In this document: piece by piece, positions 1 to 64,000 of the stretch | Layout: each line of letters opens with the position of its first letter | Numbering within the stretch: the stretch's first letter is position 1 | Assembly (NCBI GenBank): GCA_965205505.1 | Contig: CBDBHB010000009.1 | Coordinates: 1,696,001 to 1,760,000 of the forward strand | Length of the DNA: 64,000 nt | Reading direction: 5' to 3' | Source of the DNA: Acidobacteriota bacterium | GTDB lineage: Bacteria; Acidobacteriota; UBA890; WLXD01 | Program-made: the position numbers and the translations under genes | Notes under the pieces: generated by a model | The model's input: only the letters and a program-made list of their open reading frames with translations | Database searches by the model: none | Told to the model about the DNA's origin: nothing

Positions 1-4
1 TCCA

Positions 5-1549
5 GTGTCGGCCTCGGTGAGCGTTGCCTCCGCGAGCTTCGAGCCCGACGCGATCACGACGGCTTACTCGGGTTCGGTACGAGGGTTGGAAGGCGTTGCG
101 GTTGATCTCGGGGGGGTAGACGACCTACCCCGCATCGATCTGACTTCCGGTGAGCTCCTCGAGATCGAGGCTCACGGTGGCATCGATCTGAGCGGAAAGA
201 TCGCCCTCGTCGAGGGGTTGCCTATGCCCGAGGCGGCGTGGGTGCTCGAGAAAATGGGTGTTGCCGGGGCCGTGTTCATCAACCCGCGGGAGCGCCTCAA
301 CGAGCTCATCACGACTACCGTCTGGGGAACCCCCTCCCGCCGATCCGCACACCGTGTTCCCAGTCTCCCGGTGGCGCAGGTGCGGGCGTCCGATGGTGAT
401 CGCCTCAGGGAGCTGACCAGCAGTGGCGCTACCCTGCGTCTCGATGTGAGCACTGAGACCGGGTGGAAGGAGCTACGCCTCGTGGTAGCGCGCATCGACC
501 CGCCCGAGATCGAGGATGCGCCCTACGTTCTGTTGGGCGGCCATATCGATTCCTGGTACTACGGTGCTACCGACGAGGGGGCGTCGAACGCTGCCATGGT
601 GGAGCTTGCACGGGCGTTCTGGGCGGAGCGAGCCAGCTTGCGTCGGGGGCTGGTGGTGGCCTGGTGGCCGGGTCACAGCAACGGCCGGTATGCCGGGTCA
701 ACCTGGTTCGCGGACCACTATTTCGAGGAGCTGACCGCACGCGGCATCGCCTATATGAACATCGACGGCGTTGGGCAGATCGATGCGCGGAATTTCTCGG
801 TCAGCGCCAGCATGTCGCTTGCCGGCCTCGGTAGTGAGCTGGTGGGCGAGCTCACTCGGAGCGAGTCGACGGTCACCCTGCCTGGAAGGGATTCCGATCA
901 AGCGTTCAACGGGATCGGCTTGCCACAGTTGCAGTTCGGGCATTCGCGGTCGGCCGAGGATGGGGGCTACTGGTGGTGGCATACCGATGAAGACACCATC
1001 GACAAGATCGACCTGGACATTCTGGAGCTCGACACGGAGCTGTACGCTGTGGCGTTGGCGCGACTTCTCGCCGAAGACGTTCCCCCGTTCGACATCGAGG
1101 CCGAGACCGCGGCGCTGCTGGAACGGCTCGTCGAGCTCCAGGAGACCGCCGGTATGGATTTCGATCTCTCGCGGTCCGTCGACGACGCCCGCACCTTGAG
1201 CGAGCGAGCCGCTGCGCTGGCGACACGGATCGAGGAGGTCGCTCTGATGCCATGGCGAGCGCGCCGCTGGTTTCAGAGGGTGAACGTCGATCGAGCGCTC
1301 GTCCGCATCATGCGCCCGCTGCACCGAGTAATCCACACGCGATCTGGGGCCTTTCACCCCGATCCGGCATTGAGCGTGGGCGTGCTTCCGGGACTGACAC
1401 CCGTGCGTGAGCTCGGTTTGCTCGAAGTCGACAGCCGCCGCTACGGGTTCCTGCTCGTCGATCTCGTGCGAGAACGGAACCGGCTGCAAGCGGCGTTGCA
1501 CGAAGCGACTCGCGAGATCGACGTGTTGATCGCGTCGCGTTTGCGCTGA
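5..1549 (+). CDS. M28 family peptidase with PA domain (5' end probably outside window)
   Basis: GGHIDSW, GATDEG, YMNIDG and WWHTDEDT motifs of M28 zinc peptidases. Confidence 0.8.
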   Translation: MSASVSVASASFEPDAITTAYSGSVRGLEGVAVDLGGVDDLPRIDLTSGELLEIEAHGGIDLSGKIALVEGLPMPEAAWVLEKMGVAGAVFINPRERLNELITTTVWGTPSRRSAHRVPSLPVAQVRASDGDRLRELTSSGATLRLDVSTETGWKELRLVVARIDPPEIEDAPYVLLGGHIDSWYYGATDEGASNAAMVELARAFWAERASLRRGLVVAWWPGHSNGRYAGSTWFADHYFEELTARGIAYMNIDGVGQIDARNFSVSASMSLAGLGSELVGELTRSESTVTLPGRDSDQAFNGIGLPQLQFGHSRSAEDGGYWWWHTDEDTIDKIDLDILELDTELYAVALARLLAEDVPPFDIEAETAALLERLVELQETAGMDFDLSRSVDDARTLSERAAALATRIEEVALMPWRARRWFQRVNVDRALVRIMRPLHRVIHTRSGAFHPDPALSVGVLPGLTPVRELGLLEVDSRRYGFLLVDLVRERNRLQAALHEATREIDVLIASRLR

Positions 1550-1620
1550 GGCTGCCGCCCGCCGCCCCGGCAATTCCGCATTCCGCGCCGCGGCGTATCA
1601 GCAAGTAAGGAGGAGAGAGG

Positions 1621-1916
1621 TGGACCCCGAAATTCGGACAGCTTGCTAAGGTGGGATCCAGACGAAGGAGAAGGAGTCTGGAATGCCACGGGAGAGACGG
1701 AGATATCCTGCTGAGCTGAAGGCGAAGGTGGCGTTGGAGGCGCTTCGGGAGGAAGCGACAATGGCGGAGCTGGCAGCCCGCTACGATGTGCATCCGAACC
1801 TGATCGCCAACTCGAAGAAGAAGGCTCGGCAGAAGGTACTGGCTTGCGATCCAGCGATAGCTGACTCGAGCACAGGGTCGCCGCGACACGAGCGCCCCCT
1901 GCAGCGGAGAGCATAA
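1621..1916 (+). mobile_element. IS3-family remnant (left end plus truncated OrfA, 1683-1916)
   Basis: RRYPAELKAKVALEA...LAARYDVHPNLI resembles HTH_Tnp_1; upstream TGGACCCCGAAATTCGGACA resembles an IS3 inverted repeat; no OrfB. Confidence 0.7.
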
Positions 1917-2037
1917 CGCAGGTGCGCAGCGACAGACGATCGCCTAGAATCAGGGCTGTATCCTCCGTTCCAACGTGCTGGCGACGCTCTCACCACCGCC
2001 GGCCGCGCCACTTGCGTGAGTCCGAACGCGCCGCACT

Positions 2038-3450
2038 ATGCCTCGTCCGGCCAGTCGCTCGACCCGGATCTGCACCGCCGCCGCGCTGCTTTTGCTCGTG
2101 CAGGCGGCGGACGCGGTGGATCTACCGGCCACCTACGCGCTGGCGGGTAGCCTCAACGGGGGGCTGAGTTGGGCATCGTCGAACTACCGTTGCGACGATT
2201 GCAACGTGATCTTGGTCTCGATCGACACTCTCCGGCAGGATCACGTCGGCGCGTACGGCTACCAGCAAGATACGACTCCCAACATTGACTCGTTTGCCGA
2301 CGACGCCATGCGGTTCGAGCATGCCATCGCCATGGCGCCTTCGACGCTGCCCTCGCACGCCTCGATTTTCACATCGATGATCCCCGAGCATCATCGCGCA
2401 TTGCGTTCCACCGAACGGCCGTTGCCTGATGACGCCGTGACTATGGCCGAGATCCTCTTCCAGGCCGGGTATCGTACCGGTGGTTTTACCGCTGGCGCTC
2501 AGATGCACGAGAAGTACAACGTTGATCAGGGCTTCGACGTCTACGACTCGTTCGAGCAGGAAATGACCCACGCGTCGCGTTTCAGCGACATCGTCGAGAA
2601 AGGGAAGCAGTTTCTCGACGAGCATGGCGACGAGCAGTTCTTCCTTTTCCTGCACACCTATGAGGTACACACGCCGTACACGCCGCCGCGTGAGTACCTG
2701 CAGATGTTCGATCCCGGCTACGAGGGCGACCTTGGCGATGAGATCACCCTGCAATATCTACGCTCGGTTTTCGAGAACCCCGTGCGTTTGCGCGTCTCGG
2801 AGATGGACCGACGCCACATCGTCGCCGCATACGACGGCGAGATTCGCAACATGGACGCTGCGTTCGGCGATCTGGTGTCGTATCTGCGGGAGCGCGGCCT
2901 CTACGACAACACGCTGATCGTGTTCACCTCCGACCATGGCGAGGAGTTCGGCGAGCGAGGCCGTCATGGTTGGCACTCGTGGACGCTCTACGACGAGTTG
3001 CTCACGGTACCGCTGCTCATCAAGCTACCGGGCTCCCGGTACGGTGGCCAGGTGTTCGGCGAAGTGGCGCGTGGTATCGATCTACTGCCCACGATGGTCG
3101 ACTTGCTCGACATCGATACGGCTCAGCCTTTCGAGGGCCAAAGCTTGATGGATCGCGTGCTCAATCGGCGCACCGACGTAGTGTTCGCTGTCAGCCAGCG
3201 CGATTACGTGGGTGCGCTGCCGACCTCGATCCGAACAGCGCGCTGGAAGCTGTACGACGGCGCCCTGTACGACCTGGCGGTCGATCCGATCGAGCGCCGG
3301 GACGTATCGGCCGAGTACCCGCATGTAAGGACGTCGCTGGACGCCAACCTGGCGGTGATTCGAAGCCACACGGCGCTAGACGACGCGGATCCGATCGAGC
3401 TGGACGAAGCGCTGCGACGCGAGCTGCGAGATCTCGGCTACATCCAGTAG
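2038..3450 (+). CDS. Sulfatase-like hydrolase (alkaline phosphatase superfamily), probably exported
   Basis: NVILVSIDTLR, TLPSHASIFT, VHTPY, FTSDHGEEF, C-terminal LRDLGY. Confidence 0.85.
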   Translation: MPRPASRSTRICTAAALLLLVQAADAVDLPATYALAGSLNGGLSWASSNYRCDDCNVILVSIDTLRQDHVGAYGYQQDTTPNIDSFADDAMRFEHAIAMAPSTLPSHASIFTSMIPEHHRALRSTERPLPDDAVTMAEILFQAGYRTGGFTAGAQMHEKYNVDQGFDVYDSFEQEMTHASRFSDIVEKGKQFLDEHGDEQFFLFLHTYEVHTPYTPPREYLQMFDPGYEGDLGDEITLQYLRSVFENPVRLRVSEMDRRHIVAAYDGEIRNMDAAFGDLVSYLRERGLYDNTLIVFTSDHGEEFGERGRHGWHSWTLYDELLTVPLLIKLPGSRYGGQVFGEVARGIDLLPTMVDLLDIDTAQPFEGQSLMDRVLNRRTDVVFAVSQRDYVGALPTSIRTARWKLYDGALYDLAVDPIERRDVSAEYPHVRTSLDANLAVIRSHTALDDADPIELDEALRRELRDLGYIQ

Positions 3451-3499
3451 CCCGCCCCCCGCAAGGCTGGGACCCCCGTGCCGGGATGGGTCAGGTGGC

Positions 3500-4588
3500 T
3501 CAGCTACGCAGCAGCTCGTAGGCGACCCCGTCCAGCTGTTCGCGGTCGCCGAGGTCGTCCTCGACATCGCGGGCCCATTCCCCGAGTATCGCCTTGGGAC
3601 CAGCATGTAGCACTAGCAGCTCGGCCCCGAAGCCCGACCCGTACGAAAACGCCGCGAGGCGCTGGCCTTCCACCAAGCCGCGTAGCGCGTTGGCAACGGA
3701 GATCCACAGGCTGGCCGTGTAGGCGTTGCCGCAGAGTCGGTTCCAAAGCATGGTCGGGTCGACCTTCTGCTCGAACAGCCGCTCGATATCCTCGAGGCTC
3801 CATCCGAAATGCTCTCCGATCCGGTGCACTGTCTTACGCACCATCTTCGGAAAGGGCACGTGGAAGCAGATCGCGGCAAGCTCGGCGAACACTTTCTCGG
3901 GGTCGCGATCCCGTACCAACGCGCGGAAGCAACGTTCCGCGGCGCGCTTGTAGCAGTCGAGGCTCAACGCCCCATCGACTCGCGGGAACGATTCGCCGAC
4001 CGGACGGAAGAAGTCGAACTGCGGTTCGCTCCAGGCGTGGGACTCGGGGTCGATGGCAGCGACGGTGGGTTCCTCGATGACCATGGCGGCGGCGCCGGCA
4101 CCTTGCGTAGGCTCGCCGGGGTCACCCGGCTCGTAAAGCGATACATCGGCGGCGATGACCAGGGCGGCGCGGTCCGCCGCGGCACCAGACATTCGCCACT
4201 CGGCGGCTTGCCGAACCGCGAGCGTGCCACCGTAGCAGGCGTGCTTGACCTCGTAGGAGCGCACCGCGCCCTCCAGCTCGAGCCGATCGGCGACGAAGGC
4301 GCTCAAGGGACGGCTCATGTCGATCGCGGTCTCGGTGCCAACAGCGAGCAGTCCGATCTTGGAGCGGTCCCCGTCCCAGCGGTCCAGGGCCCGCTCGGCG
4401 GCCTTGACTGCCAGATCGACTACCCCGTAGCCCGGCGGGCAAAGCGACATCTGTTCGCAGCCGAGGCCGACCTTGTACTTGTCGGGGTCGACTCCACGCA
4501 GCTCGGCGAGACTGTCGAGATCCATAGCCAACGGCGGCAGCGCCAGGCCGATCGAAGCGATGCCGGTATCCGGACGCTCTACTCGCAC
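3500..4588 (-). CDS. Hydroxymethylglutaryl-CoA synthase family protein
   Basis: VGTETAID, KHACYGGT (catalytic Cys), GEPTQGAGA, FHVPF, GNAYTAS, FSYGSG. Confidence 0.9.
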   Translation of the reverse strand: MRVERPDTGIASIGLALPPLAMDLDSLAELRGVDPDKYKVGLGCEQMSLCPPGYGVVDLAVKAAERALDRWDGDRSKIGLLAVGTETAIDMSRPLSAFVADRLELEGAVRSYEVKHACYGGTLAVRQAAEWRMSGAAADRAALVIAADVSLYEPGDPGEPTQGAGAAAMVIEEPTVAAIDPESHAWSEPQFDFFRPVGESFPRVDGALSLDCYKRAAERCFRALVRDRDPEKVFAELAAICFHVPFPKMVRKTVHRIGEHFGWSLEDIERLFEQKVDPTMLWNRLCGNAYTASLWISVANALRGLVEGQRLAAFSYGSGFGAELLVLHAGPKAILGEWARDVEDDLGDREQLDGVAYELLRS

Positions 4589-4790
4589 GAAATCTGCTCC
4601 CGATGACGTTTCTAGGAAGGGTCCTCACGTCCCGGGCGGGACACGTTGAAAGCGACACCCCCTAACCCCGATCTGCGGAGTCAGCGAAGTGTAGGAGCGA
4701 ACGTGTGTCTACGGCAAGCCGCGGGGCAAAGACGGCGATCAGTGAACTCAGCGCAACCGGGGCGTTATGCTAGGGTAAAGTGCCCTTTGA

Positions 4791-6113
4791 ATGGTCCCCT
4801 TTTTTGGTCTCATGCCCGACTCCACATCGATTCTCCGCCTGTTGCGCGACTTGGTGCGCCGAGCCCGGACCAACCGCTTGTTACAGGAGCTCGCCGATTC
4901 CGTCGGCGGTGCGCTGGCGGCCTGGCTGCTCATGGCGTTGTGGAACGCTACTATGCCCCGCCAGATTGCCCTGGGGTGGCCGTTCTTCGCGATCGTCGCC
5001 GTCGCTGCTGTGCTACGGACCGTCATACGCTGCGCGCGCCCGATGCCGCTCTGGGAGGCTGCTTCTCGCGCCGACGAGGTCGCCGACCTGACCGACGAGC
5101 TGACTTCAGCGTATTGGTTCGTACGTCACCCCCAGGAGGACGATTGGGTGGGGCGTCATGTCGAGCGCGCCGCGGATACTGCCCGAGAACTGGACGGCGG
5201 TACGCTGTTGCCGGTTCGCCGTCCGCAACGCCTCGGCCTGGCGGCCGGCTGTTTCGCTGGCCTGCTCGCCGTGGCGCTCTTGCCTGTACCGCGGGTGTTC
5301 GAGAACATCGTTGATCGGCTGAGCGATATCGCGCTGTCCAACGAACCCCTCGACGAGAGCATGGAGGCGCTGTCGGCGTTGGAAGAGGCCGCCGATGCTG
5401 CTGCGCGGGCCGATGAGCCACAGGCCCCTATCGCCGACGAACAGTTGCTCATGCCGCAGCCGGGCGACGAAGGGGAGACGTCCGAAAACGCGCTCGAGGA
5501 GGACTCGGCGCTGGAGGAGCAGGAGGCGGATCCGGACGGCGCGTTCACCGAGGGGGACGAGGCCGGGGAGGAGGGGGAGGCCGGCGAGGAAGGTGAGCAG
5601 ACTCAGGTCGAGAATTCCGAAGACATCCCCGCCGATACGGAAGGTGAGCAGGCGCCCGACCCGAACGCCAGTCAGCAGGAGGGTCAGGGCGAATCAACCG
5701 AGGAAAGTGGCACCATGTTGCCTGGCGGGGACGAGGTGTTCCTGCAGCAGGGCACGGACGAGGCCGACCAGGCGCAGCTGGGCGAGGAAGAGGTCGGGCA
5801 TGCGACGCGCGAGGGCGGGGAGGAACAAGATCTAGTGCAGGGCGAGCTGAGCACCTTGGAGGTGGAGCTACAGCGCGAGATCCTGGCGATGTCGGAGGAG
5901 GAAGCTGAGGAGGAACCGGAGGAGATGGAGGAGTTGGTTATCAAGGCTGAGGTGTCGCGGCTCGAGTTCCAAACAGTGGAGTCGCCCAGCGAGTATGCCC
6001 AGCAGGAGCTCATGCAGACCGAGACCGTGCCGTGGAGTTACCGGGATCTCGTGCGGTCGTACTTCAAGACGCTGCGCGCACGTGACAACCAGCAAGAAGA
6101 CGAAGGACGATGA
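4791..6113 (+). CDS. Membrane-anchored, very acidic protein of the MoxR operon
   Basis: N-terminal TM helices, long E/D/G/Q-rich tract, C-terminal VPWSYRDLVRSYF; ATGA overlap with moxR. Confidence 0.7.
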   Translation: MVPFFGLMPDSTSILRLLRDLVRRARTNRLLQELADSVGGALAAWLLMALWNATMPRQIALGWPFFAIVAVAAVLRTVIRCARPMPLWEAASRADEVADLTDELTSAYWFVRHPQEDDWVGRHVERAADTARELDGGTLLPVRRPQRLGLAAGCFAGLLAVALLPVPRVFENIVDRLSDIALSNEPLDESMEALSALEEAADAAARADEPQAPIADEQLLMPQPGDEGETSENALEEDSALEEQEADPDGAFTEGDEAGEEGEAGEEGEQTQVENSEDIPADTEGEQAPDPNASQQEGQGESTEESGTMLPGGDEVFLQQGTDEADQAQLGEEEVGHATREGGEEQDLVQGELSTLEVELQREILAMSEEEAEEEPEEMEELVIKAEVSRLEFQTVESPSEYAQQELMQTETVPWSYRDLVRSYFKTLRARDNQQEDEGR

Positions 6114-7102
6114 TCGAAGTCGAAGAGAGCATCGAGAGTTTCCAGGGACGGTTCCAGATCGTTCGCGACGAGATCGGCAAGATCATCGTCGGTACCGACG
6201 AAGTAATCGCCGGGATCTTGACCGCCCTCCTGGCCGGCGGTCACGCGCTGCTGGAGGGAATTCCGGGACTCGGCAAGACCAAGCTGGTGCACACGCTCGC
6301 CGACGTGTTGCACCTGGATTTCCACCGCATCCAGTTCACCCCCGACTTGATGCCCGCGGATATCGTGGGAACGAACGTCGTGCACGAAACACCGGATGGA
6401 GGGCGGCACCTGGAGTTCCAGCCCGGGCCCATCTTCGCCAACATCGTTCTGGCCGACGAGATCAACCGCGCCACTCCGAAGACGCAGTCGGCGCTGCTGG
6501 AGGCGATGCAGGAGAACAGCGTCTCGGTGGGCCGCGAGACCTACCAGCTGGAGCAGCCGTTCTTCGTGCTCGCCACCCAGAATCCGCTCGAGATGGAAGG
6601 GACGTATCCCTTGCCGGAGGCGCAGCTCGACCGTTTCTTGTTCAAGCTCAAGCTTGACTTCCCGAGCGTCGAGCATCTGCACGAGATCATGGAGCGCACG
6701 ACGCAGGCCGATGAGCCAACGGTGACGCGGGTGCTCGATGGCGAGCAGATCGTCGAGATGCGCAAGACGGCGCGCTCGGTGCTGATCTCCAAGCCGGTGC
6801 AGGACTATGCCATCCGGCTCACCCTGGCCACGCATCCGGGCTCGGAGCACGCGGTGCAGGAGACCGAGAAGTACGTGCGCTACGGCGCCGGGCCACGCGC
6901 CATCCAGGCGCTCGTGCTGGCCGGTAAGATTCGCGCGCTGCTGCAAGGTCGAGTGCACGTTGCGGCGGAAGACATCCGTGCCAACCTGATGCCGGCGCTG
7001 CGACACCGTGTGTTGCTCAACTTCGAAGGCGAGGCCGACCGCATCGACACCGACACGATCTTGACGGAGATCCTCGAGAGTTTGCCGGGGCCAGGCGAAT
7101 AG
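6110..7102 (+). CDS. moxR: MoxR family AAA+ ATPase
   Basis: EGIPGLGKT, RIQFTPDLMPADI, LADEINRA, ATQNP, PEAQLDRF. Confidence 0.95.
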   Translation: MIEVEESIESFQGRFQIVRDEIGKIIVGTDEVIAGILTALLAGGHALLEGIPGLGKTKLVHTLADVLHLDFHRIQFTPDLMPADIVGTNVVHETPDGGRHLEFQPGPIFANIVLADEINRATPKTQSALLEAMQENSVSVGRETYQLEQPFFVLATQNPLEMEGTYPLPEAQLDRFLFKLKLDFPSVEHLHEIMERTTQADEPTVTRVLDGEQIVEMRKTARSVLISKPVQDYAIRLTLATHPGSEHAVQETEKYVRYGAGPRAIQALVLAGKIRALLQGRVHVAAEDIRANLMPALRHRVLLNFEGEADRIDTDTILTEILESLPGPGE

Positions 7103-7129
7103 AAATCCCGTGATCGTGCGAACAGGCTG

Positions 7130-8044
7130 ATGGGTGCCGCGAACGCCGAACCGCTGAGCGAGGGCGGCCTAGGGCCGTTCGACGAGGAGTTCCTACGCAA
7201 GCTCGAGCTACTTAGCGTGGTCTCCAAGCGGCTGCTTTCGGGGCAGTTCAAGGCAGAGCGGCGTGCCCGCAAGGTGGGTGCCGGCGTGGAGTTCGCCGAC
7301 TATCGCGGCTACGTGCCCGGTGACGATTTTCGCGCCGTCGATTGGCGTGCCTACATGCGGCTCGGTCGCCTGATCCTGAGATTGTACGAGGAGGAGACCG
7401 ACCTCCCGATCTACCTGTTCGTCGACGCCAGCCTGTCGATGGGAACCGATGGCGGCAAGAAGCTCGACTATGCGAAGAAGGTGGCTGCGGCCCTGGCGTA
7501 CGTTGGCCTGTCGAACCTGGATCGCGTCAACCTGGTGGTCTACGCCGAGGGGATTATCGAGGAGCTGCCGGCGCAGCGCAGCAAGGGCCAGATCTTCAGC
7601 ATCCTGCGGTTCCTGGCGCGCGTGCGAGCCAGCCACGAGACCAACGCCGGTAGGGCGTTCCACCGATTCTTCACTGCCAAGCGCCGTCGCGGCATGACGG
7701 TGGCGATCTCCGACTTCTTCGACCCCCACGGCGCCACCAAGGCGTTCGACATCGTTCGTTATCGCCGCCAGGATCTGCTCGCTGTGCACGTCGCCAGCCC
7801 GCAGGACATGTCGCCCAGCCTGAATGGCGAGGTCACGCTGATCGATTCGGAGACGCGCCAGCCTCAGGACATTACCGTCACGCCGACCCTGCTGCAGGCC
7901 TACGAAGAGGAGTACGATCGATACTGCGACGAGCTGGAGCGCTACTGCACCCTGTACGGCTTCAGCTATGTGCGCACGATCACCGATTTCCCCTTCGAGG
8001 AGCTTATCCTGCAGGTAATGCGACAGGGCAGGTTCCTCTCGTGA
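7130..8044 (+). CDS. DUF58 domain protein
   Basis: EFADYRGYVPGDDFRAVDW, DASLSM, ISDF. Confidence 0.9.
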   Translation: MGAANAEPLSEGGLGPFDEEFLRKLELLSVVSKRLLSGQFKAERRARKVGAGVEFADYRGYVPGDDFRAVDWRAYMRLGRLILRLYEEETDLPIYLFVDASLSMGTDGGKKLDYAKKVAAALAYVGLSNLDRVNLVVYAEGIIEELPAQRSKGQIFSILRFLARVRASHETNAGRAFHRFFTAKRRRGMTVAISDFFDPHGATKAFDIVRYRRQDLLAVHVASPQDMSPSLNGEVTLIDSETRQPQDITVTPTLLQAYEEEYDRYCDELERYCTLYGFSYVRTITDFPFEELILQVMRQGRFLS

Positions 8045-8051
8045 GGGCGCG

Positions 8052-9872
8052 ATGACGTTTCTGGCGATGGCACAGTGGCAGGCCTGGGTGCTGCTGGCGG
8101 CGACCGCGATCGCGATCTTGGTGATCTTCTTTCTGCGGATTCAGCATCGCCGTATTGTGGTCTCGTCATCGTTCCTTTGGGAGCGCGTACTGGAAAGGCG
8201 TAAGCGGCGCTCGTGGATGGAGCTGCTGAGGCGGTTGATCTCGTTGCTGATTGCGCTCGCCATCGGTTTGTCGCTGGTCATGGTGTTCTCCGAGGCGGAG
8301 CTTGGCGGGGCCGGCCGCACACCGCGAGACATCCGGCTGGTGATCGACATCCGGCCGCACATGGCGGCGCGGATGAGAGATGGGCGCTCGCGCCTGCAGG
8401 CGGCGCGCGACCGCGCTGCCGAGTTACTGGGAGGAGGCTCGGGGGCCGACAGCTTCACGGTCTACGACACCGACGGCCGGCTGATCGCGGCGCGAACCCG
8501 GGATCGGCGAGCGGTTAGCGCGGTCCTCGTCGACGTGCGAGCGATCGGTGTCCGGTTCCTGCTGCCCGATCCGGAACCGGACACCGAGACCTGGGTGGTC
8601 ACCGACGGCGTCGGCATGCCGCCCCTGCCGCCGGACTACCGTGTCGCGCCGGTCTACGAGCCCGCCGTGAACGTGGGCGTGACTTCTTTCGAGGTCCGCC
8701 CTTGGCCATCGGACCCGTATCGCTCCGAGGCGTTTCTGGAGGTGGGTAACTTCTCCGCCGAGACGCAGGAAACGACCATCGTGCTGCGCGACTCCGGCGG
8801 CGTGCAGTTCCGGCGCAGCGTCGCGCTCCAGCCAGATGAGCTGTATCGCAACACTTTCGATCTGAGCCCACTGCAGGGCGGCGTTCTGGAGGCCGAGGTG
8901 CGTACCGACGGCGACGCGCTCGACCTCGACGACAGCGCCTACGTGTTCGTCGCTGAACGGGGTGCCCAGCGGATCGCGGTGGTGAGCCAGCGGCCCTCGT
9001 CGCTGTCGGAGCTGCTTCTGGAGCTGCCGCACCTCGAGCTGACCGCGATGACGCCGGTCCAGTACGAGGATTGGATGACTGGTCTCAGTACCGGCGGAGT
9101 TGGAGGGATGGCACAGGCTGCGGTCCAGCCACCTGCTTTCGATGGATTCATCTTCGAAGGCTACGCGCCTGGCGAGCCGCCACCGACTCCGGCGGTGCTT
9201 TTTGCGCCAGACGAAGTCAGCTGGCTACCGCGGCCACGAGGGGCGGCGCGTGATCTCGTCGTTACGACGACCGATTCGGCGTCCACCATCATGCAATTCG
9301 TTGACCTACACGACGTCAAGGTCGAGCGCGCCGTCCGCGTCGATCCGGGCAGCGCTACGATGCTCGCGGGGGATGCGAGCGTGCCGTTGATCCTCAGTGG
9401 CCGAAGCGAGATCGCACCGTGGATCATGATCACGTTCGCTCTCGCTGACTCCGACTTCGACCAGAGCCTCGGCTTTCCCATCTTCGTTAGCAATTTGTTG
9501 CGATGGTTCCGGCCGCATCTCTCAACCCGCACCGCTGAGCTCGGAGACGTGGTGTTGACGGCCGTCGGAGTGACCGTTGTCGATGTCCTGTCAGACGAGC
9601 CGGTGGCGGTGCGCCGGTCCGGTGAGCGAAGCTATTTCACCGCCTTGCGCCCGGGGCTCTTCATGGCCACGAGCGCTGAAGGTCGCGTACCGATCTCGGT
9701 CGGCGCCGGTGGTCAGGGAACGTCGGCGATCAATCGGAGCGGCCTCGAAGCCGGAAACGAGAATCTCGAGGTGCCGGCAATGGCGCGGCGCCTGTGGCCG
9801 ACGCTGCTGGCGTTGGTGGCGGCACTGCTGGCGCTCGAAGCGCTGACCTATCACCGGAGGATCACCGTCTAG
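8052..9872 (+). CDS. BatA/VWA-domain membrane protein
   Basis: BatA-like N-terminus (VSSSFLW), degenerate VWA (VIDI...TDG), C-terminal TM. Confidence 0.7.
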   Translation: MTFLAMAQWQAWVLLAATAIAILVIFFLRIQHRRIVVSSSFLWERVLERRKRRSWMELLRRLISLLIALAIGLSLVMVFSEAELGGAGRTPRDIRLVIDIRPHMAARMRDGRSRLQAARDRAAELLGGGSGADSFTVYDTDGRLIAARTRDRRAVSAVLVDVRAIGVRFLLPDPEPDTETWVVTDGVGMPPLPPDYRVAPVYEPAVNVGVTSFEVRPWPSDPYRSEAFLEVGNFSAETQETTIVLRDSGGVQFRRSVALQPDELYRNTFDLSPLQGGVLEAEVRTDGDALDLDDSAYVFVAERGAQRIAVVSQRPSSLSELLLELPHLELTAMTPVQYEDWMTGLSTGGVGGMAQAAVQPPAFDGFIFEGYAPGEPPPTPAVLFAPDEVSWLPRPRGAARDLVVTTTDSASTIMQFVDLHDVKVERAVRVDPGSATMLAGDASVPLILSGRSEIAPWIMITFALADSDFDQSLGFPIFVSNLLRWFRPHLSTRTAELGDVVLTAVGVTVVDVLSDEPVAVRRSGERSYFTALRPGLFMATSAEGRVPISVGAGGQGTSAINRSGLEAGNENLEVPAMARRLWPTLLALVAALLALEALTYHRRITV

Positions 9873-9902
9873 CAGGCGGCCTGCTAGGGCGGAAGTCAAT
9901 CG

Positions 9903-12467
9903 ATGCAGATCACCTTCGAACAGACCTGGCCGTTGCTATTGCTTCCCGCGGTAGCCGGCCTGTGGTGGGTGCGGAGGCACACCATCATCGAGTTCCACCC
10001 GCGTCAGCTCGACCTGATGTTGCTGCTCCGGGGAGTGGCATTGGCGTTGGTGATCCTGGCCATGAGCCAGCCTGTGTTGCACCGTTCTGGTTCCTGGCTC
10101 TCGGTCGTCTACTTGCTCGACGTGTCGCATAGCGTCAAGCCGCTGGCGGTCGACGAAGCCATCACGTGGGTGCAGGAGGCGGTCGAGCGCGGCGAGGCAG
10201 ATACTTCCGGCTTTTTCGCCTTTGGCGCCAACGCCGTCGAGGCAGAAGGCGCCGCTGGACTCCGTGAGGTCCGCGTTGCAGATGACTCCGTGCTCGGCGC
10301 CGTCGACCGATCGGCCACCGACCTGGCAGCCGCGATCGAGCGCGGCCTGGCGGCGATGCCCCCGTACCATGTGGCTCGCTTGGTGCTGTTGACCGACGGC
10401 CGCGGCAATCGCGGTGACTTCGATCGTGCCGTGGACCGTCTGCGCCTCGAGGGGGTGCGAACCTACACGCGTACGACGGCAGCGCGCGATCGCGCCGATG
10501 CTTGGATCGACAGCGTCGATTCCGACGACACCGTCACCGCCGGCCTGCCGTTTGCGTTGCGCGTGGAGTTGTTCGCGCAGGTGGCGGTGGAGGGATCGCT
10601 CGTCGTCGCCCAGGACCTCCGCGTGCTGACCTCTGAAGCCGTGCAGTTGTCGCCGGGTGCGACGATCGTGGAGTTGCGGCCGGTGCTCGAGGACGGGGGC
10701 CCCGCGCTTGTCGATGTCGTGCTTCAGGTAGAGGGGGATCCGGAGCCACAGAACAACCTCGTTCAGATCGCACTCTACGCCGTCGAACGCCCCCGGCTGT
10801 TGTACGTGGAAGGACGCAGTGGCACCGTCGATTACCTGCGCGACGCGCTTGTGGAGGGTGGCTTCGAGGTCGATGTCGGCCTTCCCTGGAACCTGCCTAC
10901 TGACGGTCAGCGCTTCGAGCCCTACGCCGCCGTGATCTTGAGCGATGTCGATCCTCGGCTGCTCAGCGTTCCAGCAATGAATGCCATCGAAACCTATGTT
11001 TCCGACTTCGGTGGCGGCCTGGTGCTGGCCGGAGGCGAATCCGTGTACGGCGAAGATGGCTATGCGGACACGCCGGTCGAGCGCGCGCTGCCAATCTGGT
11101 TCAAAGCCGAGCGTAAGCCCAAGGACCTCGCCCTGGTGATCGCGCTCGACAAGTCGTACAGCATGGTCGGCGACAAGATGGCGTTGGCCAAGGAAGCATC
11201 CAAGGCTGCCCTCGATCTACTCGAGGACGACCAGCAATTCGGCTTGCTGGCATTCGACTATCATTTTTATTGGCCGGTGCCGATCCAACTGGCGAACGGC
11301 AAGGCGCGCCTGCGCGAGCGCATCTCAGCGATCGAAGCGAGTTCACCGACCAATATCTACCCGGCATTGCAGGACGTGTTCCTGTCGCTGCAGCAGACCG
11401 AGGCCGAGGTCAAGCACGTGATCTTGCTATCGGACGGCAAGACCTACGAGGATGACTACGAGGGCCTGGTAACCGAGATGACGGAGCAAGAGATTACCGT
11501 CTCGACGGTGGCGGTAGGTGGCAAGGCCGACCGCGAGCTACTCGGCAACATCGCCAGATGGGGTGATGGGCGTAGCTATTTCATCGAGGACCCGAGTCGA
11601 GTACCCGAGATCTTCGTCGAAGAGACCCAGAAGGCGCAGGGCATCACGCTCGAGGAGGACGACGAGGTGCGACCCGAGGTGCGCAAGCCGATTGAAGCCC
11701 TGGCAGGGCTCGAGATGGACACCGCGCCGGCACTGCTGGGCTACGTACGCACGATGGCGAAGGACAACGCCGAGGTCGTTCTCGACACCGGCGACGATGG
11801 CGATCCGATACTGGTGCGCTGGCAATACGGTCTCGGTCGCGCCGTGTTCTTTGCCGCCGACGTCAAGAACCGCTGGTCGGCGCCCTGGCTGGAGTGGGAG
11901 GGGTACGGCAAGTTCTGGGTACAGCTGGTGCGCGAAGCGATGCGGCAGGACGCCTTCAAGCTTCCGAGCTTCACTGTCGTCCGCGATCAGACCGGCGCCC
12001 GAATACGTCTCGAGCTGGTAGACGATTCCGGCCGTTATCGAAATGCTCTTCGTCCCAGCGTGACCGCCACTGTCGGAGATGACGAGTCAGAGATCGAGCT
12101 GGCGCAGGTCGCACCGGGGCGCTACGAGGCGCGCTTGCCATTGTTGCCCGACAGCCAAGCAAGCTTCCGCTGGTCGGATCGTGGGGACGACATCGAGCGT
12201 ACCCTGGTGCCGGTGGTGAGCGAGGAGCGCCGCTACCGTCCGGCCGACGAGGAAGCGTTACGCATTCTCGCCACCGCGACCGGCGGTGTGCATGACCCGG
12301 CACTGGACGAGTTATTCGACGTGGGCGATCAGACCGTTACCCGGCCGTTGCGCTTGTGGCCGGCGTTGGCCGCGCTGGCGCTGCTGCTCTACCTGGCGAA
12401 CATGCTGCTGCGTCGGGTGCGGGTGTTTCGAGACCACGGCAGCATCATAGGCTCGGCCGCCGCATGA
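9903..12467 (+). CDS. Double VWA plus glutamine-amidotransferase-like domain membrane protein
   Basis: DVSHS and DKSYS MIDAS motifs, LLTDG/LLSDG, GGGLVLAGG, WQYGLGR. Confidence 0.85.
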   Translation: MQITFEQTWPLLLLPAVAGLWWVRRHTIIEFHPRQLDLMLLLRGVALALVILAMSQPVLHRSGSWLSVVYLLDVSHSVKPLAVDEAITWVQEAVERGEADTSGFFAFGANAVEAEGAAGLREVRVADDSVLGAVDRSATDLAAAIERGLAAMPPYHVARLVLLTDGRGNRGDFDRAVDRLRLEGVRTYTRTTAARDRADAWIDSVDSDDTVTAGLPFALRVELFAQVAVEGSLVVAQDLRVLTSEAVQLSPGATIVELRPVLEDGGPALVDVVLQVEGDPEPQNNLVQIALYAVERPRLLYVEGRSGTVDYLRDALVEGGFEVDVGLPWNLPTDGQRFEPYAAVILSDVDPRLLSVPAMNAIETYVSDFGGGLVLAGGESVYGEDGYADTPVERALPIWFKAERKPKDLALVIALDKSYSMVGDKMALAKEASKAALDLLEDDQQFGLLAFDYHFYWPVPIQLANGKARLRERISAIEASSPTNIYPALQDVFLSLQQTEAEVKHVILLSDGKTYEDDYEGLVTEMTEQEITVSTVAVGGKADRELLGNIARWGDGRSYFIEDPSRVPEIFVEETQKAQGITLEEDDEVRPEVRKPIEALAGLEMDTAPALLGYVRTMAKDNAEVVLDTGDDGDPILVRWQYGLGRAVFFAADVKNRWSAPWLEWEGYGKFWVQLVREAMRQDAFKLPSFTVVRDQTGARIRLELVDDSGRYRNALRPSVTATVGDDESEIELAQVAPGRYEARLPLLPDSQASFRWSDRGDDIERTLVPVVSEERRYRPADEEALRILATATGGVHDPALDELFDVGDQTVTRPLRLWPALAALALLLYLANMLLRRVRVFRDHGSIIGSAAA

Positions 12468-12548
12468 CCCCGCGTAGCAGCGGTCAGTAGCGTCGCGCGA
12501 GCAGAGCGCGCGCCTACCCTGGCCACTCCGGCAAGGCTTGTTCCCTGT

Positions 12549-13424
12549 TTATTGTCGCCGGATACGCACGGCTCCCTGAAGGGTCTCGATATTGATGTCC
12601 GCGTCGCCGTCGCCAGTGCGGAACGACAGCTCCTGCGAAGGTACCCAGCGGCTGGTCCGGCGCGGTTGTTCGCCGAAGTCGTTGACGATCTCGCCCATCA
12701 TCGTCTCGACATAGAAGTTCGCCGACACGTCGGCGGGTAGCAACACCTCGATGCTGCCATTCACCGCCTCGAAATCGAGCTCGGCTCCTGCGGAGACGGC
12801 GCCCTCGAAGTGAATCTCACCGTTGACGGTCTCGAAACTGCCTGCGATCAGCGACGATGTCTTAGCGACGATCGAGCCGGTCACGCTAGTCAATTCGAGC
12901 ATCGTCGCGTTGCCGGAGTACTCGATCGTTCCCGTGACGGTCTCGATTTCGACAGATCCGTGAACCTGCTCAACGTGTACGGATGTGGTTACACCGTTGA
13001 TCTCCAGTGTGGCGCCGTGCGGCGCGCGGATCTCGAGAATCACGTCAACGTCGTGGTGGTTGCGACCACTCCAGCGTCGCCGGCGATCCTCGTCCTCGCC
13101 GTCGTCGTCCCATTCGTCCCATTCTGCGTAGATCTCCACCGATTCCGGGCCGCCTTCGATGACGAACTCGTCGACGTCGGCGCCAATGGTTCCGGTGACA
13201 AGCAGCTCGTCATTTTCCCACCCGACGACACGGATATCGCCCACGATGATCTCATCGATCTCGATCCATACGTCGGAGTCCACCGGACGCCGGTCTTCGA
13301 TTTGCCGCTGCGCCAGCGCGGTGCCCGGCAAGGCGAGTCCGATGACGAGAGTGGAGATCAGCAGCAGTGGAGCGCTGTGTTCGGCTACGCGGGCGAAGCT
13401 CGTGTGTAGTTTCATCGTGGTCAC
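12549..13424 (-). CDS. DUF4097 beta-strand repeat exported protein
   Basis: Signal peptide and repeated (T/S)V(T/N)G-x-I motifs; last gene of an ECF operon. Confidence 0.75.
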   Translation of the reverse strand: MTTMKLHTSFARVAEHSAPLLLISTLVIGLALPGTALAQRQIEDRRPVDSDVWIEIDEIIVGDIRVVGWENDELLVTGTIGADVDEFVIEGGPESVEIYAEWDEWDDDGEDEDRRRRWSGRNHHDVDVILEIRAPHGATLEINGVTTSVHVEQVHGSVEIETVTGTIEYSGNATMLELTSVTGSIVAKTSSLIAGSFETVNGEIHFEGAVSAGAELDFEAVNGSIEVLLPADVSANFYVETMMGEIVNDFGEQPRRTSRWVPSQELSFRTGDGDADINIETLQGAVRIRRQ

Positions 13425-13431
13425 TCCTCGT

Positions 13432-14127
13432 TTAGAGACGACTGATCTCCCGTAGGAGGATCACTCGCTTGCGGTACATGTCGGTTAGCTGGATGAGCAG
13501 TCCGGCGTTTGCCGGGTCGCGCTCCAGTGCCGTGCGCGCGGTGGTAATCGATTGGTCGATCGAGCGCAGGCTTTCTTCTACGACGCGGATGGTCTCCGGC
13601 GACAGTTCCGACCGGTGTTCGTCCAGCGCCCGTAGGAGCTCATCGGTGATCTCTTGATAGCTGCGCTCGGCGGCTCGGAACCCCTCCCAGGCGACGGCAA
13701 CAAAATCCTCGGATGGCGCAATCGTGCCGGCCGATTCGTCGAACGCCAGCGGCGCGCGCACCAAGTACGCGGTGATGCCCGAAGACACTGCGACCAGCAG
13801 CATCGCGGCAGCCGCGATCGAGCCGACGCGACGCCAATTGACGATCGTCCACTCGGGGACCCCGGTGTTGTCTCGACGCGCGCCGAACCGCGGACGGACC
13901 ACTTTGAGCTTCTCGATACCGGTGGCGATCCCCGGCCACAAGTCGGTGGCGGGTGCGATCTCCCGCCGCAAGTCGGCCGTGCGCGCCTGCAGCTGGCGTA
14001 CGCGGGTCAGCTCGGCGCGCAGATCGTGCGAGCACTCGAGCAGCTGTTCCAACCGGGTCCGCTTCTCATCCGAGAGCGTTCCGTCGATGAGGTCGTCCAG
14101 GCAGCGGATTGCTTCGTCTTCGTTCAT
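13432..14127 (-). CDS. Transmembrane anti-sigma factor
   Basis: zf-HC2-like N-terminus (LDDLIDGTLS), single TM, overlaps sigma stop codon. Confidence 0.75.
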   Translation of the reverse strand: MNEDEAIRCLDDLIDGTLSDEKRTRLEQLLECSHDLRAELTRVRQLQARTADLRREIAPATDLWPGIATGIEKLKVVRPRFGARRDNTGVPEWTIVNWRRVGSIAAAAMLLVAVSSGITAYLVRAPLAFDESAGTIAPSEDFVAVAWEGFRAAERSYQEITDELLRALDEHRSELSPETIRVVEESLRSIDQSITTARTALERDPANAGLLIQLTDMYRKRVILLREISRL

Positions 14128-14684
14128 TGGTTCAACGCCTCCCGCAGTAGCCTCCGGGCTCGGTGCAGCTGTGCCTTCGAAGTTCCGGAGGCAACACCGG
14201 TGAGCTGTGCGATTTCGTCGTGTCTGTAGCCCTCGACGTCGTAGAGCACAAAGATCGTGCGGGCGCCCTCGGGTAGGGCTGCGATGGCCTCTTCCAGGTC
14301 GACCGCGGGGCCCCGGTCGGTGCGATCCGAGAGGTCGGCATGGAAGGAAAGATCCTCCTGCTCGACGGTGCGAGCGCGACGGCGCATTTCACTCCGTCTG
14401 TGGCTGAGCACCACGTTGGCTGCCAGCCGATGCATCCAAGTGGAGAAACTCGCTTCGCCACGGAACGTGTGGAGCTTCTCCCAGGCGCGGATGAAAGGCT
14501 GTTGGGTAAGCTCCTCGGCTTCGGCAGGTCTACCCGTCATGCGAAGGCAGAGAGCGTAGATACGGCCGTTGTTTTCTCGGTACAGCTGCTCGAATGCTGC
14601 AGTGTCACCGCTGGCGGCGCGATCGACCAGCGCGTCTGCGGGGCGACCCGTCATCGGGGCCGATCTGTCTGTGATTGCCTGCAT
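14124..14684 (-). CDS. ECF RNA polymerase sigma factor
   Basis: GDTAAFEQLY, FSTWMHRLAAN, region 4 HDEIAQLTG...GTSKAQLHRAR. Confidence 0.95.
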   Translation of the reverse strand: MQAITDRSAPMTGRPADALVDRAASGDTAAFEQLYRENNGRIYALCLRMTGRPAEAEELTQQPFIRAWEKLHTFRGEASFSTWMHRLAANVVLSHRRSEMRRRARTVEQEDLSFHADLSDRTDRGPAVDLEEAIAALPEGARTIFVLYDVEGYRHDEIAQLTGVASGTSKAQLHRARRLLREALNQ

Positions 14685-14723
14685 GACATGCCCCGAGTAC
14701 GTGCTCGCGTGGCGTTCACGGTC

Positions 14724-14753
14724 TTAGACACTCGGGGCGGTCATGGGGTTTGA
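14724..14753 (-). promoter_or_regulatory. Putative autoregulatory ECF promoter
   Basis: Minus strand TCAAACC-N17-GTCTAA about 40 bp upstream of the sigma start. Confidence 0.4.
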
Positions 14754-14896
14754 ACGCAGATCGTGCGCTCGCTATGCAAGTTCGGGCGGGATCGTGCGCC
14801 AGGCCGTTGCGGACAGCTGTGGCGATTGTAGAGTACGGCTTGCTAGCAGGCCCCAACTCGCCGTAACCAGATCCACCACACTTTCACCATGGTCTG

Positions 14897-16387
<1,491 letters not shown>

Positions 16388-16476
16388 GGGTCCTCCGGCC
16401 GGCCGGTGAATCTGTCGCCCTTGGGGTACGACTGCTGCCGGGTCGGTCCGAAGCCCTTTTTTCTGGGCGGCCAGCG

Positions 16477-17391
16477 CTACGTACCGCACAGGACGAGGTC
16501 ATCGAGTGCGTTGCGCAGCTGCGGGAAGCGAAACTCGTAGCCGGCCTCCTGGAGCGCCTTGGGGAGCACGCGCTTGCTCCCCAACAGCTCCGCCGAGAAG
16601 CCCCCGAGCACGAGCTTCAGCGCCAGCGCCGGAGCGGGGACGAAAGAGGGCCGATGGAGCACGGCGCCGAGCGTCTCGGCAAACTGTTTCTGTCGCACCG
16701 GGGCGGGTGACGAGGTGTTGAGCGCACCGTGGATCTTGGTATCGAGGCAATGACGGATTATGCCCAGCACGTCGTCCATGTGGATCCACGACCACCACTG
16801 ACGGCCCGAGCCGAGCGGGCCGTTCATCCCTAGCCTGGCGGGCAGCAGCATCTGCTCCAGCGCGCCGCCGCCGCGGCCGAGTACGATTCCTGTACGTAAC
16901 CGGGCAACGCGAACTCCGAGGTCCTCGCCCGCTCGGGCGGCCGCTTCCCAGGCAGCACACACGCCGGCGAGGAAGTCATTCCCGGCGGGGTCCACTTCGG
17001 TGAGCTCGTCGTCGCCGCGGTCGCCGTAGAAACCGATGGCGCTGGCGCTTATCAGTACCGCTGGCCGCGCCGCCGCCGATCGCATCCCCTCGACGAGGTT
17101 CTGTGTGCCCATGATGCGGCTGTCGGAGATTGCCCGGCGCTGCGCTTTACCCCAGCGACCCGCCACCGACTCGCCGGCCAGGTGCACGATCGCGTCAGCT
17201 TCCTCGATGGCACCCGATGGCGCCGCGTCGGCGGACGGCTCCCAATCATAGGCACCGTGAAGCATCGGCAGCCGCTGCTTTGCCGTATCGGCGTTGCGCG
17301 AAAGCGCCGTCACGGTGTGGCCAGCATTTGCTAGCTCTCGACACAGGGCCGATCCGACAAACCCCGTTGCTCCAGTGACCAGGATCTTCAC
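16477..17391 (-). CDS. TIGR01777/YfcH NAD-dependent epimerase family protein
   Basis: KILVTGATGFVG, SASAIGFYGD, GRQWWSWIH. Confidence 0.9.
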   Translation of the reverse strand: MKILVTGATGFVGSALCRELANAGHTVTALSRNADTAKQRLPMLHGAYDWEPSADAAPSGAIEEADAIVHLAGESVAGRWGKAQRRAISDSRIMGTQNLVEGMRSAAARPAVLISASAIGFYGDRGDDELTEVDPAGNDFLAGVCAAWEAAARAGEDLGVRVARLRTGIVLGRGGGALEQMLLPARLGMNGPLGSGRQWWSWIHMDDVLGIIRHCLDTKIHGALNTSSPAPVRQKQFAETLGAVLHRPSFVPAPALALKLVLGGFSAELLGSKRVLPKALQEAGYEFRFPQLRNALDDLVLCGT

Positions 17392-17476
17392 GCGGTTCTC
17401 AAGCTGGTTGGTGGCATTCGGCCGACCCGGGGCGTGGTGTTTGACGGGACGCGCGTCGTTGATAGATGTTAAGCGT

Positions 17477-18052
17477 ATGACGCCCCAGGTAAAGGCCAAT
17501 GTCAAACGTTTCCGCAGCGCGCTGGTCTCGCTGGGCGGTACAGCGCGAGTGGTCAATAGCGGTTTTGCGCTCGGAGAGGCGATCGACTCCATCGTCCGCG
17601 CACAACCGGCTCCGCCGGCGCTTCTATACGAACCGTTCGCGCTCGCCGATGAGGTGGGCCTTTACCTGGCGCTGAGAGCGCGAGGCGTCGACTTGGTACC
17701 GGTGCGCGAGGCCGGTGGGCGCACGGCGGAATTGAGCGTCGGTCTGACCGGAGTCGAGCTGGCGATCGCCGAGTCGGGGACGCTGCTGGTCGGCGGCGAG
17801 CCCGGCGGTTGGGGGCTTGCTACCGTGGTTCCATGGGTACATATCGCCGTGCTGCGGGCGCGCGACATTGCCCCCGACATCGCCACCGCGTTCGAGCAAT
17901 TCGAGGCTCGGTTTGCCGCCGGTCAGCGTAACTGGGTCTGGATCAGCGGCCCATCGAGAACCGCCGATATCGTGCAGAAGCTGGTGCTGGGGATTCATGG
18001 ACCCAATGCGTTGCACGCGTTCATCGTCGGCGACGAGGTCGGCCGAACATGA
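17477..18052 (+). CDS. lutC: LUD-domain lactate utilization protein C-like
   Basis: AIAESGTL, ISGPSRTADI, LGIHGP. Confidence 0.8.
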   Translation: MTPQVKANVKRFRSALVSLGGTARVVNSGFALGEAIDSIVRAQPAPPALLYEPFALADEVGLYLALRARGVDLVPVREAGGRTAELSVGLTGVELAIAESGTLLVGGEPGGWGLATVVPWVHIAVLRARDIAPDIATAFEQFEARFAAGQRNWVWISGPSRTADIVQKLVLGIHGPNALHAFIVGDEVGRT

Positions 18053-20277
18053 GCTCACGCGACTTGCAGTCGGAGATCCGCGCGGCGCTGCTCAACCCGT
18101 CGCTACAGCAGGCGGTGCCCTCGGGAACACGCGCCGCCGCGAACCGACGTCGCCAGGCGGTCGGCAGCTTCGCGGCCTACGAGTCCAGCCGTGATCGCGC
18201 CCGCGCAATCAAAGAAGACGCCATTGAGCGTCTTCCCGAGCTGCTCGAGACGCTGACCGAAGCAGTCGACGCCTCGGGGGGCTTCGTTTATCGAGTAGAC
18301 GATGCCGAGGCTGCCTGCCGGATCATCGTCGAAATCGCCCGGCGCGAAGGTCTAACCGCGGCGGTGAAGTCGAAGTCGATGACCTCCGAGGAGATCCACC
18401 TCAACGCCGCGCTGGAGCGCGCCGGCGTGACGGTGCGCGAGACTGACCTCGGCGAGTACATCTCGCAGCTCGATGGGGATCGTCCATCGCACGCCATCGC
18501 ACCCATCATTCACAAGAGCATGGAGGACATACGCAACGTGTTCCGGCGCCGGCTCGGCTGTGACGACGTTCCGGAGACCGCCGAGGAGCTCACCCAGATG
18601 GCGCGTCAGCAGCTGCGTCGCGACTTCCTCGACGCCGATCTGGGCATCACCGGCGCTAACTTCCTGATTGCCGAGAGCGGCACGGTGATCATCGTCGAGA
18701 ACGAGGGCAACGTCCGCCTGTGCACGCAGCTGCCACGAGTTCATGTGGCGCTGGCCGGAATCGAGAAGATCCTGCCGACGATGGCGGACCTCGAGCCGTT
18801 CATCGAGCTGCTGCCGCGATCCGGAACCGGGCAGCTGCTGACCAGTTACATGTCGGTGATCACCGGGCCTGGCTGGGGCGCCTCGCCGCTCGTCGACGGC
18901 AAGCGTAGCTTCCATCTCGTGCTGCTGGACAACGGACGTAGCAGCATGCGCGACGATCCGGTGCTGCGCGAAGCGCTGTACTGCGTGCGATGCGGCGCCT
19001 GCATGAACGTGTGCGCTCCGTACCAGACGGTCGGCGGCCACGTGTTTGGTGGTCCGACGTATCAGTCCGGCATTGGCATCGCGTGGGAGGCGGGCGTGAG
19101 CGGCCTGGAGACGGCGGCGGAGTTCAACGAGCTCTGCACCACCTGTTCGCGCTGCCAGGATGTCTGCCCGGTGCGCATCGATATTCCCTGGATGACGTCT
19201 GTGGTTCGCGGACGCATCCGGGAACAGAAGGCGACTCCAGAAGGGCCTGGCTCAGCGTTGCTCGCCGAGCCACGTCGGCTGTACCGCCTGGCGCGGCGTG
19301 TCGGAAGGCTGAGCGGGTTGATGGGGTTGGGTGTGGCGCGCTGGGTGCTAGAGCGGTTCGTTGGTGTTGACCGTCGCCGGCCGCTGCCGGAGTTACCGGA
19401 TATGACGCTAGCCGATTGGTTCCGTGCGCGTGGCGGCCGGGTAGTCGAGGAGGTAGGCGTCGATCCCGACCATGTCGACGACGAAGCGGAGACGAGTCTG
19501 GTCGTCTTTTGGGCCGATTGCCACTCCAACTACGCGGACGTCGAGGCCGCCAAAGCCGCAGTTCGCGTTGTCGAACGACTTGGCTTCCGGGTGCTGCTCG
19601 TGACCGGCCCGTGCTGTGGGCGCGCCGCACTCTCGCAGGGTGCGCTCGAGGCTGCCCGCGAGCAGGCTTTCGACCTGTCGCGATTCTTGGCTCCATACGC
19701 AGACCGGCAGATTCCGATTGTCGGGCTCGAGCCCTCGTGCCTGACCTGCGTGACGGACGATCACACCAAGCTCTCGCCCGCCAACAACGAGGCGTTTTTG
19801 GTGGGTCTGAGCGTGCGCGAGATCATGGTGTTCCTCGAGGAGCATTCGATGCTTCTCGGTGCTGCGCTGGCGACTCAGGCCCCGCGACCGCGCCACACCG
19901 TCGTCTTGCATGGACACTGCCAGCAGAAGTCGGCCGGATGGTTGGACTCGAGCCTCGGCGTGCTGGAGCGATTGCCGGGCGTCGAGGTAGTGACGACCAC
20001 GGCCGATTGCTGCGGTATGGCGGGCTCGTTCGGCTACAAACAGGACGGTTACGAGATCAGCCGTGAGCTGGGCACACGCTTGGTGACCGAGATCTCGGGG
20101 TTGAAATCGCTGACTGGCGACCCGGTCGACGAGGTGCTGGCGAGCGGAACATCATGCCGCACGCAGCTGGCGGACTTCGGCGATCGCCGACCGCGACATC
20201 CAATCCAGCTGGTGGCCGACGCGCTCGGCGCAACCGTTGACTCGGTCGATGCCAGTAGTGCCGCCACGGGGCACTGA
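18049..20277 (+). CDS. lutB: LutB-type Fe-S protein fused to CCG domains
   Basis: KSKSMTSEE, ETDLGE, ENEGN, two CxxCxxCxxxC clusters, CCG/EPSC and HGHC...CCGMAGSFG. Confidence 0.85.
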   Translation: MSSRDLQSEIRAALLNPSLQQAVPSGTRAAANRRRQAVGSFAAYESSRDRARAIKEDAIERLPELLETLTEAVDASGGFVYRVDDAEAACRIIVEIARREGLTAAVKSKSMTSEEIHLNAALERAGVTVRETDLGEYISQLDGDRPSHAIAPIIHKSMEDIRNVFRRRLGCDDVPETAEELTQMARQQLRRDFLDADLGITGANFLIAESGTVIIVENEGNVRLCTQLPRVHVALAGIEKILPTMADLEPFIELLPRSGTGQLLTSYMSVITGPGWGASPLVDGKRSFHLVLLDNGRSSMRDDPVLREALYCVRCGACMNVCAPYQTVGGHVFGGPTYQSGIGIAWEAGVSGLETAAEFNELCTTCSRCQDVCPVRIDIPWMTSVVRGRIREQKATPEGPGSALLAEPRRLYRLARRVGRLSGLMGLGVARWVLERFVGVDRRRPLPELPDMTLADWFRARGGRVVEEVGVDPDHVDDEAETSLVVFWADCHSNYADVEAAKAAVRVVERLGFRVLLVTGPCCGRAALSQGALEAAREQAFDLSRFLAPYADRQIPIVGLEPSCLTCVTDDHTKLSPANNEAFLVGLSVREIMVFLEEHSMLLGAALATQAPRPRHTVVLHGHCQQKSAGWLDSSLGVLERLPGVEVVTTTADCCGMAGSFGYKQDGYEISRELGTRLVTEISGLKSLTGDPVDEVLASGTSCRTQLADFGDRRPRHPIQLVADALGATVDSVDASSAATGH

Positions 20278-20280
20278 CCA

Positions 20281-23200
20281 GTGCGCAACGTTGCTACCCG
20301 CCTGCGCGGGTTGCTCGTCTCACAGTTCTTCGGTGCCCTCAACGACAATGCCTGGCGCGTAATCGTCACATTGCTGGCGATCGACGCGGTTCAAGGAAGT
20401 GGTGGCGCGGAGGCAGCTGCGCAGGCCCGAACCACGCTGACGACCGTCGTACTCACCGTGCCGCTGATCGTGTTCTCGTTGCCCGCCGGCCTGATCTCGG
20501 ACCGCTTTAGCAAGCGCACCGTGATCGTCGTCATGAAAGCGGTTGAGATTGTGCTCATGGCGGCGGCTGCGGGAGTCCTCTTCGTACAGCCGCAGGGCGG
20601 TGTGCCGGCGCTGGTGATCCTTGCCTGTATGGGCGCACAGAGCGCTATCTTCAGTCCGGCGAAGTACGGCATTTTGCCTGAGCTGCTGCCTCACTCGCGT
20701 CTGTCGTTGGGCAATGGGGTGCTCGAGATGTGGTCGACGTTGGCCATCATCGCCGGCACCGCCAGCGCCGGGGTGCTGCTGGGCGTGGCCCCTGTACCGT
20801 GGGTTGCCGGTGCGTTGCTGTGCGTGTTGTCGGTTGCCGGCTTCGTCGCGGCGTTGACCGTTCCCCCGGTGCCGGCAGCGCGCTCATCCGGAGGCTTGAT
20901 GACCAGCCTCCGCGAAGGTTGGAGCGCCATCCGAGCGGATCGCGTGCTCGGGCTCGCAGCACTCGGCTCTATCTTTTTCTGGCTGGTGGCGAGCGTTTTC
21001 TTCCAGGTCATTGTGGTCTACGTGAAGACGCATCTCGGTCTGGCGAACGCGTCCGCCAGTCTGGCGCTCGGCGTGCTCATGGCCGGGATCGCCGCTGGCA
21101 GCATCCTGGCCGGCAGGCTCTCGCGCCGCCGCGTGGAATACGGGCTGCTTCCGCTCGGAGCCATGGCGCTCGCTGTCTTCACTCTGTTGTTCGGGCTGTT
21201 GGTGCCAGGCTTCACTGGAACGCTCCTGTTGTTGCTGCCAATGGGGATAGCAGGCGGGCTCATCAACGTGCCTCTCAACGCCCTCAAGCAGTGGCGATCC
21301 CCGCCCCACCGGCGCGGGTCGGTGTTGGCGCTCACGAACTTGTTCGTCTATGTAGGGATTCTCGCCGGCTCTCTGGGCACCGGACTGCTGGCTGCGGCCG
21401 GGTTCTCGAGTCAGGCTATCCTGCTGCTCACTGGTGTGGGCGTCGTCGCCGCTACCGTGTGGGCGCTCTGGTTACTGCCTGATGCCCTCGTCCGGTTGTT
21501 GCTGGTGCTGAGCACCAACACCTTCTACCGCCTCGAATTGCTCGGCGCCGACCGCATCCCGGCCAAGGGTGGGGCACTGCTAGTGCCCAACCACGTGTCG
21601 TTCGTGGATGCCTTCCTGCTGCTCGCCAGCACCGACCGGCCGATCCGTTTCCTGGCCGACGTCACGTACTACAACCACCCGCTGTTGCATCCGTTCATGC
21701 GGTCACTCGGCGCCATCCCGATCGCTGCCTCCGGCGGGCCCAAGCTCATCTTGCAAGCGTTGCGTGCAGCAGGGAGGGCGATCGAGCGGGGCGAGCTCGT
21801 ATGCATCTTCCCCGAAGGCCAGATCACCCGCATCGGCATGATGCTGCCTTTCCGCCGTGGGTTCGAGCGAATCGTCAAGGGGCACGATGTACCCATTATT
21901 CCGTTGTTCCTCGATCGGATCTGGGGGAGCATCTTCAGTCGGTCCGGCGGCCGCTTCTTCACCAAGGTGCCGGCGCGGATTCCGTATCCGGTGACCATCA
22001 GCGTAGGGGAGCCGCTACCCGCCGACACGCCGATTCACGAGGTGCGTCGGGCGGTCCGGGAGCTCGGTACCGAGGCTTGGATGACACGTCTCAGCGATGC
22101 CGTTCCCTTGCACCATAGCTTCGTGCGCTGTTTCCGCTCCCGCCCCTGGAAGCTCGGCTTCGCGGATGCGACTCGACCGCATGTCAGCCGATTCAAGAGC
22201 TTGGTAGGCGCGATCGCGCTGGCGCGAGCGTTGCGCACGCATTGGGAGGGGCAGCGGGCCGTCGGCATTCTGCTGCCCTCTACGGTCGGCGGGGCGCTGG
22301 TCAACATTGCGGCTGCTTTGGCCGGCAAGGTTTCCGTCAACCTGAATTTTACCGCCGGGAAACAGGGCATGGAGTCGGCGGCGCGTCAGGCAGGGCTCAG
22401 CACTGTGGTCACCAACGGCCTCTTCGTGGCCAAAGCCGAGCTCGAGCTCCCCGCCGGCGTCACGCCGATCTGGATCGAGGAAGTAGCGGCGGAGATCGGC
22501 GCCGGCGATCGCATTCTTGCCATGTTGCTGGCGCTGCTGGCCCCGATCCGCCGCCTGGAGCGCGCCTGCGGCGCTGCGCGTGCGGTGCGAGCCGAGGATC
22601 CCGTGACCATCATCTTCAGTAGCGGCAGCACCGGTGAGCCCAAGGGCATACCGCTGACGCACTTCAACGTCGACTCCAACCTGCGTGGCTGTCTTCAGAT
22701 CATGCCCATCTCGTCGAGCGATCGGCTGGTCGGCATGCTGCCGTTCTTTCACTCCTTCGGCTTCATGGCGACACTGTGGATGGTTGCCAACATCGGAGTC
22801 CCGGTCATCTACCATCCGAGCCCGCTCGATGCCACGGCGATCGGTGACCTGGTGCGGCGCTACCGGGCGACGATCATGTTCGCTACGCCGACCTTCATCC
22901 AGCTTTATACGCGCCGTATCACACCCGGTCAGTTCGGTTCACTGCGCCTCGTCGTGGTCGGCGCCGAGAAGCTCCAATCGGCTACCGGCGATGCTTTCCG
23001 CGATCATTTCGGCTTCGACCCGCTCGAAGGATACGGGGTTACGGAGACCTCGCCCGTGATCGCGGTCAACGTGCCCGACTTCCGTGCGGCGGGTTTGTAT
23101 CAGCCAGGTTGGCGCCGCGGGACGGTCGGCCAGACAATTCCCGGCGTCTCGGTTCGCGTGGTTGACCCCGAGACCGATGAGATCTTGCCGCCAGAGGAGG

Positions 23201-23688
23201 AGGGGATGATCCTGGTACGTGGTCCCAGCGTCATGAATGGGTATCTCGACCGCCCTGACCTCACGGCAGAGGTGTTGCGCGACGGCTGGTACGTCACCGG
23301 CGACATAGGCAAGCTCGACGAGGACGGATTCCTGACGATCACGGATCGCTATTCGCGCTTCTCCAAGATCGGCGGCGAGATGGTGCCCCACGGGGTGGTC
23401 GAGGAGGCGCTCGAGCGCTGCTCCGGCGTCGACGACCGCGTCTTCGCCGTGACGGCGCTCGACGATGCGCGCCGGGGAGAGCGCCTCGCCGTGCTGCACA
23501 CGCTCGAGCCCGAGGACATTTCCGCCGTTCTCGATCGCCTGCGGGCGTCCGATCTGCCGAACCTGTTCCTGCCGCGTAAGGACAACTTCGTGCGCGTCGA
23601 TGAGATTCCGGTGCTGGGCTCGGGAAAGACCGATCTCAAGGCGGTCAAAGACATCGCGCACAATCAGCTGTCAGCCGACGCGCCCTGA
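20281..23688 (+). CDS. aas: MFS (LplT-like) / acyltransferase / acyl-ACP synthetase fusion
   Basis: QFFGALNDN MFS start, PNHVSFVD and FPEG acyltransferase motifs, FSSGSTGEPKG AMP-binding motif. Confidence 0.9.
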   Translation: MRNVATRLRGLLVSQFFGALNDNAWRVIVTLLAIDAVQGSGGAEAAAQARTTLTTVVLTVPLIVFSLPAGLISDRFSKRTVIVVMKAVEIVLMAAAAGVLFVQPQGGVPALVILACMGAQSAIFSPAKYGILPELLPHSRLSLGNGVLEMWSTLAIIAGTASAGVLLGVAPVPWVAGALLCVLSVAGFVAALTVPPVPAARSSGGLMTSLREGWSAIRADRVLGLAALGSIFFWLVASVFFQVIVVYVKTHLGLANASASLALGVLMAGIAAGSILAGRLSRRRVEYGLLPLGAMALAVFTLLFGLLVPGFTGTLLLLLPMGIAGGLINVPLNALKQWRSPPHRRGSVLALTNLFVYVGILAGSLGTGLLAAAGFSSQAILLLTGVGVVAATVWALWLLPDALVRLLLVLSTNTFYRLELLGADRIPAKGGALLVPNHVSFVDAFLLLASTDRPIRFLADVTYYNHPLLHPFMRSLGAIPIAASGGPKLILQALRAAGRAIERGELVCIFPEGQITRIGMMLPFRRGFERIVKGHDVPIIPLFLDRIWGSIFSRSGGRFFTKVPARIPYPVTISVGEPLPADTPIHEVRRAVRELGTEAWMTRLSDAVPLHHSFVRCFRSRPWKLGFADATRPHVSRFKSLVGAIALARALRTHWEGQRAVGILLPSTVGGALVNIAAALAGKVSVNLNFTAGKQGMESAARQAGLSTVVTNGLFVAKAELELPAGVTPIWIEEVAAEIGAGDRILAMLLALLAPIRRLERACGAARAVRAEDPVTIIFSSGSTGEPKGIPLTHFNVDSNLRGCLQIMPISSSDRLVGMLPFFHSFGFMATLWMVANIGVPVIYHPSPLDATAIGDLVRRYRATIMFATPTFIQLYTRRITPGQFGSLRLVVVGAEKLQSATGDAFRDHFGFDPLEGYGVTETSPVIAVNVPDFRAAGLYQPGWRRGTVGQTIPGVSVRVVDPETDEILPPEEEGMILVRGPSVMNGYLDRPDLTAEVLRDGWYVTGDIGKLDEDGFLTITDRYSRFSKIGGEMVPHGVVEEALERCSGVDDRVFAVTALDDARRGERLAVLHTLEPEDISAVLDRLRASDLPNLFLPRKDNFVRVDEIPVLGSGKTDLKAVKDIAHNQLSADAP

Positions 23689-23935
23689 CGGCGCCGACCG
23701 CTCGCTCGTGATGGACACACGTTCGAGCCCGACGCACGAGCACCCAGGAGAACCCCACGGTGCCGGCCTCGAGCTCCGGTGCGACGCGATCTCTCGAGGA
23801 TGGTGGCCCCGCGGGATTCTCCTGGGTGCCCGGTTCCCAACTTGCAGGGTTCGTGGATGGTGGCGCCTGCCGCCCGGAGCGTTCACCCCGTTGCCTCCGG
23901 GCGGCAGATCGCCGTCCCCCACCTGCCAGACCTGG

Positions 23936-24707
23936 CTAAGACTCGATCACCGGTACTTCGGCGAGCGGTATCTCCGCCGCTGCCGGATCGACCGGCGCAG
24001 CGAGGTCCCACTCGTTGCCAGTGGTCTCGATGACCAGCGGACGCGGCGGTTCGTCATGCCGTTCTCACCGGGACCGCAGGCGCCCGGGTTGACCTGTCGG
24101 TCCTCGGCCTCCCCGTAGCTGACCGTGCGCACTCGGTCTCCTCTCAAGCTCCCGCGCTCGACCAGGAAAGTGCGAACGGCGTCGGCTCGCGCCTTGCCGA
24201 GTACCAGGTTGTAGGCCACCGGCCCGGCCGAGTCCGTGAATCCCTCGACGGTGATCAGGCTGTCCGGGTAGTGCTCTGTCATGACCGCTGCCAGTCGCTC
24301 CAGCACCGGTAGATCGCCCTCGCGAAGCTCGGCGGAGTCGTATAATCGAAATGCACCGGCACGTTGAACGCGAGCGCGTTCTCGAGGCGCTCCACGGAGG
24401 CGCTGAAGCCCACCGCCAGGGCGCGCAGGTCGGACTCGAGTTGTTCCGTTCGGGCGAGGGCCTCGGATGCACGCCTGTCGAGATCGGTGACGCGTCCGTC
24501 GATTCGGTTCAAATCGCCACCCAGCCCGTCGACGCGGTGGCCGAGCGCCGCATCGCCGGCCGCAGACTCGTCGCGCATGTCCTGCTCGAGGCGCGCCATC
24601 TCTGCTTGGAACTCCTGGCGTTTGACGTGGGCGCAGGCCGTCGATGCCAATAGCAGCACGATGCCCGTTAGGGCGATCGCGCCGGTTCGCGTGGTGCAGA
24701 CCGACAT
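23936..24707 (-). pseudogene. OmpA/Pal-family lipoprotein with coiled coil, two frameshifts (~24341, ~24040)
   Basis: Lipobox STAC and RBS AAGGAG; VHFDY continues as DSAEL in another frame; VEGFTD, YNLVLGKARA, SYGE, NRRV. Confidence 0.8.
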
Positions 24708-24819
24708 GGCGTTTCTCCTTGCTGTGGACGGTCGAGTCGGGGACCCGTGTGGTGGCCGGGTTGTTCCGGCCGTGCAGTTCCCGGATCGAGTGATTACGAC
24801 GGCAACTGCCTTTGTTGAA

Positions 24820-24835
24820 AGCAAGGCCCATGCCA
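24820..24835 (-). promoter_or_regulatory. sigma54 -24/-12 promoter for the OmpA gene
   Basis: TGGCATGGGCCTTGCT matches TGGCAY-N5-TTGCW. Confidence 0.75.
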
Positions 24836-24972
24836 CCCGGTGGCGGAGTGTCTGCTGGCGGTGTGGGCTCGGACCGACCCGCCACGACAGGGCTTCCGGA
24901 TCGAGTACCGCGCCGACGGCTTGGCGGAATCGCTACCCGAACCCACTAGAGGCACTATTTACAGCCGAAGTG

Positions 24973-24985
24973 TGTAAGATTTACA
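24973..24985. promoter_or_regulatory. Putative enhancer (UAS) palindrome
   Basis: TGTAA-GAT-TTACA about 140 bp upstream of the sigma54 promoter. Confidence 0.55.
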
Positions 24986-25038
24986 GGTAAGATGAACTGC
25001 TTTCGCGGCCCCGTGTTTGTTCTGCTACCGGGTCTGCT

Positions 25039-26412
25039 TTGTCCCGTCGGGAGCCGATGTTGCCCACCGCCCTTGTCGTAGAAGATGACGCCGATTCGCT
25101 TGACATCCTCATCGAGTTGGTGCGTCACGAAGGGTTTCGCGTCGAGGGCGCAGCAACGCTTGCCGAGGCGCGACTCGCCATCGAGCGCGAGCCCGCCGAC
25201 CTGCTACTGCTCGACATGCGGCTGCCTGATGGCAAAGGCAGCGACCTCCTGGCCTCGGACGGAGGCGTCGGCGGTGATGTGATCGTGGTGACCGGGCACG
25301 CTTCGGCGGAATCTGCCCTTGCCGCCCTACAGTCGGGTGCCGTGGACTATCTGGTGAAGCCGATCGACATTCAACGATTGCGCACGGTCTTGCGACATGT
25401 GCACCGCCAGATCGAGCTGCGCCGGGAGGTCGGAACGCTGCGCGGCACCTTGCGCTCGCTGGGACATTTCGGCGAGATGGTCGGTATCTCTGCCTCGATG
25501 CAGCGTGTCTACAGCCTGATCGGCAGGGTCGCTCCTACCGATGCGAGCGTTCTCATCACTGGCCAGACTGGAACCGGCAAGGAGCTTGCTGCCCGCACGA
25601 TCCACGCTTTTAGCCGTCGTCGCAGCGGGCCCTTCCTGGCCCTCAACTGCGGGGCGGTTCCGGCGAACCTGATCGAAAGCGAGTTGTTCGGCCACGAGCG
25701 TGGGGCGTTCAGCGGTGCAACCCGCCGCCACATCGGCTACTTCGAACGCGCTCAGAGCGGCACCTTGCTTCTCGACGAGATCACCGAGACTCCGGCCGAT
25801 CTCCAGGTCAAGCTTCTGCGGGCGTTGGAGTCCGGCACGATCACGCGTGTCGGCGGTGAGTCTGAAGTGCGGCTCGACATCCGCACGCTCGCCGCCACCG
25901 ACCGTACGCTGTCAAGCGCCGTCCGCGACAACAAGCTGCGCGAGGATCTGTTGTACCGGTTGCGGGTGTTTCAGGTCGACATGCCACCGTTGAGTGAGCG
26001 GGACGGCGACATCGAGCTCCTGTCGCGCCACTTCCTGCACGAGCTCGGGGTCAGCGAGGGCGTCCACAAGAACCTTACTGCTGCGGCGGTCCGCCGGCTC
26101 GCAGAACATGATTGGCCTGGCAACGTACGTGAGCTCAAGAACGTTCTCTACAGCGCCTTCATGCTGGCGGGGGACGTAATCGAGGTCGACTGTTTGCCAG
26201 CGGATCTGCGCCAGGTTGCCGCCGATCCTCCGTCCACGCAGGAGACACTGGGGATCCACGTAGGAATGTCGGTCGCGACGGTCGAGAAGCGGTTGATCCA
26301 GGCGACGCTCGCCGCGGTAGGCGAAAACCGCCAGGAAGCCGCCGACTTGCTGGGAGTGAGCGTGAAGACGCTTTACAATCGCCTCCGCGACTACCGTTCT
26401 GACGACGGCTGA
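25039..26412 (+). CDS. sigma54-dependent response regulator (NtrC family)
   Basis: REC domain, GQTGTGKE, ESELFGHERGAFSGA, WPGNVREL, Fis-type HTH. Confidence 0.95.
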   Translation: MSRREPMLPTALVVEDDADSLDILIELVRHEGFRVEGAATLAEARLAIEREPADLLLLDMRLPDGKGSDLLASDGGVGGDVIVVTGHASAESALAALQSGAVDYLVKPIDIQRLRTVLRHVHRQIELRREVGTLRGTLRSLGHFGEMVGISASMQRVYSLIGRVAPTDASVLITGQTGTGKELAARTIHAFSRRRSGPFLALNCGAVPANLIESELFGHERGAFSGATRRHIGYFERAQSGTLLLDEITETPADLQVKLLRALESGTITRVGGESEVRLDIRTLAATDRTLSSAVRDNKLREDLLYRLRVFQVDMPPLSERDGDIELLSRHFLHELGVSEGVHKNLTAAAVRRLAEHDWPGNVRELKNVLYSAFMLAGDVIEVDCLPADLRQVAADPPSTQETLGIHVGMSVATVEKRLIQATLAAVGENRQEAADLLGVSVKTLYNRLRDYRSDDG

Positions 26413-28019
26413 GCGGTGGTCACTGGCTCGAGCGGCCAGGTGAAAACGAAGGTGGCGCCTGGGCCGGGCGGAGACTGCACCCAGATCCGCCCCCCGTGGC
26501 TCTCCACCACCCGCCGGCAGATCGCCAGCCCGATACCGCTGCCGACGCTCCCGCCGGCGCTTGTGAAGAGGCCGAAGATCTGCCCGGCCTGCTCGGCGCT
26601 GACGCCAGGCCCGTTGTCGCGCACCCGGAACAGCCAGTGCGAGGACTGCCGCTCGCCAGCGACCGTGATGCGTGGCTCGGCCTCACCTCGGTGCCGGATG
26701 GCGTTGCCGATGAGGTTCTGGAACAGCAGCGTCAGGTGGTCCCGATTGCCTTGAATATGCGGCATGGGTCCTACCTCGACCTGAGCCCCGCTGTCGCGGA
26801 TCGTGGCCTCCAGGTTGGCCAGCGCCGTACGAACGACCTCGCTCGTGTCGACGTTCTCCAGCTCATCGGAGCCGCCCACCTTGGCGTAGCGCAGCAGCCC
26901 CTCGAGCATCGCGGCCATTCGCGCTGAGGCGCGGCGTGCCGGTTTGAGGTGACGCTCGGGGAGTCCCTCGAGGTTCTGCTCGGACAGCAACTGCAAGTGC
27001 ATGTCCACCACGTTGAGCGGCTCACGCAGATCGTGCGAGATGACGTGGGCGAAACGCACCAGGTCGGCGTTGGAGCGTTCCAATGCTCGAGCCCTCTGCT
27101 CGAGTGCCTCCTCGGCGCGCAGCCGAGCATCCGCCTCGCGCTCGACCTCCGCGATCATCTCGGCCTGCTTGGTACGGAGTCCCTCGGCCTGCCCTAGACG
27201 CACCGCGGACCCCAGCAGCATAGCGAAGGCCAGGCCGCCGATGAGCACAGTGGTGGGCAACGCCGAACGTAGGCTGGCAAGCGTCGGGGGCGTGGGCCAG
27301 ACGTCGATCGCCAGTTGAACCCCCTGGAATTCCACGTCGCGACGGCGGACCCACTCCGACATCGACCCGTTCGGATCCCCGTCGCGCACGAAGAAGCGAT
27401 TATCGGCGCTACCGATCGCCAAGGCGTAGTCGTTGCCGAGCCCGGCGGTGGCCGCCTGGGCAAAGGCCGAGGCATCGTAGACGCAGATCATCGCCCCGGC
27501 CGCGCCGGTCTCGAGGACTACAGGCACCCGCACCGGTACCACCGGGTCGCCGCTCGGCCCCTCGGTGACCGCCATCATGCGTACCGCCGACAATCGGCTC
27601 CCCGGTCGCCACGAGGCCGCGTGCTTGATAACCCAACCCTCGACGAGGGGCGTGCTCTCGGCTCCGTCGGCGTTGATCGACCACAACAGCTCTGCTCGGG
27701 GTGAAAGCCACAGAACTCGGTCGACGGCCGGCGTCCGAAGCAGCACGGCACTCTCGACCTGTGCCATCGTCTCGCTCAGACGCGTCAGGCCAATCCAGCG
27801 CACGGTTGTGCGATCGAGTCCATCGCGGGTGTCCTCTAGCCGGGTTCTCACGTGGGCCGCCACACTGTCGGCCTCCGCGTCGATGAGCCTGAAGACACGC
27901 TCGCGCTCGCCATCAAGCGCCGATTGCCACGCTACAACGGTGAGCGCAGCAAGCCCGGCCACCACCAGGACGGGCAGCCACGGCCAACGTCTCCCGCCGC
28001 CACGATATGCAACGATCAT
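26391..28019 (-). CDS. Membrane sensor histidine kinase
   Basis: Two TMs, SHDLREPL H-box, QNLIGNA, DNGPG, GSGIGL. Confidence 0.92.
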   Translation of the reverse strand: MIVAYRGGGRRWPWLPVLVVAGLAALTVVAWQSALDGERERVFRLIDAEADSVAAHVRTRLEDTRDGLDRTTVRWIGLTRLSETMAQVESAVLLRTPAVDRVLWLSPRAELLWSINADGAESTPLVEGWVIKHAASWRPGSRLSAVRMMAVTEGPSGDPVVPVRVPVVLETGAAGAMICVYDASAFAQAATAGLGNDYALAIGSADNRFFVRDGDPNGSMSEWVRRRDVEFQGVQLAIDVWPTPPTLASLRSALPTTVLIGGLAFAMLLGSAVRLGQAEGLRTKQAEMIAEVEREADARLRAEEALEQRARALERSNADLVRFAHVISHDLREPLNVVDMHLQLLSEQNLEGLPERHLKPARRASARMAAMLEGLLRYAKVGGSDELENVDTSEVVRTALANLEATIRDSGAQVEVGPMPHIQGNRDHLTLLFQNLIGNAIRHRGEAEPRITVAGERQSSHWLFRVRDNGPGVSAEQAGQIFGLFTSAGGSVGSGIGLAICRRVVESHGGRIWVQSPPGPGATFVFTWPLEPVTTAQPSSER

Positions 28020-28036
28020 CTGTTACAGGCCACTAG
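28014..28036. repeat. Half copy of the CTAGTGGCCTGTAACAGAT palindromic repeat
   Basis: GATCATCTGTTACAGGCCACTAG shares an identical 17-bp arm with the 39558-39592 palindrome. Confidence 0.75.
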
Positions 28037-28845
28037 TGCCCGCGGCGCATTATCGCCACGCGGATTGCCCAGCCGAGGAGCACCCACGCGCCGAGCATGG
28101 CCCAGGCGTGGCGGTGTGCGTAGCTGAGGGTGGGGAAGTGGTTGCTCAGCATGATCAGCAACAGCGGCAGCACCATGAAGGTGTTGTGTCGCGAGCGCTG
28201 CTTTGCGCCGAAGCTCCATGAAGGGTCGAGATGCTCGCCGGAGGCCACCGAGATCACCATGCGCCGTTGCGGCGGCAGGATCCGCATCCACACGTTGCCG
28301 GTCATCAGGCCACCGAGCATCGCCCCCACATGAAACCAGGCCGCACGGGTGCTAAGCGCCTGCATCAAGGACCAGGTCAGGCCCATCAGCAGTAGCAGCG
28401 AGATTGCTGCGGCGAGTGGCTCCCGGCGTCCCAGCGGGGAGCTCCACAGGACATCGTAGATCAACCATCCCGCAACCAGCGAGCCGAGGCTCATGGCGAC
28501 TAGCGTGGGCGTCCCGATGCTCGAGCCCGGGGCTCGCAACAAGCCCCCGAAGGTGTACATCAGTAGCAGCAGTCCGAAGCCGCTGGCCCAGGTCAGCAAT
28601 GACTCCCAGCGGGTCCAGTGCAGCGGATCGGGCAGATGCGTGGGTCGCACGATCTTCTCGATCCGATAAAATCCGCCGCTATGGACCATCCACACCGGCT
28701 CGTTGTCCGGATCTCCACCAGAGGTTGGGCGAAACTGCGCGTCGAGCCAGGTGAAGAGGAACGTCTGACCGACCCAGAGTATGGCAGTGAGCACGTGCGT
28801 CCAGCGCAAGGTCAGGTTCAACGCCTCGTAAAGCGTCGCGTTCAT
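28033..28845 (-). CDS. puuD: Urate hydroxylase PuuD membrane domain
   Basis: RWTHV, WMVHSGGFY, LHWTRWE, NVW..I.P.Q, RSRHN, SNHFP; no cytochrome c domain. Confidence 0.85.
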   Translation of the reverse strand: MNATLYEALNLTLRWTHVLTAILWVGQTFLFTWLDAQFRPTSGGDPDNEPVWMVHSGGFYRIEKIVRPTHLPDPLHWTRWESLLTWASGFGLLLLMYTFGGLLRAPGSSIGTPTLVAMSLGSLVAGWLIYDVLWSSPLGRREPLAAAISLLLLMGLTWSLMQALSTRAAWFHVGAMLGGLMTGNVWMRILPPQRRMVISVASGEHLDPSWSFGAKQRSRHNTFMVLPLLLIMLSNHFPTLSYAHRHAWAMLGAWVLLGWAIRVAIMRRGH

Positions 28846-28964
28846 GCGTGCCTCTCCGATCGAAAACCGCCGTCGCCTTCTGACCTTAGCAGTCGTCGAC
28901 GCCGTTCGGAGCCCGGCGGAGCGTCGGTCGTGTGCCAGGCGAGCGCGGCGCGGAGGCCGCTACG

Positions 28965-31160
28965 ATGAAGCGCATCGAGGGGCTCGCCAAGCTTACCGGT
29001 GCCGAGCGCTACGTTGACGATCTGACCATTCCGGGATGCTTGTGGGGCATGACCGTGCGGAGCCCGGCACCGCGCGGACGGGTGCGCGAGGTGCGCTTCG
29101 GCGCCGCGGTCGATTGGTCGGAGTTCACCATCGTCGACCATACCGACATCCCGGGCGAGAACGTGATCAAGCTGTTGGAGACCGACCAGCCGGTCCTCGC
29201 CGGGAGTGTGGTGCGCCACGTCCACGAGCCGGTGCTGTTGTTGGCGCACGAGTCGCGAGAGATGTGCCGCCGTGGAGTGGCTGCCGTCGAGATCGTAGTC
29301 GAACCCGAGGATCCGATCTTCGATTTCAGGATGTCGCCGTCCCGGGATCAGATTCAGCACGGCAGCGACAACGTGCTCAAGCAACTCAGCATCGCAAAGG
29401 GCGACGTGGAAGCGGCGCTCGCGGCGGCGACGTACGTCGTGCAGGGCGTGTACGAGACCGGTGCCCAAGAGCATGTGTACCTCGAGACTCAGGGTATGGT
29501 CGCCTGGGTCGAGGACAACGGCGCGGTGGCGGTCAAGGGCAGCATGCAGTGCCCCTACTACATCCATGCCGCCCTCACGCATGCGCTCGGACGCGACGAT
29601 GCTGGGGTCCGCATCATCCATGCCCCGACTGGCGGCGGTTTCGGTGGCAAGGAGGAGTACCCGTCGACAATTGCCGCGCATGCCGCGTTGCTGGCGCTCA
29701 AGGCCGGCCGGCCGGTGAAAATAGTTTATGACCGCGGCGAGGACATGGCCGCCACGACGAAGCGCCATCCGGCCCAGGTACGCCACCGCACCGGGCTCGA
29801 TGCCGAGGGCCGGCTAGTGGCGCAGGACATCGAGGTCGATCTCGACGGCGGCGCCTACGTGACCTTGTCACCCGTGGTCCTGAGCCGCGCCATCATCCAC
29901 GCTGCCGGTCCGTACTCCTGCGACAACGTCCGCATCGTCGGTCGGGCCATGCTCACGAACACCGTACCCTATGGAGCGTTTCGCGGTTTCGGGGCCCCAC
30001 AGTCGCAATTCGCCAACGAGCGCCATATGGACGTGGTTGCGACGCGGATCGGGATGGACCCTGCCGAGCTCAGGCGTATCAACCTGCTGCGCGACGGAGA
30101 AACCACGTCGACGGGCCAGGTGATCAGCGACGGGGCGGATCGCATCGACGTGCTCGACGCAGCACTGCGCCACGCCGAGTACGCCAAGCGCCAGGAGCAG
30201 CACGTCGCGTTCAACGCCGAGCACCCGTACCTGCGCCGCGGCGTTGGGCTCGCGAGCTTCTATCACGGCTGTGGTTTCACCGGTGCCGGCGAGGTGTACC
30301 TGAAGTCTCGTGTTGGCTTGGCCACGCGGCCCGACGGCAGTGTGACAGTGCTGGCAGCGTCCACCGAGATGGGGCAGGGCACCGCAACCGTGTTCACACA
30401 GATTGCCGCCGAACGGCTCGGCTACGCCGACGGTGACGTGTCGATCGCCGAGCCCGACACCGCAAAGGTGCCCGACAGTGGTCCGACCGTGGCCTCGCGC
30501 ACCGTAATGGTTGTCGGGCACCTGCTAGAACGCGCCTGCGACGAACTCAGGGTTCGTCTCGGGGTCTTGTCCGACACCGTGGGAGACCAGCTCAAGGCGA
30601 CGATCCGTCAGTGGTATGCAGACCATCCCGGAGGATCGCTCCGTGTCGAGGCCGAATACCGCAAGCCTGAATGGGTGGAGTGGGACGATGAGGCCTACCG
30701 CGGCGACGCCTATGCGGCCTTCTCGTGGGCCACCTACATCGCCGAGGTCGAGGTCGACCTGCGCACCTGCAACACTCGTGTGACCGACTTCGTCGCCGTG
30801 CAGGAAGTTGGCCGGGTAATGAACGAGACGCTGGCGCGGGGCCAGGTCCAGGGCGGTGTGGTGCAGGGGATCGGATGGGCGCTGATGGAGGACTGCAAGC
30901 TGGAGGGTGGCGCCATGCGCAACAATCAGCTCACCAACTACATCATTCCCACCAGCGTCGACGTGCCGCCGGTGCGTGTCTTCTTCTTGCAGAAGGCCGG
31001 TGCACCCGGTCCGGGCGGTGCCAAAGGCATCGGGGAGATGCCCATCGACGGGCCAGCTCCGGCCGTGATCAATGCCGTCGCCGCTGCCCTGGGGCGGCAG
31101 CCCACGTCGATCCCGCTCACCCCGGAACGTCTGTTCGACATGCTCGAGGACGCGTCGTGA
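28965..31160 (+). CDS. Xanthine dehydrogenase family molybdopterin subunit
   Basis: QEHVYLE, GGGFGGKE, AFRGFGAPQ, EMGQG, AKGIGE. Confidence 0.92.
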   Translation: MKRIEGLAKLTGAERYVDDLTIPGCLWGMTVRSPAPRGRVREVRFGAAVDWSEFTIVDHTDIPGENVIKLLETDQPVLAGSVVRHVHEPVLLLAHESREMCRRGVAAVEIVVEPEDPIFDFRMSPSRDQIQHGSDNVLKQLSIAKGDVEAALAAATYVVQGVYETGAQEHVYLETQGMVAWVEDNGAVAVKGSMQCPYYIHAALTHALGRDDAGVRIIHAPTGGGFGGKEEYPSTIAAHAALLALKAGRPVKIVYDRGEDMAATTKRHPAQVRHRTGLDAEGRLVAQDIEVDLDGGAYVTLSPVVLSRAIIHAAGPYSCDNVRIVGRAMLTNTVPYGAFRGFGAPQSQFANERHMDVVATRIGMDPAELRRINLLRDGETTSTGQVISDGADRIDVLDAALRHAEYAKRQEQHVAFNAEHPYLRRGVGLASFYHGCGFTGAGEVYLKSRVGLATRPDGSVTVLAASTEMGQGTATVFTQIAAERLGYADGDVSIAEPDTAKVPDSGPTVASRTVMVVGHLLERACDELRVRLGVLSDTVGDQLKATIRQWYADHPGGSLRVEAEYRKPEWVEWDDEAYRGDAYAAFSWATYIAEVEVDLRTCNTRVTDFVAVQEVGRVMNETLARGQVQGGVVQGIGWALMEDCKLEGGAMRNNQLTNYIIPTSVDVPPVRVFFLQKAGAPGPGGAKGIGEMPIDGPAPAVINAVAAALGRQPTSIPLTPERLFDMLEDAS

Positions 31161-31180
31161 CGCGGCGAGGCATCGGTTCG

Positions 31181-31642
31181 ATGGAGATTGCCTTCAAGCT
31201 CAACGGCGAGCAGGTCACCGTGCAGACGGAGCCGACGGCGCGGTTGCTCGATCTGCTGCGCTATTCGCTCGGCCTCACGGGTACCAAGGAAGGCTGCGGT
31301 GAAGGCGAGTGTTGCGCTTGCACGGTCTACCTCGATGGCGATCCGGTGAACGCGTGCTTGGTGCCGGTGTTTCAGGTGCGTGGGCGCGAGGTGATCACCA
31401 TCGAGGCCATCGACGGGCACTCCGTCGAGCCCTTGCTGCAGAGCGGCGCCACCCAGTGCGGCGCCTGCACGCCGGGGGTGGTCATGATGGCCACGTGGGT
31501 CGTGACGCGGCCCCACTTGCTGGAGCAGTTTTGTGCTCGTGAGCTAATGGCGGGCAACCTCTGCCGCTGCACCGGCTACGACGGCATCATCGAGGGTCTA
31601 CAGGCGGCCTTGGATGCCGACGGCGCCGAGGATGGAGCCTGA
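31181..31642 (+). CDS. Xanthine dehydrogenase 2Fe-2S subunit
   Basis: TKEGCGEGECCACTV, QCGACTPG, NLCRCTGY. Confidence 0.92.
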   Translation: MEIAFKLNGEQVTVQTEPTARLLDLLRYSLGLTGTKEGCGEGECCACTVYLDGDPVNACLVPVFQVRGREVITIEAIDGHSVEPLLQSGATQCGACTPGVVMMATWVVTRPHLLEQFCARELMAGNLCRCTGYDGIIEGLQAALDADGAEDGA

Positions 31643-32477
31643 TCGCATGCGTGTGCTGATGCCGGATACGCTAGACGGGGCCTTGCAGATGAGGGCATCG
31701 GAACCGGACGCGCTGCCTATCGCCGGGGGTACCGACTTGATGGTCGACTGGCCGGAGCACCTCGATCTGCACGATCGTGTCTTTCTCGACCTGGGCGGCG
31801 TCGGGGGGCTGAAGTCGCTCGTCTGGGACGACCGCTCGCTGGGCATCGGCGCATTGACGACCTACTGGGACGTGCTGAGCGATCCGCGCGTCGGCGCCGA
31901 GCTTTCCATGTTGCAGGCGGCGGCGCGCACGGTCGGGGCAGTGCAGATCCAAACGCGCGGCACCTGGGCGGGGAATATCGCCAACGGTTCGCCGGCGGCC
32001 GATGGGGTGCCGGTGCTGATGGCATACGGCGCCGAGGTCGAGTTGGCCTGCAGGGAGAGCACGCGGCGGATTCCGTTGAGCGGCTTCTACCATGGCTACA
32101 AGCAGCTCGAAATGCGACCCGATGAACTCATCACACGGGTGTGGGTGCCGCGCCGCGAGCATCGCTTCGAGGAGTTCATCAAAGTCGGGTCGCGCCGTGC
32201 TCAGGCAATCAGCAAGGTGGGTGTCGCGTTGGCGTGTTCGGACGAGGGCTGGCGCGTGGTCGCCAACAGCATGGCAGCGACGGTCTGCCGGTGCCCGCGA
32301 CTGGAGCGCCTGCTCGACGCCGAGGTCGAGGTGAGCTCGCCGGCCGACCTGCTGGAGGCGATCCGCGGCGATGTGTCGCCGATTGACGACATCCGCTCGA
32401 CGGCGCGCTATCGCCAAAAGGTGATGAGTCGCGTCGTTTACCATTTCCTTCGCGCCAAGTGCGCGTGGGTCCATTGA
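31632..32477 (+). CDS. Xanthine dehydrogenase FAD subunit
   Basis: IAGGTDL, GNIANGSPAAD, PIDDIRSTARYR. Confidence 0.92.
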   Translation: MEPDRMRVLMPDTLDGALQMRASEPDALPIAGGTDLMVDWPEHLDLHDRVFLDLGGVGGLKSLVWDDRSLGIGALTTYWDVLSDPRVGAELSMLQAAARTVGAVQIQTRGTWAGNIANGSPAADGVPVLMAYGAEVELACRESTRRIPLSGFYHGYKQLEMRPDELITRVWVPRREHRFEEFIKVGSRRAQAISKVGVALACSDEGWRVVANSMAATVCRCPRLERLLDAEVEVSSPADLLEAIRGDVSPIDDIRSTARYRQKVMSRVVYHFLRAKCAWVH

Positions 32478-32496
32478 CCGACCCGGTGCTCGCCCC

Positions 32497-33867
32497 ATGA
32501 AGCGTTCCTTCAATGATCACGTGCTCGATGACCTCGGGCAGCGTATTCGACCTCTGACCGATGACCTCGCCGAGCGTTATCCCGGTGAGTCGTCCGACCG
32601 GCAGCCGGTACACACTGTTTACGGCGGCGCCCAGCTGTTCCGCGCCGGCACTGCGCGTCGCTTGGGAGACCTGGCGTTGCGTGAGCTCGATACGTATGCG
32701 CCTGACGCGGCGACGTTCGGCGATGCGATTGGCCTGGCGGCGGACGACGGGTTGCGCCAGAGAATCTACGAGCGCGTGCGCACCAAGCTCGAGACCGAGC
32801 CCGTCGAAGACTTTCGACTCGACTTCGAAGACGGCTACGGAAACCGCCCGGATGTTGAAGAAGACGCTTGCGCCGTCGCCGCAGCCGAGGCGGTTGCCGA
32901 AGGTCTGGCCACCGCTGCGCTGCCGCCGTTCATCGGTATTCGCGTCAAGCCCCTGGACGAGGAGATGTACCGCCGCAGCGTGTCGACGCTCGATATCTTC
33001 ATTACGACGCTGCTCGACCGAACCGGGGGGCTACTTCCCGACGGTTTCGCGGTGACGCTGCCGAAGATAATGGATCCAGAGGAGGTAAAGCTCTTCGTCG
33101 ACGTGCTCGAGCAACTGGAGCTCGCCGTCGGCCTCGAACCCGGGGCGCTACGGCTGGAGCTCATGATCGAGACGCCCCAGTCGATCATCGCCAGCGATGG
33201 GTCATCGATGTTGCCGGCGCTGGTCAAGGCGACGCGTGGGCGCTGTGTGGGGGCACACTTCGGTGTCTATGATTACACCGCTGCGGCGGGAATCAGCGCC
33301 CAGTACCAGGTAATGGACCATCCCGCATGTGACTTTGCCCGCCACATGATGAAGGTTGCCTTGGCCGGAACCGGCGTGATGCTCTCTGACGGGGCTACCA
33401 ACGTGATCCCGGTTCCGGTTCACCGCGCTGGCCCGGATACCGAGCTAACACGAGTGCAGGTGGAAGAGAATCGACGTTCCTTCCACTCCGCTTGGCGCCT
33501 GCACTACGAGCACGTGCGCCACTCGCTGCGACACGGCTTTTACCAAGGCTGGGACCTGAATCCTTCGCAGCTGCCGACTCGATATGCGGCGGTATACGCA
33601 TTCTTTCTCGAGAATGTAGATGCCGCGAGTCGCCGTTTGCGGAATTTCGTATCGGTGGCGGCGCAAGCTACGCTCGTGGGCCAGGTCTTCGACGACGCCG
33701 CAACCGGACAAGGCCTGTTGAACTTCTTCCTGCGAGGCCTCGGCTGCGGCGCTTTGAGCGAGCGTGAGGTGCTCGAGACCGGACTCTCACTGGACGAGCT
33801 GCGAGGTCGCTCGTTCGCGAAGATCCTGGCGGGCCGCCGCGGCGAAACGCTCGAAGGCGAGCGCTAG
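32497..33867 (+). CDS. HpcH/citrate lyase/malate synthase-superfamily protein (DUF6986-like)
   Basis: RQPVHTVYGGA, DFEDGYG, TLPK, MIETPQ, HFGVYDY, QGWDL. Confidence 0.7.
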   Translation: MKRSFNDHVLDDLGQRIRPLTDDLAERYPGESSDRQPVHTVYGGAQLFRAGTARRLGDLALRELDTYAPDAATFGDAIGLAADDGLRQRIYERVRTKLETEPVEDFRLDFEDGYGNRPDVEEDACAVAAAEAVAEGLATAALPPFIGIRVKPLDEEMYRRSVSTLDIFITTLLDRTGGLLPDGFAVTLPKIMDPEEVKLFVDVLEQLELAVGLEPGALRLELMIETPQSIIASDGSSMLPALVKATRGRCVGAHFGVYDYTAAAGISAQYQVMDHPACDFARHMMKVALAGTGVMLSDGATNVIPVPVHRAGPDTELTRVQVEENRRSFHSAWRLHYEHVRHSLRHGFYQGWDLNPSQLPTRYAAVYAFFLENVDAASRRLRNFVSVAAQATLVGQVFDDAATGQGLLNFFLRGLGCGALSEREVLETGLSLDELRGRSFAKILAGRRGETLEGER

Positions 33868-34137
33868 TGTGCTGTATCCGATATGGCTTGACGCTTGTAG
33901 CGAGCGCGACGGGGCGAGTCCGCGGAGCGGCGACGAGGGCGATGTTGGTACATCGTCGAGGAGCCGCGACGAAGGAATCGCCCGGTCCCGCCGCTACCCT
34001 ACGGGCAGAGGGACTTGCGGGCGATCTCGGCGTCAGGACCCGTCGACGATACGAAAGCATCGCCTTCCGGGCCCATCCTTGAGCTCCCCCGCAATTCCCT
34101 CTGCAAGCGTCAAGCCATATCGGAGATAGCACACTAG
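33864..34137. mobile_element. MITE, 274 bp, 37-bp terminal inverted repeats with CTAG at both ends
   Basis: CTAGTGTGCTGTATCCGATATGGCTTGACGCTTGTAG matches the reverse complement of the right end at 34/37. Confidence 0.85.
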
Positions 34138-34475
34138 CTACCCCGGTAGGTCGAGAAGCCGAACGGGCTCAACAGCAGCGGTACGTGATAGTGTTCGTTC
34201 AGTGCCTCGATCGCGAATACGATGTCGACGCGAGGATAGAAGCACGCGGTTCCGTGCGACTCGTAGTACGCGCCGGTGGCGAATCGCAGGCGATAGGTGC
34301 CCGGCGCCAATTCCTCACCTTGTTGCTGAAAGCTCCCGGCGCGCCCGTCGCCGTCGGTGATGCTCGTGGCAAGGCGCTCCCACCCGTCCGCTTGGCGTTG
34401 ATACAAGGCTACGCGCACGTCAGCGGCCGGGCCACCTAGCGCGGTATCGAGAACGTGCGTGCTGACGGTGCTCAT
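34134..34475 (-). CDS. uraH: 5-hydroxyisourate hydrolase
   Basis: STHVLDT, HYHVPLLLSP, C-terminal YRGS. Confidence 0.95.
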   Translation of the reverse strand: MSTVSTHVLDTALGGPAADVRVALYQRQADGWERLATSITDGDGRAGSFQQQGEELAPGTYRLRFATGAYYESHGTACFYPRVDIVFAIEALNEHYHVPLLLSPFGFSTYRGS

Positions 34476-34984
34476 AGGCTCAACAGCTTACCCAACCGCA
34501 GGCGGGTGATGCGACGCTGCTCCTCGCCGGCGACTCCAATCTCGGTGTCGGGCTCGTTGAGCAGCCGGCTCTCGGCTTGTGCCAGCATCTCGGCGGCGTT
34601 CTTGCCGGTGGCGCAGATCAAGAAGGTATAGCCGAAGCGTTCGTAGTAATGGTCGTTGGCGGTCCGCAAGCGTTGACGCACCGACGCGATGGCCGAGTCC
34701 ACGCCACACTGCTCGCTGCTCGACCAGTCGCGCGTGGATCGGAATTGATCCTGCTGCGAGTCGTTTCCGGCGATACGCGGATGATGGCCGAACGCCTCGA
34801 GCCAGTCGTCGGGCCCTAGCGCTGCCCAAACTTCGGCGGCGGCGTCGAGCAGCTCGACGCTGTCGGCGAACGGGCGCCGGGCGACCATGGCGTCGGTCCA
34901 GCGGCGTGAGCCGCAGCAGCGGAGAAGCTCGCTTGCAGCGACGTCGGGGGGTAGCCGGTTCAGCCACTCCAAGCGCGACCGCAT
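34472..34984 (-). CDS. uraD: OHCU decarboxylase
   Basis: RRPF, HPRI, SSSEQ, YYERFGYTFLICA. Confidence 0.92.
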   Translation of the reverse strand: MRSRLEWLNRLPPDVAASELLRCCGSRRWTDAMVARRPFADSVELLDAAAEVWAALGPDDWLEAFGHHPRIAGNDSQQDQFRSTRDWSSSEQCGVDSAIASVRQRLRTANDHYYERFGYTFLICATGKNAAEMLAQAESRLLNEPDTEIGVAGEEQRRITRLRLGKLLSL

Positions 34985-35976
34985 TATTCGGCGGGGCGCC
35001 CGAGCACGCGAAGCCGGGCCACACCGCCATCGGGAAAGATGTTCAGCCGTACGTGGGTACCGGTCACGGCGTCGTCGAGCTCGAAGCGATGACTGCGGTC
35101 AGCCTCGAGCTTCGATTCGGGGACCAACGGTCGCCAGTCGCTCGCCATCACCGGGGCGAGCGGGTCACCAGCGGTTGTCAGGTCCGCAATGTCCACGCTG
35201 CAGCGGTCCGGGTAGTTGCCGTTGAAGTGGGAGGTCTCGATCACGACCGCCTGCACGGAGCCACGCTGCCCCAGCCTGACGATGCACCAATCGTGTCCCG
35301 GACCACGTCGTCGCCGCGTTTCCCAGCCGTCGTGCATGCCGCTCGAGGTGCCCGGGGCAATCAGATTCTGCGGGGCCGAAAAATACTTGTCGCTGCAATC
35401 GACGATGTTGCCACCGCCCATCGCCGCGCCGAGATCGACCGGCGCATCGAGGTGCGTGCCCTGGGCGGGAGTGGCAACGCCGTACAGGCGGAGGCGCGCC
35501 ACCCCGCCATCCGGATAGATGTTTAGGCGGACGTGGGTGAACGTGTCGGACGATGCCAGGGCGAACCGGTTCACCGAGTCGCCGTTCAGCGGCGAGCGCG
35601 CCAGGATCTCGTGCCATTCGGCTCCGTCTGGCGGGATCTCGTCCGCACAATGGCAGGCGTCGATCGAGCAGCTCGCCGGGTGGTTGCCGCTGAAGTGGGT
35701 CGTCTCCACGCCCACGCCGACGATCCGGCCAGACACTCCGAGCCGTACGATGCACCAGTCGTTGCCAGGCGTGCGCCGACGGCGTGACTCCCAGCCGTCC
35801 ATCCATTTGCCTCGGTCCGTATATTCGCCGGGCCGGAACACCGGAGCCTCGTCCTTCACCAGATTCTCCTTGCCGGCGAAGAACTCGTCGTTGGTGAGGA
35901 CGGCGCGGCCGCCGAGCCGGGCCGCCGCCAGATCGGTGAGGCGCGCGAAGTCGCTGCTATCGAAGGTGTCGCTCAT
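34984..35976 (-). CDS. alc: Allantoicase
   Basis: Duplicated DGWE(S/T)RRRR and RLNI(Y/F)PDGGVARLR. Confidence 0.95.
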   Translation of the reverse strand: MSDTFDSSDFARLTDLAAARLGGRAVLTNDEFFAGKENLVKDEAPVFRPGEYTDRGKWMDGWESRRRRTPGNDWCIVRLGVSGRIVGVGVETTHFSGNHPASCSIDACHCADEIPPDGAEWHEILARSPLNGDSVNRFALASSDTFTHVRLNIYPDGGVARLRLYGVATPAQGTHLDAPVDLGAAMGGGNIVDCSDKYFSAPQNLIAPGTSSGMHDGWETRRRRGPGHDWCIVRLGQRGSVQAVVIETSHFNGNYPDRCSVDIADLTTAGDPLAPVMASDWRPLVPESKLEADRSHRFELDDAVTGTHVRLNIFPDGGVARLRVLGRPAE

Positions 35977-37328
35977 CGTGGTGCGTCGATCCACAGGCCG
36001 TGCGCGCCGTCGATTTCCCCTCTGTCGTAGATGCAGCGGCCGCGCAGAAATGTGGCGACTACCCTGCCACGCAGTGCCATCCCCGCATAGGGAGTGTCGG
36101 GGTGCCGGTGAAACAGCGCGGCGGGGTCGACGCGGAACGATGCGTCCGGGTCGAAGACCACGAAATCGGCATCGAGGCCCGGGGCGATCGAGCCTTTGCG
36201 ATGCTCGATCCCGGCCAGGCGGGCGGGCTCTGTGCACATCCAGGCACGAACCCGGTCGAGGTCATGACCGCGCTGGCGCGCCTCCGTCCAGATGAGCGCG
36301 AGTCCGAGCTGCAGGCTGGCTATGCCGCCCCAGGCGCGGCAGAAGTCACCGCTGTCGAGACACCTCAATTCAGTGGGGCAGGGCGAGTGGTCCGAGGCGA
36401 TGAAGTCGATAGCGCCGGCGCCCAGCGCCCGCCAGAGTGCCTCGCCGTTGGCTCTCTCACGGATCGGTGGTGCGCACTTGAACTGGGTGCCTCCATCGGG
36501 CACGTGCTCCGCTGCCAGCGTCAAGTAGTGGGGGCAGGTCTCGACCGTAATCGGCGTGCCCGAGCGTCGCGCAGCGGCCAGCAGGGGGACACAGCTGGCA
36601 GCCGACAGGTGCACCACGTGGGTGTGGCAACGAGAGCTCTCGCTGAGCGCGATCAGGCGCTCTATCGACGTGTGCTCTGCGGCCTCCGGCCTGGAGGCGA
36701 GATAGCTGCTGTATGAGCTCGGTGAGTTCTTCAGGCCGCACGAAGCGGCGGCGAGCTCCAGATCGCCGGGGTCTTCCGCGTGCACTAGAAGCGGCTTGCC
36801 CCGTGGCACCAGCAATTCGGCGGCGCGCTCCAAGTCTGCATCGGACAGAGCGGGGAAATCGTCGAGGCCGGAAGAGCACAGAAAGCACTTGAGCCCGCGC
36901 ACCCCGGCATCGAGCAGATCCTCGATGTGATCCCGGTTACCTGGCACGACCCCGCCCCAGAAGCCGTAGTCGACGCTACACTTGTCCGCCGCGGCCTCGA
37001 TCTTGGCCCGCAGCGCCTCCGCAGTGGTGGTTACGGGCGAGCTGTTGAGCGGCATGTCGATGATGGTGGTCACTCCGCCCGCCGCCGCCGCCATCGAGGC
37101 GGTCTCGAAGCCCTCCCAGTGGGTGCGGCCAGGCTCGTTGACGTGCACGTGCGGATCGACAAGGCCCGGGAGCAGCCACAGATTGTCGAGATCGTGCCGT
37201 TGGGCCGCCGTAAGGCTGCCGGCATCGGCGATGATCTCGACGCACCCGTTTCGTACCCCGACGTCGGCTGCCTGAACGCCGCCCGGCAATGCGACCCGGG
37301 AGCTGGTCAATACGCTGTCCAGCTGCAT
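35973..37328 (-). CDS. allB: Allantoinase
   Basis: DPHVHVNEPGRTHWEGF, DMPLNS, ETCPHYL, SDHSP, AWGGI. Confidence 0.95.
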   Translation of the reverse strand: MQLDSVLTSSRVALPGGVQAADVGVRNGCVEIIADAGSLTAAQRHDLDNLWLLPGLVDPHVHVNEPGRTHWEGFETASMAAAAGGVTTIIDMPLNSSPVTTTAEALRAKIEAAADKCSVDYGFWGGVVPGNRDHIEDLLDAGVRGLKCFLCSSGLDDFPALSDADLERAAELLVPRGKPLLVHAEDPGDLELAAASCGLKNSPSSYSSYLASRPEAAEHTSIERLIALSESSRCHTHVVHLSAASCVPLLAAARRSGTPITVETCPHYLTLAAEHVPDGGTQFKCAPPIRERANGEALWRALGAGAIDFIASDHSPCPTELRCLDSGDFCRAWGGIASLQLGLALIWTEARQRGHDLDRVRAWMCTEPARLAGIEHRKGSIAPGLDADFVVFDPDASFRVDPAALFHRHPDTPYAGMALRGRVVATFLRGRCIYDRGEIDGAHGLWIDAPR

Positions 37329-37395
37329 GCAAGCAGGGTACAGTTCCCGTGATCCGGACGTCCCCGTCTACCATGGCCTGTCAGGAGTTCCACCG

Positions 37396-38157
37396 ATGAA
37401 GTTCCGCCTTGCCGTGCTGCCGTTGGCACTTACCACCGCCCTCCTTGGATGCTCGACGCAAGATCAAGACGTCGCCAACGTCGCGAGCGACGACGCGATG
37501 GCGGAACCGGAGCACGGTGACGGAGAGGTCGCCGCAGACGACGATCACCACGGCGAAGGCAGAACGAACCGTGATCATTTCTCCAAGCCTGACCAGGTGT
37601 ATGCCTTCCTGGGCATCGGTGTCGGCGATCGCGTTGTCGATGTCATGTCAGGGGGCGGCTACAACGCCGAGCGACTCGCTCACCTGGTGGGAGAAACGGG
37701 CGTCGTCGTGGCCGAAGGCGGCAGCGAGGAGTTCAGATTCCGCTTCGACGAGGGCGGTGATCTGGCGACCGCGGGCAACGTCCGTTTCGTCGAAGACCTC
37801 GCCGAGCTGGAGGACGGCAGCCTCGATGCCGTGGTGGCCGTTCGTGCGTACCATCTCTTCCCGGACGTGCCCGCGACCCTCGCCGAGCTGCACCGCGCCC
37901 TGGTGCCGGGGGGAGTCGTCGGTGTGGTCGAGGTGCGTCTGAATCAGGCCGAAGGTCACGATATGGCGTCGCATCGTGTCGGCGAGGGAACCGTCATCGC
38001 CGACCTCGAAGCGGCGGGGTTCGAGTACGTCGGCGAGTCGGATATCTTGAAGCGCGACGACGATGACTACGCGGTCTTCATTCAGCCGGGCAAAACTCGC
38101 TACATGACCGATCGAATGTTGCTGAAGTTCCGCAAGCCCGGAGGCGCCACCGACTAG
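37396..38157 (+). CDS. Lipoprotein SAM-dependent methyltransferase-like
   Basis: LLGC lipobox, VVDVMSGGGY, LVPGG, TDRMLLKFRKP. Confidence 0.8.
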   Translation: MKFRLAVLPLALTTALLGCSTQDQDVANVASDDAMAEPEHGDGEVAADDDHHGEGRTNRDHFSKPDQVYAFLGIGVGDRVVDVMSGGGYNAERLAHLVGETGVVVAEGGSEEFRFRFDEGGDLATAGNVRFVEDLAELEDGSLDAVVAVRAYHLFPDVPATLAELHRALVPGGVVGVVEVRLNQAEGHDMASHRVGEGTVIADLEAAGFEYVGESDILKRDDDDYAVFIQPGKTRYMTDRMLLKFRKPGGATD

Positions 38158-39559
38158 ATGAGATGAGAAGGCCAACCTCCTGAACGCAGTAGCCTGACGG
38201 CTCTGCAAACGTTTCTTCAAACGTAACGGGCTCGAAGCCCAAGGAGGTTGGCCGATGAGGAGTGTAACGATTGGACTGGACGTAAGCGACCGGTACAGCC
38301 GTATGTGCGTGCTCGACAGTAAGGGCAGGGTGATGGAGGAAGGGCGGGTGAGGACGAGCCCGGAGGGGCTGGCGAGGCGGTTCGGGTGCGAGGAGCCCGC
38401 TCGAGTAGTGCTGGAGGTTGGAACGCACTCGCCGTGGATGAGTGAGCAGTTGAAGCAACTGGGTCATGAGGTGCTGGTGGCTAACCCGAGGCGGCTGAAG
38501 CTGATCTATGGCGAGCACGGACCGACCGGTTGGATGCCGAGCACCTGGCACGAGTGGGCAGAATGGACCCAAAGCTGCTTAAGACGGTGCAGCATCGAGG
38601 CAGACAAGCGCGAGCGGATCTAGCCGTGATTCGGAGCCGAGATGCTCTGGTAAAGAGCTGCACGCAGTTGGTGAGCCATGTGCGTGGTGCGGTCAAGTCG
38701 GCCGGTTGTCGTATTCCCAGGTGCTCGACGCCGGCGTTCGCGCGCACCGCGCCAGAGCACATACCGGAGCGGCTCAAGGGAGCGCTCGAGCCGGTGCTTG
38801 AAACGATCGCCATGCTGACGGGCAACATCCAGCAATACGAGCGTCAGATCGCGCAGCTGTGCCAGGGGCGATACCCGGAGACACAGCAGCTCCAGCAAGT
38901 GGCCGGGGTCGGAGCTCTGACCGCACTGGCGTATGTGCTGACGCTCGAGGAGCCGGAGCGGTTCAATACCTCCAGAGCCGTGGGCCCGTACCTGGGACTG
39001 AGACCGAAGAAACGGCAGTCGGGGGACAAGGACCCTGCGCTACGAATAACCAAGGCGGGCGACAAAATGCTCCGACGCCTGTTGGTGGGCTCGGCGCATT
39101 ACATCCTGGGCCCCTTCGGGCCCGATACTGAGCTCAGACGCTGGGGGCTCAAGCTGGCCGGACGCGGTGGTCCTCATGGCAACAAAAAGGCAGCAGTTGC
39201 TGTCGCCCGTAAGCTCGCCGTTGTGCTGCACCGACTGTGGCTGAGTGGAGACGAGTACGAACCGTTGCGCGCACCTGTAGAGGTTTCAGCAGCATGAACT
39301 AACCCGCAACCAGGAGGTCGGTAGGGCGACGCGACCCAACGGTTATCGATCTGACCGCCCGGTCCGGGCGACTGCGAAGGTCACTACGAGCTTCGAGCTC
39401 GGCAGCTAGATTGCAGCGCCTCGAATCGGGACGGACCCCAGAATGCACCGGACGACCTGAATCCTCGTCCACCAGAGTGCGAATAGGAGCATGGCGTGCA
39501 GATCGATTCTTCGCTGGGCACCACATTGCCCTTGACCGAACTAGGCCTTCTCTTAGAAG
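38158..39559 (+). mobile_element. IS110 family, IS1111-type element; transposase 38255-39297 with a frameshift at ~38515
   Basis: DEDD residues (IGLD, VLE, TDRLDA), RQSG, AVARKL; subterminal IR GAGAAGGCC/GGCCTTCTC; AG at both junctions. Confidence 0.9.
39298..39543 (+). ncRNA. Candidate bridge/seek RNA region of the IS1111-type element
   Basis: ~250-bp non-coding end downstream of the transposase with several hairpins, the position expected for IS1111-type guide RNAs. Confidence 0.6.
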
Positions 39560-39592
39560 TGGCCTGTAGCAGATGATCTGTTACAGGCCACT
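39558..39592. repeat. 35-bp palindromic repeat (IS target)
   Basis: AGTGGCCTGTAGCAGAT-G-ATCTGTTACAGGCCACT, arms match 16/17. Confidence 0.85.
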
Positions 39593-39619
39593 CGCAGGCC
39601 GTGGTGAAAGTGTGGCCTG

Positions 39620-44700
<5,081 letters not shown>

Positions 44701-44804
44701 CGTGGGCAAGCGGAAGCGGCGCCGAGCGGCTCTCGGAGGCGGGCGGTACCGAGCCGTGCGCCGACGATCATCGTAGCAGGCTCGCGCTGGGTGGTAAAAC
44801 GAGC

Positions 44805-45503
44805 TCAGTGGCCGTCCGAGCTCGCCGCCTCCGTCAGCGGTGGGTAGAACTGCACGAAGACGTTGTCGATCGCGCCGTGTTCCGCATGGCACGCGCCGCA
44901 GGCCGGGGTACCTACGCGACGGGCGACCCCAGACGTGTCGACGTTGAAGTAGGCCCAACCCCCGAAACGCTCGGTGTCCTTGATGGCGGCGTGGATGCCC
45001 TGAAGGTCTCCGGCGAACCAGCCGTCGCCGGCTATCGAGACGCCGGTCGTCGGCTCGCGCATCTCGAGGGCGAAGGTGGTGCCTTCCTTGAACTGCCCCG
45101 TCTGTCGGAAGTGGTGGTACGCACCAGGCTCAAGATAAACCTGGGTAAACACGCCAGGGTGATCCTGGCCGTTACGATCACCGCGCCGACGTGTTGCCGA
45201 GGTCTCACCATAGGCCAGGCCGGTGGCAGAGCCCACGAAGACCCACTCCCGGTACGCGTTTGGGAACTTCAAGTTCCCATCGACTCCGAAAGCGAGCGTG
45301 AAGGGCTCGGCGGCGAGCGCCGTCTGGCCGCTCGACGGCTCCGGGGTTGCTCGTAGCCAAGCGGCTCCGGCGCGCCCCCCCAGTTCCAGGAGGTCGACGC
45401 CGGCTCGCTTGAGCGGTCCGTACCCGGCGACGACAGCGACGGCCAGAAGACCGACGATGACGGCGCGCCCCCGATCCGGGGAGCGCTGCCGCGGGACATC
45501 CAT
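44805..45503 (-). CDS. Cytochrome P460 / c'-beta family protein
   Basis: [10 protein letters not shown]-terminal CGACH, VFVQFYP. Confidence 0.8.
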
Positions 45504-47848
45504 CAGTCTTGCCGCAGGGCGATGGCTGGGTCGACTGCTACAGCGCGGCGAGCCGGTATCACGATGGCGATCAGTGCGGCGGCGGCGAGCGCCAGTAGCG
45601 CGGTCGTGAAGGTGATGGGATCGCTCGGCTGAACCTCGAACAACAGTCCTCTGAGGACGCGACCGAAGGCGATCGCGCCGGCGAGTCCGATCGCCAGCCC
45701 GATGACCACCTGCACCATGCCCTGACGAACGACCATCCCCAGAATGCGCTGTCGCTGTGCACCTAGTGCCATCCGTAGGCCCATCTCGCGGGTTCGCTGC
45801 GTGATCGAGAACGCCATGACGCCGGCGATACCGGTTACCGTGACGATGAGCGCCAGGACGGCGAAGATGCCCAGTAGGGCGGCGGTCAGCCGCGGCGACG
45901 CTACTGCGTCGGCGCGCAGCGCGGCCATCGGATGCAGGTCGCTGATCGGGTTGGCGCCGAGAGCATAGGCGGCGTCCTTGACGCTCTGGCCAGCGCTTGC
46001 CGGATCACCCACCGTTCTTAGCATGAGCCACGTCGGCATGCCGGCCTGACCGAAGGGACGGTAGAACTCCGCCGTGACAGGTGTTTCCGGACCATAGATT
46101 CGTGTATCGCCCGCCACGCCGACGATCGTGATCCAGGTGTCGCCGTCATCGAAGCTGACGCGTGCACCGATCGGCTCCTCCTCGGACCAGTACAGCCGAG
46201 CGAGTGTCTCGTTGATTACCGCTACCGGGGCGGCGTTGGGCTCGTCGCGGCTATCTAGCAAGCGGCCGCTGAGCAGCGGAATCCCGAGGACCTCGAAATA
46301 CTCATGCGTGACGACGTTGAGGTCCAGCTGGGGTCGTGTCTGGGTCTCCTCAACGGCGCGTCCTTCGATGACGAAATCAGCCAGGTTCGGATTCGTCTGC
46401 CGGTACGGCGGCTTCTGCGTCAGCGCCGCGGTTCGCACCAAGGGACTGTCACCGACCGCAACGACCAGCTCTTGCAGGTAGTCGTGCATCTCGGTCATGT
46501 CGTTGAACGCCGTGAAGTCCAATGAAACCCGTGCGGTCAGCACGTGCTCGGTGTCGAAACCCGGGTCGATGGCTTGCAGCCGCAGGAGGCTGCGCAGCGT
46601 CAGGCCCGCACCGATCAGCAGAATGAACGCCAAGGCGACCTGCGCGACGATCAACGCACGGCGCAGCCGCAACCCACCGGTTGCGGTGGAGCGGGCTCCG
46701 TCCTTGATGGCGCCGCCGAGATCGCGCGTGCCGGGAAACGCCGGGAAGGTGCCGAAGGCGATGCCGGTGCCGAGCGAGATCAGCAACGTGAAGGCCAACG
46801 CCCAACCGTCGATGGTTACCGTCGCGGCGCGCGGCGTGTAGCGCCCGGCGAACTCGACGAGCATATCGAGTCCGACATAGGCGAACACCAAGCCGACTGC
46901 GCCACCGATTATCGCCAGGACCGCGCTCTCGGTGAACAGCTGGCGCATCAGGCGGACGCGGCTGGCGCCGAGTGCCGCGCGCACCGCCACTTCCTGTTCT
47001 CGACGCATCACGCGGGCCAAGCTCAGGTTGGCTACGTTGGCGCAGGCGATCAGCAGCACCAGCCCGGCGGTGGCCAGCAACATGAGCAGCACCGGTCGGG
47101 CGTTCCGGGTGAGCTCCTGCTTGAGGTCGACGACCCCCGCCGTGAGGTTCATCTCGGCTGGGTAGGCGTCGGGGAAGTCTGCTTCGAAGCGCGAAGCCAC
47201 GCTGGCGATCTCAGCGCTGGCGTTGCCAACCGTTGCGCCGCCCTGCAGCCGGCCGAAGACGAACAGGTTGCGGAAGGCGTTGCGGTTGCCCGCCATGTTG
47301 CGCTCTGCGTTGGCGCGGTACGGGCATGCAGAGGTTGGCATGTAGACGTCGACTGCGTTGGGGAACTGAGGAATCGGCGGTAGCACGCCTACTACGGTGT
47401 GCGGACGCGTGTTGACCTCGAACACCTGCCCGACGACGCCAGGATCTGCGCCGTGGGCGTTGCGCCAGTAGTCGTAGCTCAGAACTAGGACCGCCTCGGA
47501 GTCGAGGTCGTCCTCACCTTCCACGAACGTCCGTCCCAGCAACGGGGCCACCCCGAGCGTGTCGAAGAAATTGTCGGAAACGACACCGGCCTGGATTCGT
47601 TGCGGCTCATCCTTGCCGAGCAGCACGAAGAACATCGTGTGGTACTCGACTAACTCCTCGAAGCTGGTGGCTTGCTCACGGTAGTCGTAGAGCTCCGGGA
47701 TAGAGGCTTGGACGTTGGCGATCCGTGCGCCGGGCGCGGACTGCTCCAGCAGCACCAGCCGGTTGCCGTGCTCGTAGGGCAGAGGCCGAAGCAGTACCCC
47801 GTAGATGATGCTGAAGATAGCCGTATTGGCACCGATGCCGTCCGCCAT
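45503..47848 (-). CDS. ADOP-type ABC permease, 3' part (interrupted by island)
   Basis: GIGANTAIFS, LLIACANVANL, RAALGA, RTREMGLRMALGA, duplicated MacB/FtsX architecture. Confidence 0.9.
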   Translation of the reverse strand: MADGIGANTAIFSIIYGVLLRPLPYEHGNRLVLLEQSAPGARIANVQASIPELYDYREQATSFEELVEYHTMFFVLLGKDEPQRIQAGVVSDNFFDTLGVAPLLGRTFVEGEDDLDSEAVLVLSYDYWRNAHGADPGVVGQVFEVNTRPHTVVGVLPPIPQFPNAVDVYMPTSACPYRANAERNMAGNRNAFRNLFVFGRLQGGATVGNASAEIASVASRFEADFPDAYPAEMNLTAGVVDLKQELTRNARPVLLMLLATAGLVLLIACANVANLSLARVMRREQEVAVRAALGASRVRLMRQLFTESAVLAIIGGAVGLVFAYVGLDMLVEFAGRYTPRAATVTIDGWALAFTLLISLGTGIAFGTFPAFPGTRDLGGAIKDGARSTATGGLRLRRALIVAQVALAFILLIGAGLTLRSLLRLQAIDPGFDTEHVLTARVSLDFTAFNDMTEMHDYLQELVVAVGDSPLVRTAALTQKPPYRQTNPNLADFVIEGRAVEETQTRPQLDLNVVTHEYFEVLGIPLLSGRLLDSRDEPNAAPVAVINETLARLYWSEEEPIGARVSFDDGDTWITIVGVAGDTRIYGPETPVTAEFYRPFGQAGMPTWLMLRTVGDPASAGQSVKDAAYALGANPISDLHPMAALRADAVASPRLTAALLGIFAVLALIVTVTGIAGVMAFSITQRTREMGLRMALGAQRQRILGMVVRQGMVQVVIGLAIGLAGAIAFGRVLRGLLFEVQPSDPITFTTALLALAAAALIAIVIPARRAVAVDPAIALRQD

Positions 47849-48079
47849 AGTAATACAACTAAAGTATGTGTTTACAACAGTTTACAGGAACTTCTAGTGG
47901 ACTATCACCTCACTATTCCCACCATTAAATCTGGGAATAAAGCGAACTTCTCCGGACCTCTGGGGAGCCCTGAACACACCGAGCGCCGAGGCCGCAATCG
48001 CACCCGGGGCTGCAACTTCACCACGCATCGCTGCCTCTGATTGCCCTATCTTCGGGTCGCTAGCACAGGGAGCCGACCT

Positions 48080-48367
48080 TCACGGGCGCGCCCGAGCCGT
48101 ATCCTTCACCCGTCCTGCTCCTCCAGGTGCCCAGGGCACTGCCTGGTCCCATAGCGCCTCCAGGGCTTCGGTGTCGCCGGCAGCGCGGGCGCGTACGAGC
48201 GCTGCCAGGAGTGCCCCATCCATCCGGAACACGTCTGTGCGCCGGTACCAGGTCGGTGGCCCTCCAGCCGCGGTGAGCTCCACTGCCTGATCGGTCACGG
48301 ACAGCACACGCCGCAATGCGGCGCGCCCACCCGCCATGCGGCACACAACCAGCTGGCCTCTCTTCAT
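48080..48367 (-). CDS. Small hypothetical protein
   Basis: 95-aa ATG ORF, divergent from 48437. Confidence 0.4.
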   Translation of the reverse strand: MKRGQLVVCRMAGGRAALRRVLSVTDQAVELTAAGGPPTWYRRTDVFRMDGALLAALVRARAAGDTEALEALWDQAVPWAPGGAGRVKDTARARP

Positions 48368-48436
48368 GCAGCACGATAAGAGCTTAAGCTAGGAAGTCTC
48401 GGGTGAACCCCTAACCTACTGACGAGAGACAAGGTA

Positions 48437-48877
48437 ATGGCTATCAGCAAGGCCGTTCGTGACGGACTCCAAGCAGAACAGGCGAGCGTTGCGGATGAGA
48501 TGGCTCAGCTTGAGGCACGGCTGCAGTGGCTGACAACACGACAGACCGCCCTCCGCTTAATCCTGGAACAAGAGGCAGCACCTCCGGAACAAAAGGCCCC
48601 GCCGGACACCGGATTACGTCGACTCGGTGTTCGTGATGGGGTTCGAGCGGTACTCAAGGAAGCTGGGGCGCTGAAACCTGCCCAGGTTACGCGGAGTCTG
48701 CGCGATTGTGGCTATCAGTTCAAAGGAAAGACGAAGCCGGGTGCGCGTGTCGGACAGGAGCTTTGGGCGATGGCCAAGTCGGGCACGCTGAGCAAGAACT
48801 CCGCTGGAGAGTACTTCTTGCCCGGTGAGGAACAAGACGAACCGGAGGGCTACGCCACCGCCGCCCAGCTCCGATGA
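48437..48877 (+). CDS. Coiled-coil plus putative winged-helix protein
   Basis: N-terminal heptads, C-terminal wHTH-like pattern, RBS AAGG. Confidence 0.55.
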   Translation: MAISKAVRDGLQAEQASVADEMAQLEARLQWLTTRQTALRLILEQEAAPPEQKAPPDTGLRRLGVRDGVRAVLKEAGALKPAQVTRSLRDCGYQFKGKTKPGARVGQELWAMAKSGTLSKNSAGEYFLPGEEQDEPEGYATAAQLR

Positions 48878-49217
48878 GGATGCCTCAGCCGTTGTCCGGA
48901 ACGAATCAGCCGGCGCAGGTGCGGACAGCGGTACCGAGGCAGAAGGGTCAGGAGCATCGAGTTGACGGTCTTGAGGTGGTGCTGGTGAGTTCCACTCCAT
49001 TCGATCCGTCACTGCCGGGTGATGGACCTTAGCCCCTTCGGTGGCGCTCAGGGTCCGGTGGCGTTTGTCTTTCACGACGGCGGCACGACGCCGCTCGATC
49101 TTTCCTTTCACTTCCTCGACGCCGATGGCGGTTCCGAAGTTACCCCGGAACTGTGCGCCGCCGAGACCGGTGGCCGCGTCCATGCATCTGCTCGAAGTCC
49201 GCGACGAGAAGTCGACC

Positions 49218-49274
49218 TTAGGTTCAGGACCTAGTGGGGGCAACCCCGTGGAGGTTCAAGTCCTCTCTTGGGCA
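49218..49274 (+). pseudogene. 3' fragment of tRNA-Leu(CAG), att-site scar
   Basis: Anticodon arm TTAGG-TTCAGGA-CCTAG, long variable arm, GGTTCAAGTCC T-arm, acceptor CTTGGGCA; no 5' half. Confidence 0.8.
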
Positions 49275-49425
49275 CTTGATGTAACCTATTGACAGGTAAC
49301 GAGTTGCGGAAGGGAGCCGGCCGGCGCGGCCAGGTTCCTTTCGGCGTTTCAGGGCCAGAAAGTAACGAACAGGTAACGGGAGGCGCGTGTCCCGGCAGCG
49401 TAGCTCCGAACTGGAGCATCGCTCC

Positions 49426-49610
49426 TACTTCCTCCGGGCCGTTAGCTCAGTTGGCAGAGCACCGGCCTTTTAAACCTGCCCCGCCCGGTTTCCGGAACCC
49501 TGCAGCGACGGGCGATTCCGCGCTTTCTCCCGTCGACATGGCCACTTACGAGTTTACGTAGGGTTGCGCAGTTTACGCAGCTTTAGCTCCGCGTAAGGGC
49601 AAAACAAGGG
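49426..49610 (+). repeat. Direct repeat copy 1: 5' half tRNA-Lys(TTT) (49436-49473) plus arm-like sequence
   Basis: GGGCCGTTAGCTCAGTTGGCAGAGCACCGGCCTTTTAA followed by non-tRNA sequence conserved with copy 2. Confidence 0.9.
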
Positions 49611-49879
49611 CGGCACGAGGGGCGCGACGCGGAAGGTGCCTGCTCTCGCCTACCCTGCTAACGCGCTCGCCGAGCCGACTCGGCCCGATCCAACGGACGC
49701 TCGCCCCGTAAGATTCCTGCCGTCTAATCAACGCTCGGGTCGGCGTAAGTTCCTGCATAGAAAGAAATTGACGACGGGCGCCCTGGTGCTACAGCCGTGG
49801 GGGCTGGTGTCGAACACGCGAACAACGGCGACCCAATGGGCAACAGACGCCAACGGTCACAGCGGTAATGGATTACCGC

Positions 49880-49977
49880 GGACACTGTACGAGTACGCGT
49901 GCCACGAGGGGAACTACTCGCTCGCCAATACCCTGAGTGGCGCGCGCTATGAGGAGACCAGCGAGGAGAACAGATAG
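49880..49977 (+). pseudogene. C-terminal fragment of a YEYACHEGN-motif protein
   Basis: LYEYACHEGNYSLANTLSGAR without a plausible N-terminal region. Confidence 0.55.
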
Positions 49978-50074
49978 CGCCGGTCGCCAGCGCGGGCGAC
50001 ATGGTACGGTGGCATGGCTCGATGCGTGGATGCTGCATTCGACCAAATGAGCTCACACAGACAGGAGAACGGCG

Positions 50075-51337
50075 ATGGGCGACGATCGACACCGCGTGGA
50101 TCAGACAGGGCTACGAACCCCCGACAACACGCCGACGATGCCGCGAGCAGGCCTGGCACTGGCGGGAGTGCTGGCGACTGTTCTGCTGGTGACGGTGTCT
50201 GTGCTGAGCACGACCGCGACCGTCGACGCAGCGTCGCATCCGCCGATCCAGGCGCAACAGTCGGGCGATGCCGCGATGCCCGACACCGATTCGATGAGCG
50301 ATGAGGAGTTCGTAACGCTGCTGGCGTCAGCAGAGCTGGGCCCCTACGCGCGTGAGGATGCTCTCGCCGATACGTTCTCGCTAGAGCGCGCCGTCAGCTT
50401 CCTCGATCGGGTTGCCCTGACATGGGGTGAGAAGTACGGCTGCGTCACCTGCCATACGAACGGTTTGTATCTCACGGCACCGCCCGAGATCTTCGGCGAG
50501 CGCCGTGCATTCGAGATCGTACACAGTCAGGCTGCCCGTTTCGTGCGCTCCTGGCGCGCCAACGACGTGCCTGGCAACGATGCGCCCGCCCCAGACGTGC
50601 CGGACGTCGTTGGCACGTCTGCGTTTCTGGCCATCAACGAGGCCCAGTCCGGTGAAAAAGAGCTCAGCGACATCACCGTGGAGGCGCTCGACCGCGCCTG
50701 GTCGCTACAGGACGAAGGGGGCCACTGGACTGGGTTTGTATCCAACTGGCCGCCGTTCTACGATCGCCAGTGGCCCGTCACGCTGATGGCGATCGCTACC
50801 GGCATGGCTCCGGGCGACTACGCCAGCACTGACGCCGCCGTGGAGGGGATGCGCAGGATTCGCGACCACATCGACGCGAACCCGCCCGAGTTCGCCCACA
50901 ACCGCGGCATGCTGCTGTGGGCCGGCAGCGTCAACGAGGGGCTGGTCAGCGACGCCGATCGCCAACGCTGGATCGACGAGCTTCTCGATCTGCAGCGTGA
51001 CGACGGTGGCTGGGCCTCGGGAAAGCTCGGCGTATGGCGTATGCGCAAGGGGCTCGACACCGATCCCCCGGTTACTGTCGAAAGTGATGGCTACGGCACC
51101 GGCTTCGTCATGTACGTCCTGCGACAGGCCGGCGTGCCGGCGTCGCACGCCGCGATCCAGCGCGGTGTCGGCTGGTTGAAGGCGAACCAGCGGGCCGGAG
51201 GGTACTGGTGGACCCAGTCCATACGCAATAGCTTCACAACCTCGAACTTCCTGACGCACGCCGGCACGACGTTCGCGGTCAAGGCGCTCGCGGCCTCTAC
51301 GATCGAAACGGGAGGCGTCGCCAACACCGAGCGTTGA
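50075..51337 (+). CDS. Exported prenyltransferase/squalene-cyclase repeat protein with CxxCH
   Basis: QW-like repeats LQDEGGHW, LQRDDGGW, NQRAGGYW; CVTCH; N-terminal hydrophobic segment. Confidence 0.75.
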   Translation: MGDDRHRVDQTGLRTPDNTPTMPRAGLALAGVLATVLLVTVSVLSTTATVDAASHPPIQAQQSGDAAMPDTDSMSDEEFVTLLASAELGPYAREDALADTFSLERAVSFLDRVALTWGEKYGCVTCHTNGLYLTAPPEIFGERRAFEIVHSQAARFVRSWRANDVPGNDAPAPDVPDVVGTSAFLAINEAQSGEKELSDITVEALDRAWSLQDEGGHWTGFVSNWPPFYDRQWPVTLMAIATGMAPGDYASTDAAVEGMRRIRDHIDANPPEFAHNRGMLLWAGSVNEGLVSDADRQRWIDELLDLQRDDGGWASGKLGVWRMRKGLDTDPPVTVESDGYGTGFVMYVLRQAGVPASHAAIQRGVGWLKANQRAGGYWWTQSIRNSFTTSNFLTHAGTTFAVKALAASTIETGGVANTER

Positions 51338-51427
51338 GCGCCACCCCCGAACGTGCTGATCGTCGGCGTTGACACTCGGCCGTCCGCCGTAGCGAAGACT
51401 CGTAACGCCGTGCCGCGCGAGCGCTTA

Positions 51428-51610
51428 TACTTCCTCCGGGCCGTTAGCTCAGTTGGCAGAGCACCGGCCTTTTTAAACCTGCCCCGCCCGATTCCGGGAA
51501 CCCTGCAGCCATCGGCGTTTACGTGTTTTCCATAGCTGACATGGCCACTTACGAGTTTACGTAGGTTTGCGCAGTTTACGCAGCTTTAGCTCCGCGTAAG
51601 GGCAGAACAA
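51428..51610 (+). repeat. Direct repeat copy 2: 5' half tRNA-Lys (51438-51476) plus arm-like sequence
   Basis: Matches copy 1 with one extra T in the loop and a diverged middle; overlapped at its start by TATACT. Confidence 0.9.
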
Positions 51611-51906
51611 TGGGCGTTTCGCGAAAGAGGCAGGGCTCGGTCGTAGGTCCCGGACCGTCCGTTGCGGTCGTACCGCCGCAACTCGCCGTCGTCACGACCG
51701 CCCGGCAATCGAATACCGCTCTGGCCGGGCGGTCAGTGGTGCCAGCCGTTACTTCGGAACCCCGAGGCGCCGTCTGAGCTACGGCCTCAACCGGGCCATT
51801 CCCCCGAGAACGTGGTCCATCAAAACGACGGATCAGTTGCGGTCGCCTCGGGGGTCGCCGATCCCGCCAGTCCGCCGTTCGAGCCCCTCGCGTTACCGTG
51901 CAGGGC

Positions 51907-53109
51907 TCACCAGATTTCAGCCTCTACGAGGATCCTGGGAGGGTCATAGTCATCCGCTCCCGGGTGAGTCTGGAGGATCTCGCGCAGGCGACGGACCGCC
52001 AACAAGGCTGCGTGAACCAGATGGTACTCGTTGTCCATGAGGGTAGGGTCATACTCATTCTCATCGAGAGCATGCGCTGGTCTGTTTCGCTCATTCCTGA
52101 CGTCCTTTAGCGCGCTGATGACGACGCACCGCTCTTCAGTCGCGTGTTCAAAAGCGACCTCCAGAAACTCCCCCAGCAGCCGGATCGTTCCTTTCTCCTT
52201 AATGATGACCCCGTCGTCAGTCTCGGTTCTTGTCTGCAGATCCACCTTGCCCCTGAAGAACCTCTTGTTCAGGTTGTCGGACAGCATCTTGTCGGCCGTG
52301 AGCGCGAGGTCCTGGTAACTTCGGAGGGTGGGCTTGGTTATCCAGGCGAACTGCGCCGGCGCCCCGCTGGCGAAGTTCTCGCGGAACAGAGGAGGCTCTC
52401 TGATCAGTTCACAGATGACATTGATCTGTTGAATCTCCTGGACGACGGCCTCGAAGGGAGATAGGCGGTTCGCAAACTCCCCTTCAACGCTCGTCTTGAA
52501 GTAATCCGAGTCCAGGAGCAGCCCCTCCCGGTCGACCTCGTATGATTTCCAGTGCAGCTGATGCTCAACGTTCGCCTCTGCGAGATCTGCGAGAATCGCC
52601 GTTACAAACCGCGCGCTCCCCCCGTCGCTGTACGCTGCCCCCCACCGAACGTAGATCTTCCCCGGGTCTGCTAGGCCGCGCTCACGAATATAGTCGCTCC
52701 GCCGGACAACGAAGCCGGAAACCCCGGACTCGTCGAACCGATATCGCGGATCATCGCGGTACCGTTCGAGCGCTTGGCGATCGAAGAAGAAATCCTCAAC
52801 TTGTGACCCACTGTGCCGCAGCGCCTTTGTGTAGGGGCCCAGCTCGTCACCTGCCATGGGATCTCTAGGCTCAAGAAGCAATGCGGTCGGGAACACCCAT
52901 AGCTCGTCTCGCCCTTCGGGGATGCGAACGAGACCTTCTTCCGCGAGAGCTCTGACTGCGTCAGAAACAGCTTCTGAGGCTCTCGACGAGTGTGAGCGCT
53001 CGTCGACCAGTGTTACGAGCTTCCAGAGTGGGATGCCACAATGAGGGTGGCCCTCGAGCCACGAGTAGGCGATCGCATCGGCTACCACTTCCTTGAGGTG
53101 GCGGGTCAC
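51907..53109 (-). CDS. Hypothetical protein with C-terminal HEPN-like RxxxxH motif
   Basis: 400 aa, visibly lower GC, helical C-terminus with RNRPAH. Confidence 0.6.
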   Translation of the reverse strand: MTRHLKEVVADAIAYSWLEGHPHCGIPLWKLVTLVDERSHSSRASEAVSDAVRALAEEGLVRIPEGRDELWVFPTALLLEPRDPMAGDELGPYTKALRHSGSQVEDFFFDRQALERYRDDPRYRFDESGVSGFVVRRSDYIRERGLADPGKIYVRWGAAYSDGGSARFVTAILADLAEANVEHQLHWKSYEVDREGLLLDSDYFKTSVEGEFANRLSPFEAVVQEIQQINVICELIREPPLFRENFASGAPAQFAWITKPTLRSYQDLALTADKMLSDNLNKRFFRGKVDLQTRTETDDGVIIKEKGTIRLLGEFLEVAFEHATEERCVVISALKDVRNERNRPAHALDENEYDPTLMDNEYHLVHAALLAVRRLREILQTHPGADDYDPPRILVEAEIW

Positions 53110-53536
53110 CTCTCTTCCTCCTTTAGATCAATGGGGATGGCGAGCGCTCGCGCTTGACTCGCCGTGTCTGAGATCCGCATTGGCGAACCCCCTTGGTTGA
53201 CGGTGGCGCGCCGCGGATCGGCTAAACGCTTCCACGTGCATGGCTGCTACTCTGCCGGGAAGCTCGGGAAGCTCGGGAAGCGACAACCCTACTCTTGGAG
53301 CCGGCTAGACAACACCCTTGTTCCCTCTCGCTTACGTGATCTCTGCCCTCGTGCTGCCCTCACGTTGGATCGCTGCGCTGGCCTGGATGTGAGTACCCGA
53401 GGCTTCGCAAGGCTCGCAGTCGATCCGCTCACCGCGCTACGGTTGCGCAATGAGCAAGCGTCTTGAAGGTAGTGAACCCCTTCACAGATCTGGTGTACCG
53501 GTTGGTGCTACGGCCAACGATTTCTGGCAGTGGTCG

Positions 53537-54796
53537 TGACCTGACCCCACGGTTAGTACCACGTCTTATCTCAGTAACTCGGTGCTGACAAGGGGTTGTT
53601 GAGGCCGGCGAAGCGGAGCGTAGCCGGCTTCAACAACAGCGCCTCCGGGGCCGGTGGTCGGTAGCCCAACGAGCTGTGCGGTCGCATGCGGTTGTACTGC
53701 TGCCTCCATCTCTCGATCAGAACCTTTGCCTCCTTGAGCGTGTAGAAGATCTCGCCGTTGAGCAGCTCGTCTCGGAGCTTGCCGTTGAAGCTCTCCACGT
53801 AGCCGTTCTCCCACGGCGAGCCCGGCTCGATGAACAGCGTGCCCACACCGAGCCTACCGAGCCAGTCGCGAACCGCCTCGGCGGTGAACTCCGGTCCGTT
53901 ATCGGACCGGATGTGCTCAGGTATGCCCCGGTGCACGAACAACCACCCGAGCCGCTCGAGCACGTCCTCACAGTTGAGCTTCCGTGCCACGTCGATCGCC
54001 AGGCTTTCTCGTGTGTACTCATCGACGATCGTCAGCAGCCTCATAGCCCGACCCTCGTGCGTCCGGTGATGAACGAAGTCATACGCCCAGACGTGATCTT
54101 TGCGCTGTGGTCGCAGCCGGATGCACGAGCCATCGCTGAGCCACAGCCGGGCTCGTTTGGGCTGCTTTGTCGGTACTTTCAGCCCCTCACGCCTCCAGAT
54201 ACGCTGCACTCGTTTGTGGTTCACCCACCAGCCCTCCATACGCAACAACGCCGTCACTCGCCGATACCCGTAGCGCCCGTATTGTCGGGCTAGATCCACG
54301 ATCCGCTCCGTCAACATCTGCTCATCGCCCGGTTCTCTTGGCATGTACCTGTGTGTCGTGCGTGGTTGTTTCAGTACCCGGCACGCCCGCCTCTCGGAGA
54401 CGCCCAGCCGCCCCCGTACATGCGCCACCGCCTCGCGCCGTCGAGCTGGGCTCAGAAGTTTCCCTCCGCGACTTCCTTCAGGATCGACAGGTCGAGCTCT
54501 TTCTCCGCCACCAGTTTCTTGAGCCGGGCGTTTTCTTTCTCCAGCTGCTTGAGCCTTCTGGCCTGGTTGACCTTCAGCCCCCCGTACTCCCGCCGCCACC
54601 GATAGTAGGTGTGCTCGGTGATCGCTAGCTTGCGGCAGGCATCCTTGACCGTCCCGCCTTGCGCCAGCTCCACTTCAGCCTCCCGGAGCTTGCGTACGAT
54701 CTGCTCGGCGCTGTGCCTCTTCGTCGGCATTCTGACCTCCCCTTTTCGACCCAGATCGTGAGATTACCTCTGGATCCGTTTTGGGGGGTCAGGTCA
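53537..54796 (-). mobile_element. IS3 family element, OrfA 54452-54730 and overlapping OrfB ending at 53571
   Basis: 12-bp IR TGACCTGACCCC; DDE motifs WAYDF, SDNGPEF, ESFNG; GGGAAAC at the OrfA/OrfB overlap. Confidence 0.95.
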
Positions 54797-54937
54797 CGTA
54801 CGCGACGGCCATGCCCTGCAGGGCGGTCGCAACACCGCCGAACGCCACCGTCGTCTTCTGACCGCAGCGGCGATAGCGAGCGTTGCCAAGATATGGGGAC
54901 CCGCTAATTCGCTTCAGCTCGCTATCCTCTAAGTGCC

Positions 54938-55174
54938 TCATCGGCAACCCTCATCGCGCGCCATCGCTCGCACTTCGTCTGCGTCAGCAGCGCTCACGAT
55001 CCACTCCGCGGCGGTCAGCGTCTCGAGGTCCCGGCCCCACCATTGCCGGAGATTCTCGAGTGCCTCGTCCTCTGGCCAGCGCTCACCGTCGAAGTCCGCC
55101 ACCAGGGCCACCGCACCGAGGAACTGCTGCCGCGAGCCGATCATCCCGTACAACTCCGCGAACTCGTAATCCAC
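54938..55174 (-). CDS. Small hypothetical protein
   Basis: Protein-like 78-aa part of the ORF downstream of the iterons. Confidence 0.35.
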   Translation of the reverse strand: MDYEFAELYGMIGSRQQFLGAVALVADFDGERWPEDEALENLRQWWGRDLETLTAAEWIVSAADADEVRAMARDEGCR

Positions 55175-55187
55175 CCGAAGAGGCCAC

Positions 55188-55424
55188 TGTCGCACGGTTG
55201 TCGCAGTGATTCGAGCGGCTGCTGCACCCTCCTGTCGCACGGTTGTCGCAGGATTTGTCGCAGGCTCGGGGACAGCGGAATTCCGCTGCAACACCCGTAG
55301 TGCCGCCTCTTTCGCCCTCACGCCCTGCCTCCTTGTGTCGCACGGTTGTCGCACCGCTTTGTCGCACCGGCACGCATTCGTTGTCGCACAGTCGCACCCC
55401 CCTATGGGGGTGCAGACTGCGACA
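55188..55424. repeat. TGTCGCA iteron cluster, putative replication origin
   Basis: Nine direct TGTCGCA, one variant and one inverted copy around GCACCCCC-CTAT-GGGGGTGC. Confidence 0.75.
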
Positions 55425-55448
55425 CGTGCAACGGCGGGACGGAACGCC

Positions 55449-56852
55449 CTATTTGTCATCGAGGCTTCCCTCGGCGATCGCTGCTCGCCTGTGCCTGTAG
55501 ATGGTTGCTCGATGGAGACGGAGCTCGGAGGCCACAGCGCCCGGAGACAAACCATCGTTTAGCAACTCAATGACACGCTGCCGTGTCTGACCTTCGACGT
55601 CGGCGACGAGCCAGCTCATGAAGCCGTTCTCGTCGGTCGCGAGTTGCGCTTCGAATGAAGCTGCGTCGCCGCCGCTGAGCCCCCTGGCTTTCTCGAACCG
55701 AACCTCGAACCGGGCGCCATCCTCAGCCCGGTAGTCGCCCGGGCGCTGAAGCTTGACCACCACATCGAGAACATCCTCCCGGCGAGAGGTACCGCGCTGA
55801 GCACCGTTCTTGCCAGCGTGGTGCACGAGGAGGACGGCCACTCCTCGCCGCCTCAACCCCAGTAGAAGATCCTGAGCGGGTCCCCATGCTTCGGCCTCGT
55901 TCTCCGGACCGGCTCCGAACAACGTGGAAATATTGTCGAAGACTACGAGCTTGGCGTCCCCAAGGATCGCGTCGATGAGGCGCTCCCCCTCCGGGCTATC
56001 GAGCGCAGGCACCGGGATCTCCTGGGCGTCCGCGGCGAGGATTCGGAACGGGATTCTCGCGGTGTCGACGTCCGGAGCCAGCCCGGCGAGGAGATGACTC
56101 GTGCGCGTCTGTAAAGTTTCGATAGGCATCTCGCCATCGACGTAAAGCACAGGCGCCGGCTCAGCTGCCTTCCAGCCCATCACCGTTTGCCCGGTCGCAA
56201 CGCCGAGCGCAATGGAGAGCGCTACCCACGTCTTGCCGGTCCCGCGATTCGCGTACAGCAGGGCCAAGTCCTTCTCATAGAACCAAGGCGACAAGAGGGG
56301 CTGGCGAGGGGGTAGACGAAGTTCGAGATAGTCCGCGAGTTCATACACCCGGAACCGTTCCGCGGCACGGCCCGCACCGTTTGCGATCGCCGCGATGGCC
56401 TGCTGGGCTCCCAAGAGGACTACCTCAGGATCCGCGCCCGGGTCCATCGCCATGTTGCGGATAGTCTCTGCCTCGGCGATGGCGTCGCGCAGGATCGCTT
56501 TGTCCTTGATGCTGCGCGCGTACTGCTCGACGTTGGCCGCCGCCGGGATACCGTCGATGAGGCCGGAGATGTACGCCGCGCCGCCGGCGCGCTCGAGCAC
56601 GTCGCGTCGGGTCAGCTCCTCGCGCAGCGTCACCGTGTTGATAGTCTCCGAGCGCCTCGAGATCGCGCCCATTGCCTCATAGATCAGCCGATTGGCGTCG
56701 CCGAAGAAGTCGTCCGGAGTCAGGATCTGCGTGGCGGTGTTGAACGCCTGGTTGTCGAGCAACACCGCGCCGAGGATCGCCCGCTCGGCCTCGTCGAAGT
56801 GCGGCAGCGCGCGCTCCTCGTGCCGTGTCCGGACTTGACGCAGCCGCCCCAC
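55449..56852 (-). CDS. DnaB N-terminal plus AAA_25 (RepA-like) helicase with C-terminal HTH
   Basis: EAERAILGAVL, ANRGTGKT, YVDGEM, VFDN, VHHAGK, RGTS. Confidence 0.85.
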   Translation of the reverse strand: MGRLRQVRTRHEERALPHFDEAERAILGAVLLDNQAFNTATQILTPDDFFGDANRLIYEAMGAISRRSETINTVTLREELTRRDVLERAGGAAYISGLIDGIPAAANVEQYARSIKDKAILRDAIAEAETIRNMAMDPGADPEVVLLGAQQAIAAIANGAGRAAERFRVYELADYLELRLPPRQPLLSPWFYEKDLALLYANRGTGKTWVALSIALGVATGQTVMGWKAAEPAPVLYVDGEMPIETLQTRTSHLLAGLAPDVDTARIPFRILAADAQEIPVPALDSPEGERLIDAILGDAKLVVFDNISTLFGAGPENEAEAWGPAQDLLLGLRRRGVAVLLVHHAGKNGAQRGTSRREDVLDVVVKLQRPGDYRAEDGARFEVRFEKARGLSGGDAASFEAQLATDENGFMSWLVADVEGQTRQRVIELLNDGLSPGAVASELRLHRATIYRHRRAAIAEGSLDDK

Positions 56853-57103
56853 TACGCGACCTCGCCTCGGTCGCCGACACAGGCGGTACCGTTGAGCCCG
56901 TTGGGCTGTCGAATGTCCAGACCCCGGCCCGCTAGGGCCTCCAGGACCGCCTCCTGCATGCATCCGGCGTGACAGTGCAACAAGCACCTGCCCGTCGCGC
57001 TCAGGCTCGGGTTGCGGTCCTTGTGCGCCGGGCGGCGGCACATGCCGCCATGTCCGTTGGATCGGCGCTCGAGCGTGCGGACGATCTGCTCCAGGCTGGC
57101 CAC
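56852..57103 (-). CDS. Stand-alone primase zinc-binding-like domain
   Basis: PAHKDRNPSLS...LLHCHAGC. Confidence 0.65.
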   Translation of the reverse strand: MASLEQIVRTLERRSNGHGGMCRRPAHKDRNPSLSATGRCLLHCHAGCMQEAVLEALAGRGLDIRQPNGLNGTACVGDRGEVA

Positions 57104-57104
57104 G

Positions 57105-57329
57105 TCACGTTGACGGCTGGCGAGAGGCAGGCTGATCGCCCCCCGGCAGCGCGGTCGGACGGCTCGCTAACCACGCCTTGATGTCCGCCAGCCGCCAGGC
57201 TACGGCACGGCGGCCGATACGCACCGGACGGGGAAACTCCCCCGCATCCATCGCAGCATAGATCGCTGACCTGGAAAGTAGCGTGATCCGCTCGACTTCA
57301 GGACGCTTGATGAGGACTTGCTGCTCCAT
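57105..57329 (-). CDS. alpA: AlpA family regulator/excisionase
   Basis: LSRSAIY...GEFPRPVRIGRRAVAW. Confidence 0.92.
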   Translation of the reverse strand: MEQQVLIKRPEVERITLLSRSAIYAAMDAGEFPRPVRIGRRAVAWRLADIKAWLASRPTALPGGDQPASRQPST

Positions 57330-57440
57330 GAGGAACCTCCTTGGTTTTGCTGGTTCCTCCCACTGTGCAGGGGTACCTCTGGCCTGTCATGGGTGCGAGT
57401 TTCCGAAAACTCGCCCCCTCGGCCAGCGTGGCGCAACCGA

Positions 57441-58091
57441 CTACCGATTACCCCGCCATATGTCGCGCATGGTGCCGTACGTTTTCACAGCGTGGTCTCT
57501 TTCGGCGAGCACCTGGGCCACAATGTCGCAGGCGGAGGCACGCTCGGTAATTTCATTGCGCGTCTCAGGCATACCGCACTTCGTAAGCAGGTGGACCGCC
57601 CATCGGATTACGTCATTTCGCGCGGCCATCTTGGGGGCCGGCCCTCTGCTGCCCTTGCCGCCTTTCGGTCGCGGACACCGGCCGTGGATTACGTCGCCCA
57701 CCCAACGGTGCAGGGCTTTCCCGAGTGGACGTTCGCCTTCGGTGCGCACGAACGTCCACGCCAGCGCGTCCCAATCTACGGGGTTAGTACGTGATCCTTC
57801 GATAGTGGATTCGATATCCTCGCGCAGGGTCTTGTCTTTGCCCCGAAGAAACAACGCAGCGTACATCCATACGTTGTAGTTGTGGGCGATCGCTGGGTTT
57901 CTCCACGACGGGTCCAGGTCGAGCCACAAGCCCACAAGCGCACGCGCATCGTCGTTGGAAATGCGCTCTTTCTTATCAATGAATCGTGCCACGTGCTCGC
58001 GGTGTTGACGGTGAAACTCATCGTTCCGGGCTTTGTCTAGGACGGCACGCACAGGCAACACTGGTTGCCTCGCGCGCTCTTCTTCACCCAT
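57441..58091 (-). CDS. Hypothetical island protein
   Basis: ORF between integrase and AlpA, protein-like composition. Confidence 0.5.
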   Translation of the reverse strand: MGEEERARQPVLPVRAVLDKARNDEFHRQHREHVARFIDKKERISNDDARALVGLWLDLDPSWRNPAIAHNYNVWMYAALFLRGKDKTLREDIESTIEGSRTNPVDWDALAWTFVRTEGERPLGKALHRWVGDVIHGRCPRPKGGKGSRGPAPKMAARNDVIRWAVHLLTKCGMPETRNEITERASACDIVAQVLAERDHAVKTYGTMRDIWRGNR

Positions 58092-58395
58092 GAGCAAGCA
58101 CCGGCACGATGGTCTGGATCGGGGCGGGCAACCTGGAGTGCGGCCCGAGCCCACTGATCAATGCGTACAGCAGCATCAGGCCCAGGATGACGGCCGGGAT
58201 CAGCCTCAGCACGCGGCCCGAAAGGTTGATCATGGGCGGGCGGAGATCGCCCATCCGCACGTTGCCGAGCTCACCTCTGTCCATATCATCTCTCCGTAGG
58301 CACGGGGGCGGTGGGGTAGACACGTCTTCAGGGTAGCGTGCGTGGCCGTGTGCCAACCCACTTCAGCAGGCAGGGAACCGACCCGGTACTGCTCC

Positions 58396-59649
58396 CTAGA
58401 CAGGGCGCAGCATCGGCACCACCTTGCCGCCCTCAGCACTCAGGTAAGCGGCCCAGTCTTCCATCAGCTGCCGGCGCCGCTCCAGCAGGTCGGAGCGCGC
58501 ATAGGCCGCCTCGGTCGGGTCGCGCACCGCATGTGCCAGCGCCGCCTCCATGACCGCCCGCGGTGCGTTGGTGCACTCCGCCGCCCAGTCCCGGAACGAT
58601 GAGCGAAACCCGTGCGGCACCGCTTCAATGCCCAGCTGCCGCAGCACCCGGGAAAGGGTCGCGTCCGCCAGCGGCCTGCCGGCCCGTGCACCGGGAAACA
58701 CCAGCCCCTCGCCATCCCTGAGCCCCCGCGCCTGGCGCAGGATCTCCATTGCCCGGCCCGATAGCGGCACCCGGTGGGCCCGGTTCGATTTCATGCGCTC
58801 GGGTGCAAGAGTCCACTCCCTCGCCTCCAGGTCCATCTCCTGCCAGGTAGCCAACCGCACCTCGCCGGAGCGGGCCGCCGTCAACACCAGAAACTCCAGG
58901 GCCAGCTTCACCACCCCGGAGGCATCCGAAGCCCGTACCGCCTCGATCGCACCGTCCACCTCGGCATGCGGCAACGCCCGCATATGCTGTCGCCGCTTGC
59001 GGTGCCGTGGCAGCGCCTGGGTGATCGCCTCACCAGCCGGGTTGTCGCCACGGTACCCCTGCGCCATGGCCCACTTCATCACCGCACCGATGCGCGCCCG
59101 CACCCGCCGTGCGGTCTCGGCCTTGTCATGCCAGATCGGACCCAGTACCTCCAACACCTCGGCCGTCGTCACCTCCGACACCGGCATCTCACCGATGCGC
59201 CCGTACGCATAGGTGCGCAACTCCGTTTTCCATTGCGCCGCATACTTGGCGTTGCGCCACCCGGGGCGGTGCATCTCATACACCTTGGCCGCTGCTTGCG
59301 CGAACGTCGGCATGCCCTCGGCCCGGCGCTTGTCTGTCAGCGGGTCACCGCCGGCACGGGCCAGCTTGCGGTTGGCAAATGCCACCTCGCGCGCCTCCGA
59401 CAGCGACACCAAGGGGTAGCCTCCGAGACCCAGTTCCCGGCGACGGCCCTGGATCACGATCCGCTGTACCCAGCTGCGCGCTCCGCTCGGGATCACGTTC
59501 AGGTACAGGCCGTGTCCATCGCAGTACCGGCCCGGCTTCATTACCGTGCGTACGAACGCCGCCGACAGGGCCCGCTCCGGGTGCTTGCCGCTCTTGCGCC
59601 GAGGGCTGGGTTTCGGTGCAGTTGCTTGCGCATCGGCGATATTCTGCAT
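58396..59649 (-). CDS. P4-like tyrosine integrase
   Basis: DGHGLYL arm-binding domain, ARSGE, MK, HGFRSSFRDW, LAH, AYARSD. Confidence 0.95.
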   Translation of the reverse strand: MQNIADAQATAPKPSPRRKSGKHPERALSAAFVRTVMKPGRYCDGHGLYLNVIPSGARSWVQRIVIQGRRRELGLGGYPLVSLSEAREVAFANRKLARAGGDPLTDKRRAEGMPTFAQAAAKVYEMHRPGWRNAKYAAQWKTELRTYAYGRIGEMPVSEVTTAEVLEVLGPIWHDKAETARRVRARIGAVMKWAMAQGYRGDNPAGEAITQALPRHRKRRQHMRALPHAEVDGAIEAVRASDASGVVKLALEFLVLTAARSGEVRLATWQEMDLEAREWTLAPERMKSNRAHRVPLSGRAMEILRQARGLRDGEGLVFPGARAGRPLADATLSRVLRQLGIEAVPHGFRSSFRDWAAECTNAPRAVMEAALAHAVRDPTEAAYARSDLLERRRQLMEDWAAYLSAEGGKVVPMLRPV

Positions 59650-59753
59650 CCCCCTCTTATTCCGCCATTAAAGGCGGGAATGTAGCGGATTGTCCGGGAA
59701 CACGCAAGATGGACGAATACTCGTAACTGTCTGACTCTACTGATGCTTAGGGA

Positions 59754-60125
59754 CTAATAGGTCAACTTAGGAATGCACCGGATCTGAACGATGGCAGAGA
59801 TGCCGAGCGCCAATGTGAGCACCGCCGTGGCGGTGAATCCCCAGCTCTTGCCGAGCGTCCTAAGTGCGTAGCGGATGTCTTGTATCAGCATGTCGAAGTG
59901 GTTCCCCTTGCGCTCGTCGCGGCACTCTTCCTTGAAGCGCTGCGTGGCGCCGAAGCTCATGCGAGCCTTCCGCTGGGCTTCCTCGTGGCCCAGGCCCTGG
60001 TGTCGGTACTTGTCGGTTTCCATCTCGAGGTGGAACGACAGCTCGTCGTCGAGCTCTCGATCGTCCGCCCGTCGCCCGTCGCCGCGCAATCGCTCCAGCA
60101 AGTCTCCCCAAGCTCTCTTGCCCAT
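59754..60125 (-). pseudogene. ADOP permease 5' part, truncated at the att site
   Basis: [28 protein letters not shown], then 14 island-derived residues. Confidence 0.9.
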
Positions 60126-60134
60126 CCGTAGCCT

Positions 60135-60467
60135 CTAGACCGTTTGCAGGATCGCGCTCACCGCTCGCGAGAGCCGATCCCAGTTGCGTGCTTCATCCGC
60201 CAGCTGCTCTTTTCCCATGGTGGTCAGTCGGTAGTACTTGGCGCGTCGGTTGTTCTCCGAGGTGCCCCACTCCGCGCCGATGTAGCCGTGCCGTTGCAGT
60301 CGATGGAGGGCCGGATAGAGCGAGCCTTGGTTGACTTGCAGAACGTCCCTGGACATCTGCTGGATACGCTGCGAGACGCCCCAACCATGCTGCGGGGCAA
60401 GTTGCAGGGTTTTGAGGATGAGCATGTCCAGGGTGCCCTGGAGCAGGTCGACGTTGGCCTTGGTCAT
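60135..60467 (-). CDS. PadR family regulator
   Basis: QGTLDMLILK, GSLYPALHRL, NNRRAKYY. Confidence 0.95.
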   Translation of the reverse strand: MTKANVDLLQGTLDMLILKTLQLAPQHGWGVSQRIQQMSRDVLQVNQGSLYPALHRLQRHGYIGAEWGTSENNRRAKYYRLTTMGKEQLADEARNWDRLSRAVSAILQTV

Positions 60468-60742
60468 TGGCTCTTCTCGCGTAGTTCGTCTACGGGAAAT
60501 CGATGGTCATCGTGTCCAGCACCTTGACGCTCATGCGCGCCCGTTCCTCTAGACACTCGACAAGAGTGACCCGGGCTCTTGTCGCGTGTCAAGGGGAGTC
60601 GAGGATTTTGCTGCCGGAAGCGGTTATCGGCGCCCTCATCGCCGCCAGCATCGACTCCCACGAGGCAACTGCAATGCGTTCGTGCGCCCATCCTGGACAG
60701 TACGGTGGCAGCTACGCTCGATCCCCAGCGCTGCTGCATAGC

Positions 60743-60811
60743 TTGACAAAGTGGGGCTGTCGCTCATATGGTCTGCTGAGCCGACTAAATAGACTGAGCC
60801 GACCAAATAGA
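60743..60811 (+). promoter_or_regulatory. sigma70 promoter plus 18-bp tandem repeat
   Basis: TTGACA-N18-TATGGT, then CTGAGCCGAC(T/C)AAATAGA twice. Confidence 0.55.
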
Positions 60812-60830
60812 CGATGAGATAACACAAACC

Positions 60831-61157
60831 ATGCCTACTGCGTTGGGTGAGCTTGAGACCCTCGTGCTGCTGGCCACGCTGCGGCTGGGGGAGGGCGCGT
60901 ATGGGGTCTCGATCCGCGACGAGATTCGGGATCGGACCGGGCGGGCGCTGAGCCGGGGAGCCATCTATAGCACCATCACGAGGCTCCAACGCCGCGACTG
61001 TCTGACCTCCGCGATGGGAGAGCCGACGCCGGTCCGCGGCGGCCGCGCCAAGCGATATTTCTCCGTCACGGATTCCGGGTTAGGCGCGATTCGAGCTTCC
61101 ACCCGCGCCGTCGATCAGATGCGGGACGGTCTCGATACCGTGCTGACAGGAGGCTGA
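60831..61157 (+). CDS. PadR family regulator
   Basis: LGELE, AYGVSI, GAIYSTITRL, RGGRAKRYF. Confidence 0.92.
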   Translation: MPTALGELETLVLLATLRLGEGAYGVSIRDEIRDRTGRALSRGAIYSTITRLQRRDCLTSAMGEPTPVRGGRAKRYFSVTDSGLGAIRASTRAVDQMRDGLDTVLTGG

Positions 61158-63910
61158 GTGATGTCGGTCCGCTGGTTGATGCGTGCGCTTGTCCTGGTCG
61201 CCTCGCCGGCCATCGACCGCGACATGGTGGTCGGCGACCTCGACGAGGAATGGGAGGAGCGCATCCGGCCCAGCTTGGGCAGAGTCGCTGCCGAGCTCTG
61301 GTATGCCCGCGAGAGCCTGTCGCTAGTGTTCGGCTTGTTGCGTGATCGATTGCGGGCGCGCTGGGAGCGCGAGCCGCAGCCGCGCGGTAGCGCCCGGCCC
61401 GAAGGCTTACGCCCAGCCTCGATGCGCGCCCGGCACCGATTGAACGGAGCACCCGTACACGAGCGAGGTTGGAGGAACGGATGGGCGACGGATTTCCGCC
61501 ATACCGTGCAAGGACTCGCCCGGCAGCCAGGGTTCACTATCACCGCGCTGCTGACCCTGGGGCTCGGCGTTGGCGCCACAGTGGTGATGTTTACCCTGGT
61601 GCACGCCGCCTATCTGCTGACGCTGCCGTATCCGGACGCCGATCGCTTGGTCAAGGTATTCACCGGCTACGAGAATAGCCTCGAGGGGAGGAACCCGATC
61701 TCACCGCTCACCTGGCAGGACGCCGAGAATCGGCGCGATCTCGTCGACGCCACCGAGGTTTGGGAGCGGCGCAGCTATCACCTGCGTGACGACAGCGGCA
61801 CGGTGCGCCGGGTGGAAGGAGCCCGGGTCTCGGCTGGACTGTTTGGGCTTATGGGAGCGACGCCTGCCGTGGGGCGGCTCTTTCTACAGGCCGAAGCCAC
61901 ACCGGGCGCCGACGGCGCGGTGATTCTCTCTCATGTCATGTGGACCCAGTCGTTCGGGGGCGATTCCGCGGTGCTCGGTACAACCCTGGTGCTCGACGGT
62001 GGCGGCTACGAGGTGGTCGGCGTCCTCGAACCGGGATTCGAGTTCATCCGCGGTGCTGAGCTGTGGATACCGTTGGCTCTGGGCTCGGAGTGGTATGAGC
62101 CGGGGCGACGCGGTTGGGAGTTCCTGGAGACGGTCGCCCGGCTCGACGAAGGGGTCACACCCGCTATCGCCGCTGCCGGCCTCACCGATCAACTGGTGCA
62201 AGAGGCGCCGGATCGAGTTGCCAACGTCGGGCAACGGGTGAACGTCATCCCGTTGCGAGAGCATCTGGTCGGCGATACTGGCGCGGTGCTCCTGGTCTTG
62301 TTGGCGGCGGTCACCCTGGTGCTGCTGATCGGCTGCGCGAACGTCATGAACCTGCTGCTGGCGCGCGCCGAGTCCCGCCGTCACGAGTTCGCGCTGCGGC
62401 GGGCGCTGGGCTCCGGGGCCCGGCGACTGGGCCGCCTCGTGGTGCTCGAGACATTCTTGCTGACCGCTGCCGCTGGCGCCCTCGGGGTTGTTGGCGCGGT
62501 GGCGGTGACCCGGGCCATCGCCGCGTCACCGCCGGCCAACGTCGCCGCCCTCAGGGAGCTTGCCGTAGGCTGGCCGGTGGTGCTGTTTGCCGTGGCCGTG
62601 AGTGCGGGCACCGCTCTGTTGTTTGGCATGGCCCCAGTCGCCAGCGCGCTGACCTCAGCGCCGAGCGAGGTGCTGCGGGAAAGTACCGGCCGGGCAGGGG
62701 GGAGCGCGTACGGCGCTCGCATCCGTTCCGGGCTGGTGGTGATGGAGGTGGCGCTGGCGGTGGTGCTGGTGTTCGGAGTCGGCGTTACCGCAGAGAGCTT
62801 CCGTCGCCTGACCACGATGGTGACCGGCTTCGAGGCCGACGGCAAGCTGGCGGTGAAACTGGAAACCCCGGTCGAGGGTTACGGGGGGGGGGTGGAGCGG
62901 GGGGGTGGAGCGCGGCGAGGTGTATCGCCGCATCTTCGATCGCGTGCGTGCTTTGCCCAGCGTTTCACAGGCGGCGTTGACCTACGCATTGCCGCTAACG
63001 GGTGTCGTCTGGTCGGCGTCGTTTGATCTCGTCGAGCCCGACCCGTCGGTTGCCGACGCCGCCCTGGGCGGCAACATGCGCCCAGTTTCCCCCGGCTACT
63101 TCCGCACCATGGGGATTCGGCTGCTCAGTGGTCGGGTGCTCAATGCCACCGACGAGCCCGGAGCCCCGCCGGTGGTGGTCGTCGACGAGGCCGTCGCCCG
63201 CCGAGCCTGGCCCGGTCGGTCGCCGTTGGGTGAACGCATCGAGCTCGAGGTGTTTCTCGGCGACATGCAGGAGGCCACGGTGGTCGGGGTGGTGGGCAAC
63301 GTGCGCGACCGCGATCTCGCCACGCCGGGTGCAGGCCACGTCTATTTCTCAGCCTGGCAGAGTCCCCAGCGGGAGATGATCTTGGTCGCGGCCAGCACCG
63401 GTGACCTGTTGTCGCTGGCGCCGCAGATCGGTGCGGTCGTCGCCGAGGTGGACGCGCGCATCCCCGTTTACGATGTGCGGCCGCTCTCGTCGTTGGTCGA
63501 TGCGACGCTCGCATCGCCGCGCTTGGGGTTGTTGCTCATGAGCACTTTCGGTTCCGTGGCGCTGCTGCTCGCCGCGGTCGGGGTCTACGGCGTTGTCTCC
63601 TACACAGTGGCGCTCAGGACGCGAGAGATCAGCACGCGCATCGCCCTCGGGGCCACCCCCGGGAAGGTGTTGGCGATGGTGCTGCGCCGGGTCACTCTGC
63701 TCTGGCTAGCCGGCGGCGTCGCCGGATCGATCGTTGCCCTCGCCGCTGCATCGATCGCCGAAGGGTTTGCTCTTCGAGATGGATCGCGGCAATCCGATGA
63801 TTCTTGTCGCCGCCGTCCTTGGCCTGGGGCTCGTAGCCGTGGCGTCGACGATCGCCCCGGCGCGCCGCGCCGCTCGGCTGGACGGCATCGAGGTTCTGCG
63901 CCGCGGATAG
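61158..63910 (+). CDS. ADOP-type ABC permease with frameshifts (~62885-62907 poly-G, ~63770)
   Basis: LLIGCANVMNL, RTREISTRIALGA; continues in the 62905 frame. Confidence 0.8.
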
Positions 63911-64000
63911 CTGCACGCTGAGCCTCGCAGAGGTCACGCCAAGTCGTCGGGCCAACCCTGCGGGCCACGGGTGCTCGTCATTCGCCAAACGGCGGGCGAG

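Follow-up and report, generated by a model that had tools for sequence, protein, structure and literature searches.

The locus raises the question of how a mobile element selects one particular site. In the window, a stretch of 64,000 nucleotides from an Acidobacteriota contig, an insertion sequence of 1400 bp (38158..39557, plus strand) occupies a short target, and an unoccupied copy of that target lies at a solo MITE end on the minus strand (28014..28036). A preliminary description had proposed an IS1111-type bridge recombinase whose target guides can be read in the 3' non-coding end of the element. We compared the ends, copies, targets and relatives of the element and folded its non-coding region.

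The letters of the junctions and the comparison of copies place the left target CT and the core AG at 38154..38157 (CTAG); the TAG stop codon of a methyltransferase-like gene (37327-38157) is contained in these positions. The left end (38158..38173) consists of a 7-nt extension, ATGAGAT, followed by a 9-bp subterminal inverted repeat, GAGAAGGCC (38165-73), which is partnered by GGCCTTCTC at 39544-52. The right end (39532..39557) comprises a conserved, -35-like TTGACC (39532-37) located 20 nt from the terminus, the repeat, and the extension TTAGA (39553-57). A promoter scan passed no sigma-70-type or consensus promoter. The last letters of the element are ...CTCTTAGA (39550-57), followed by a second core AG (39558-59) and then TGGCCTGTAGCAGATGATC; the second core and the right target TGGCCT together occupy 39558..39565, as read from the letters, the copies and their flanks. 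Every letter of the two AG dinucleotides (38156-57 and 39558-59) and of CTAG given in the preliminary description was found in its place. Excising the element restores CTAGTGGCCT..., and the filled and empty sites differ by the element and one AG only. The restored site agrees with the reverse complement of 28014-28036 at 22 of 23 positions, with a single base differing and with CTAGTGGCCT at 28027-36 on the minus strand, which bears out the claim that a filled and an empty target stand in one window. The genome contained 109 unoccupied CTAGTGGCCT sites and no CTAGAAGTGGCC site; AG is therefore correctly taken as the shared core.

In the leader (38171..38254), GGCCAACCTCC (38171-81) and GGAGGTTGGCC (38244-54) form an inverted repeat of 11 bp, whose 3' arm spans the GGAGG preceding the ATG at 38255; the repeat is also present in the relatives described below and is presumably functional. 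In the window copy, 4 bp are missing behind 38519, where other copies have ACAA, and this deletion splits the recombinase gene. The N-terminal fragment (38255..38623, 122 codons) runs out of frame past the deletion and scored 26.6 bits against PF01548, under the cut-off, and the C-terminal fragment (38530..39297) contains PF02371 and the motif GLRPKKRQSG. With its gene split, the window copy cannot produce a recombinase of its own and is predicted to be non-autonomous. The intact form, P0001, is a 348-aa protein encoded by 10 of the 27 full-length copies in the genome. It scored 206.9 bits against NF033542, "IS110 family RNA-guided transposase" (cut-off 140), 64.7 bits against PF01548 and 62.4 bits against PF02371. 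In the alignment with the ISCro4 transposase (chain 9t56), the DEDD residues D9, E54, D92 and D95 are matched, as is the SG of GLRPKKRQSG, and the IS621 and ISCro4 proteins matched the recombinase weakly, in the C-terminal domain only (E values of 4.5e-8 and 4.6e-9, respectively).

Features that define the IS1111 group were found in the protein, the ends and the mode of insertion. A DEDD (RuvC-like) N-terminal domain is joined to a PF02371 C-terminal domain with the conserved S/T-G, and the length of 348 aa lies within the 330–350 aa of the group. The inverted repeats are subterminal, with 9 bp (about 7–17 bp in the group) and short outer extensions of 7 and 5 nt, and the longer non-coding region lies 3' of the gene (260 nt, 39298-39557, versus 97 nt, 38158-38254). 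Insertion is orientation-specific, into one sequence, and duplicates nothing past the shared core. Judged by its domains, ends, non-coding layout, recombinase length and insertion mode, the element is assigned to the IS1111 group of the IS110 family. The earlier family assignment of the recombinase thus stands through P0001, with the qualification that the gene in the window is itself broken.

The genome holds several fragments besides the 27 full-length copies, all of these sequences being 98–100% identical, and the intact form of the element measures 1404 bp. The depth of assembled contigs over the element and over its flanks was 174 versus 4.6 in one run and 187 versus 6.5 in another, ratios that fit about 30–38 copies, contig depths being rough. 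The element is an IS1111-type mobile element of roughly 30 copies, of which the window copy is a frameshifted one. The same 4-bp deletion was present in 12 of the 27 full-length copies, each with a different left flank, and the copies with broken genes, including that in the window, retain intact ends and guides. Such copies were most likely moved in trans by the recombinase of intact copies; alternatively, gene conversion between copies, and not transposition, could have spread the deletion.

The preliminary description had held that insertion of other copies at unrelated sequences would speak against a guided target. We collected the copies and found CT-AG-TGGCCT at nearly all junctions. Of 31 right ends in the genome, 30 adjoin AGTGGCCT and one adjoins AGTGACCT; at the left end, 24 of 27 lie directly at CTAG, in two the CTAG is displaced by a small end variant, and one lies at TTAG. 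The left junction falls at the same base throughout, and the orientation relative to the target is identical in all copies. Among 26 distinct left and 19 distinct right flanks, all 27 left-right pairs differ from one another. The right flank is invariant or nearly so at positions 1–8, has G at position 9 in 16 of the 19 distinct flanks, and is variable beyond; its conservation ends where the complementarity to the guide ends. This pattern of sites is far beyond chance.

The target was traced to a MITE, a short, non-coding, multicopy element with 142 terminal-repeat matches in the genome, which formed 38 inverted pairs, 23 of them spanning 271–273 bp. The MITE units are bordered by CTA...TAG, and IS630-like (TA duplication) and IS5/IS1182-like (CTAG) elements are candidate parent families. 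In the window, the right target belongs to a 33-bp palindromic remnant (39559..39591), in which one terminal repeat tip of the 272-bp parent is fused to the other. The palindrome noted in the preliminary description is thus present, and the element's target reads as the outer tip of this MITE plus its CTA flank, not as a generic REP. Several right flanks share just about 8–15 nt with the MITE repeat. If the guide sets the target, CTAGTGGCCT and CTAGTGACCT would be used and CTAGTGTCCT would not. Sites with TGGCCT, which places a G-U wobble opposite a guide U, were occupied in 30 cases and empty in 109; sites of a sister MITE subfamily with TGTCCT, which gives a mismatch, were occupied in none and empty in 87 (Fisher p = 2e-7). 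The perfectly paired TGACCT was occupied once and empty twice, numbers too small to establish a preference for it.

The 260-nt region 3' of the gene (39298..39557) is predicted, from folding and loop comparison, to encode the guide RNA. Consensus folds gave a two-armed domain of 161 nt (39346..39506) closed by a stem (39346-53 / 39499-506) that is kept through compensatory changes in the three closest elements and is less well supported when all five are compared; in the consensus fold of five sequences, 13 of the domain's 41 predicted pairs show compensatory change. Arm 1, the predicted target-binding hairpin (39355..39434, 80 nt), was recovered in single-sequence and consensus folds. Its 9×9-nt internal loop sits between a conserved basal stem (CUGCGA, 39372-77 / UUGCAG, 39411-16) and an apical hairpin with compensatory changes (39387-401). 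The 5' side of the loop, AGGUCACUA (39378..39386), pairs with the top strand TAGTGGCCT, forming 8 Watson-Crick pairs and one G-U against T-AG-TGGCCT. The 3' side, GCAGCUAGA (39402..39410), contains CUAG (39406-09), which has the letters of the left target and the core and for which pairing with the bottom strand is predicted. Both sides were invariant in 30 of 30 aligned copies. Arm 2 is a hairpin (39444..39481) closed by UGCACC and GAGUGCG, with one compensatory pair and otherwise invariant.

These results agree with the proposal that GGTCACT (39379-85) and GCTAG (39405-09), both present as claimed, are the target guides: each occupies one side of the same internal loop. GGTCACT is complementary to the target with one wobble, as had been stated, and the guide around it is 9 nt (39378-86) instead of 7. 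A location in stems would have spoken against the proposal; the guides form unpaired 9-nt loop sides in the single-sequence fold and in the consensus folds of three and of five sequences. In the window element alone, a weak 3-bp pairing across the loop sides was predicted, with an unpaired probability of 0.27–0.40 there. The bottom-strand guide has 4 nt only (CUAG). A longer one was considered and rejected (p = 0.04 for a contiguous extension and p = 0.26 for total matches), and occupied sites are not clearly nearer to GCAG than empty sites. A permissive Rfam 15 scan of 37800-39900 returned one match, at chance level (Yar_2, E = 7.3), so there is no curated model against which to score the RNA. 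Contigs from two RNA-library runs cover 38154-39578; these may derive in part from DNA and carry no information on transcript ends or strand.

We compared the loop with those of four relatives, G011, L031, G129 and L071, whose proteins are 43–71% identical. G011 and G129, a four-copy element, came from a search of 401 genomes of the phylum with the scaffold pattern, in which most single matches were at control level. L031 was the one distant relative returned by a scan of genome contigs with a single protein, and L071 came from a metagenome scan with a 17-nt scaffold word, in which one of 80 fetched loci encodes a relative and the others are chance matches. The best protein identity in a plasmid collection was 36%. 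Loci L034-L039 (30–50% identity, partial matches) are without the conserved basal-stem motif and were left out of the comparison. In the four relatives the scaffold is kept and the loop letters differ, and in the same columns these letters match each element's own flanks. The 5' loop gives 9 of 9 Watson-Crick pairs in G011, 8 plus one G-U in L031, 9 of 9 in G129 and 7 of 9 in L071; the 3' loops read GAGUAG, CUAAAG, CCGCAG and CACCUAG, respectively. In L071 the 5' loop reaches 7 nt of the right target but leaves the core unpaired, and its register is off by one; the G129 register is off by one in the opposite direction. For G129, the target CCGC-AG-GTCGT was derived from the loops before the flanks were inspected; the flanks then agreed, and an empty site in the same repeat, CCGCAGGTCGTGG, also agrees with the loop-derived target. 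We also considered a "handshake", in which the 3'-loop A that follows the core equals the first base of the left end. It holds in four of five elements; the reading was dropped because it fails in G129 and because the A belongs to the pattern by which G129 was found.

Taken together, these results make it very probable that the window element is a non-autonomous IS1111-group copy that entered CT-AG-TGGCCT by RNA-guided site choice. Intact copies would supply the 348-aa DEDD recombinase, which could also mobilize broken copies, and all copies would encode the structured RNA 3' of the gene, one arm being the hairpin with the 9×9-nt loop. The ribonucleoprotein would recognize the 10-bp target and recombine at AG, leaving AG at both junctions. 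The target, present in more than 100 copies in the genome, would arise wherever the 272-bp MITE, with a terminal repeat starting GTGGCCTG, sits in CTAG. The data show the specificity for the site, the anatomy of the element, the placement of the guides in a loop and their covariation with the target. We infer that the RNA is produced, that the recombinase binds it and that a circular intermediate forms; the circle-junction motif proposed earlier occurs 0 times in the assembly, and no such joints were present in the contigs of four runs, which could miss one.

Two other explanations were weighed against this reading. If the protein recognized a palindrome or hairpin shape, the guide-like matches would be coincidental. 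The window target does lie within a palindrome, and when the non-coding region was shuffled 2000 times with dinucleotides preserved, 24 shuffles equaled the 9-nt match, which by itself is only moderately unusual and draws its weight from structure and covariation. Many occupied sites, however, are non-palindromic and have only CTAG and TGGCCT in common; a single G-to-T change separates 30 of 139 sites occupied from 0 of 87; and five elements, each with a different, non-homologous target, match that target at the same columns of the loop, one of the targets having been predicted blind. Recognition of shape is accordingly very improbable. The uniform right flank might instead reflect an IS-plus-MITE unit spread by duplication or recombination, with no independent site-specific insertions, as the long identical right flanks (MITE) in several copies and the two copy pairs with a common flank outside the MITE could suggest. 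The distinctness of all 27 flank pairs argues against such spread, as do the 19 right flanks, some of them non-MITE and agreeing only over AGTGGCCT, the abundance of empty sites of the same kind (109) and the left junction at one base always, and we give this explanation hardly any credence. RNA-guided insertion accordingly remains the preferred reading.

In regards to the donor side, AUAGGAG (39483..39489) is a tentative candidate guide. It reads like the right-end tip ATAGA followed by the core AG, in the same sense, except that a G replaces one A of the tip, and it covaries with the tip in five of five elements (AUAG(G/A)AG with ATAGA+AG; AUGGAAG with ATGGA+AG). The sole candidate for a left-end guide, CUCGUC (39464-69), was rejected, being part of a conserved stem and not retained in L071. 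A scan of the five non-coding regions on both strands for left-end duplexes of at least 6 nt with at most one G-U gave none at a common position. This result would suit an RNA of the seekRNA type, with guides for the target and at most one more for the right-end tip, instead of a four-guide IS621 bridge RNA; protein would then bind the left end through the subterminal repeats. In the sections of Siddiquee et al. (2024, PMC11187229) drawn on here, an 82-nt seekRNA with target matches alone supports ISEc11 movement, and arm 1 (80 nt) and the domain (161 nt) are near the reported short and long forms. Against this, the segment matching the right-end tip covaries as a donor-binding guide would, the part of Durrant et al. 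(PMC11208160) considered here describes loops of the IS1111 group as complementary to target and donor, and a short or wobble-rich left-end guide could escape the scan. We regard a seekRNA-type RNA as possible, if somewhat doubtful. We consider it rather unlikely that the clade uses three RNA guides where IS621 uses four; on that model, a pair of guides would read the target and a third the right-end tip, and the left end would be recognized via its subterminal repeat, either by protein or through its symmetry with the right end. If true, the five naturally reprogrammed members and the occupied and unoccupied MITE subfamilies would be a ready specificity data set, showing that G-U is tolerated and a U-T mismatch is excluded.

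The element offers a clean natural example, in a little-studied lineage, of RNA-guided site choice by an IS1111-type recombinase, with filled and empty sites in one genome, two MITE subfamilies that differ by one base and so form a natural contrast in specificity, and five related elements whose guides are rewritten for different targets on one conserved scaffold. These could form a starting panel for the tolerance of IS1111-type guides to wobble, register shifts and very short left guides, and could also address recognition of the element's own left end.

The closest known systems, as far as the cited sections of Siddiquee et al. (PMC11187229) describe them, are ISEc11, ISPa11, ISKpn4 and ISPst6, which likewise have a DEDD recombinase of 330–350 aa with the motif GL-P----SG, subterminal repeats with an extension, and a long non-coding region 3' of the gene. 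In IS1111-family seekRNAs the top-strand match lies 5' of the bottom-strand match; ISEc11-type RNAs, of about 80 and 160 nt like the domain predicted here, show this order and matches overlapping at the insertion point, as in the present element. Between ISEc11 and ISXne4 the stems are kept and the target letters swapped, as among the relatives here. The same sections give the binding of seekRNA-system ends as unknown. The present element differs in its target and in its unusually short 4-nt bottom-strand guide, and it is known from sequence alone. Use of another mobile element's repeat as a landing pad, with most copies repeat-associated, is shared with the Coxiella burnetii element IS1111, which sits in the REP of QMITE2 (Wachter et al. 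2018, in the portion of PMC5896051 used here), and with IS4321/IS5075, which insert in terminal repeats of Tn21-family transposons (Partridge and Hall 2003, as cited in PMC11208160). The Coxiella site is a palindrome inside a MITE, whereas the site here straddles the MITE tip (GTGGCCT) and the host CTAG flank (CTA), and the target therefore exists only where the MITE has inserted. As in the IS621 bridge RNA, in the passages of Durrant et al. 2024 (PMC11208160) and Hiraizumi et al. 2024 (PMC11208158) compared here, loop guides pair with opposite strands about a core dinucleotide contained in both. Unlike in IS621, the RNA is at the other element end, the guides come in the opposite order, AG takes the place of CT as the core, the guide on the right target is longer, and there is one donor-side guide candidate only. 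The element is thus a clear but ordinary case of the mechanism described in 2024, and knowledge of that mechanism is unchanged by it.

The left end of the element (ATGAGATGAGAAGGCC...) directly follows CTAG at 38154-57, and its right end (...GGCCTTCTCTTAGA) stops at 39557, 1400 bp further on, followed by AG (39558-59) and TGGCCTGTAGCAGATGATC. Deletion of 38158-39559 in silico recreated CTAGTGGCCTGTAGCAGATGATC, which matched 22 of the 23 bases of 28014-28036 read on the minus strand. This reading of the window bears out the preliminary description of the IS, its AG ends, the restored site and the empty copy. The genome (9 contigs, 5.98 Mb) contains 109 CTAGTGGCCT sites and 0 CTAGAAGTGGCC sites, which indicates that AG is the correct shared core. 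The TAG stop codon of a methyltransferase-like gene (37327-38157) falls within CTAG and survives the insertion.

We compared the element with its own genome using BLAST and obtained 27 full-length copies and several fragments with 98–100% identity. CTAG was found directly at 24 of the 27 left junctions and was displaced by a small left-end variant in two; the remaining junction was TTAG. Thirty of the 31 right ends were followed by AGTGGCCT and one by AGTGACCT. With identical sequences counted once, the copies had 26 left flanks, 19 right flanks and 27 left–right combinations, which indicates that they are separate insertions and not one duplicated block. Positions 1–8 of the right flank were invariant or nearly so, position 9 was G in 16 of the 19 distinct flanks, and the sequence varied further out; conservation of the left flank was limited to the last four bases. 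The proposed comparison of flanks among other copies thus gave a shared target and not unrelated sequences.

The sequence conserved in the right flank belongs to a 272-bp MITE, of which it is the terminal inverted repeat. The 25-nt terminal repeat occurred 142 times in the genome (≤4 mismatches) and formed 38 inverted pairs, 23 of which span 271–273 bp, and the units are bordered by CTA at one end and TAG at the other. Such borders are as compatible with an IS630-like duplication of TA within CTAG as with an IS5/IS1182-like parent. The insertion site spans the MITE boundary, with CTA supplied by the host CTAG and GTGGCCT by the MITE tip. Beside the window's element, only a 33-bp palindrome (39559-91) is left of the MITE, and at 28014-36 the empty site consists of a lone MITE end. 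The earlier claim that a filled and an empty target are both present in the window therefore stands, and the palindromic repeat named as the target is now identified as a MITE remnant. A second small palindromic repeat (39594-39625; CAGGCC...GGCCTG around GTGGTGAAAGTG) directly follows the MITE remnant, and similar sequences lie beside further element copies and MITE ends elsewhere in the genome.

Several further observations concern individual copies. The right-end tip (39553 in the window) was TCTCTTAGA in 8 of the 31 ends and TCTCATAGA in 23, and the base at 39518 was G in 20 of 30 copies and C in 10; both polymorphisms are sublineage markers. On contig C6, two pairs of oppositely oriented copies have identical flanks outside the MITE, on the left for 423092-424494 and 512432-513831 and on the right for 11751-13154 and 189959-191362, which suggests a duplication or rearrangement involving the copies, unless it arises from the assembly. 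On contig C9, a 95-bp piece equal to the left end (2875347-2875441) runs straight into a right-end-like tip (TTCTCATCTAGA), with CTAG in front but without AGTGGCCT behind; it could be a relic or a mini-derivative that has lost its interior.

Downstream of the stop codon, the 260 nt at 39298-39557 were predicted to fold into a two-armed domain of 161 nt, closed by 39346-53 and 39499-506. Arm 1 (80 nt) formed a long hairpin in the single-sequence fold (z = -2.4), in which a basal stem (CUGCGA, 39372-77, with UUGCAG, 39411-16) and an apical hairpin (39387-401) flank a predicted 9×9-nt internal loop. The 5′ side of this loop, AGGUCACUA (39378-86), can form eight Watson-Crick pairs and one G-U pair with top strand TAGTGGCCT, and the 3′ side, GCAGCUAGA (39402-10), contains CUAG, which is identical in sense to the left target and core. 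Both sides were invariant in all 30 aligned copies. The two guide segments of the preliminary description are thus the two sides of one internal loop that matches the target, and folding of the region placed both outside stems. Read 5′ to 3′, the RNA matches first the top strand and then the bottom strand, with an overlap at the point of insertion. The same order and overlap are described for IS1111-family seekRNAs in excerpts from Siddiquee et al. (PMC11187229), where the short (82–96 nt) and long (about 150–170 nt) forms are close in size to arm 1 and the domain. When the region was shuffled 2000 times, the 9-nt match was equalled 24 times and is thus not decisive alone.

The sister MITE subfamily, the ends of which begin GTGTCCTG, is about as common as the targeted one. 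None of the 31 right ends occupied its CTAGTGTCCT sites (87 in the genome), whereas TGGCCT had 30 ends present and 109 empty sites (Fisher p = 2e-7). Occupancy was counted from the copies' flank list, and the short-motif occupied count, which includes chance matches, was set aside. The differing base faces a guide U, which indicates tolerance of G-U but not of U-T. TGACCT, which would pair perfectly, was rare (2 empty, 1 occupied).

No copy of the element was found in the four other genomes of the genus searched, and none of the conclusions draws on the unpublished genome G047. Four relatives share the RNA scaffold: G011 (same order, 63–68% protein identity, interrupted gene), L071 (metagenome contig, 71%), L031 (contig titled Myxococcota MAG, 43%) and G129 (same phylum, 56%, four copies, one truncated). 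In the five-sequence consensus fold, both 9-nt loop sides were again unpaired, and 13 of the 41 predicted pairs showed compensatory change. The loop letters vary among the elements, and each set matches the flanks of its own element. The 5′ loops of G011 (CGGACUCUA) and G129 (ACGACCUGC) match top strands TAGAGTCCG and GCAGGTCGT, respectively, at 9/9 positions, that of L031 (CACGCGCUU) matches AAGCGTGTG with 8 pairs and one G-U, and that of L071 (UGUCCGCGA) covers 7 nt of the right target with the core unpaired; the 3′ loop matches are GAGUAG (G011), CCGCAG (G129), CUAAAG (L031) and CACCUAG (L071). Relative to the core, the 5′-loop register is displaced by a single base in both L071 and G129, in opposite directions. 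We derived the G129 target, CCGC-AG-GTCGT, from the loop letters before inspecting the flanks, and the prediction agreed with the flanks of its copies and with CCGCAGGTCGTGG, an empty site in the local repeat that hosts these copies. These copies (G129:C1, L212-L216) always lie in the local repeat ...CCGC-AG-GTCGTGGAAGCGAGGGTCGTCGCGG, one empty copy of which was found.

On the donor side, AUAGGAG (39483-89), beyond the second arm (39444-81), corresponds, in the same orientation, to ATAGA (the right-end tip) followed by AG. G011 and L071 carry AUAGAAG with the same tip; in L031 and G129, the tip is ATGGA and the segment is AUGGAAG. In all five elements, the segment thus tracks the tip, although it is short and the two tip variants represent one independent change only. 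This candidate segment has the pattern expected of one half of a donor-binding loop; a scan of the non-coding regions of the five elements found no left-end counterpart guide. The T variant of the tip in the window copy (39553) costs one base of the putative donor-guide match.

No curated RNA family matched the RNA region of the element. Contigs from two RNA libraries span 38154-39578, and such contigs cannot prove transcription, ends or strand. These contigs (metatranscriptome runs X16 and X17) cross the right end of the element and link its interior to MITE sequence, which could reflect outward transcription or DNA carry-over in the library. TTGACC is conserved 20 nt from the right end, and a promoter scan found no consensus promoter. 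No circle junction was found in the assembly or in the contigs of four runs.

An intact 348-aa recombinase is encoded by 10 of the 27 full-length copies (1402–1405 bp). It scored 206.9 bits against NCBIfam NF033542, "IS110 family RNA-guided transposase" (cut-off 140), and contains PF01548 and PF02371; D9, E54, D92, D95 and the SG of GLRPKKRQSG were conserved in an alignment with the solved ISCro4 transposase. The window copy lacks ACAA after 38519, which breaks the gene, just ahead of D92/D95, into two parts (38255-38623 and 38530-39297). The same 4-bp deletion was present in 12 of the 27 copies, at 12 different left flanks, and five further copies had other lesions, which indicates that the majority of copies cannot make the recombinase. 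The ends and non-coding region remain intact in these copies, which may have been mobilized in trans; gene conversion between copies is the alternative. The leader contains an 11-bp perfect inverted repeat (38171-38181 and 38244-38254), also present in G011 and L071, the second arm of which covers GGAGG seven bases before the ATG and would mask the ribosome-binding site in transcripts including the left end.

All defining anatomical features of the IS1111 group are present in the element, and its interpretation as an IS1111-type recombinase with RNA guides matching the target is supported and sharpened. A full-text literature search for IS1111 and miniature inverted-repeat returned no paper on the present element. 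Members of this group were already known to target repeats of other elements: in Coxiella, IS1111 itself lies in the REP of QMITE2 (PMC5896051), and IS4321/IS5075 lie in the ends of Tn21-family transposons (cited in PMC11208160). The present finding is well documented and falls within this known class of IS1111-type elements.

Follow-up and report, generated by a model that had tools for sequence, protein, structure and literature searches.

Insertion of an integrative element with a P4-like integrase into the first transmembrane helix motif of an ADOP permease gene in an Acidobacteriota bacterium, and its recurrence at other paralogs

Site-specific integrases are usually viewed as bringing one element to one site, mostly a tRNA gene, and P4-like integrases are usually found at tRNA or tmRNA genes. 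Skin in sigK, the nifD element and the comK prophage are single-copy elements at one gene, with excision tied to host physiology. The coupling sequences at the two ends of Tn916/CTnDOT elements are generally unrelated, because homology is not required. SpyCI in mutL is described as an 'active lysogeny' element that interrupts a gene (compare PMC4129442). The dusA-specific integrases are reported to be closest to Rci; they target one single-copy gene via 21-bp semi-conserved repeats, and their islands supply a replacement 5' end of the gene (PMC4482086). The plasticity-zone elements of Helicobacter pylori are reported to use XerT, a XerCD-like tyrosine recombinase, with a fixed 8-nt duplicated motif, AAAGAATG (PMC2952849). 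In the literature covered, which does not extend to subscription journals, no description was found of an integrase that targets permease genes of the ADOP, FtsX or MacB type.

The window analysed here is a stretch of 64,000 nucleotides from the genome of an Acidobacteriota bacterium (designated G000). It contains an element of 11,958 bp (47841-59798) which interrupts an ADOP permease gene, leaving ...LTLALGI on one side and GANTAIFS on the other. The N-part of the permease (59806-60125, minus strand) covers roughly the first 107 residues, as far as the core, and matches NCBIfam perm_prefix_1 and ADOP model positions 1-34. Its open reading frame runs from 60125 down to 59754, where ...AVLTLALGI is followed by 14 element-encoded residues and a stop. 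The C-part (45503-47833, minus strand; GANTAIFS... to the stop) carries MacB_PCD and FtsX domains, and alone matches the ADOP model (TIGR03434) at positions 27-803 with 830.8 bits (cutoff 622.3); its reading frame is (M-A-D-)GIGANTAIFS... to 45503. The upstream partner of the gene is a PadR-family regulator of the acidobacterial type (60135-60467, minus strand; NCBIfam TIGR03433, 154.1 bits, cutoff 101.8). In the genome, 50 tblastn matches start no further than residue 40 of the C-part; among them, C8:38202 lacks the motif and looks spurious. Both this paralog expansion and the pairing with an acidobacterial-type PadR gene are as in the ADOP family.

An exact 7-bp repeat, GATGCCG on the plus strand and CGGCATC in gene direction, flanks the element at 47834-47840 and 59799-59805. 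The left junction, attR (47825-47848), reads ATTGGCACC-GATGCCG-TCCGCCAT, with ATTGGCACC as the B' arm and TCCGCCAT as the P core arm; the latter provides an ATG (47848-47846, minus strand) in frame with the C-part. The right junction, attL (59791-59814), reads ATGGCAGA-GATGCCG-AGCGCCAAT, with the P' core arm ATGGCAGA (plus strand) and the B arm AGCGCCAAT. The adjoining P' arm region, from the core to the integrase start (59650-59798, minus strand), is 92-100% identical across all eight copies in the genome and contains an inverted repeat, ATTCCGCC-ATTAAA-GGCGGGAAT (59659-59681), a candidate arm-type or accessory-protein site. In the P arm region (47841-48100, minus strand) an inverted repeat TATTCCCA-CCATTAAATC-TGGGAATA is located at 47914-47939, and the terminus is TCCGCCATA (ATGGCGGA on the gene strand). 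No sigma-70-like promoter was detected at either junction, by a consensus that may not apply to this phylum.

The split at the conserved motif with a duplicated GATGCCG, described in the initial annotation, was confirmed. The orthologous gene is uninterrupted in all four same-genus genomes (G001-G004, 78-96% DNA identity), where both flanks are contiguous, overlap by the core only, and the protein continues ...(I/V)IYGV.... The two halves thus do not derive from different paralogs. In-silico removal of 11,965 bp yields a single frame of 885 aa, free of stops and colinear with the intact orthologs, in agreement with the gene of about 885 aa predicted to re-form on excision. As it stands, the first transmembrane helix (TM1) is cut and this permease paralog is very probably inactivated, a loss that would be tolerable because about 45 other paralogs are present.

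The element ends occur eight times in the genome, a setting for assembler errors, and a repeat falsely joined to the permease gene could have produced the same picture. The chance of this is minute, since independent contigs in 4/4 public runs from four studies (X10, X13, X14, X1) bridge both junctions in the occupied state, and the exact 7-bp repeat with matching halves of one gene is what a real integration predicts. The comparison covered 46800-60700, with bridging spans of 46800-47849/47908 and 59757/59778-60700. In X13 and X14 the contig with the C-part fits the window only to 47849 and is dissimilar beyond (129 and 486 letters). None of the 15 joints listed, out of 39 for the four runs, is an excised form or restored attB, and no joint links 47839 to 59806; these are consensus contigs from which rare variants are dropped, so that excision is neither shown nor excluded by them.

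The integrase gene (58396-59649, minus strand) encodes a P4-like protein of 417 aa with the domain order Arm-DNA-bind_3 (DUF4102), Phage_int_M and Phage_integrase (Pfam 67.3, 95.5 and 59.4 bits, all above cutoffs). The identification as an integrative element with a P4-like integrase is borne out. The N-domain matches those of CP4-like integrases in the PDB (3jtz, 3ju0). The Pfam catalytic model is covered at 3-168 of 172, and the match to lambda Int ends at residue 336. The motifs AARSGE (258), MKSNRAHRVPL (286), HGFRSSFR (346), LAH (371) and AAYARSD (381) are present and are candidates for the catalytic R-K-H-R-H-Y set. A conserved backbone frame of 237 aa (57441-58154, minus strand) is 53-79% identical in five other copies and reduced to a 27-aa fragment in a sixth; Pfam, PHROG and PADLOC gave no match. 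It is followed by a candidate AlpA-type excisionase or transcriptional regulator of 74 aa (57105-57329, minus strand; phrog_2790, E=2e-12; phrog_66, E=8.7e-12) and by a replication protein (55449-57041, minus strand) with a DnaB N-terminal domain, an AAA_25 (RepA-like) ATPase and a C-terminal HTH (Pfam, NCBIfam, PHROGs), whose true start may lie later in the frame.

An IS3-family insertion sequence (53537-54796, minus strand; orfA 54452-54730, orfB 53571-54599) is a secondary insertion outside the element backbone. It has the orfA/orfB pair with HTH_Tnp_1 in orfA and rve (DDE) and rve_3, and occurs at 20 other places in the genome with at least 97.6% identity over at least 1,200 bp. The cargo includes a frame of 400 aa found in this copy only (51907-53109, minus strand), lacking a family match in Pfam, NCBIfam, PHROG and PADLOC. 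A second cargo frame of 420 aa (50075-51337, plus strand; 93% copy at C8:1121741) shows weak similarity to a terpene-cyclase-type repeat (SQHop_cyclase_C, E=1.2e-4; 21.7 bits against a Pfam cutoff of 26.1). A truncated tRNA-like piece, a 5' half with a TTT anticodon loop, lies within the cargo at 49436-49487 (plus strand; Rfam tRNA 18.5 bits, gathering 29). The loose ends of other contigs go on as a T-arm past 49473. ARAGORN reported no complete tRNA, and Rfam at the gathering threshold gave no match. At the far end there are small frames of 95 aa (48080-48367, minus strand), the DNA of whose region is kept in all far-end subtypes, and of 146 aa (48437-48877, plus strand). PADLOC gave no match for seven frames of the element, and no PHROG match to phage structural or packaging genes was obtained in ten frames scanned. 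The module of integrase, conserved frame, alpA-type excisionase gene and DnaB-N/AAA_25 gene resembles integrative mobilizable elements and phage satellites. The satellite combination of an integrase, an alpA-type regulator and a primase/helicase-type replication gene is present; genes for hijacking helper capsids or packaging were not seen, and viral contigs hold no relative.

Nine integrase-side ends were identified, eight in G000 (92-100% identity over 160 bp) and one in the congener G004. Six of them adjoin the ADOP motif, at different paralogs and in two genomes: five at an ADOP N-part ...LALG(I/L)| and one at an inverted C-part, the other three ends being at non-ADOP DNA. Far ends are located at ADOP C-parts in the window copy, at C9:3151931, at C2:18296 and in G004, and at an inverted N-part at C8:534927; no C-part partner of the N-part at C8_465 was found in G000. 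The proposal that the integrase exploits conserved codons of an expanded gene family is upheld by the six ends at the motif, which lie in ADOP TM1 codons. Given the empty sites, and given that junctions of this type recur at other paralogs, chance can be dismissed. The G004 element measures 14,067 bp; its target is CTGGCCCT-core-GGGGCCAG, and the 7-bp core CGGTTTG is repeated exactly at both ends. One further paralog, ADOP_y, is contiguous in G004, and in G000 it is split by about 105 kb with element ends at its borders. A catalytic-domain deletion in the integrase is common to three copies, which for this reason are probably non-autonomous and may have been mobilised in trans. One aberrant derivative (C9_918) carries a 542-bp duplicate of the 5' part of the gene. 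Clean, local events number only two (the window copy and that of G004). In the remaining copies the flanks do not match, the far end is absent or the partners are rearranged; some of the events may therefore be secondary rearrangements and not independent integrations.

The many copies that are rearranged, truncated or equipped with a dead integrase, and the lack of an excised form among the joints listed, would also fit one old integration burst followed by segmental duplication and homologous recombination in a family no longer mobile. That history is unlikely: the four full-length integrases are 97.8-100% identical, occupancy at both clean sites differs between G000 and the 95%-identical G004, and the flanks come from different paralogs, each with its native core, a pattern that could not arise by duplicating a single insertion. 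Activity today is putative.

The four paired events have the cores CGGCATC/CGGCATC, CGGTTTG/CGGTTTG, TTGATTG/GTGATTG and GGGGATC/GGTGATC; the core thus varies between events and is identical or 1 nt apart within each. Repeats that change between events and mostly equal the native target could be target-site duplications left by staggered cuts and fill-in during a transposition-like insertion, in place of a shared crossover core. Fill-in, however, predicts exact repeats, and two of the four paired events differ by 1 nt. In ADOP_y the odd core base is one that the native G004 site lacks. The foreign 7-mer, GATCACC, is also found beside the C9_3140 copy and thus occurs at two unrelated loci. Moreover, insertions are limited to a palindromic YGGC-N13-GCCR context mirroring the element's own ends, and the sole transposase belongs to the independent IS with 20 other copies. 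Transposition is accordingly a very improbable origin of the repeats.

The exact insertion, the unoccupied sites, the repeated use of the motif, the pattern of cores and the set of genes were all observed, and we consider it highly probable that the locus is a small integrative mobile element which enters the ADOP TM1 motif by conservative site-specific recombination with its own P4-like integrase. Attachment would take place in the DNA for the L-A-L-G-I-G-A-N motif of the first transmembrane helix. Here the Leu-Ala codons (YTG GCN) would provide one core-type half-site, YGGC, and the Ala-Asn codons (GCC AAY) its inverted counterpart, GCCR. The 13 bp between them would include the 7-bp crossover core, which consists of the last base of Leu plus the codons of Gly and Ile. 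The element's attP would have the same layout (ATGGCGGA-core-TCTGCCAT), inherited from relatives with cores like the tRNA-Ser 3' end (TCCGCCA). The cleavage positions, as suggested by the repeat, are putative, and strand exchange would presumably require a near-identical core. Where attP and attB are one base apart, the element's core would come to lie at one junction and the target's at the other. The attP core could drift in this way, and the element could pass from paralog to paralog, at times in inverted orientation, or enter similar sites in other genes. Against this, the cores of individual copies are at least three bases apart (e.g. CGGCATC, TTGATTG, GATCACC), so that single-base drift needs many unseen steps.

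It is solely the variation of the core from copy to copy that makes the claim of many landing sites valid. YGGC-N13-GCCR geometry is present in 14 of 46 free ADOP-type sites (including one probably false ADOP row, C8:38202), whereas the exact core CGGCATC leaves two free sites in the genome, one of them ADOP. A tentative extension, to which we give somewhat less than even weight, is a 'walking' element: the integrase would read only the palindromic arms, and the core would be rewritten at each near-matching paralog. Spread would be transposon-like, multicopy and in either orientation, with synonymous variation in the 50-member family as a network of stepping stones. Copies with a deleted integrase would be carried along in trans, and the presence of multiple copies would give rise to large rearrangements, the 105-kb interruption of ADOP_y being an example.

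The initial annotation also suggested a reversible gene switch like skin or nifD, for which no support was obtained. A domesticated element that stays in the ADOP gene and excises under some condition, turning the permease on, would fit the intact 885-aa frame, restored in silico only, and an integrase and candidate excisionase that appear intact in the window copy. Its site is occupied in the contigs of all four runs, so the insertion is stable in the sampled populations. A single dedicated site per genome is nevertheless not what is seen, with eight copies in G000 and nine integrase-side ends over two genomes at various paralogs and non-ADOP sites. The element retains a replication gene and variable cargo and was itself hit by an IS, the integrase is dead in three copies, the orthologous gene is simply intact in 4/4 congeners, and no excised form is among the joints listed. 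With about 45 other paralogs, one paralog is an unlikely regulatory target, and regulated switching is very unlikely as a whole.

In the close clade 6/9 ends adjoin ADOP genes; homologs at 38-81% identity do not adjoin ADOP. Among 34 homolog loci, 15 have GGCGGA at 170-275 bp upstream of the integrase gene, several times as TGGCGGA-N7-(T/G)CCGCCA, in support of the predicted inverted core arms around a 7-bp crossover. This comparison leaves out L032 (upstream identical to L031) and L073, L077, L081 and L084-L089 (too little upstream sequence). At this distance three further loci (L037, L040, L075) carry a tRNA-Ser whose terminal sequence is TCCGCCA; another locus (L004) adjoins a tmRNA. Sites of the tRNA/tmRNA 3' type thus occur among distant homologs, whereas this clade uses ADOP codons. 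The clade looks retargeted from a tRNA, because many of the distant homologs have tRNA-type cores or adjoin tRNA-Ser or tmRNA, and not ADOP. Genome contigs yielded 18 integrase loci (best 55% identity), none adjoining the ADOP motif. Metagenome contigs yielded 19 (best 56%) and no match to the element end pattern. Among 26 genomes of the order, the integrase clade at 97% identity or more was present only in G000 and G004. No relative above 81% was found beyond these two genomes of one genus, in collections that may omit records very near the window's genome, and the target specificity therefore rests on one lineage.

New in these observations are a 7-bp core that differs between events yet matches, or is 1 nt off, within each, and three copies sharing a catalytic-domain deletion. 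It appears that a lineage of P4-like integrases has exchanged a tRNA-type site for a motif repeated dozens of times in an expanded gene family. Such a family as landing pad would offer many safe sites and permit a multicopy lifestyle. The case bears on the evolution of integrase specificity (arms kept, core changed), on paralog families as possible sinks for mobile DNA in Acidobacteriota and on multicopy elements as seeds of rearrangements. Short arms with a freely variable 7-bp core might make a retargetable tool, provided that bench work confirms the core rule.

Among known systems, P4-like integrases of phages and genomic islands share with this element the three domains, the adjacent AlpA-type excisionase and the inverted half-sites around 7 bp, with relatives at tRNA-Ser and tmRNA; the closest annotated phage match is Ralstonia phage RSY1 (43% identity). 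Here, however, attB lies inside a protein-coding gene, at a motif of about 50 paralogs, and the element is multicopy with a varying core. Skin, the nifD element, the comK prophage and SpyCI likewise split a gene site-specifically, and their precise excision would restore it, but the present element is multicopy, at many paralogs and off-target sites. The dusA integrases are also tyrosine integrases that target conserved DNA close to the 5' end of a coding gene, which excision re-forms (PMC4482086). In contrast to them, a P4-like integrase here targets a paralog family and leaves the gene broken, with the exception of C9_918. The XerT elements resemble this one in the short duplicated target motif at their flanks and in having more than one possible site (PMC2952849); against their fixed short word, the palindromic arms are fixed here and the 7-bp core is variable. 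Tn916/CTnDOT-type elements insert at many places in a genome, with crossover sequences that differ from one site to the next (compare PMC12084037). Unlike in those elements, both 7-bp copies are identical or 1 nt apart here, in 4/4 paired events.

The 7-bp sequence GATGCCG occurs on the + strand at both 47834-47840 and 59799-59805, and the two junctions read ATTGGCACC-GATGCCG-TCCGCCAT (left) and ATGGCAGA-GATGCCG-AGCGCCAAT (right, both + strand). Between them lies an element (47841-59798) inside a gene of the family of duplicated permeases, ADOP (TIGR03434); the split permease and the duplicated GATGCCG are as described in the initial annotation. The open reading frame of the N-terminal part (N-part) starts at 60125 on the minus strand and runs through 14 foreign codons past the junction before a stop; its matches are the permease-prefix domain of NCBIfam and the ADOP model at positions 1-34. 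The frame of the C-terminal part (C-part), also on the minus strand, begins GIGANTAIFSIIYGVLL..., ends at 45503 and matches positions 27-803 of the ADOP model with 830.8 bits (cutoff 622.3). Removal of 11,965 bp in silico gives one frame of 885 aa with zero stops, in agreement with the length of about 885 aa first proposed for the excised state. The break falls in the middle of TM1 of the permease, and the arm at the far end of the element provides an in-frame ATG for the C-part (M-A-D-G-I-G-A-N-T). Because no promoter-like site was found at the junction and half of the TM1 helix is missing, we take the interrupted paralog to be presumably inactive. A PadR gene of the acidobacterial type is located directly upstream. 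Beyond it, a further ADOP-type gene (61158-63026, + strand) points away from the interrupted gene; its motif, LLTLGLGVGATV at C9:1757566, is without the GGC arm and is unoccupied.

Both junctions are crossed by contigs from four public sequencing runs of four studies, so that a misassembly, initially kept in view, is excluded. Contigs extending from the C-part in two of these runs (X13 and X14) match only the 9 bases 47841-47849 of the far end and then diverge from the window for a further 129 and 486 letters; these samples may contain the same site with a variant element of different interior.

The host genome (G000) comprises 5.98 Mb in 9 contigs, with the window in contig C9. The orthologous PadR-ADOP locus is uninterrupted in all four other genomes of the genus (G001-G004). 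There, the N- and C-flanks of the window map side by side and share just the core, i.e. the 7-bp crossover repeat between the inverted arms, with identities of 95-96% in G004 and 78-83% in G001-G003, and the congener genes read across the site into ...(I/V)IYGV.... Since the flanks are contiguous in four of four congeners, the two halves represent one gene, and an origin from different paralogs is rejected. As the G004 allele, in which CTAGCGCT replaces the TGGC arm, is unoccupied, a site would be made or broken by synonymous codon choice.

The element has a length of 11,958 bp. In the direction of the ADOP gene it consists of a P' arm (149 bp), an integrase (417 aa; domains Arm-DNA-bind_3, Phage_int_M and Phage_integrase), a conserved ORF of 237 aa with no assigned function, a candidate AlpA-type excisionase (74 aa), a replication protein (domains DnaB-N/AAA_25/HTH), variable cargo ORFs of 400 aa (an orphan) and 420 aa (a sub-threshold match of the terpene-cyclase type), tRNA-like fragments, two small ORFs at the far end, and a P arm terminating in ATGGCGGA. 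The N-domain of the integrase has matches among the solved domains of CP4-like integrases. Among annotated phage proteins, the best relatives share 43% identity with the integrase, are labelled as arm-type-domain integrases and adjoin AlpA-type excisionases. Both arms contain a similar inverted repeat of the type ATTCCC..TTAAT..GGGAAT (59659-59681 and 47914-47939), kept in all copies, including a far-end subtype only 71-75% identical; these repeats are candidate arm-type or accessory-protein sites. An IS3-family IS of 1,260 bp (53537-54796) inside the element is found at 20 other places of the host genome with at least 97.6% identity (most 99-99.9%) and is thus a later, independent insertion; the similarity of the copies points to a very recent burst. 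One IS copy adjoins the displaced C-part of the ADOP gene interrupted at C9_2186 (C8:625009; element copies are named by contig and position). Three fragments lie in the cargo at 49230-49487 and 49860-49975: one similar to a tRNA 3' end, one a truncated 5' half of a tRNA whose anticodon loop has TTT (18.5 bits in Rfam, under the gathering threshold), and one the last part of an ORF that ends ...YEYACHEGNYSLANTLSGARYEE. Contig depth in the four runs is 300-3,700 there, versus about 5-50 nearby, and the stretch appears to consist of pieces captured from chromosomal DNA that is widely conserved.

Copies of the element were found using tblastn and blastn, each was oriented on its integrase, and the junctions were compared. 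The integrase-side end (P' side) is present in 8 copies in the host genome, 92-100% identical over 160 bp, and a ninth is located in G004, with a 98% identical integrase. Five of the nine adjoin an ADOP N-part ending ...LALG(I/L) (the window copy, C9_2186, C9_918, C8_465 and G004), one (C8_640) adjoins an ADOP C-part in inverted orientation, and three (C9_331, C8_550 and C9_3140) adjoin non-ADOP DNA. Far ends (P side) adjoin ADOP C-parts starting GIGAN... in the window, at C9:3151931 and at C2:18296, and one starting LGAST... in G004; the far end of C8_550 adjoins an inverted N-part (...FFSIVAILTLALGI). At least 6 distinct ADOP paralogs were hit, up to 8 if two orphan C-parts are counted. Of about 50 ADOP-type loci in the host genome, 46 have a free motif, and in 4 the C-part starts at an end of the element. 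Since about 2 in 10,000 bases of the genome belong to ADOP motif sites, recurrence there cannot be chance; use of the ADOP motif palindrome by the integrase, as proposed from the window, is borne out by six of nine integrase-side ends, in different paralogs and two genomes. Only two events are clean, that of the window and that of G004. In the latter, an element of 14,067 bp with the exact 7-bp repeat CGGTTTG (target CTGGCCCT-core-GGGGCCAG) splits an ADOP-type gene between ...TLTLALG and LGASTGVF.

The flanks common to the events are YGGC-N13-GCCR, the mirror of the element ends (ATGGCGGA ... TCTGCCAT), and in ADOP genes this palindrome is formed by the codons for Leu-Ala and Ala-Asn. The geometry is common (5,522 matches, both strands counted), and therefore specificity needs something more. 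The expectation of many landing sites held only in part. The strict pattern TGGC-N3-CGGCATC-N3-GCCA gave 5 matches, 3 of them att junctions of occupied copies and only 2 free sites (1 ADOP); YGGC-N13-GCCR is in register at 14 of the 46 free ADOP-type sites, 4 with a core identical to a used one and 12 within 1 nt of one.

The core varies between events, and its two copies are identical or near-identical within each of the 4 paired events: CGGCATC/CGGCATC in the window, CGGTTTG/CGGTTTG in G004, TTGATTG/GTGATTG at C9_331, and GGGGATC/GGTGATC (gene direction) at ADOP_y, another interrupted paralog. Most cores are native target sequence, as seen in orthologous empty sites. The C-side core of ADOP_y has one base foreign to the native GGGGATC, and the C9_918 core CGAAATC is one base apart from the native CGGAATC. 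The same foreign 7-mer as in ADOP_y, GATCACC when read in integrase direction, is found beside the C9_3140 copy, for which an intact look-alike site exists at C2:7956. Fill-in target duplications would be exact, but the paired cores sometimes only nearly match; coupling sequences independent of homology would be unrelated at the two ends, whereas here they match or nearly match. The observed pattern is predicted by conservative strand exchange when the two 7-bp overlaps are nearly homologous. After replication, one junction would carry the core of the element and the other that of the target. We infer that mismatched integration could let the attP core drift and open new paralogs; some cores differ widely, and drift leaves these large differences unexplained.

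To trace the partners of halves at other copies, the orthologous loci in the congeners were used. G004 has ADOP_y in one piece; in the host genome a far end borders the N-part of ADOP_y at C8:534927 and an integrase end borders the start of its C-part at C8:640360, with about 105 kb between the two halves and an orientation opposite to that of the window copy. Inside the interval (C8:534928-640358), two copies of the element share one orientation, and there is also a junction to a gene outside the ADOP family (365-aa ORF); a composite element, a duplication and a translocation are candidates for its origin. The partner of the C9_2186 N-part is now on contig C8, beside an IS copy, and none was found by this tracing for the C8_465 N-part. 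Upstream of the C9_2186 N-part, some 34 nt (L015:1097-1130; C9 about 2186275-2186308) recur at more than 100 places in G002-G004, often as nearby inverted pairs; this is a dispersed REP- or MITE-like repeat of the genus. At C9_918 a 542-bp stretch (PadR 3' end plus N-part to the core) occurs twice with 98% identity (532/542), once at the integrase end and once joined to an intact gene. This direct duplication (C9:908050-908593 and C9:918731-919274) brackets the copy, and the intact ADOP gene lies alongside an attL-type junction. C9_918 is an aberrant derivative that leaves the gene whole; either an element variant bringing its own substitute for the 5' part, or aberrant excision followed by homologous re-entry, may account for it. 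The host genome is reshuffled around its element copies.

Four integrases of the host genome are full length (97.8-100% identical), one is degraded, and three have a common 216-bp in-frame deletion (residues 222-293). Lost with it are the AARSGE box and the region of the MKSNRAHR hairpin, which we take to be the catalytic Arg and Lys regions. The same dead integrase in three copies at three different sites suggests mobilisation in trans; spread of the deletion among the three by gene conversion is possible. At C8:352700-352745 (L049), only 2 bases stand in place of the 7-bp core between a far end and the initial 12 bases of the integrase-side end (TCTGCCATCGTC), beyond which the DNA is unrelated; this appears to be an attP-like remnant whose core was deleted.

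Integrase homologs at 38-81% identity do not adjoin ADOP motifs. In the survey of 34 homolog loci with enough upstream DNA, GGCGGA was present 170-275 bp upstream of the integrase match in 15, several reading TGGCGGA-N7-(T/G)CCGCCA and one (L004) at a tmRNA gene; at 3 others a complete tRNA-Ser, with ...TCCGCCA as its end, lies equally far upstream. The attP that targets ADOP, TGGCGGA-CGGCATC-TCTGCCA, has the same architecture, and the inverted arms around a 7-bp overlap recognized in the window are accordingly shared with relatives. These sequences are most simply read as follows: within P4-like integrases of the tRNA-Ser type, one lineage retained its arms while its core changed. Searches of 41 relatives and 26 order-level genomes recovered the integrase clade at 97% identity or more only from G000 and G004, and it was not found in species-representative, metagenome or viral collections. 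A second clade, 80-81% identical, is present in G000 (C9:164812-166017 and C7:155851-157056) and G004 (C15:1744463-1745668); its common end, GGCGGAG(G/A)(G/A)GGTGACCGC, is similar to a tRNA 3' end in reverse complement, and the clade represents a sister element family with a different target.

A regulated switch similar to skin, as initially suggested, finds no support: the element is multicopy and has off-target sites, its own replication and cargo genes, and decayed copies. The excised form is absent from the joints listed for the four runs, whose consensus contigs could miss rare excision. In the literature searched, no description was found of an integrase that targets ADOP or FtsX-type permease genes. 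The enzyme family and the kind of element are ordinary and already known; unusual are the use of a paralog-family motif as target and a copy number that is high for a site-specific element, and the pattern of core variation is informative. A precedent for an element that splits a gene is provided by the classical gene-interrupting elements. Together with these, the closest precedents are the Rci-related dusA-specific integrases, which have one single-copy target gene and supply a replacement 5' end (PMC4482086), and the XerT elements of H. pylori, flanked by a short motif that is duplicated (PMC2952849).

What the first reader, a model, noticed from the sequence alone, without database searches (positions are those of the whole stretch)
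49426..51610. Two tRNA-Lys 5'-half repeats delimit an integrase-free 2-kb cassette
Seen: two ~185-bp direct repeats. Each has TACTTCCTCC (full TATACT in copy 2), then a tRNA-Lys 5' half that stops exactly after the anticodon loop, then conserved non-tRNA sequence with GTTTACG repeats and AAGGGCA(A/G)AACAA. The middle has diverged while both ends are conserved. Knowledge: one integrase class crosses over in the 7-nt anticodon loop, and the usual scar is the 3' half, not the 5' half. Inference: these are attP-like junctions of tandem minimal cassettes that carry a promoter and the tRNA 5' half, an integron-like array mobilised in trans. Alternatively they produce tRNA-half chimeric RNAs.
Basis: partly seen in the sequence, partly recalled or inferred. 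Interest (0 to 1): 0.8.

Follow-up and report, generated by a model that had tools for sequence, protein, structure and literature searches.

The report
Stranded tRNA-Lys half-gene integration scars
Two 190-base repeats are the front halves of lysine tRNA genes fused to mobile-element arm DNA, most likely scars left by a rare class of integrating elements that enter tRNA genes from the upstream side; they look like relics, not an active cassette system.

Summary
Window 49422-49612 and 51424-51616 are direct repeats. Each holds about 14 nt of tRNA-Lys upstream sequence of the type seen at other tRNA-Lys(UUU) genes of the genus, then the first 38 nt of tRNA-Lys(UUU) ending exactly after the anticodon loop, then a ~137-nt non-tRNA arm.

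No 3' half, intron form, Rfam family or stable fold was found. Only two copies exist. The same block with the same cargo lies in one congener (G004). No cognate integrase or intact tRNA-Lys is adjacent.

The same genome holds two canonical "reverse-orientation" integrase islands, at tRNA-Lys(CUU) and tRNA-Arg(UCU). Their displaced 5' fragments end at the same loop position. A related integrase sits upstream of tRNA-Lys(UUU) in another genome (G135), with the same kind of fragment. A purine-rich motif lies about 120 nt past the crossover in those arms and in ours.

Best reading (about 0.65): stranded displaced 5' tDNA junctions of that known but rare class, now inside other islands. The 2-kb interior is decayed element DNA plus a chromosomal-type gene. 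The integron-like, trans-mobilised array is not supported. This is a new member of a known kind, of low to moderate interest.

The parts
47840..59798 (.). Host island of about 12 kb ('M family'), inserted inside a MacB/FtsX permease gene and flanked by GATGCC on both sides.
   Evidence: The site is empty in G003, G002 and G004:C11. At least 8 copies of its right end are in G000, and the left ends lie in FtsX-type targets.
49219..49275 (+). 3' fragment of tRNA-Leu(CAG), positions 29-85 of the gene. It is the start of the 4.3-kb block shared with G004:C6.
   Evidence: 100% identical to tRNA-Leu(CAG) positions 29-85. In G004:C6 the block follows the intact, syntenic tRNA-Leu(CAG).
49276..49435 (+). 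Left flank of copy 1. The last 14 nt (49422-49435) are the tRNA-Lys upstream tail CGCTCCTACTTCCTCC.
   Evidence: 72% identical to the stretch upstream of the near-intact tRNA-Lys-Glu-Thr cluster in G004:C10, and 91% to G004:C2, where homology ends at tRNA position +6.
49436..49473 (+). tRNA-Lys(UUU) 5' fragment, copy 1 (38 nt, ends after the anticodon loop CTTTTAA).
   Evidence: 100% identity over positions 1-38.
49474..49612 (+). Arm 1 (P'-type arm). It holds TTACG/AGTTTACG repeats at 49546-49577 and the motif AGGGCAAAACAAGGGC at 49596 (+123 from the crossover).
49885..49978 (+). Fragment of the 3' end of another gene, a multi-copy conserved motif.
   Evidence: It matches several G000 loci, including C8:1124530-1124624. 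Contig depth in metagenomes is very high in the bin that holds it.
49980..51365 (+). Cargo segment with the ORF 50075-51337 (420 aa, signal-like N-terminus, CxxCH, prenyltransferase/squalene-cyclase-like C-terminal part).
   Evidence: 93.8% identical to G000:C8:1121711-1123097 and 87-88% to G001:C90 and G002:C24.
51384..51437 (+). Left flank of copy 2, including GCGCTTATACTTCCTCC.
   Evidence: 91% identical to the 54 nt upstream of the intact tRNA-Lys(UUU) of G004:C7.
51438..51476 (+). tRNA-Lys(UUU) 5' fragment, copy 2 (39 nt, one extra T in the loop).
51477..51616 (+). Arm 2. It holds GTTTACG three times and AGGGCAGAACAATGGG at +123 from the crossover.
51907..53109 (-). Orphan 400-aa gene (P0001), the first gene after copy 2.
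   Evidence: No hit in Pfam, NCBIfam, PHROGs or PADLOC. Besides its own record, 2 distant homologues were found. The model has an N-terminal winged helix.
53536..54796 (-). IS3-family insertion sequence that cuts off the shared block in G000.
   Evidence: rve, rve_3 and HTH_21 domains. It is multi-copy in all four congeners. In G004:C6 the block runs on without it.
58396..59649 (-). P4-type tyrosine integrase of the host island. It is not the cognate of the tRNA-Lys junctions.
   Evidence: Arm-DNA-bind_3, Phage_int_M and Phage_integrase domains. BLASTP finds no significant similarity to the reverse-orientation integrases.

Best explanation
Each repeat is a displaced 5' tDNA junction. It holds the upstream tail and first 38 nt of a tRNA-Lys(UUU) gene, cut at the 3' edge of the 7-nt anticodon loop and joined to the ~137-nt arm of an integrative element.

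Such junctions arise when a tyrosine-integrase element of the rare reverse-orientation class integrates. That class sits upstream of the tRNA gene, crosses over in the anticodon loop, and brings its own 5' half and promoter. The native 5' half is pushed to the far end of the element.

Two such junctions lie 2 kb apart. Their arms are related (87-89% identity over the whole repeat). They are now stranded inside other islands, without the integrase and without the regenerated tRNA-Lys.

The 2 kb between them is decayed element DNA plus a chromosomal-type gene, comparable to a CIME-like remnant. It is probably lost or kept by ordinary homologous recombination between the repeats.

Shown: the anatomy, the breakpoints, the canonical relatives, and the absence of integrase and 3' half. 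Inferred: that an integrase made the junctions, and the order of events.
For: 1. The breakpoint is exact and shared. Both copies lose tRNA identity right after loop position 38.

2. The census of tDNA fragments in G000 gives 44 fragment rows from 55 tRNA queries. Only 5 of the 44 are 5' fragments: ours twice, Lys(CUU) once and Arg(UCU) twice. The other three lie 6.5, 15.9 and 7.6 kb upstream of, and co-oriented with, their intact tRNA. They end at the same loop edge.

3. Those two islands carry 77%-identical tyrosine integrases. The integrases sit 31-76 nt upstream of the intact tRNA and point the same way.

4. In 6 of 9 relatives' loci examined, such an integrase is followed within about 33-67 nt by a co-oriented tRNA: SeC twice, Arg-UCU twice, Lys-CUU twice.

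5. In G135 a 68%-identical integrase lies 33 nt upstream of tRNA-Lys(UUU). A 5' fragment lies 7.1 kb upstream, and its identity again ends after CTTTTAA.

6. A 16-nt purine-rich consensus was built only from the other arms. It scores 13 of 16 in copy 1 and 12 of 16 in copy 2, both at +123 from the crossover. In the canonical arms it sits at +119 and +121. The genome-wide frequency of 13 or more matches is 1.6e-5 per position.

7. The two left flanks match two different tRNA-Lys-Glu-Thr loci of G004: C10 at 72% and C7 at 91%. A plain local duplication does not predict this.

8. There is no orphan tRNA-Lys 3' half in the genome. This is expected if the element restores the gene.

9. Conservation between the copies is uneven, with sharp ends, as for protein-binding arms.

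10. The class is known. Islander lists 159 of 3919 islands with a 5' fragment (PMC4383910, passages read). [quoted passage not shown]
Against: No intact tRNA-Lys lies downstream. There is none in the window, and the only tRNA-Lys(UUU) is 360 kb away on the other strand.

No integrase of the reverse-orientation family is near. G000 has two full copies, both elsewhere, plus one fragment. The window's integrase is unrelated.

G004:C6, which keeps the uncut continuation of the block, also has no integrase and no tRNA-Lys in the next 18 kb.

The arms are not significantly similar to the canonical arms by local alignment. Arm 1 against the Lys-CUU arm scores 19, and 79 of 500 shuffles reach that. 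Against the G135 arm, 72 of 500 reach it for arm 1 and 313 of 500 for arm 2.

The +120 motif was noticed before it was tested, so its p-value is optimistic.

Both copies carry the genus-type upstream tail. In a simple tandem array the inner junction should carry an element-type P arm instead.

Other tRNA-Lys truncations in the genus break at +6 or +10, or form a Lys/Glu chimera. So this locus also decays by non-site-specific routes.
Confidence: 0.65

Rival explanations
1. Plain decay. One tRNA-Lys gene carried on an island was truncated by an unrelated deletion or insertion that happened to end at the loop. The ~190-nt stump was later duplicated and its flanks were reshuffled by homologous recombination. 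It has no site-specific origin and no function.
For: Other tRNA-Lys copies in the genus are broken at other points: +6 in G004:C2, a 4-nt deletion in G004:C10, and a Lys/Glu chimera in G002:C22.

The region is full of IS copies and tRNA fragments.

Only two copies exist and the cargo does not vary.

The one deletion joint seen lies in a 38-nt identical stretch of the distal arm, as homologous recombination would give.
Against: The breakpoint coincides to the base with four canonical displaced 5' fragments.

The motif sits at the same distance from the crossover.

The two flanks match two different tRNA-Lys loci.

Divergence between the copies is strongly uneven, with sharp ends.
Confidence: 0.17
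2. Active cassette system. The units are working attP-like sites that let an integrase encoded elsewhere capture and move integrase-free gene cassettes.
For: A second integrase-free unit bounded by two 5' fragments exists in the same genome. It is the 8.3-kb Arg(UCU) unit, with DUF1501, DUF1800, racemase, HAD and oxidoreductase genes. No integrase was found among the 11 reading frames scanned.

The cargo gene is a recent copy of a chromosomal-type gene, 93.8% identical to C8.

The whole block is 99.6% identical between G000 and G004 while the core DNA is about 93-95% identical.

One public contig lacks exactly the 2003 bp.
Against: No variation of cargo was seen in any collection searched.

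No integrase specific for tRNA-Lys(UUU) is in G000 or G004.

The deletion joint is not at the core. It lies inside a 38-nt identical stretch, and I recall that Logan assemblies use a word size of 31, so it may be a chimera.

There are only two units, not an array.
Confidence: 0.08
3. Functional RNA. The upstream tail drives a chimeric RNA with a tRNA-Lys 5' domain, for example a decoy for an anticodon nuclease or a regulator of the neighbouring genes.
For: A -10-like TATACT lies 6 nt before the tRNA start in copy 2.

The orphan neighbour P0001 has a conserved R-x2-R-x2-PAH motif. From my own recall, this resembles the Rx4-6H signature of HEPN RNases.
Against: The fold energies are ordinary, with z-scores from -0.9 to -1.6 on either strand.

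The simple scan calls no promoter and no terminator after the unit.

There is no Rfam match.

The structure search for P0001 gave only a winged-helix match, with best E 0.22.

The two units face genes of opposite orientation.

No RNA evidence exists for the unit. The RNA-run contigs cover only other parts, or other organisms' tRNA-Lys.
Confidence: 0.05

Closest known systems
Reverse-orientation integrative elements. [quoted passage not shown] The Islander class is 'islands with 5' tDNA fragment'.
   Same: The displaced piece is the 5' part of the tRNA gene. The crossover is at the anticodon loop. The fragment lies at the element's far end next to an element arm. Canonical members with tyrosine integrases occur in the same genome, and one occurs at tRNA-Lys(UUU) in G135.
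   Different: Here the integrase and the regenerated tRNA are missing. Two junctions lie only 2 kb apart, and the whole thing is a passenger inside other islands.
CIMEs and tandem accretion of integrated elements (PMC5704250, passage read).
   Same: The unit has no integrase, is bounded by att-type sites, and lies next to further element DNA. It probably arose by decay.
   Different: The CIMEs in the passage I read keep attL and attR next to the target gene, and the example named there sits at the 3' end of a tRNA-Lys gene. Here the sites are of the 5' type, the target gene is gone, and no partner element able to move it is present.
Integron cassette arrays.
   Same: Only the picture is shared: promoter-proximal repeats separating integrase-free genes.
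   Different: There is no IntI-type integrase and no attI. The fold of either strand is not more stable than shuffles. There are two units only and no cargo variation.
Split, permuted or intron-bearing tRNA genes.
   Same: A 5' half that ends right after the anticodon loop.
   Different: No 3' half is in the window or unpaired in the genome. An intact tRNA-Lys(UUU) exists elsewhere. The organism is a bacterium with tmRNA and tRNA-SeC.

Membership tests
Displaced 5' tDNA fragment of a reverse-orientation tyrosine-integrase island | The fragment is identical to the 5' part of a tRNA gene of the genome. | tested here: met
   38 of 38 nt for copy 1. For copy 2, 36 of 36 nt before the extra T.
Displaced 5' tDNA fragment of a reverse-orientation tyrosine-integrase island | Identity ends at a crossover sublocation (anticodon loop). 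| tested here: met
   It ends after CTTTTAA, as in the Arg(UCU) fragments (twice), the Lys(CUU) fragment and the G135 Lys(UUU) fragment.
Displaced 5' tDNA fragment of a reverse-orientation tyrosine-integrase island | An intact cognate tRNA gene lies downstream, co-oriented, at island distance. | tested here: not met
   There is no tRNA in the window. The only tRNA-Lys(UUU) is 360 kb away on the other strand. There is none within 18 kb in G004:C6.
Displaced 5' tDNA fragment of a reverse-orientation tyrosine-integrase island | A tyrosine integrase of the family lies between the fragment and the tRNA. | tested here: not met
   tblastn finds two full copies in G000, both on C7, plus one fragment on C9. 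The window's integrase is unrelated.
Displaced 5' tDNA fragment of a reverse-orientation tyrosine-integrase island | The arm next to the fragment carries the family's arm-type sites. | tested here: inconclusive
   The motif matches 13 of 16 and 12 of 16 at +123, against +119 and +121 in canonical arms. Overall arm similarity is not above shuffles.
CIME (cis-mobilizable element) | Bounded by att sites and lacking integration and transfer genes. | tested here: met
   Two att-type units bound 2 kb with one non-mobility ORF.
CIME (cis-mobilizable element) | It can be excised or moved by an adjoining element's integrase. | not testable with these tools
   Only assembled contigs were available. One deletion joint was seen, away from the core.
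Integron cassette array | An IntI integrase with attI and Pc, and folded attC sites. | tested here: not met
   No such integrase is in the island. Fold z-scores are -0.9 to -1.6.
Split or intron-containing tRNA gene | A matching 3' half that completes the cloverleaf. | tested here: not met
   There is no 3' half within 12 mismatches of 35 on the + strand of the window. No unpaired 3' half is in the genome. ARAGORN finds nothing.
Described structured RNA family (Rfam) | A covariance-model match at gathering score. | tested here: not met
   0 matches in the window. The best sub-threshold hit is a truncated tRNA at 18.5 bits.

The most novel reading that the evidence does not exclude
The ~190-nt units (tRNA 5' half plus arm) are working recombination sites. 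Through them, reverse-orientation integrases encoded elsewhere in the cell pick up ordinary chromosomal genes as integrase-free cassettes and move them between islands. This genome would then hold two such cassettes: the 2-kb Lys(UUU) unit here and the 8.3-kb Arg(UCU) unit on contig 7. That would be a tRNA-half-based analogue of gene-cassette capture.
Probability: 0.08. Interest if true: 0.65.

Novelty: new member of a known kind. Interest (0 to 1): 0.3.

Why it matters
The finding is a clear example of how to read orphan tRNA 5' halves in bacterial genomes. They are the footprint of a minority class of integrases that enter tRNA genes from the upstream side. About 4% of Islander islands belong to this class.

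The finding also points to a coherent integrase subfamily in this lineage. In the genomes searched, close members sit next to tRNA-SeC, Arg(UCU), Lys(CUU) and Lys(UUU). This could help island-finding software, which relies on the fragment plus tRNA plus integrase configuration and would miss stranded junctions like these.

If the bolder reading were true, it would add a new route of gene capture. The present evidence does not favour it.

Tried and rejected
**Complete tRNA with an intron or a distant 3' half.** Rejected.

**Known RNA family or stable structure.** Rejected.

**Promoter and terminator scan.** No promoter was called. Five terminator-like sites were found against 2.4 expected, and none closes the unit.

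**More copies of the arm.**
- BLAST of the 139-nt arm in 61 genomes gave full matches only in G000 and G004. Two weak hits of 32-34 nt in G011 and G013 were taken as chance.
- Exact-pattern scans of genome contigs (two patterns), viral contigs (two) and metagenome contigs (first pattern) gave 0 hits.
- The second metagenome pattern, a 19-mer at the junction, gave 119 or more hits. Of the 80 loci I looked at, 79 were one unrelated intergenic sequence from gut metagenome contigs and 1 was another unrelated site. None had a tRNA-Lys context.

**Arm homology to canonical arms by local alignment with shuffles.** Not significant.

**ACTCGTAAC shared by copy 2's flank and the island's right end.** There are 18 occurrences in the genome, so this is likely chance.

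**P0001 as a HEPN nuclease or recombinase.** No family hit was found. The model was moderate (pLDDT 62.8). Only a winged-helix match came back. It is not similar to the first gene of the Lys(CUU) island.

**Public runs.** All four laid runs are assembled contigs.
- One contig of X14 joins 49563 to 51567.
- Because the joint lies in 38 identical bases, and I recall that Logan assemblies use a word size of 31, I treat it as a hint only.
- Parts without cover, and the RNA-run contigs at 50763-51016 and 51190-51434, prove nothing about expression.

**Papers.** The Zhao and Williams 2002 and Williams 2002 papers are not held, so I saw only their titles in reference lists. Supplementary files were not consulted.

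Full report
**What is there**

Window 49422-49612 and 51424-51616 are direct repeats 2002-2003 nt apart. Each repeat has three parts:
- about 14 nt of upstream sequence (CGCTCCTACTTCCTCC in copy 1, CGCTTATACTTCCTCC in copy 2)
- the first 38 nt of tRNA-Lys(UUU), with one extra T in the loop of copy 2
- a ~137-nt non-tRNA arm

The 38 nt are identical to the 5' part of the genome's only intact tRNA-Lys(UUU), at G000:C9:2106941-2107014 on the minus strand. That gene is 360 kb away. Identity stops exactly after the 7-nt anticodon loop.

Conservation between the two copies is uneven:
- -14..-1: 12 of 14
- tRNA part: 38 of 39 columns
- first 14 nt of the arm: 14 of 14
- middle of the arm: 33 of 49
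- distal arm: 71 of 74
- columns beyond the repeat: 9 of 32

**What it is not**

- ARAGORN finds no tRNA in the window.
- No sequence within 12 mismatches of the 35-nt 3' half lies on the + strand of the window.
- No unpaired tRNA-Lys 3' half exists in the genome.
- Rfam gives nothing at gathering score, and only an 18.5-bit truncated tRNA hit below it.
- Both strands of both units fold no better than shuffles, with z-scores from -0.9 to -1.6.
- The simple scan calls no promoter and no terminator that closes the unit.

**Copies elsewhere**

The genome has only these two copies. Of 61 genomes searched with the arm, only G000 and its congener G004 hold it.

In G004 the whole stretch 49219-53536 recurs at 99.6% identity, with 17 differences. 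Ten of them cluster at 50496-50542. Pattern scans of the public genome, viral and metagenome collections found nothing related.

**Surroundings**

The units lie in a mosaic of mobile DNA.

- Window 47840-59798 is a ~12-kb island inserted inside a MacB/FtsX permease gene and flanked by GATGCC. The site is empty in G003, G002 and G004:C11.
- The island carries a P4-type integrase (58396-59649, minus strand), a DnaB-type helicase and an IS3 copy.
- It belongs to a family with at least 8 right ends in G000. The left-end flanks are FtsX-type targets.
- Window 49219-49275 is a 3' fragment of tRNA-Leu(CAG).
- In G004 the shared block sits directly behind the intact, syntenic tRNA-Leu(CAG). It runs on into a 560-aa gene and a 1747-aa helicase-nuclease gene before chromosomal DNA resumes. 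No integrase or tRNA-Lys follows.
- In G000 the IS3 copy cuts that continuation off at 53536.

**The interior**

The 2 kb between the repeats holds three things:
- about 270 nt of unassigned sequence
- a 94-nt piece of another gene's 3' end
- a 420-aa ORF with CxxCH and a weak squalene-cyclase-type match

The ORF segment is 93.8% identical to a locus on contig 8 of the same genome. It is 87-88% identical to genes in G001 and G002 that have no repeats beside them. So the cargo is an ordinary chromosomal-type gene, not a mobility gene.

**Flanks**

The left flank of copy 1 runs from the tRNA-Leu fragment to the tRNA-Lys start. It is 72% identical to the stretch upstream of a near-intact tRNA-Lys-Glu-Thr cluster in G004:C10. 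The 54 nt left of copy 2 are 91% identical to the stretch upstream of an intact cluster in G004:C7.

In both comparisons homology runs through the tRNA 5' half. It ends at the same base, the 3' edge of the loop.

The TA(T/C)ACTTCC tail is also found upstream of tRNA-Lys(UUU) in G003, G004:C7 and the G002 chimera. I read it as the tRNA-Lys upstream type of the genus, not as a cassette-borne promoter. G000's own intact gene has a different upstream sequence.

**The key comparison**

I used all 55 tRNA genes of G000 as queries for fragments outside annotated tRNA genes. This gave 44 fragment rows.
- 39 rows start at tRNA position 21 or later.
- 5 rows are 5' fragments: the two studied here, one of tRNA-Lys(CUU) and two of tRNA-Arg(UCU).

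The other three 5' fragments lie 6.5, 15.9 and 7.6 kb upstream of their intact tRNA, in the same orientation. Their identity ends at the 3' edge of the anticodon loop.

Both islands carry a tyrosine integrase with Phage_int_SAM_1 and Phage_integrase domains. It sits 31-76 nt upstream of the intact tRNA and points the same way. The two integrases are 77% identical to each other. They are unrelated to the P4-type integrase of the window.

In relatives, 6 of 9 loci examined have such an integrase followed within about 33-67 nt by a co-oriented tRNA: SeC twice, Arg-UCU twice, Lys-CUU twice. Three loci have none.

In a sample of 301 genomes of the phylum, 21 have a match at E of 1e-60 or better. 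ARAGORN on 15 further loci gave these results:
- One integrase, 68% identical, lies 33 nt upstream of a tRNA-Lys(UUU) in G135.
- Two lie upstream of a co-oriented tRNA-Ser(GCU).
- In 7 loci the nearby tRNA is in the opposite orientation to the integrase match.
- In 1 locus the tRNA lies about 750 nt upstream of the integrase.
- Four loci have no tRNA.

In G135 a 5' fragment of tRNA-Lys(UUU) lies 7.1 kb upstream of the intact gene. It carries a TATACT upstream tail, and its identity again ends right after CTTTTAA.

Its scars look exactly like the two repeats up to the crossover.

**Arms**

By local alignment, the arms here are not significantly similar to the canonical arms. The canonical arms are not significantly similar to each other either.

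Two features still link them.

- GTTTAC is rare, at 0.13 per kb. Only 10 pairs within 45 nt exist in the genome. Four of them are in this island: the left end of the host island and the two arms, all on the same strand.
- A purine-rich 16-mer (AGGG, eight bases, GGG, one base) lies at +119 and +121 from the crossover in the G135 and Lys(CUU) arms. It also occurs in the G135 P arm. A consensus built from those sequences alone matches 13 of 16 in copy 1 and 12 of 16 in copy 2, both at +123. Matches of 13 or more occur at 1.6e-5 of genome positions.

I noticed the motif before testing it, so this is supportive rather than decisive. A near-identical variant of our version of the motif lies about 80-96 nt upstream of the intact tRNA-Lys of G004:C7. 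That is a P-arm-like position.

**Reading**

The units are best read as displaced 5' tDNA junctions of reverse-orientation tyrosine-integrase elements, now stranded. Such elements are known but uncommon.
- Islander lists 159 of 3919 islands with a 5' fragment (PMC4383910, passages read).
[quoted passage not shown] It cites Zhao and Williams 2002, whose text I could not read.
- Integrase-free remnants bounded by att sites, and tandem accretion, are also described (PMC5704250, passage read).

I cannot tell how two junctions came to lie 2 kb apart. There are two possibilities:
- a decayed tandem array, in which copy 2 is a hybrid inner junction
- two separate hits on two neighbouring tRNA-Lys copies, followed by deletions

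The Arg(UCU) locus offers a parallel. Its first unit of 8.3 kb also lacks an integrase among the 11 reading frames scanned. Its two fragments also share their upstream flank.

**Activity**

No evidence shows that the 2-kb unit moves.

One contig of one public run (X14) joins 49563 to 51567 and skips 2003 nt. The joint lies in a 38-nt identical stretch of the distal arm, not in the loop. I recall that Logan assemblies use a word size of 31. The contig therefore shows either homologous recombination or an assembly chimera. The same run also holds interior sequence.

**Verdict**

The att-junction idea is supported.

This is a new member of a known kind. Interest is about 0.3.

Noticed in passing
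window 47840-59798; also G000:C8:465612, 550668, 640311; C9:918683, 331591, 2186561, 3139894: A multi-copy integrase island family is inserted at a conserved motif inside paralogous FtsX/MacB permease genes. The left end of the island supplies a new ATG (ATGGCGGAC) to the downstream part of the split gene.
   Followed up: partly
G000:C7:14150-20805 and G000:C7:583277-599248 (loci L215, L216): Two canonical reverse-orientation islands lie at tRNA-Lys(CUU) and tRNA-Arg(UCU), with 77%-identical integrases. The Arg locus has two 5' fragments. Its first 8.3-kb unit holds only ordinary genes (DUF1501, DUF1800, racemase, HAD, oxidoreductase).
   Followed up: partly
L086 (G002:C22:43569-43644): A chimeric tRNA-like gene has a tRNA-Lys 5' half fused to a tRNA-Glu 3' half, apparently through their near-identical anticodon stems. 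ARAGORN calls it tRNA-Gly(UCC).
   Followed up: no
window 51907-53109 (minus strand); L228:260-7476: An orphan 400-aa protein has an N-terminal winged helix and a conserved R-x2-R-x2-PAH motif. Besides its own record, only 2 distant homologues were found. In G004 it is followed by a 560-aa gene and a 1747-aa AAA_11/AAA_12 helicase with a REase_MTES_1575 domain. This may be a defence-type module.
   Followed up: partly
window 50496-50542: Ten of the 17 differences between the G000 and G004 copies of the 4.3-kb block fall in this 47-nt patch. The same variant letters appear in metagenome contigs. This looks like gene conversion with a paralogue.
   Followed up: no
window 49885-49928: A short stretch at the end of a broken reading frame falls in a bin with depth in the thousands in metagenome contigs, and it matches many loci in G000. 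It is probably a highly conserved protein motif of a large gene family.
   Followed up: no
G000:C9:617574-617648 (outside the window): ARAGORN reports a tRNA of unknown identity with a four-base anticodon (agca).
   Followed up: no
G135:C35:24382-31613 and G135:C42:52-9954: The same tRNA-Lys(UUU) gene appears to be used from both sides. A reverse-orientation island lies upstream, and two 3' fragments lie 4 and 10 kb downstream.
   Followed up: no
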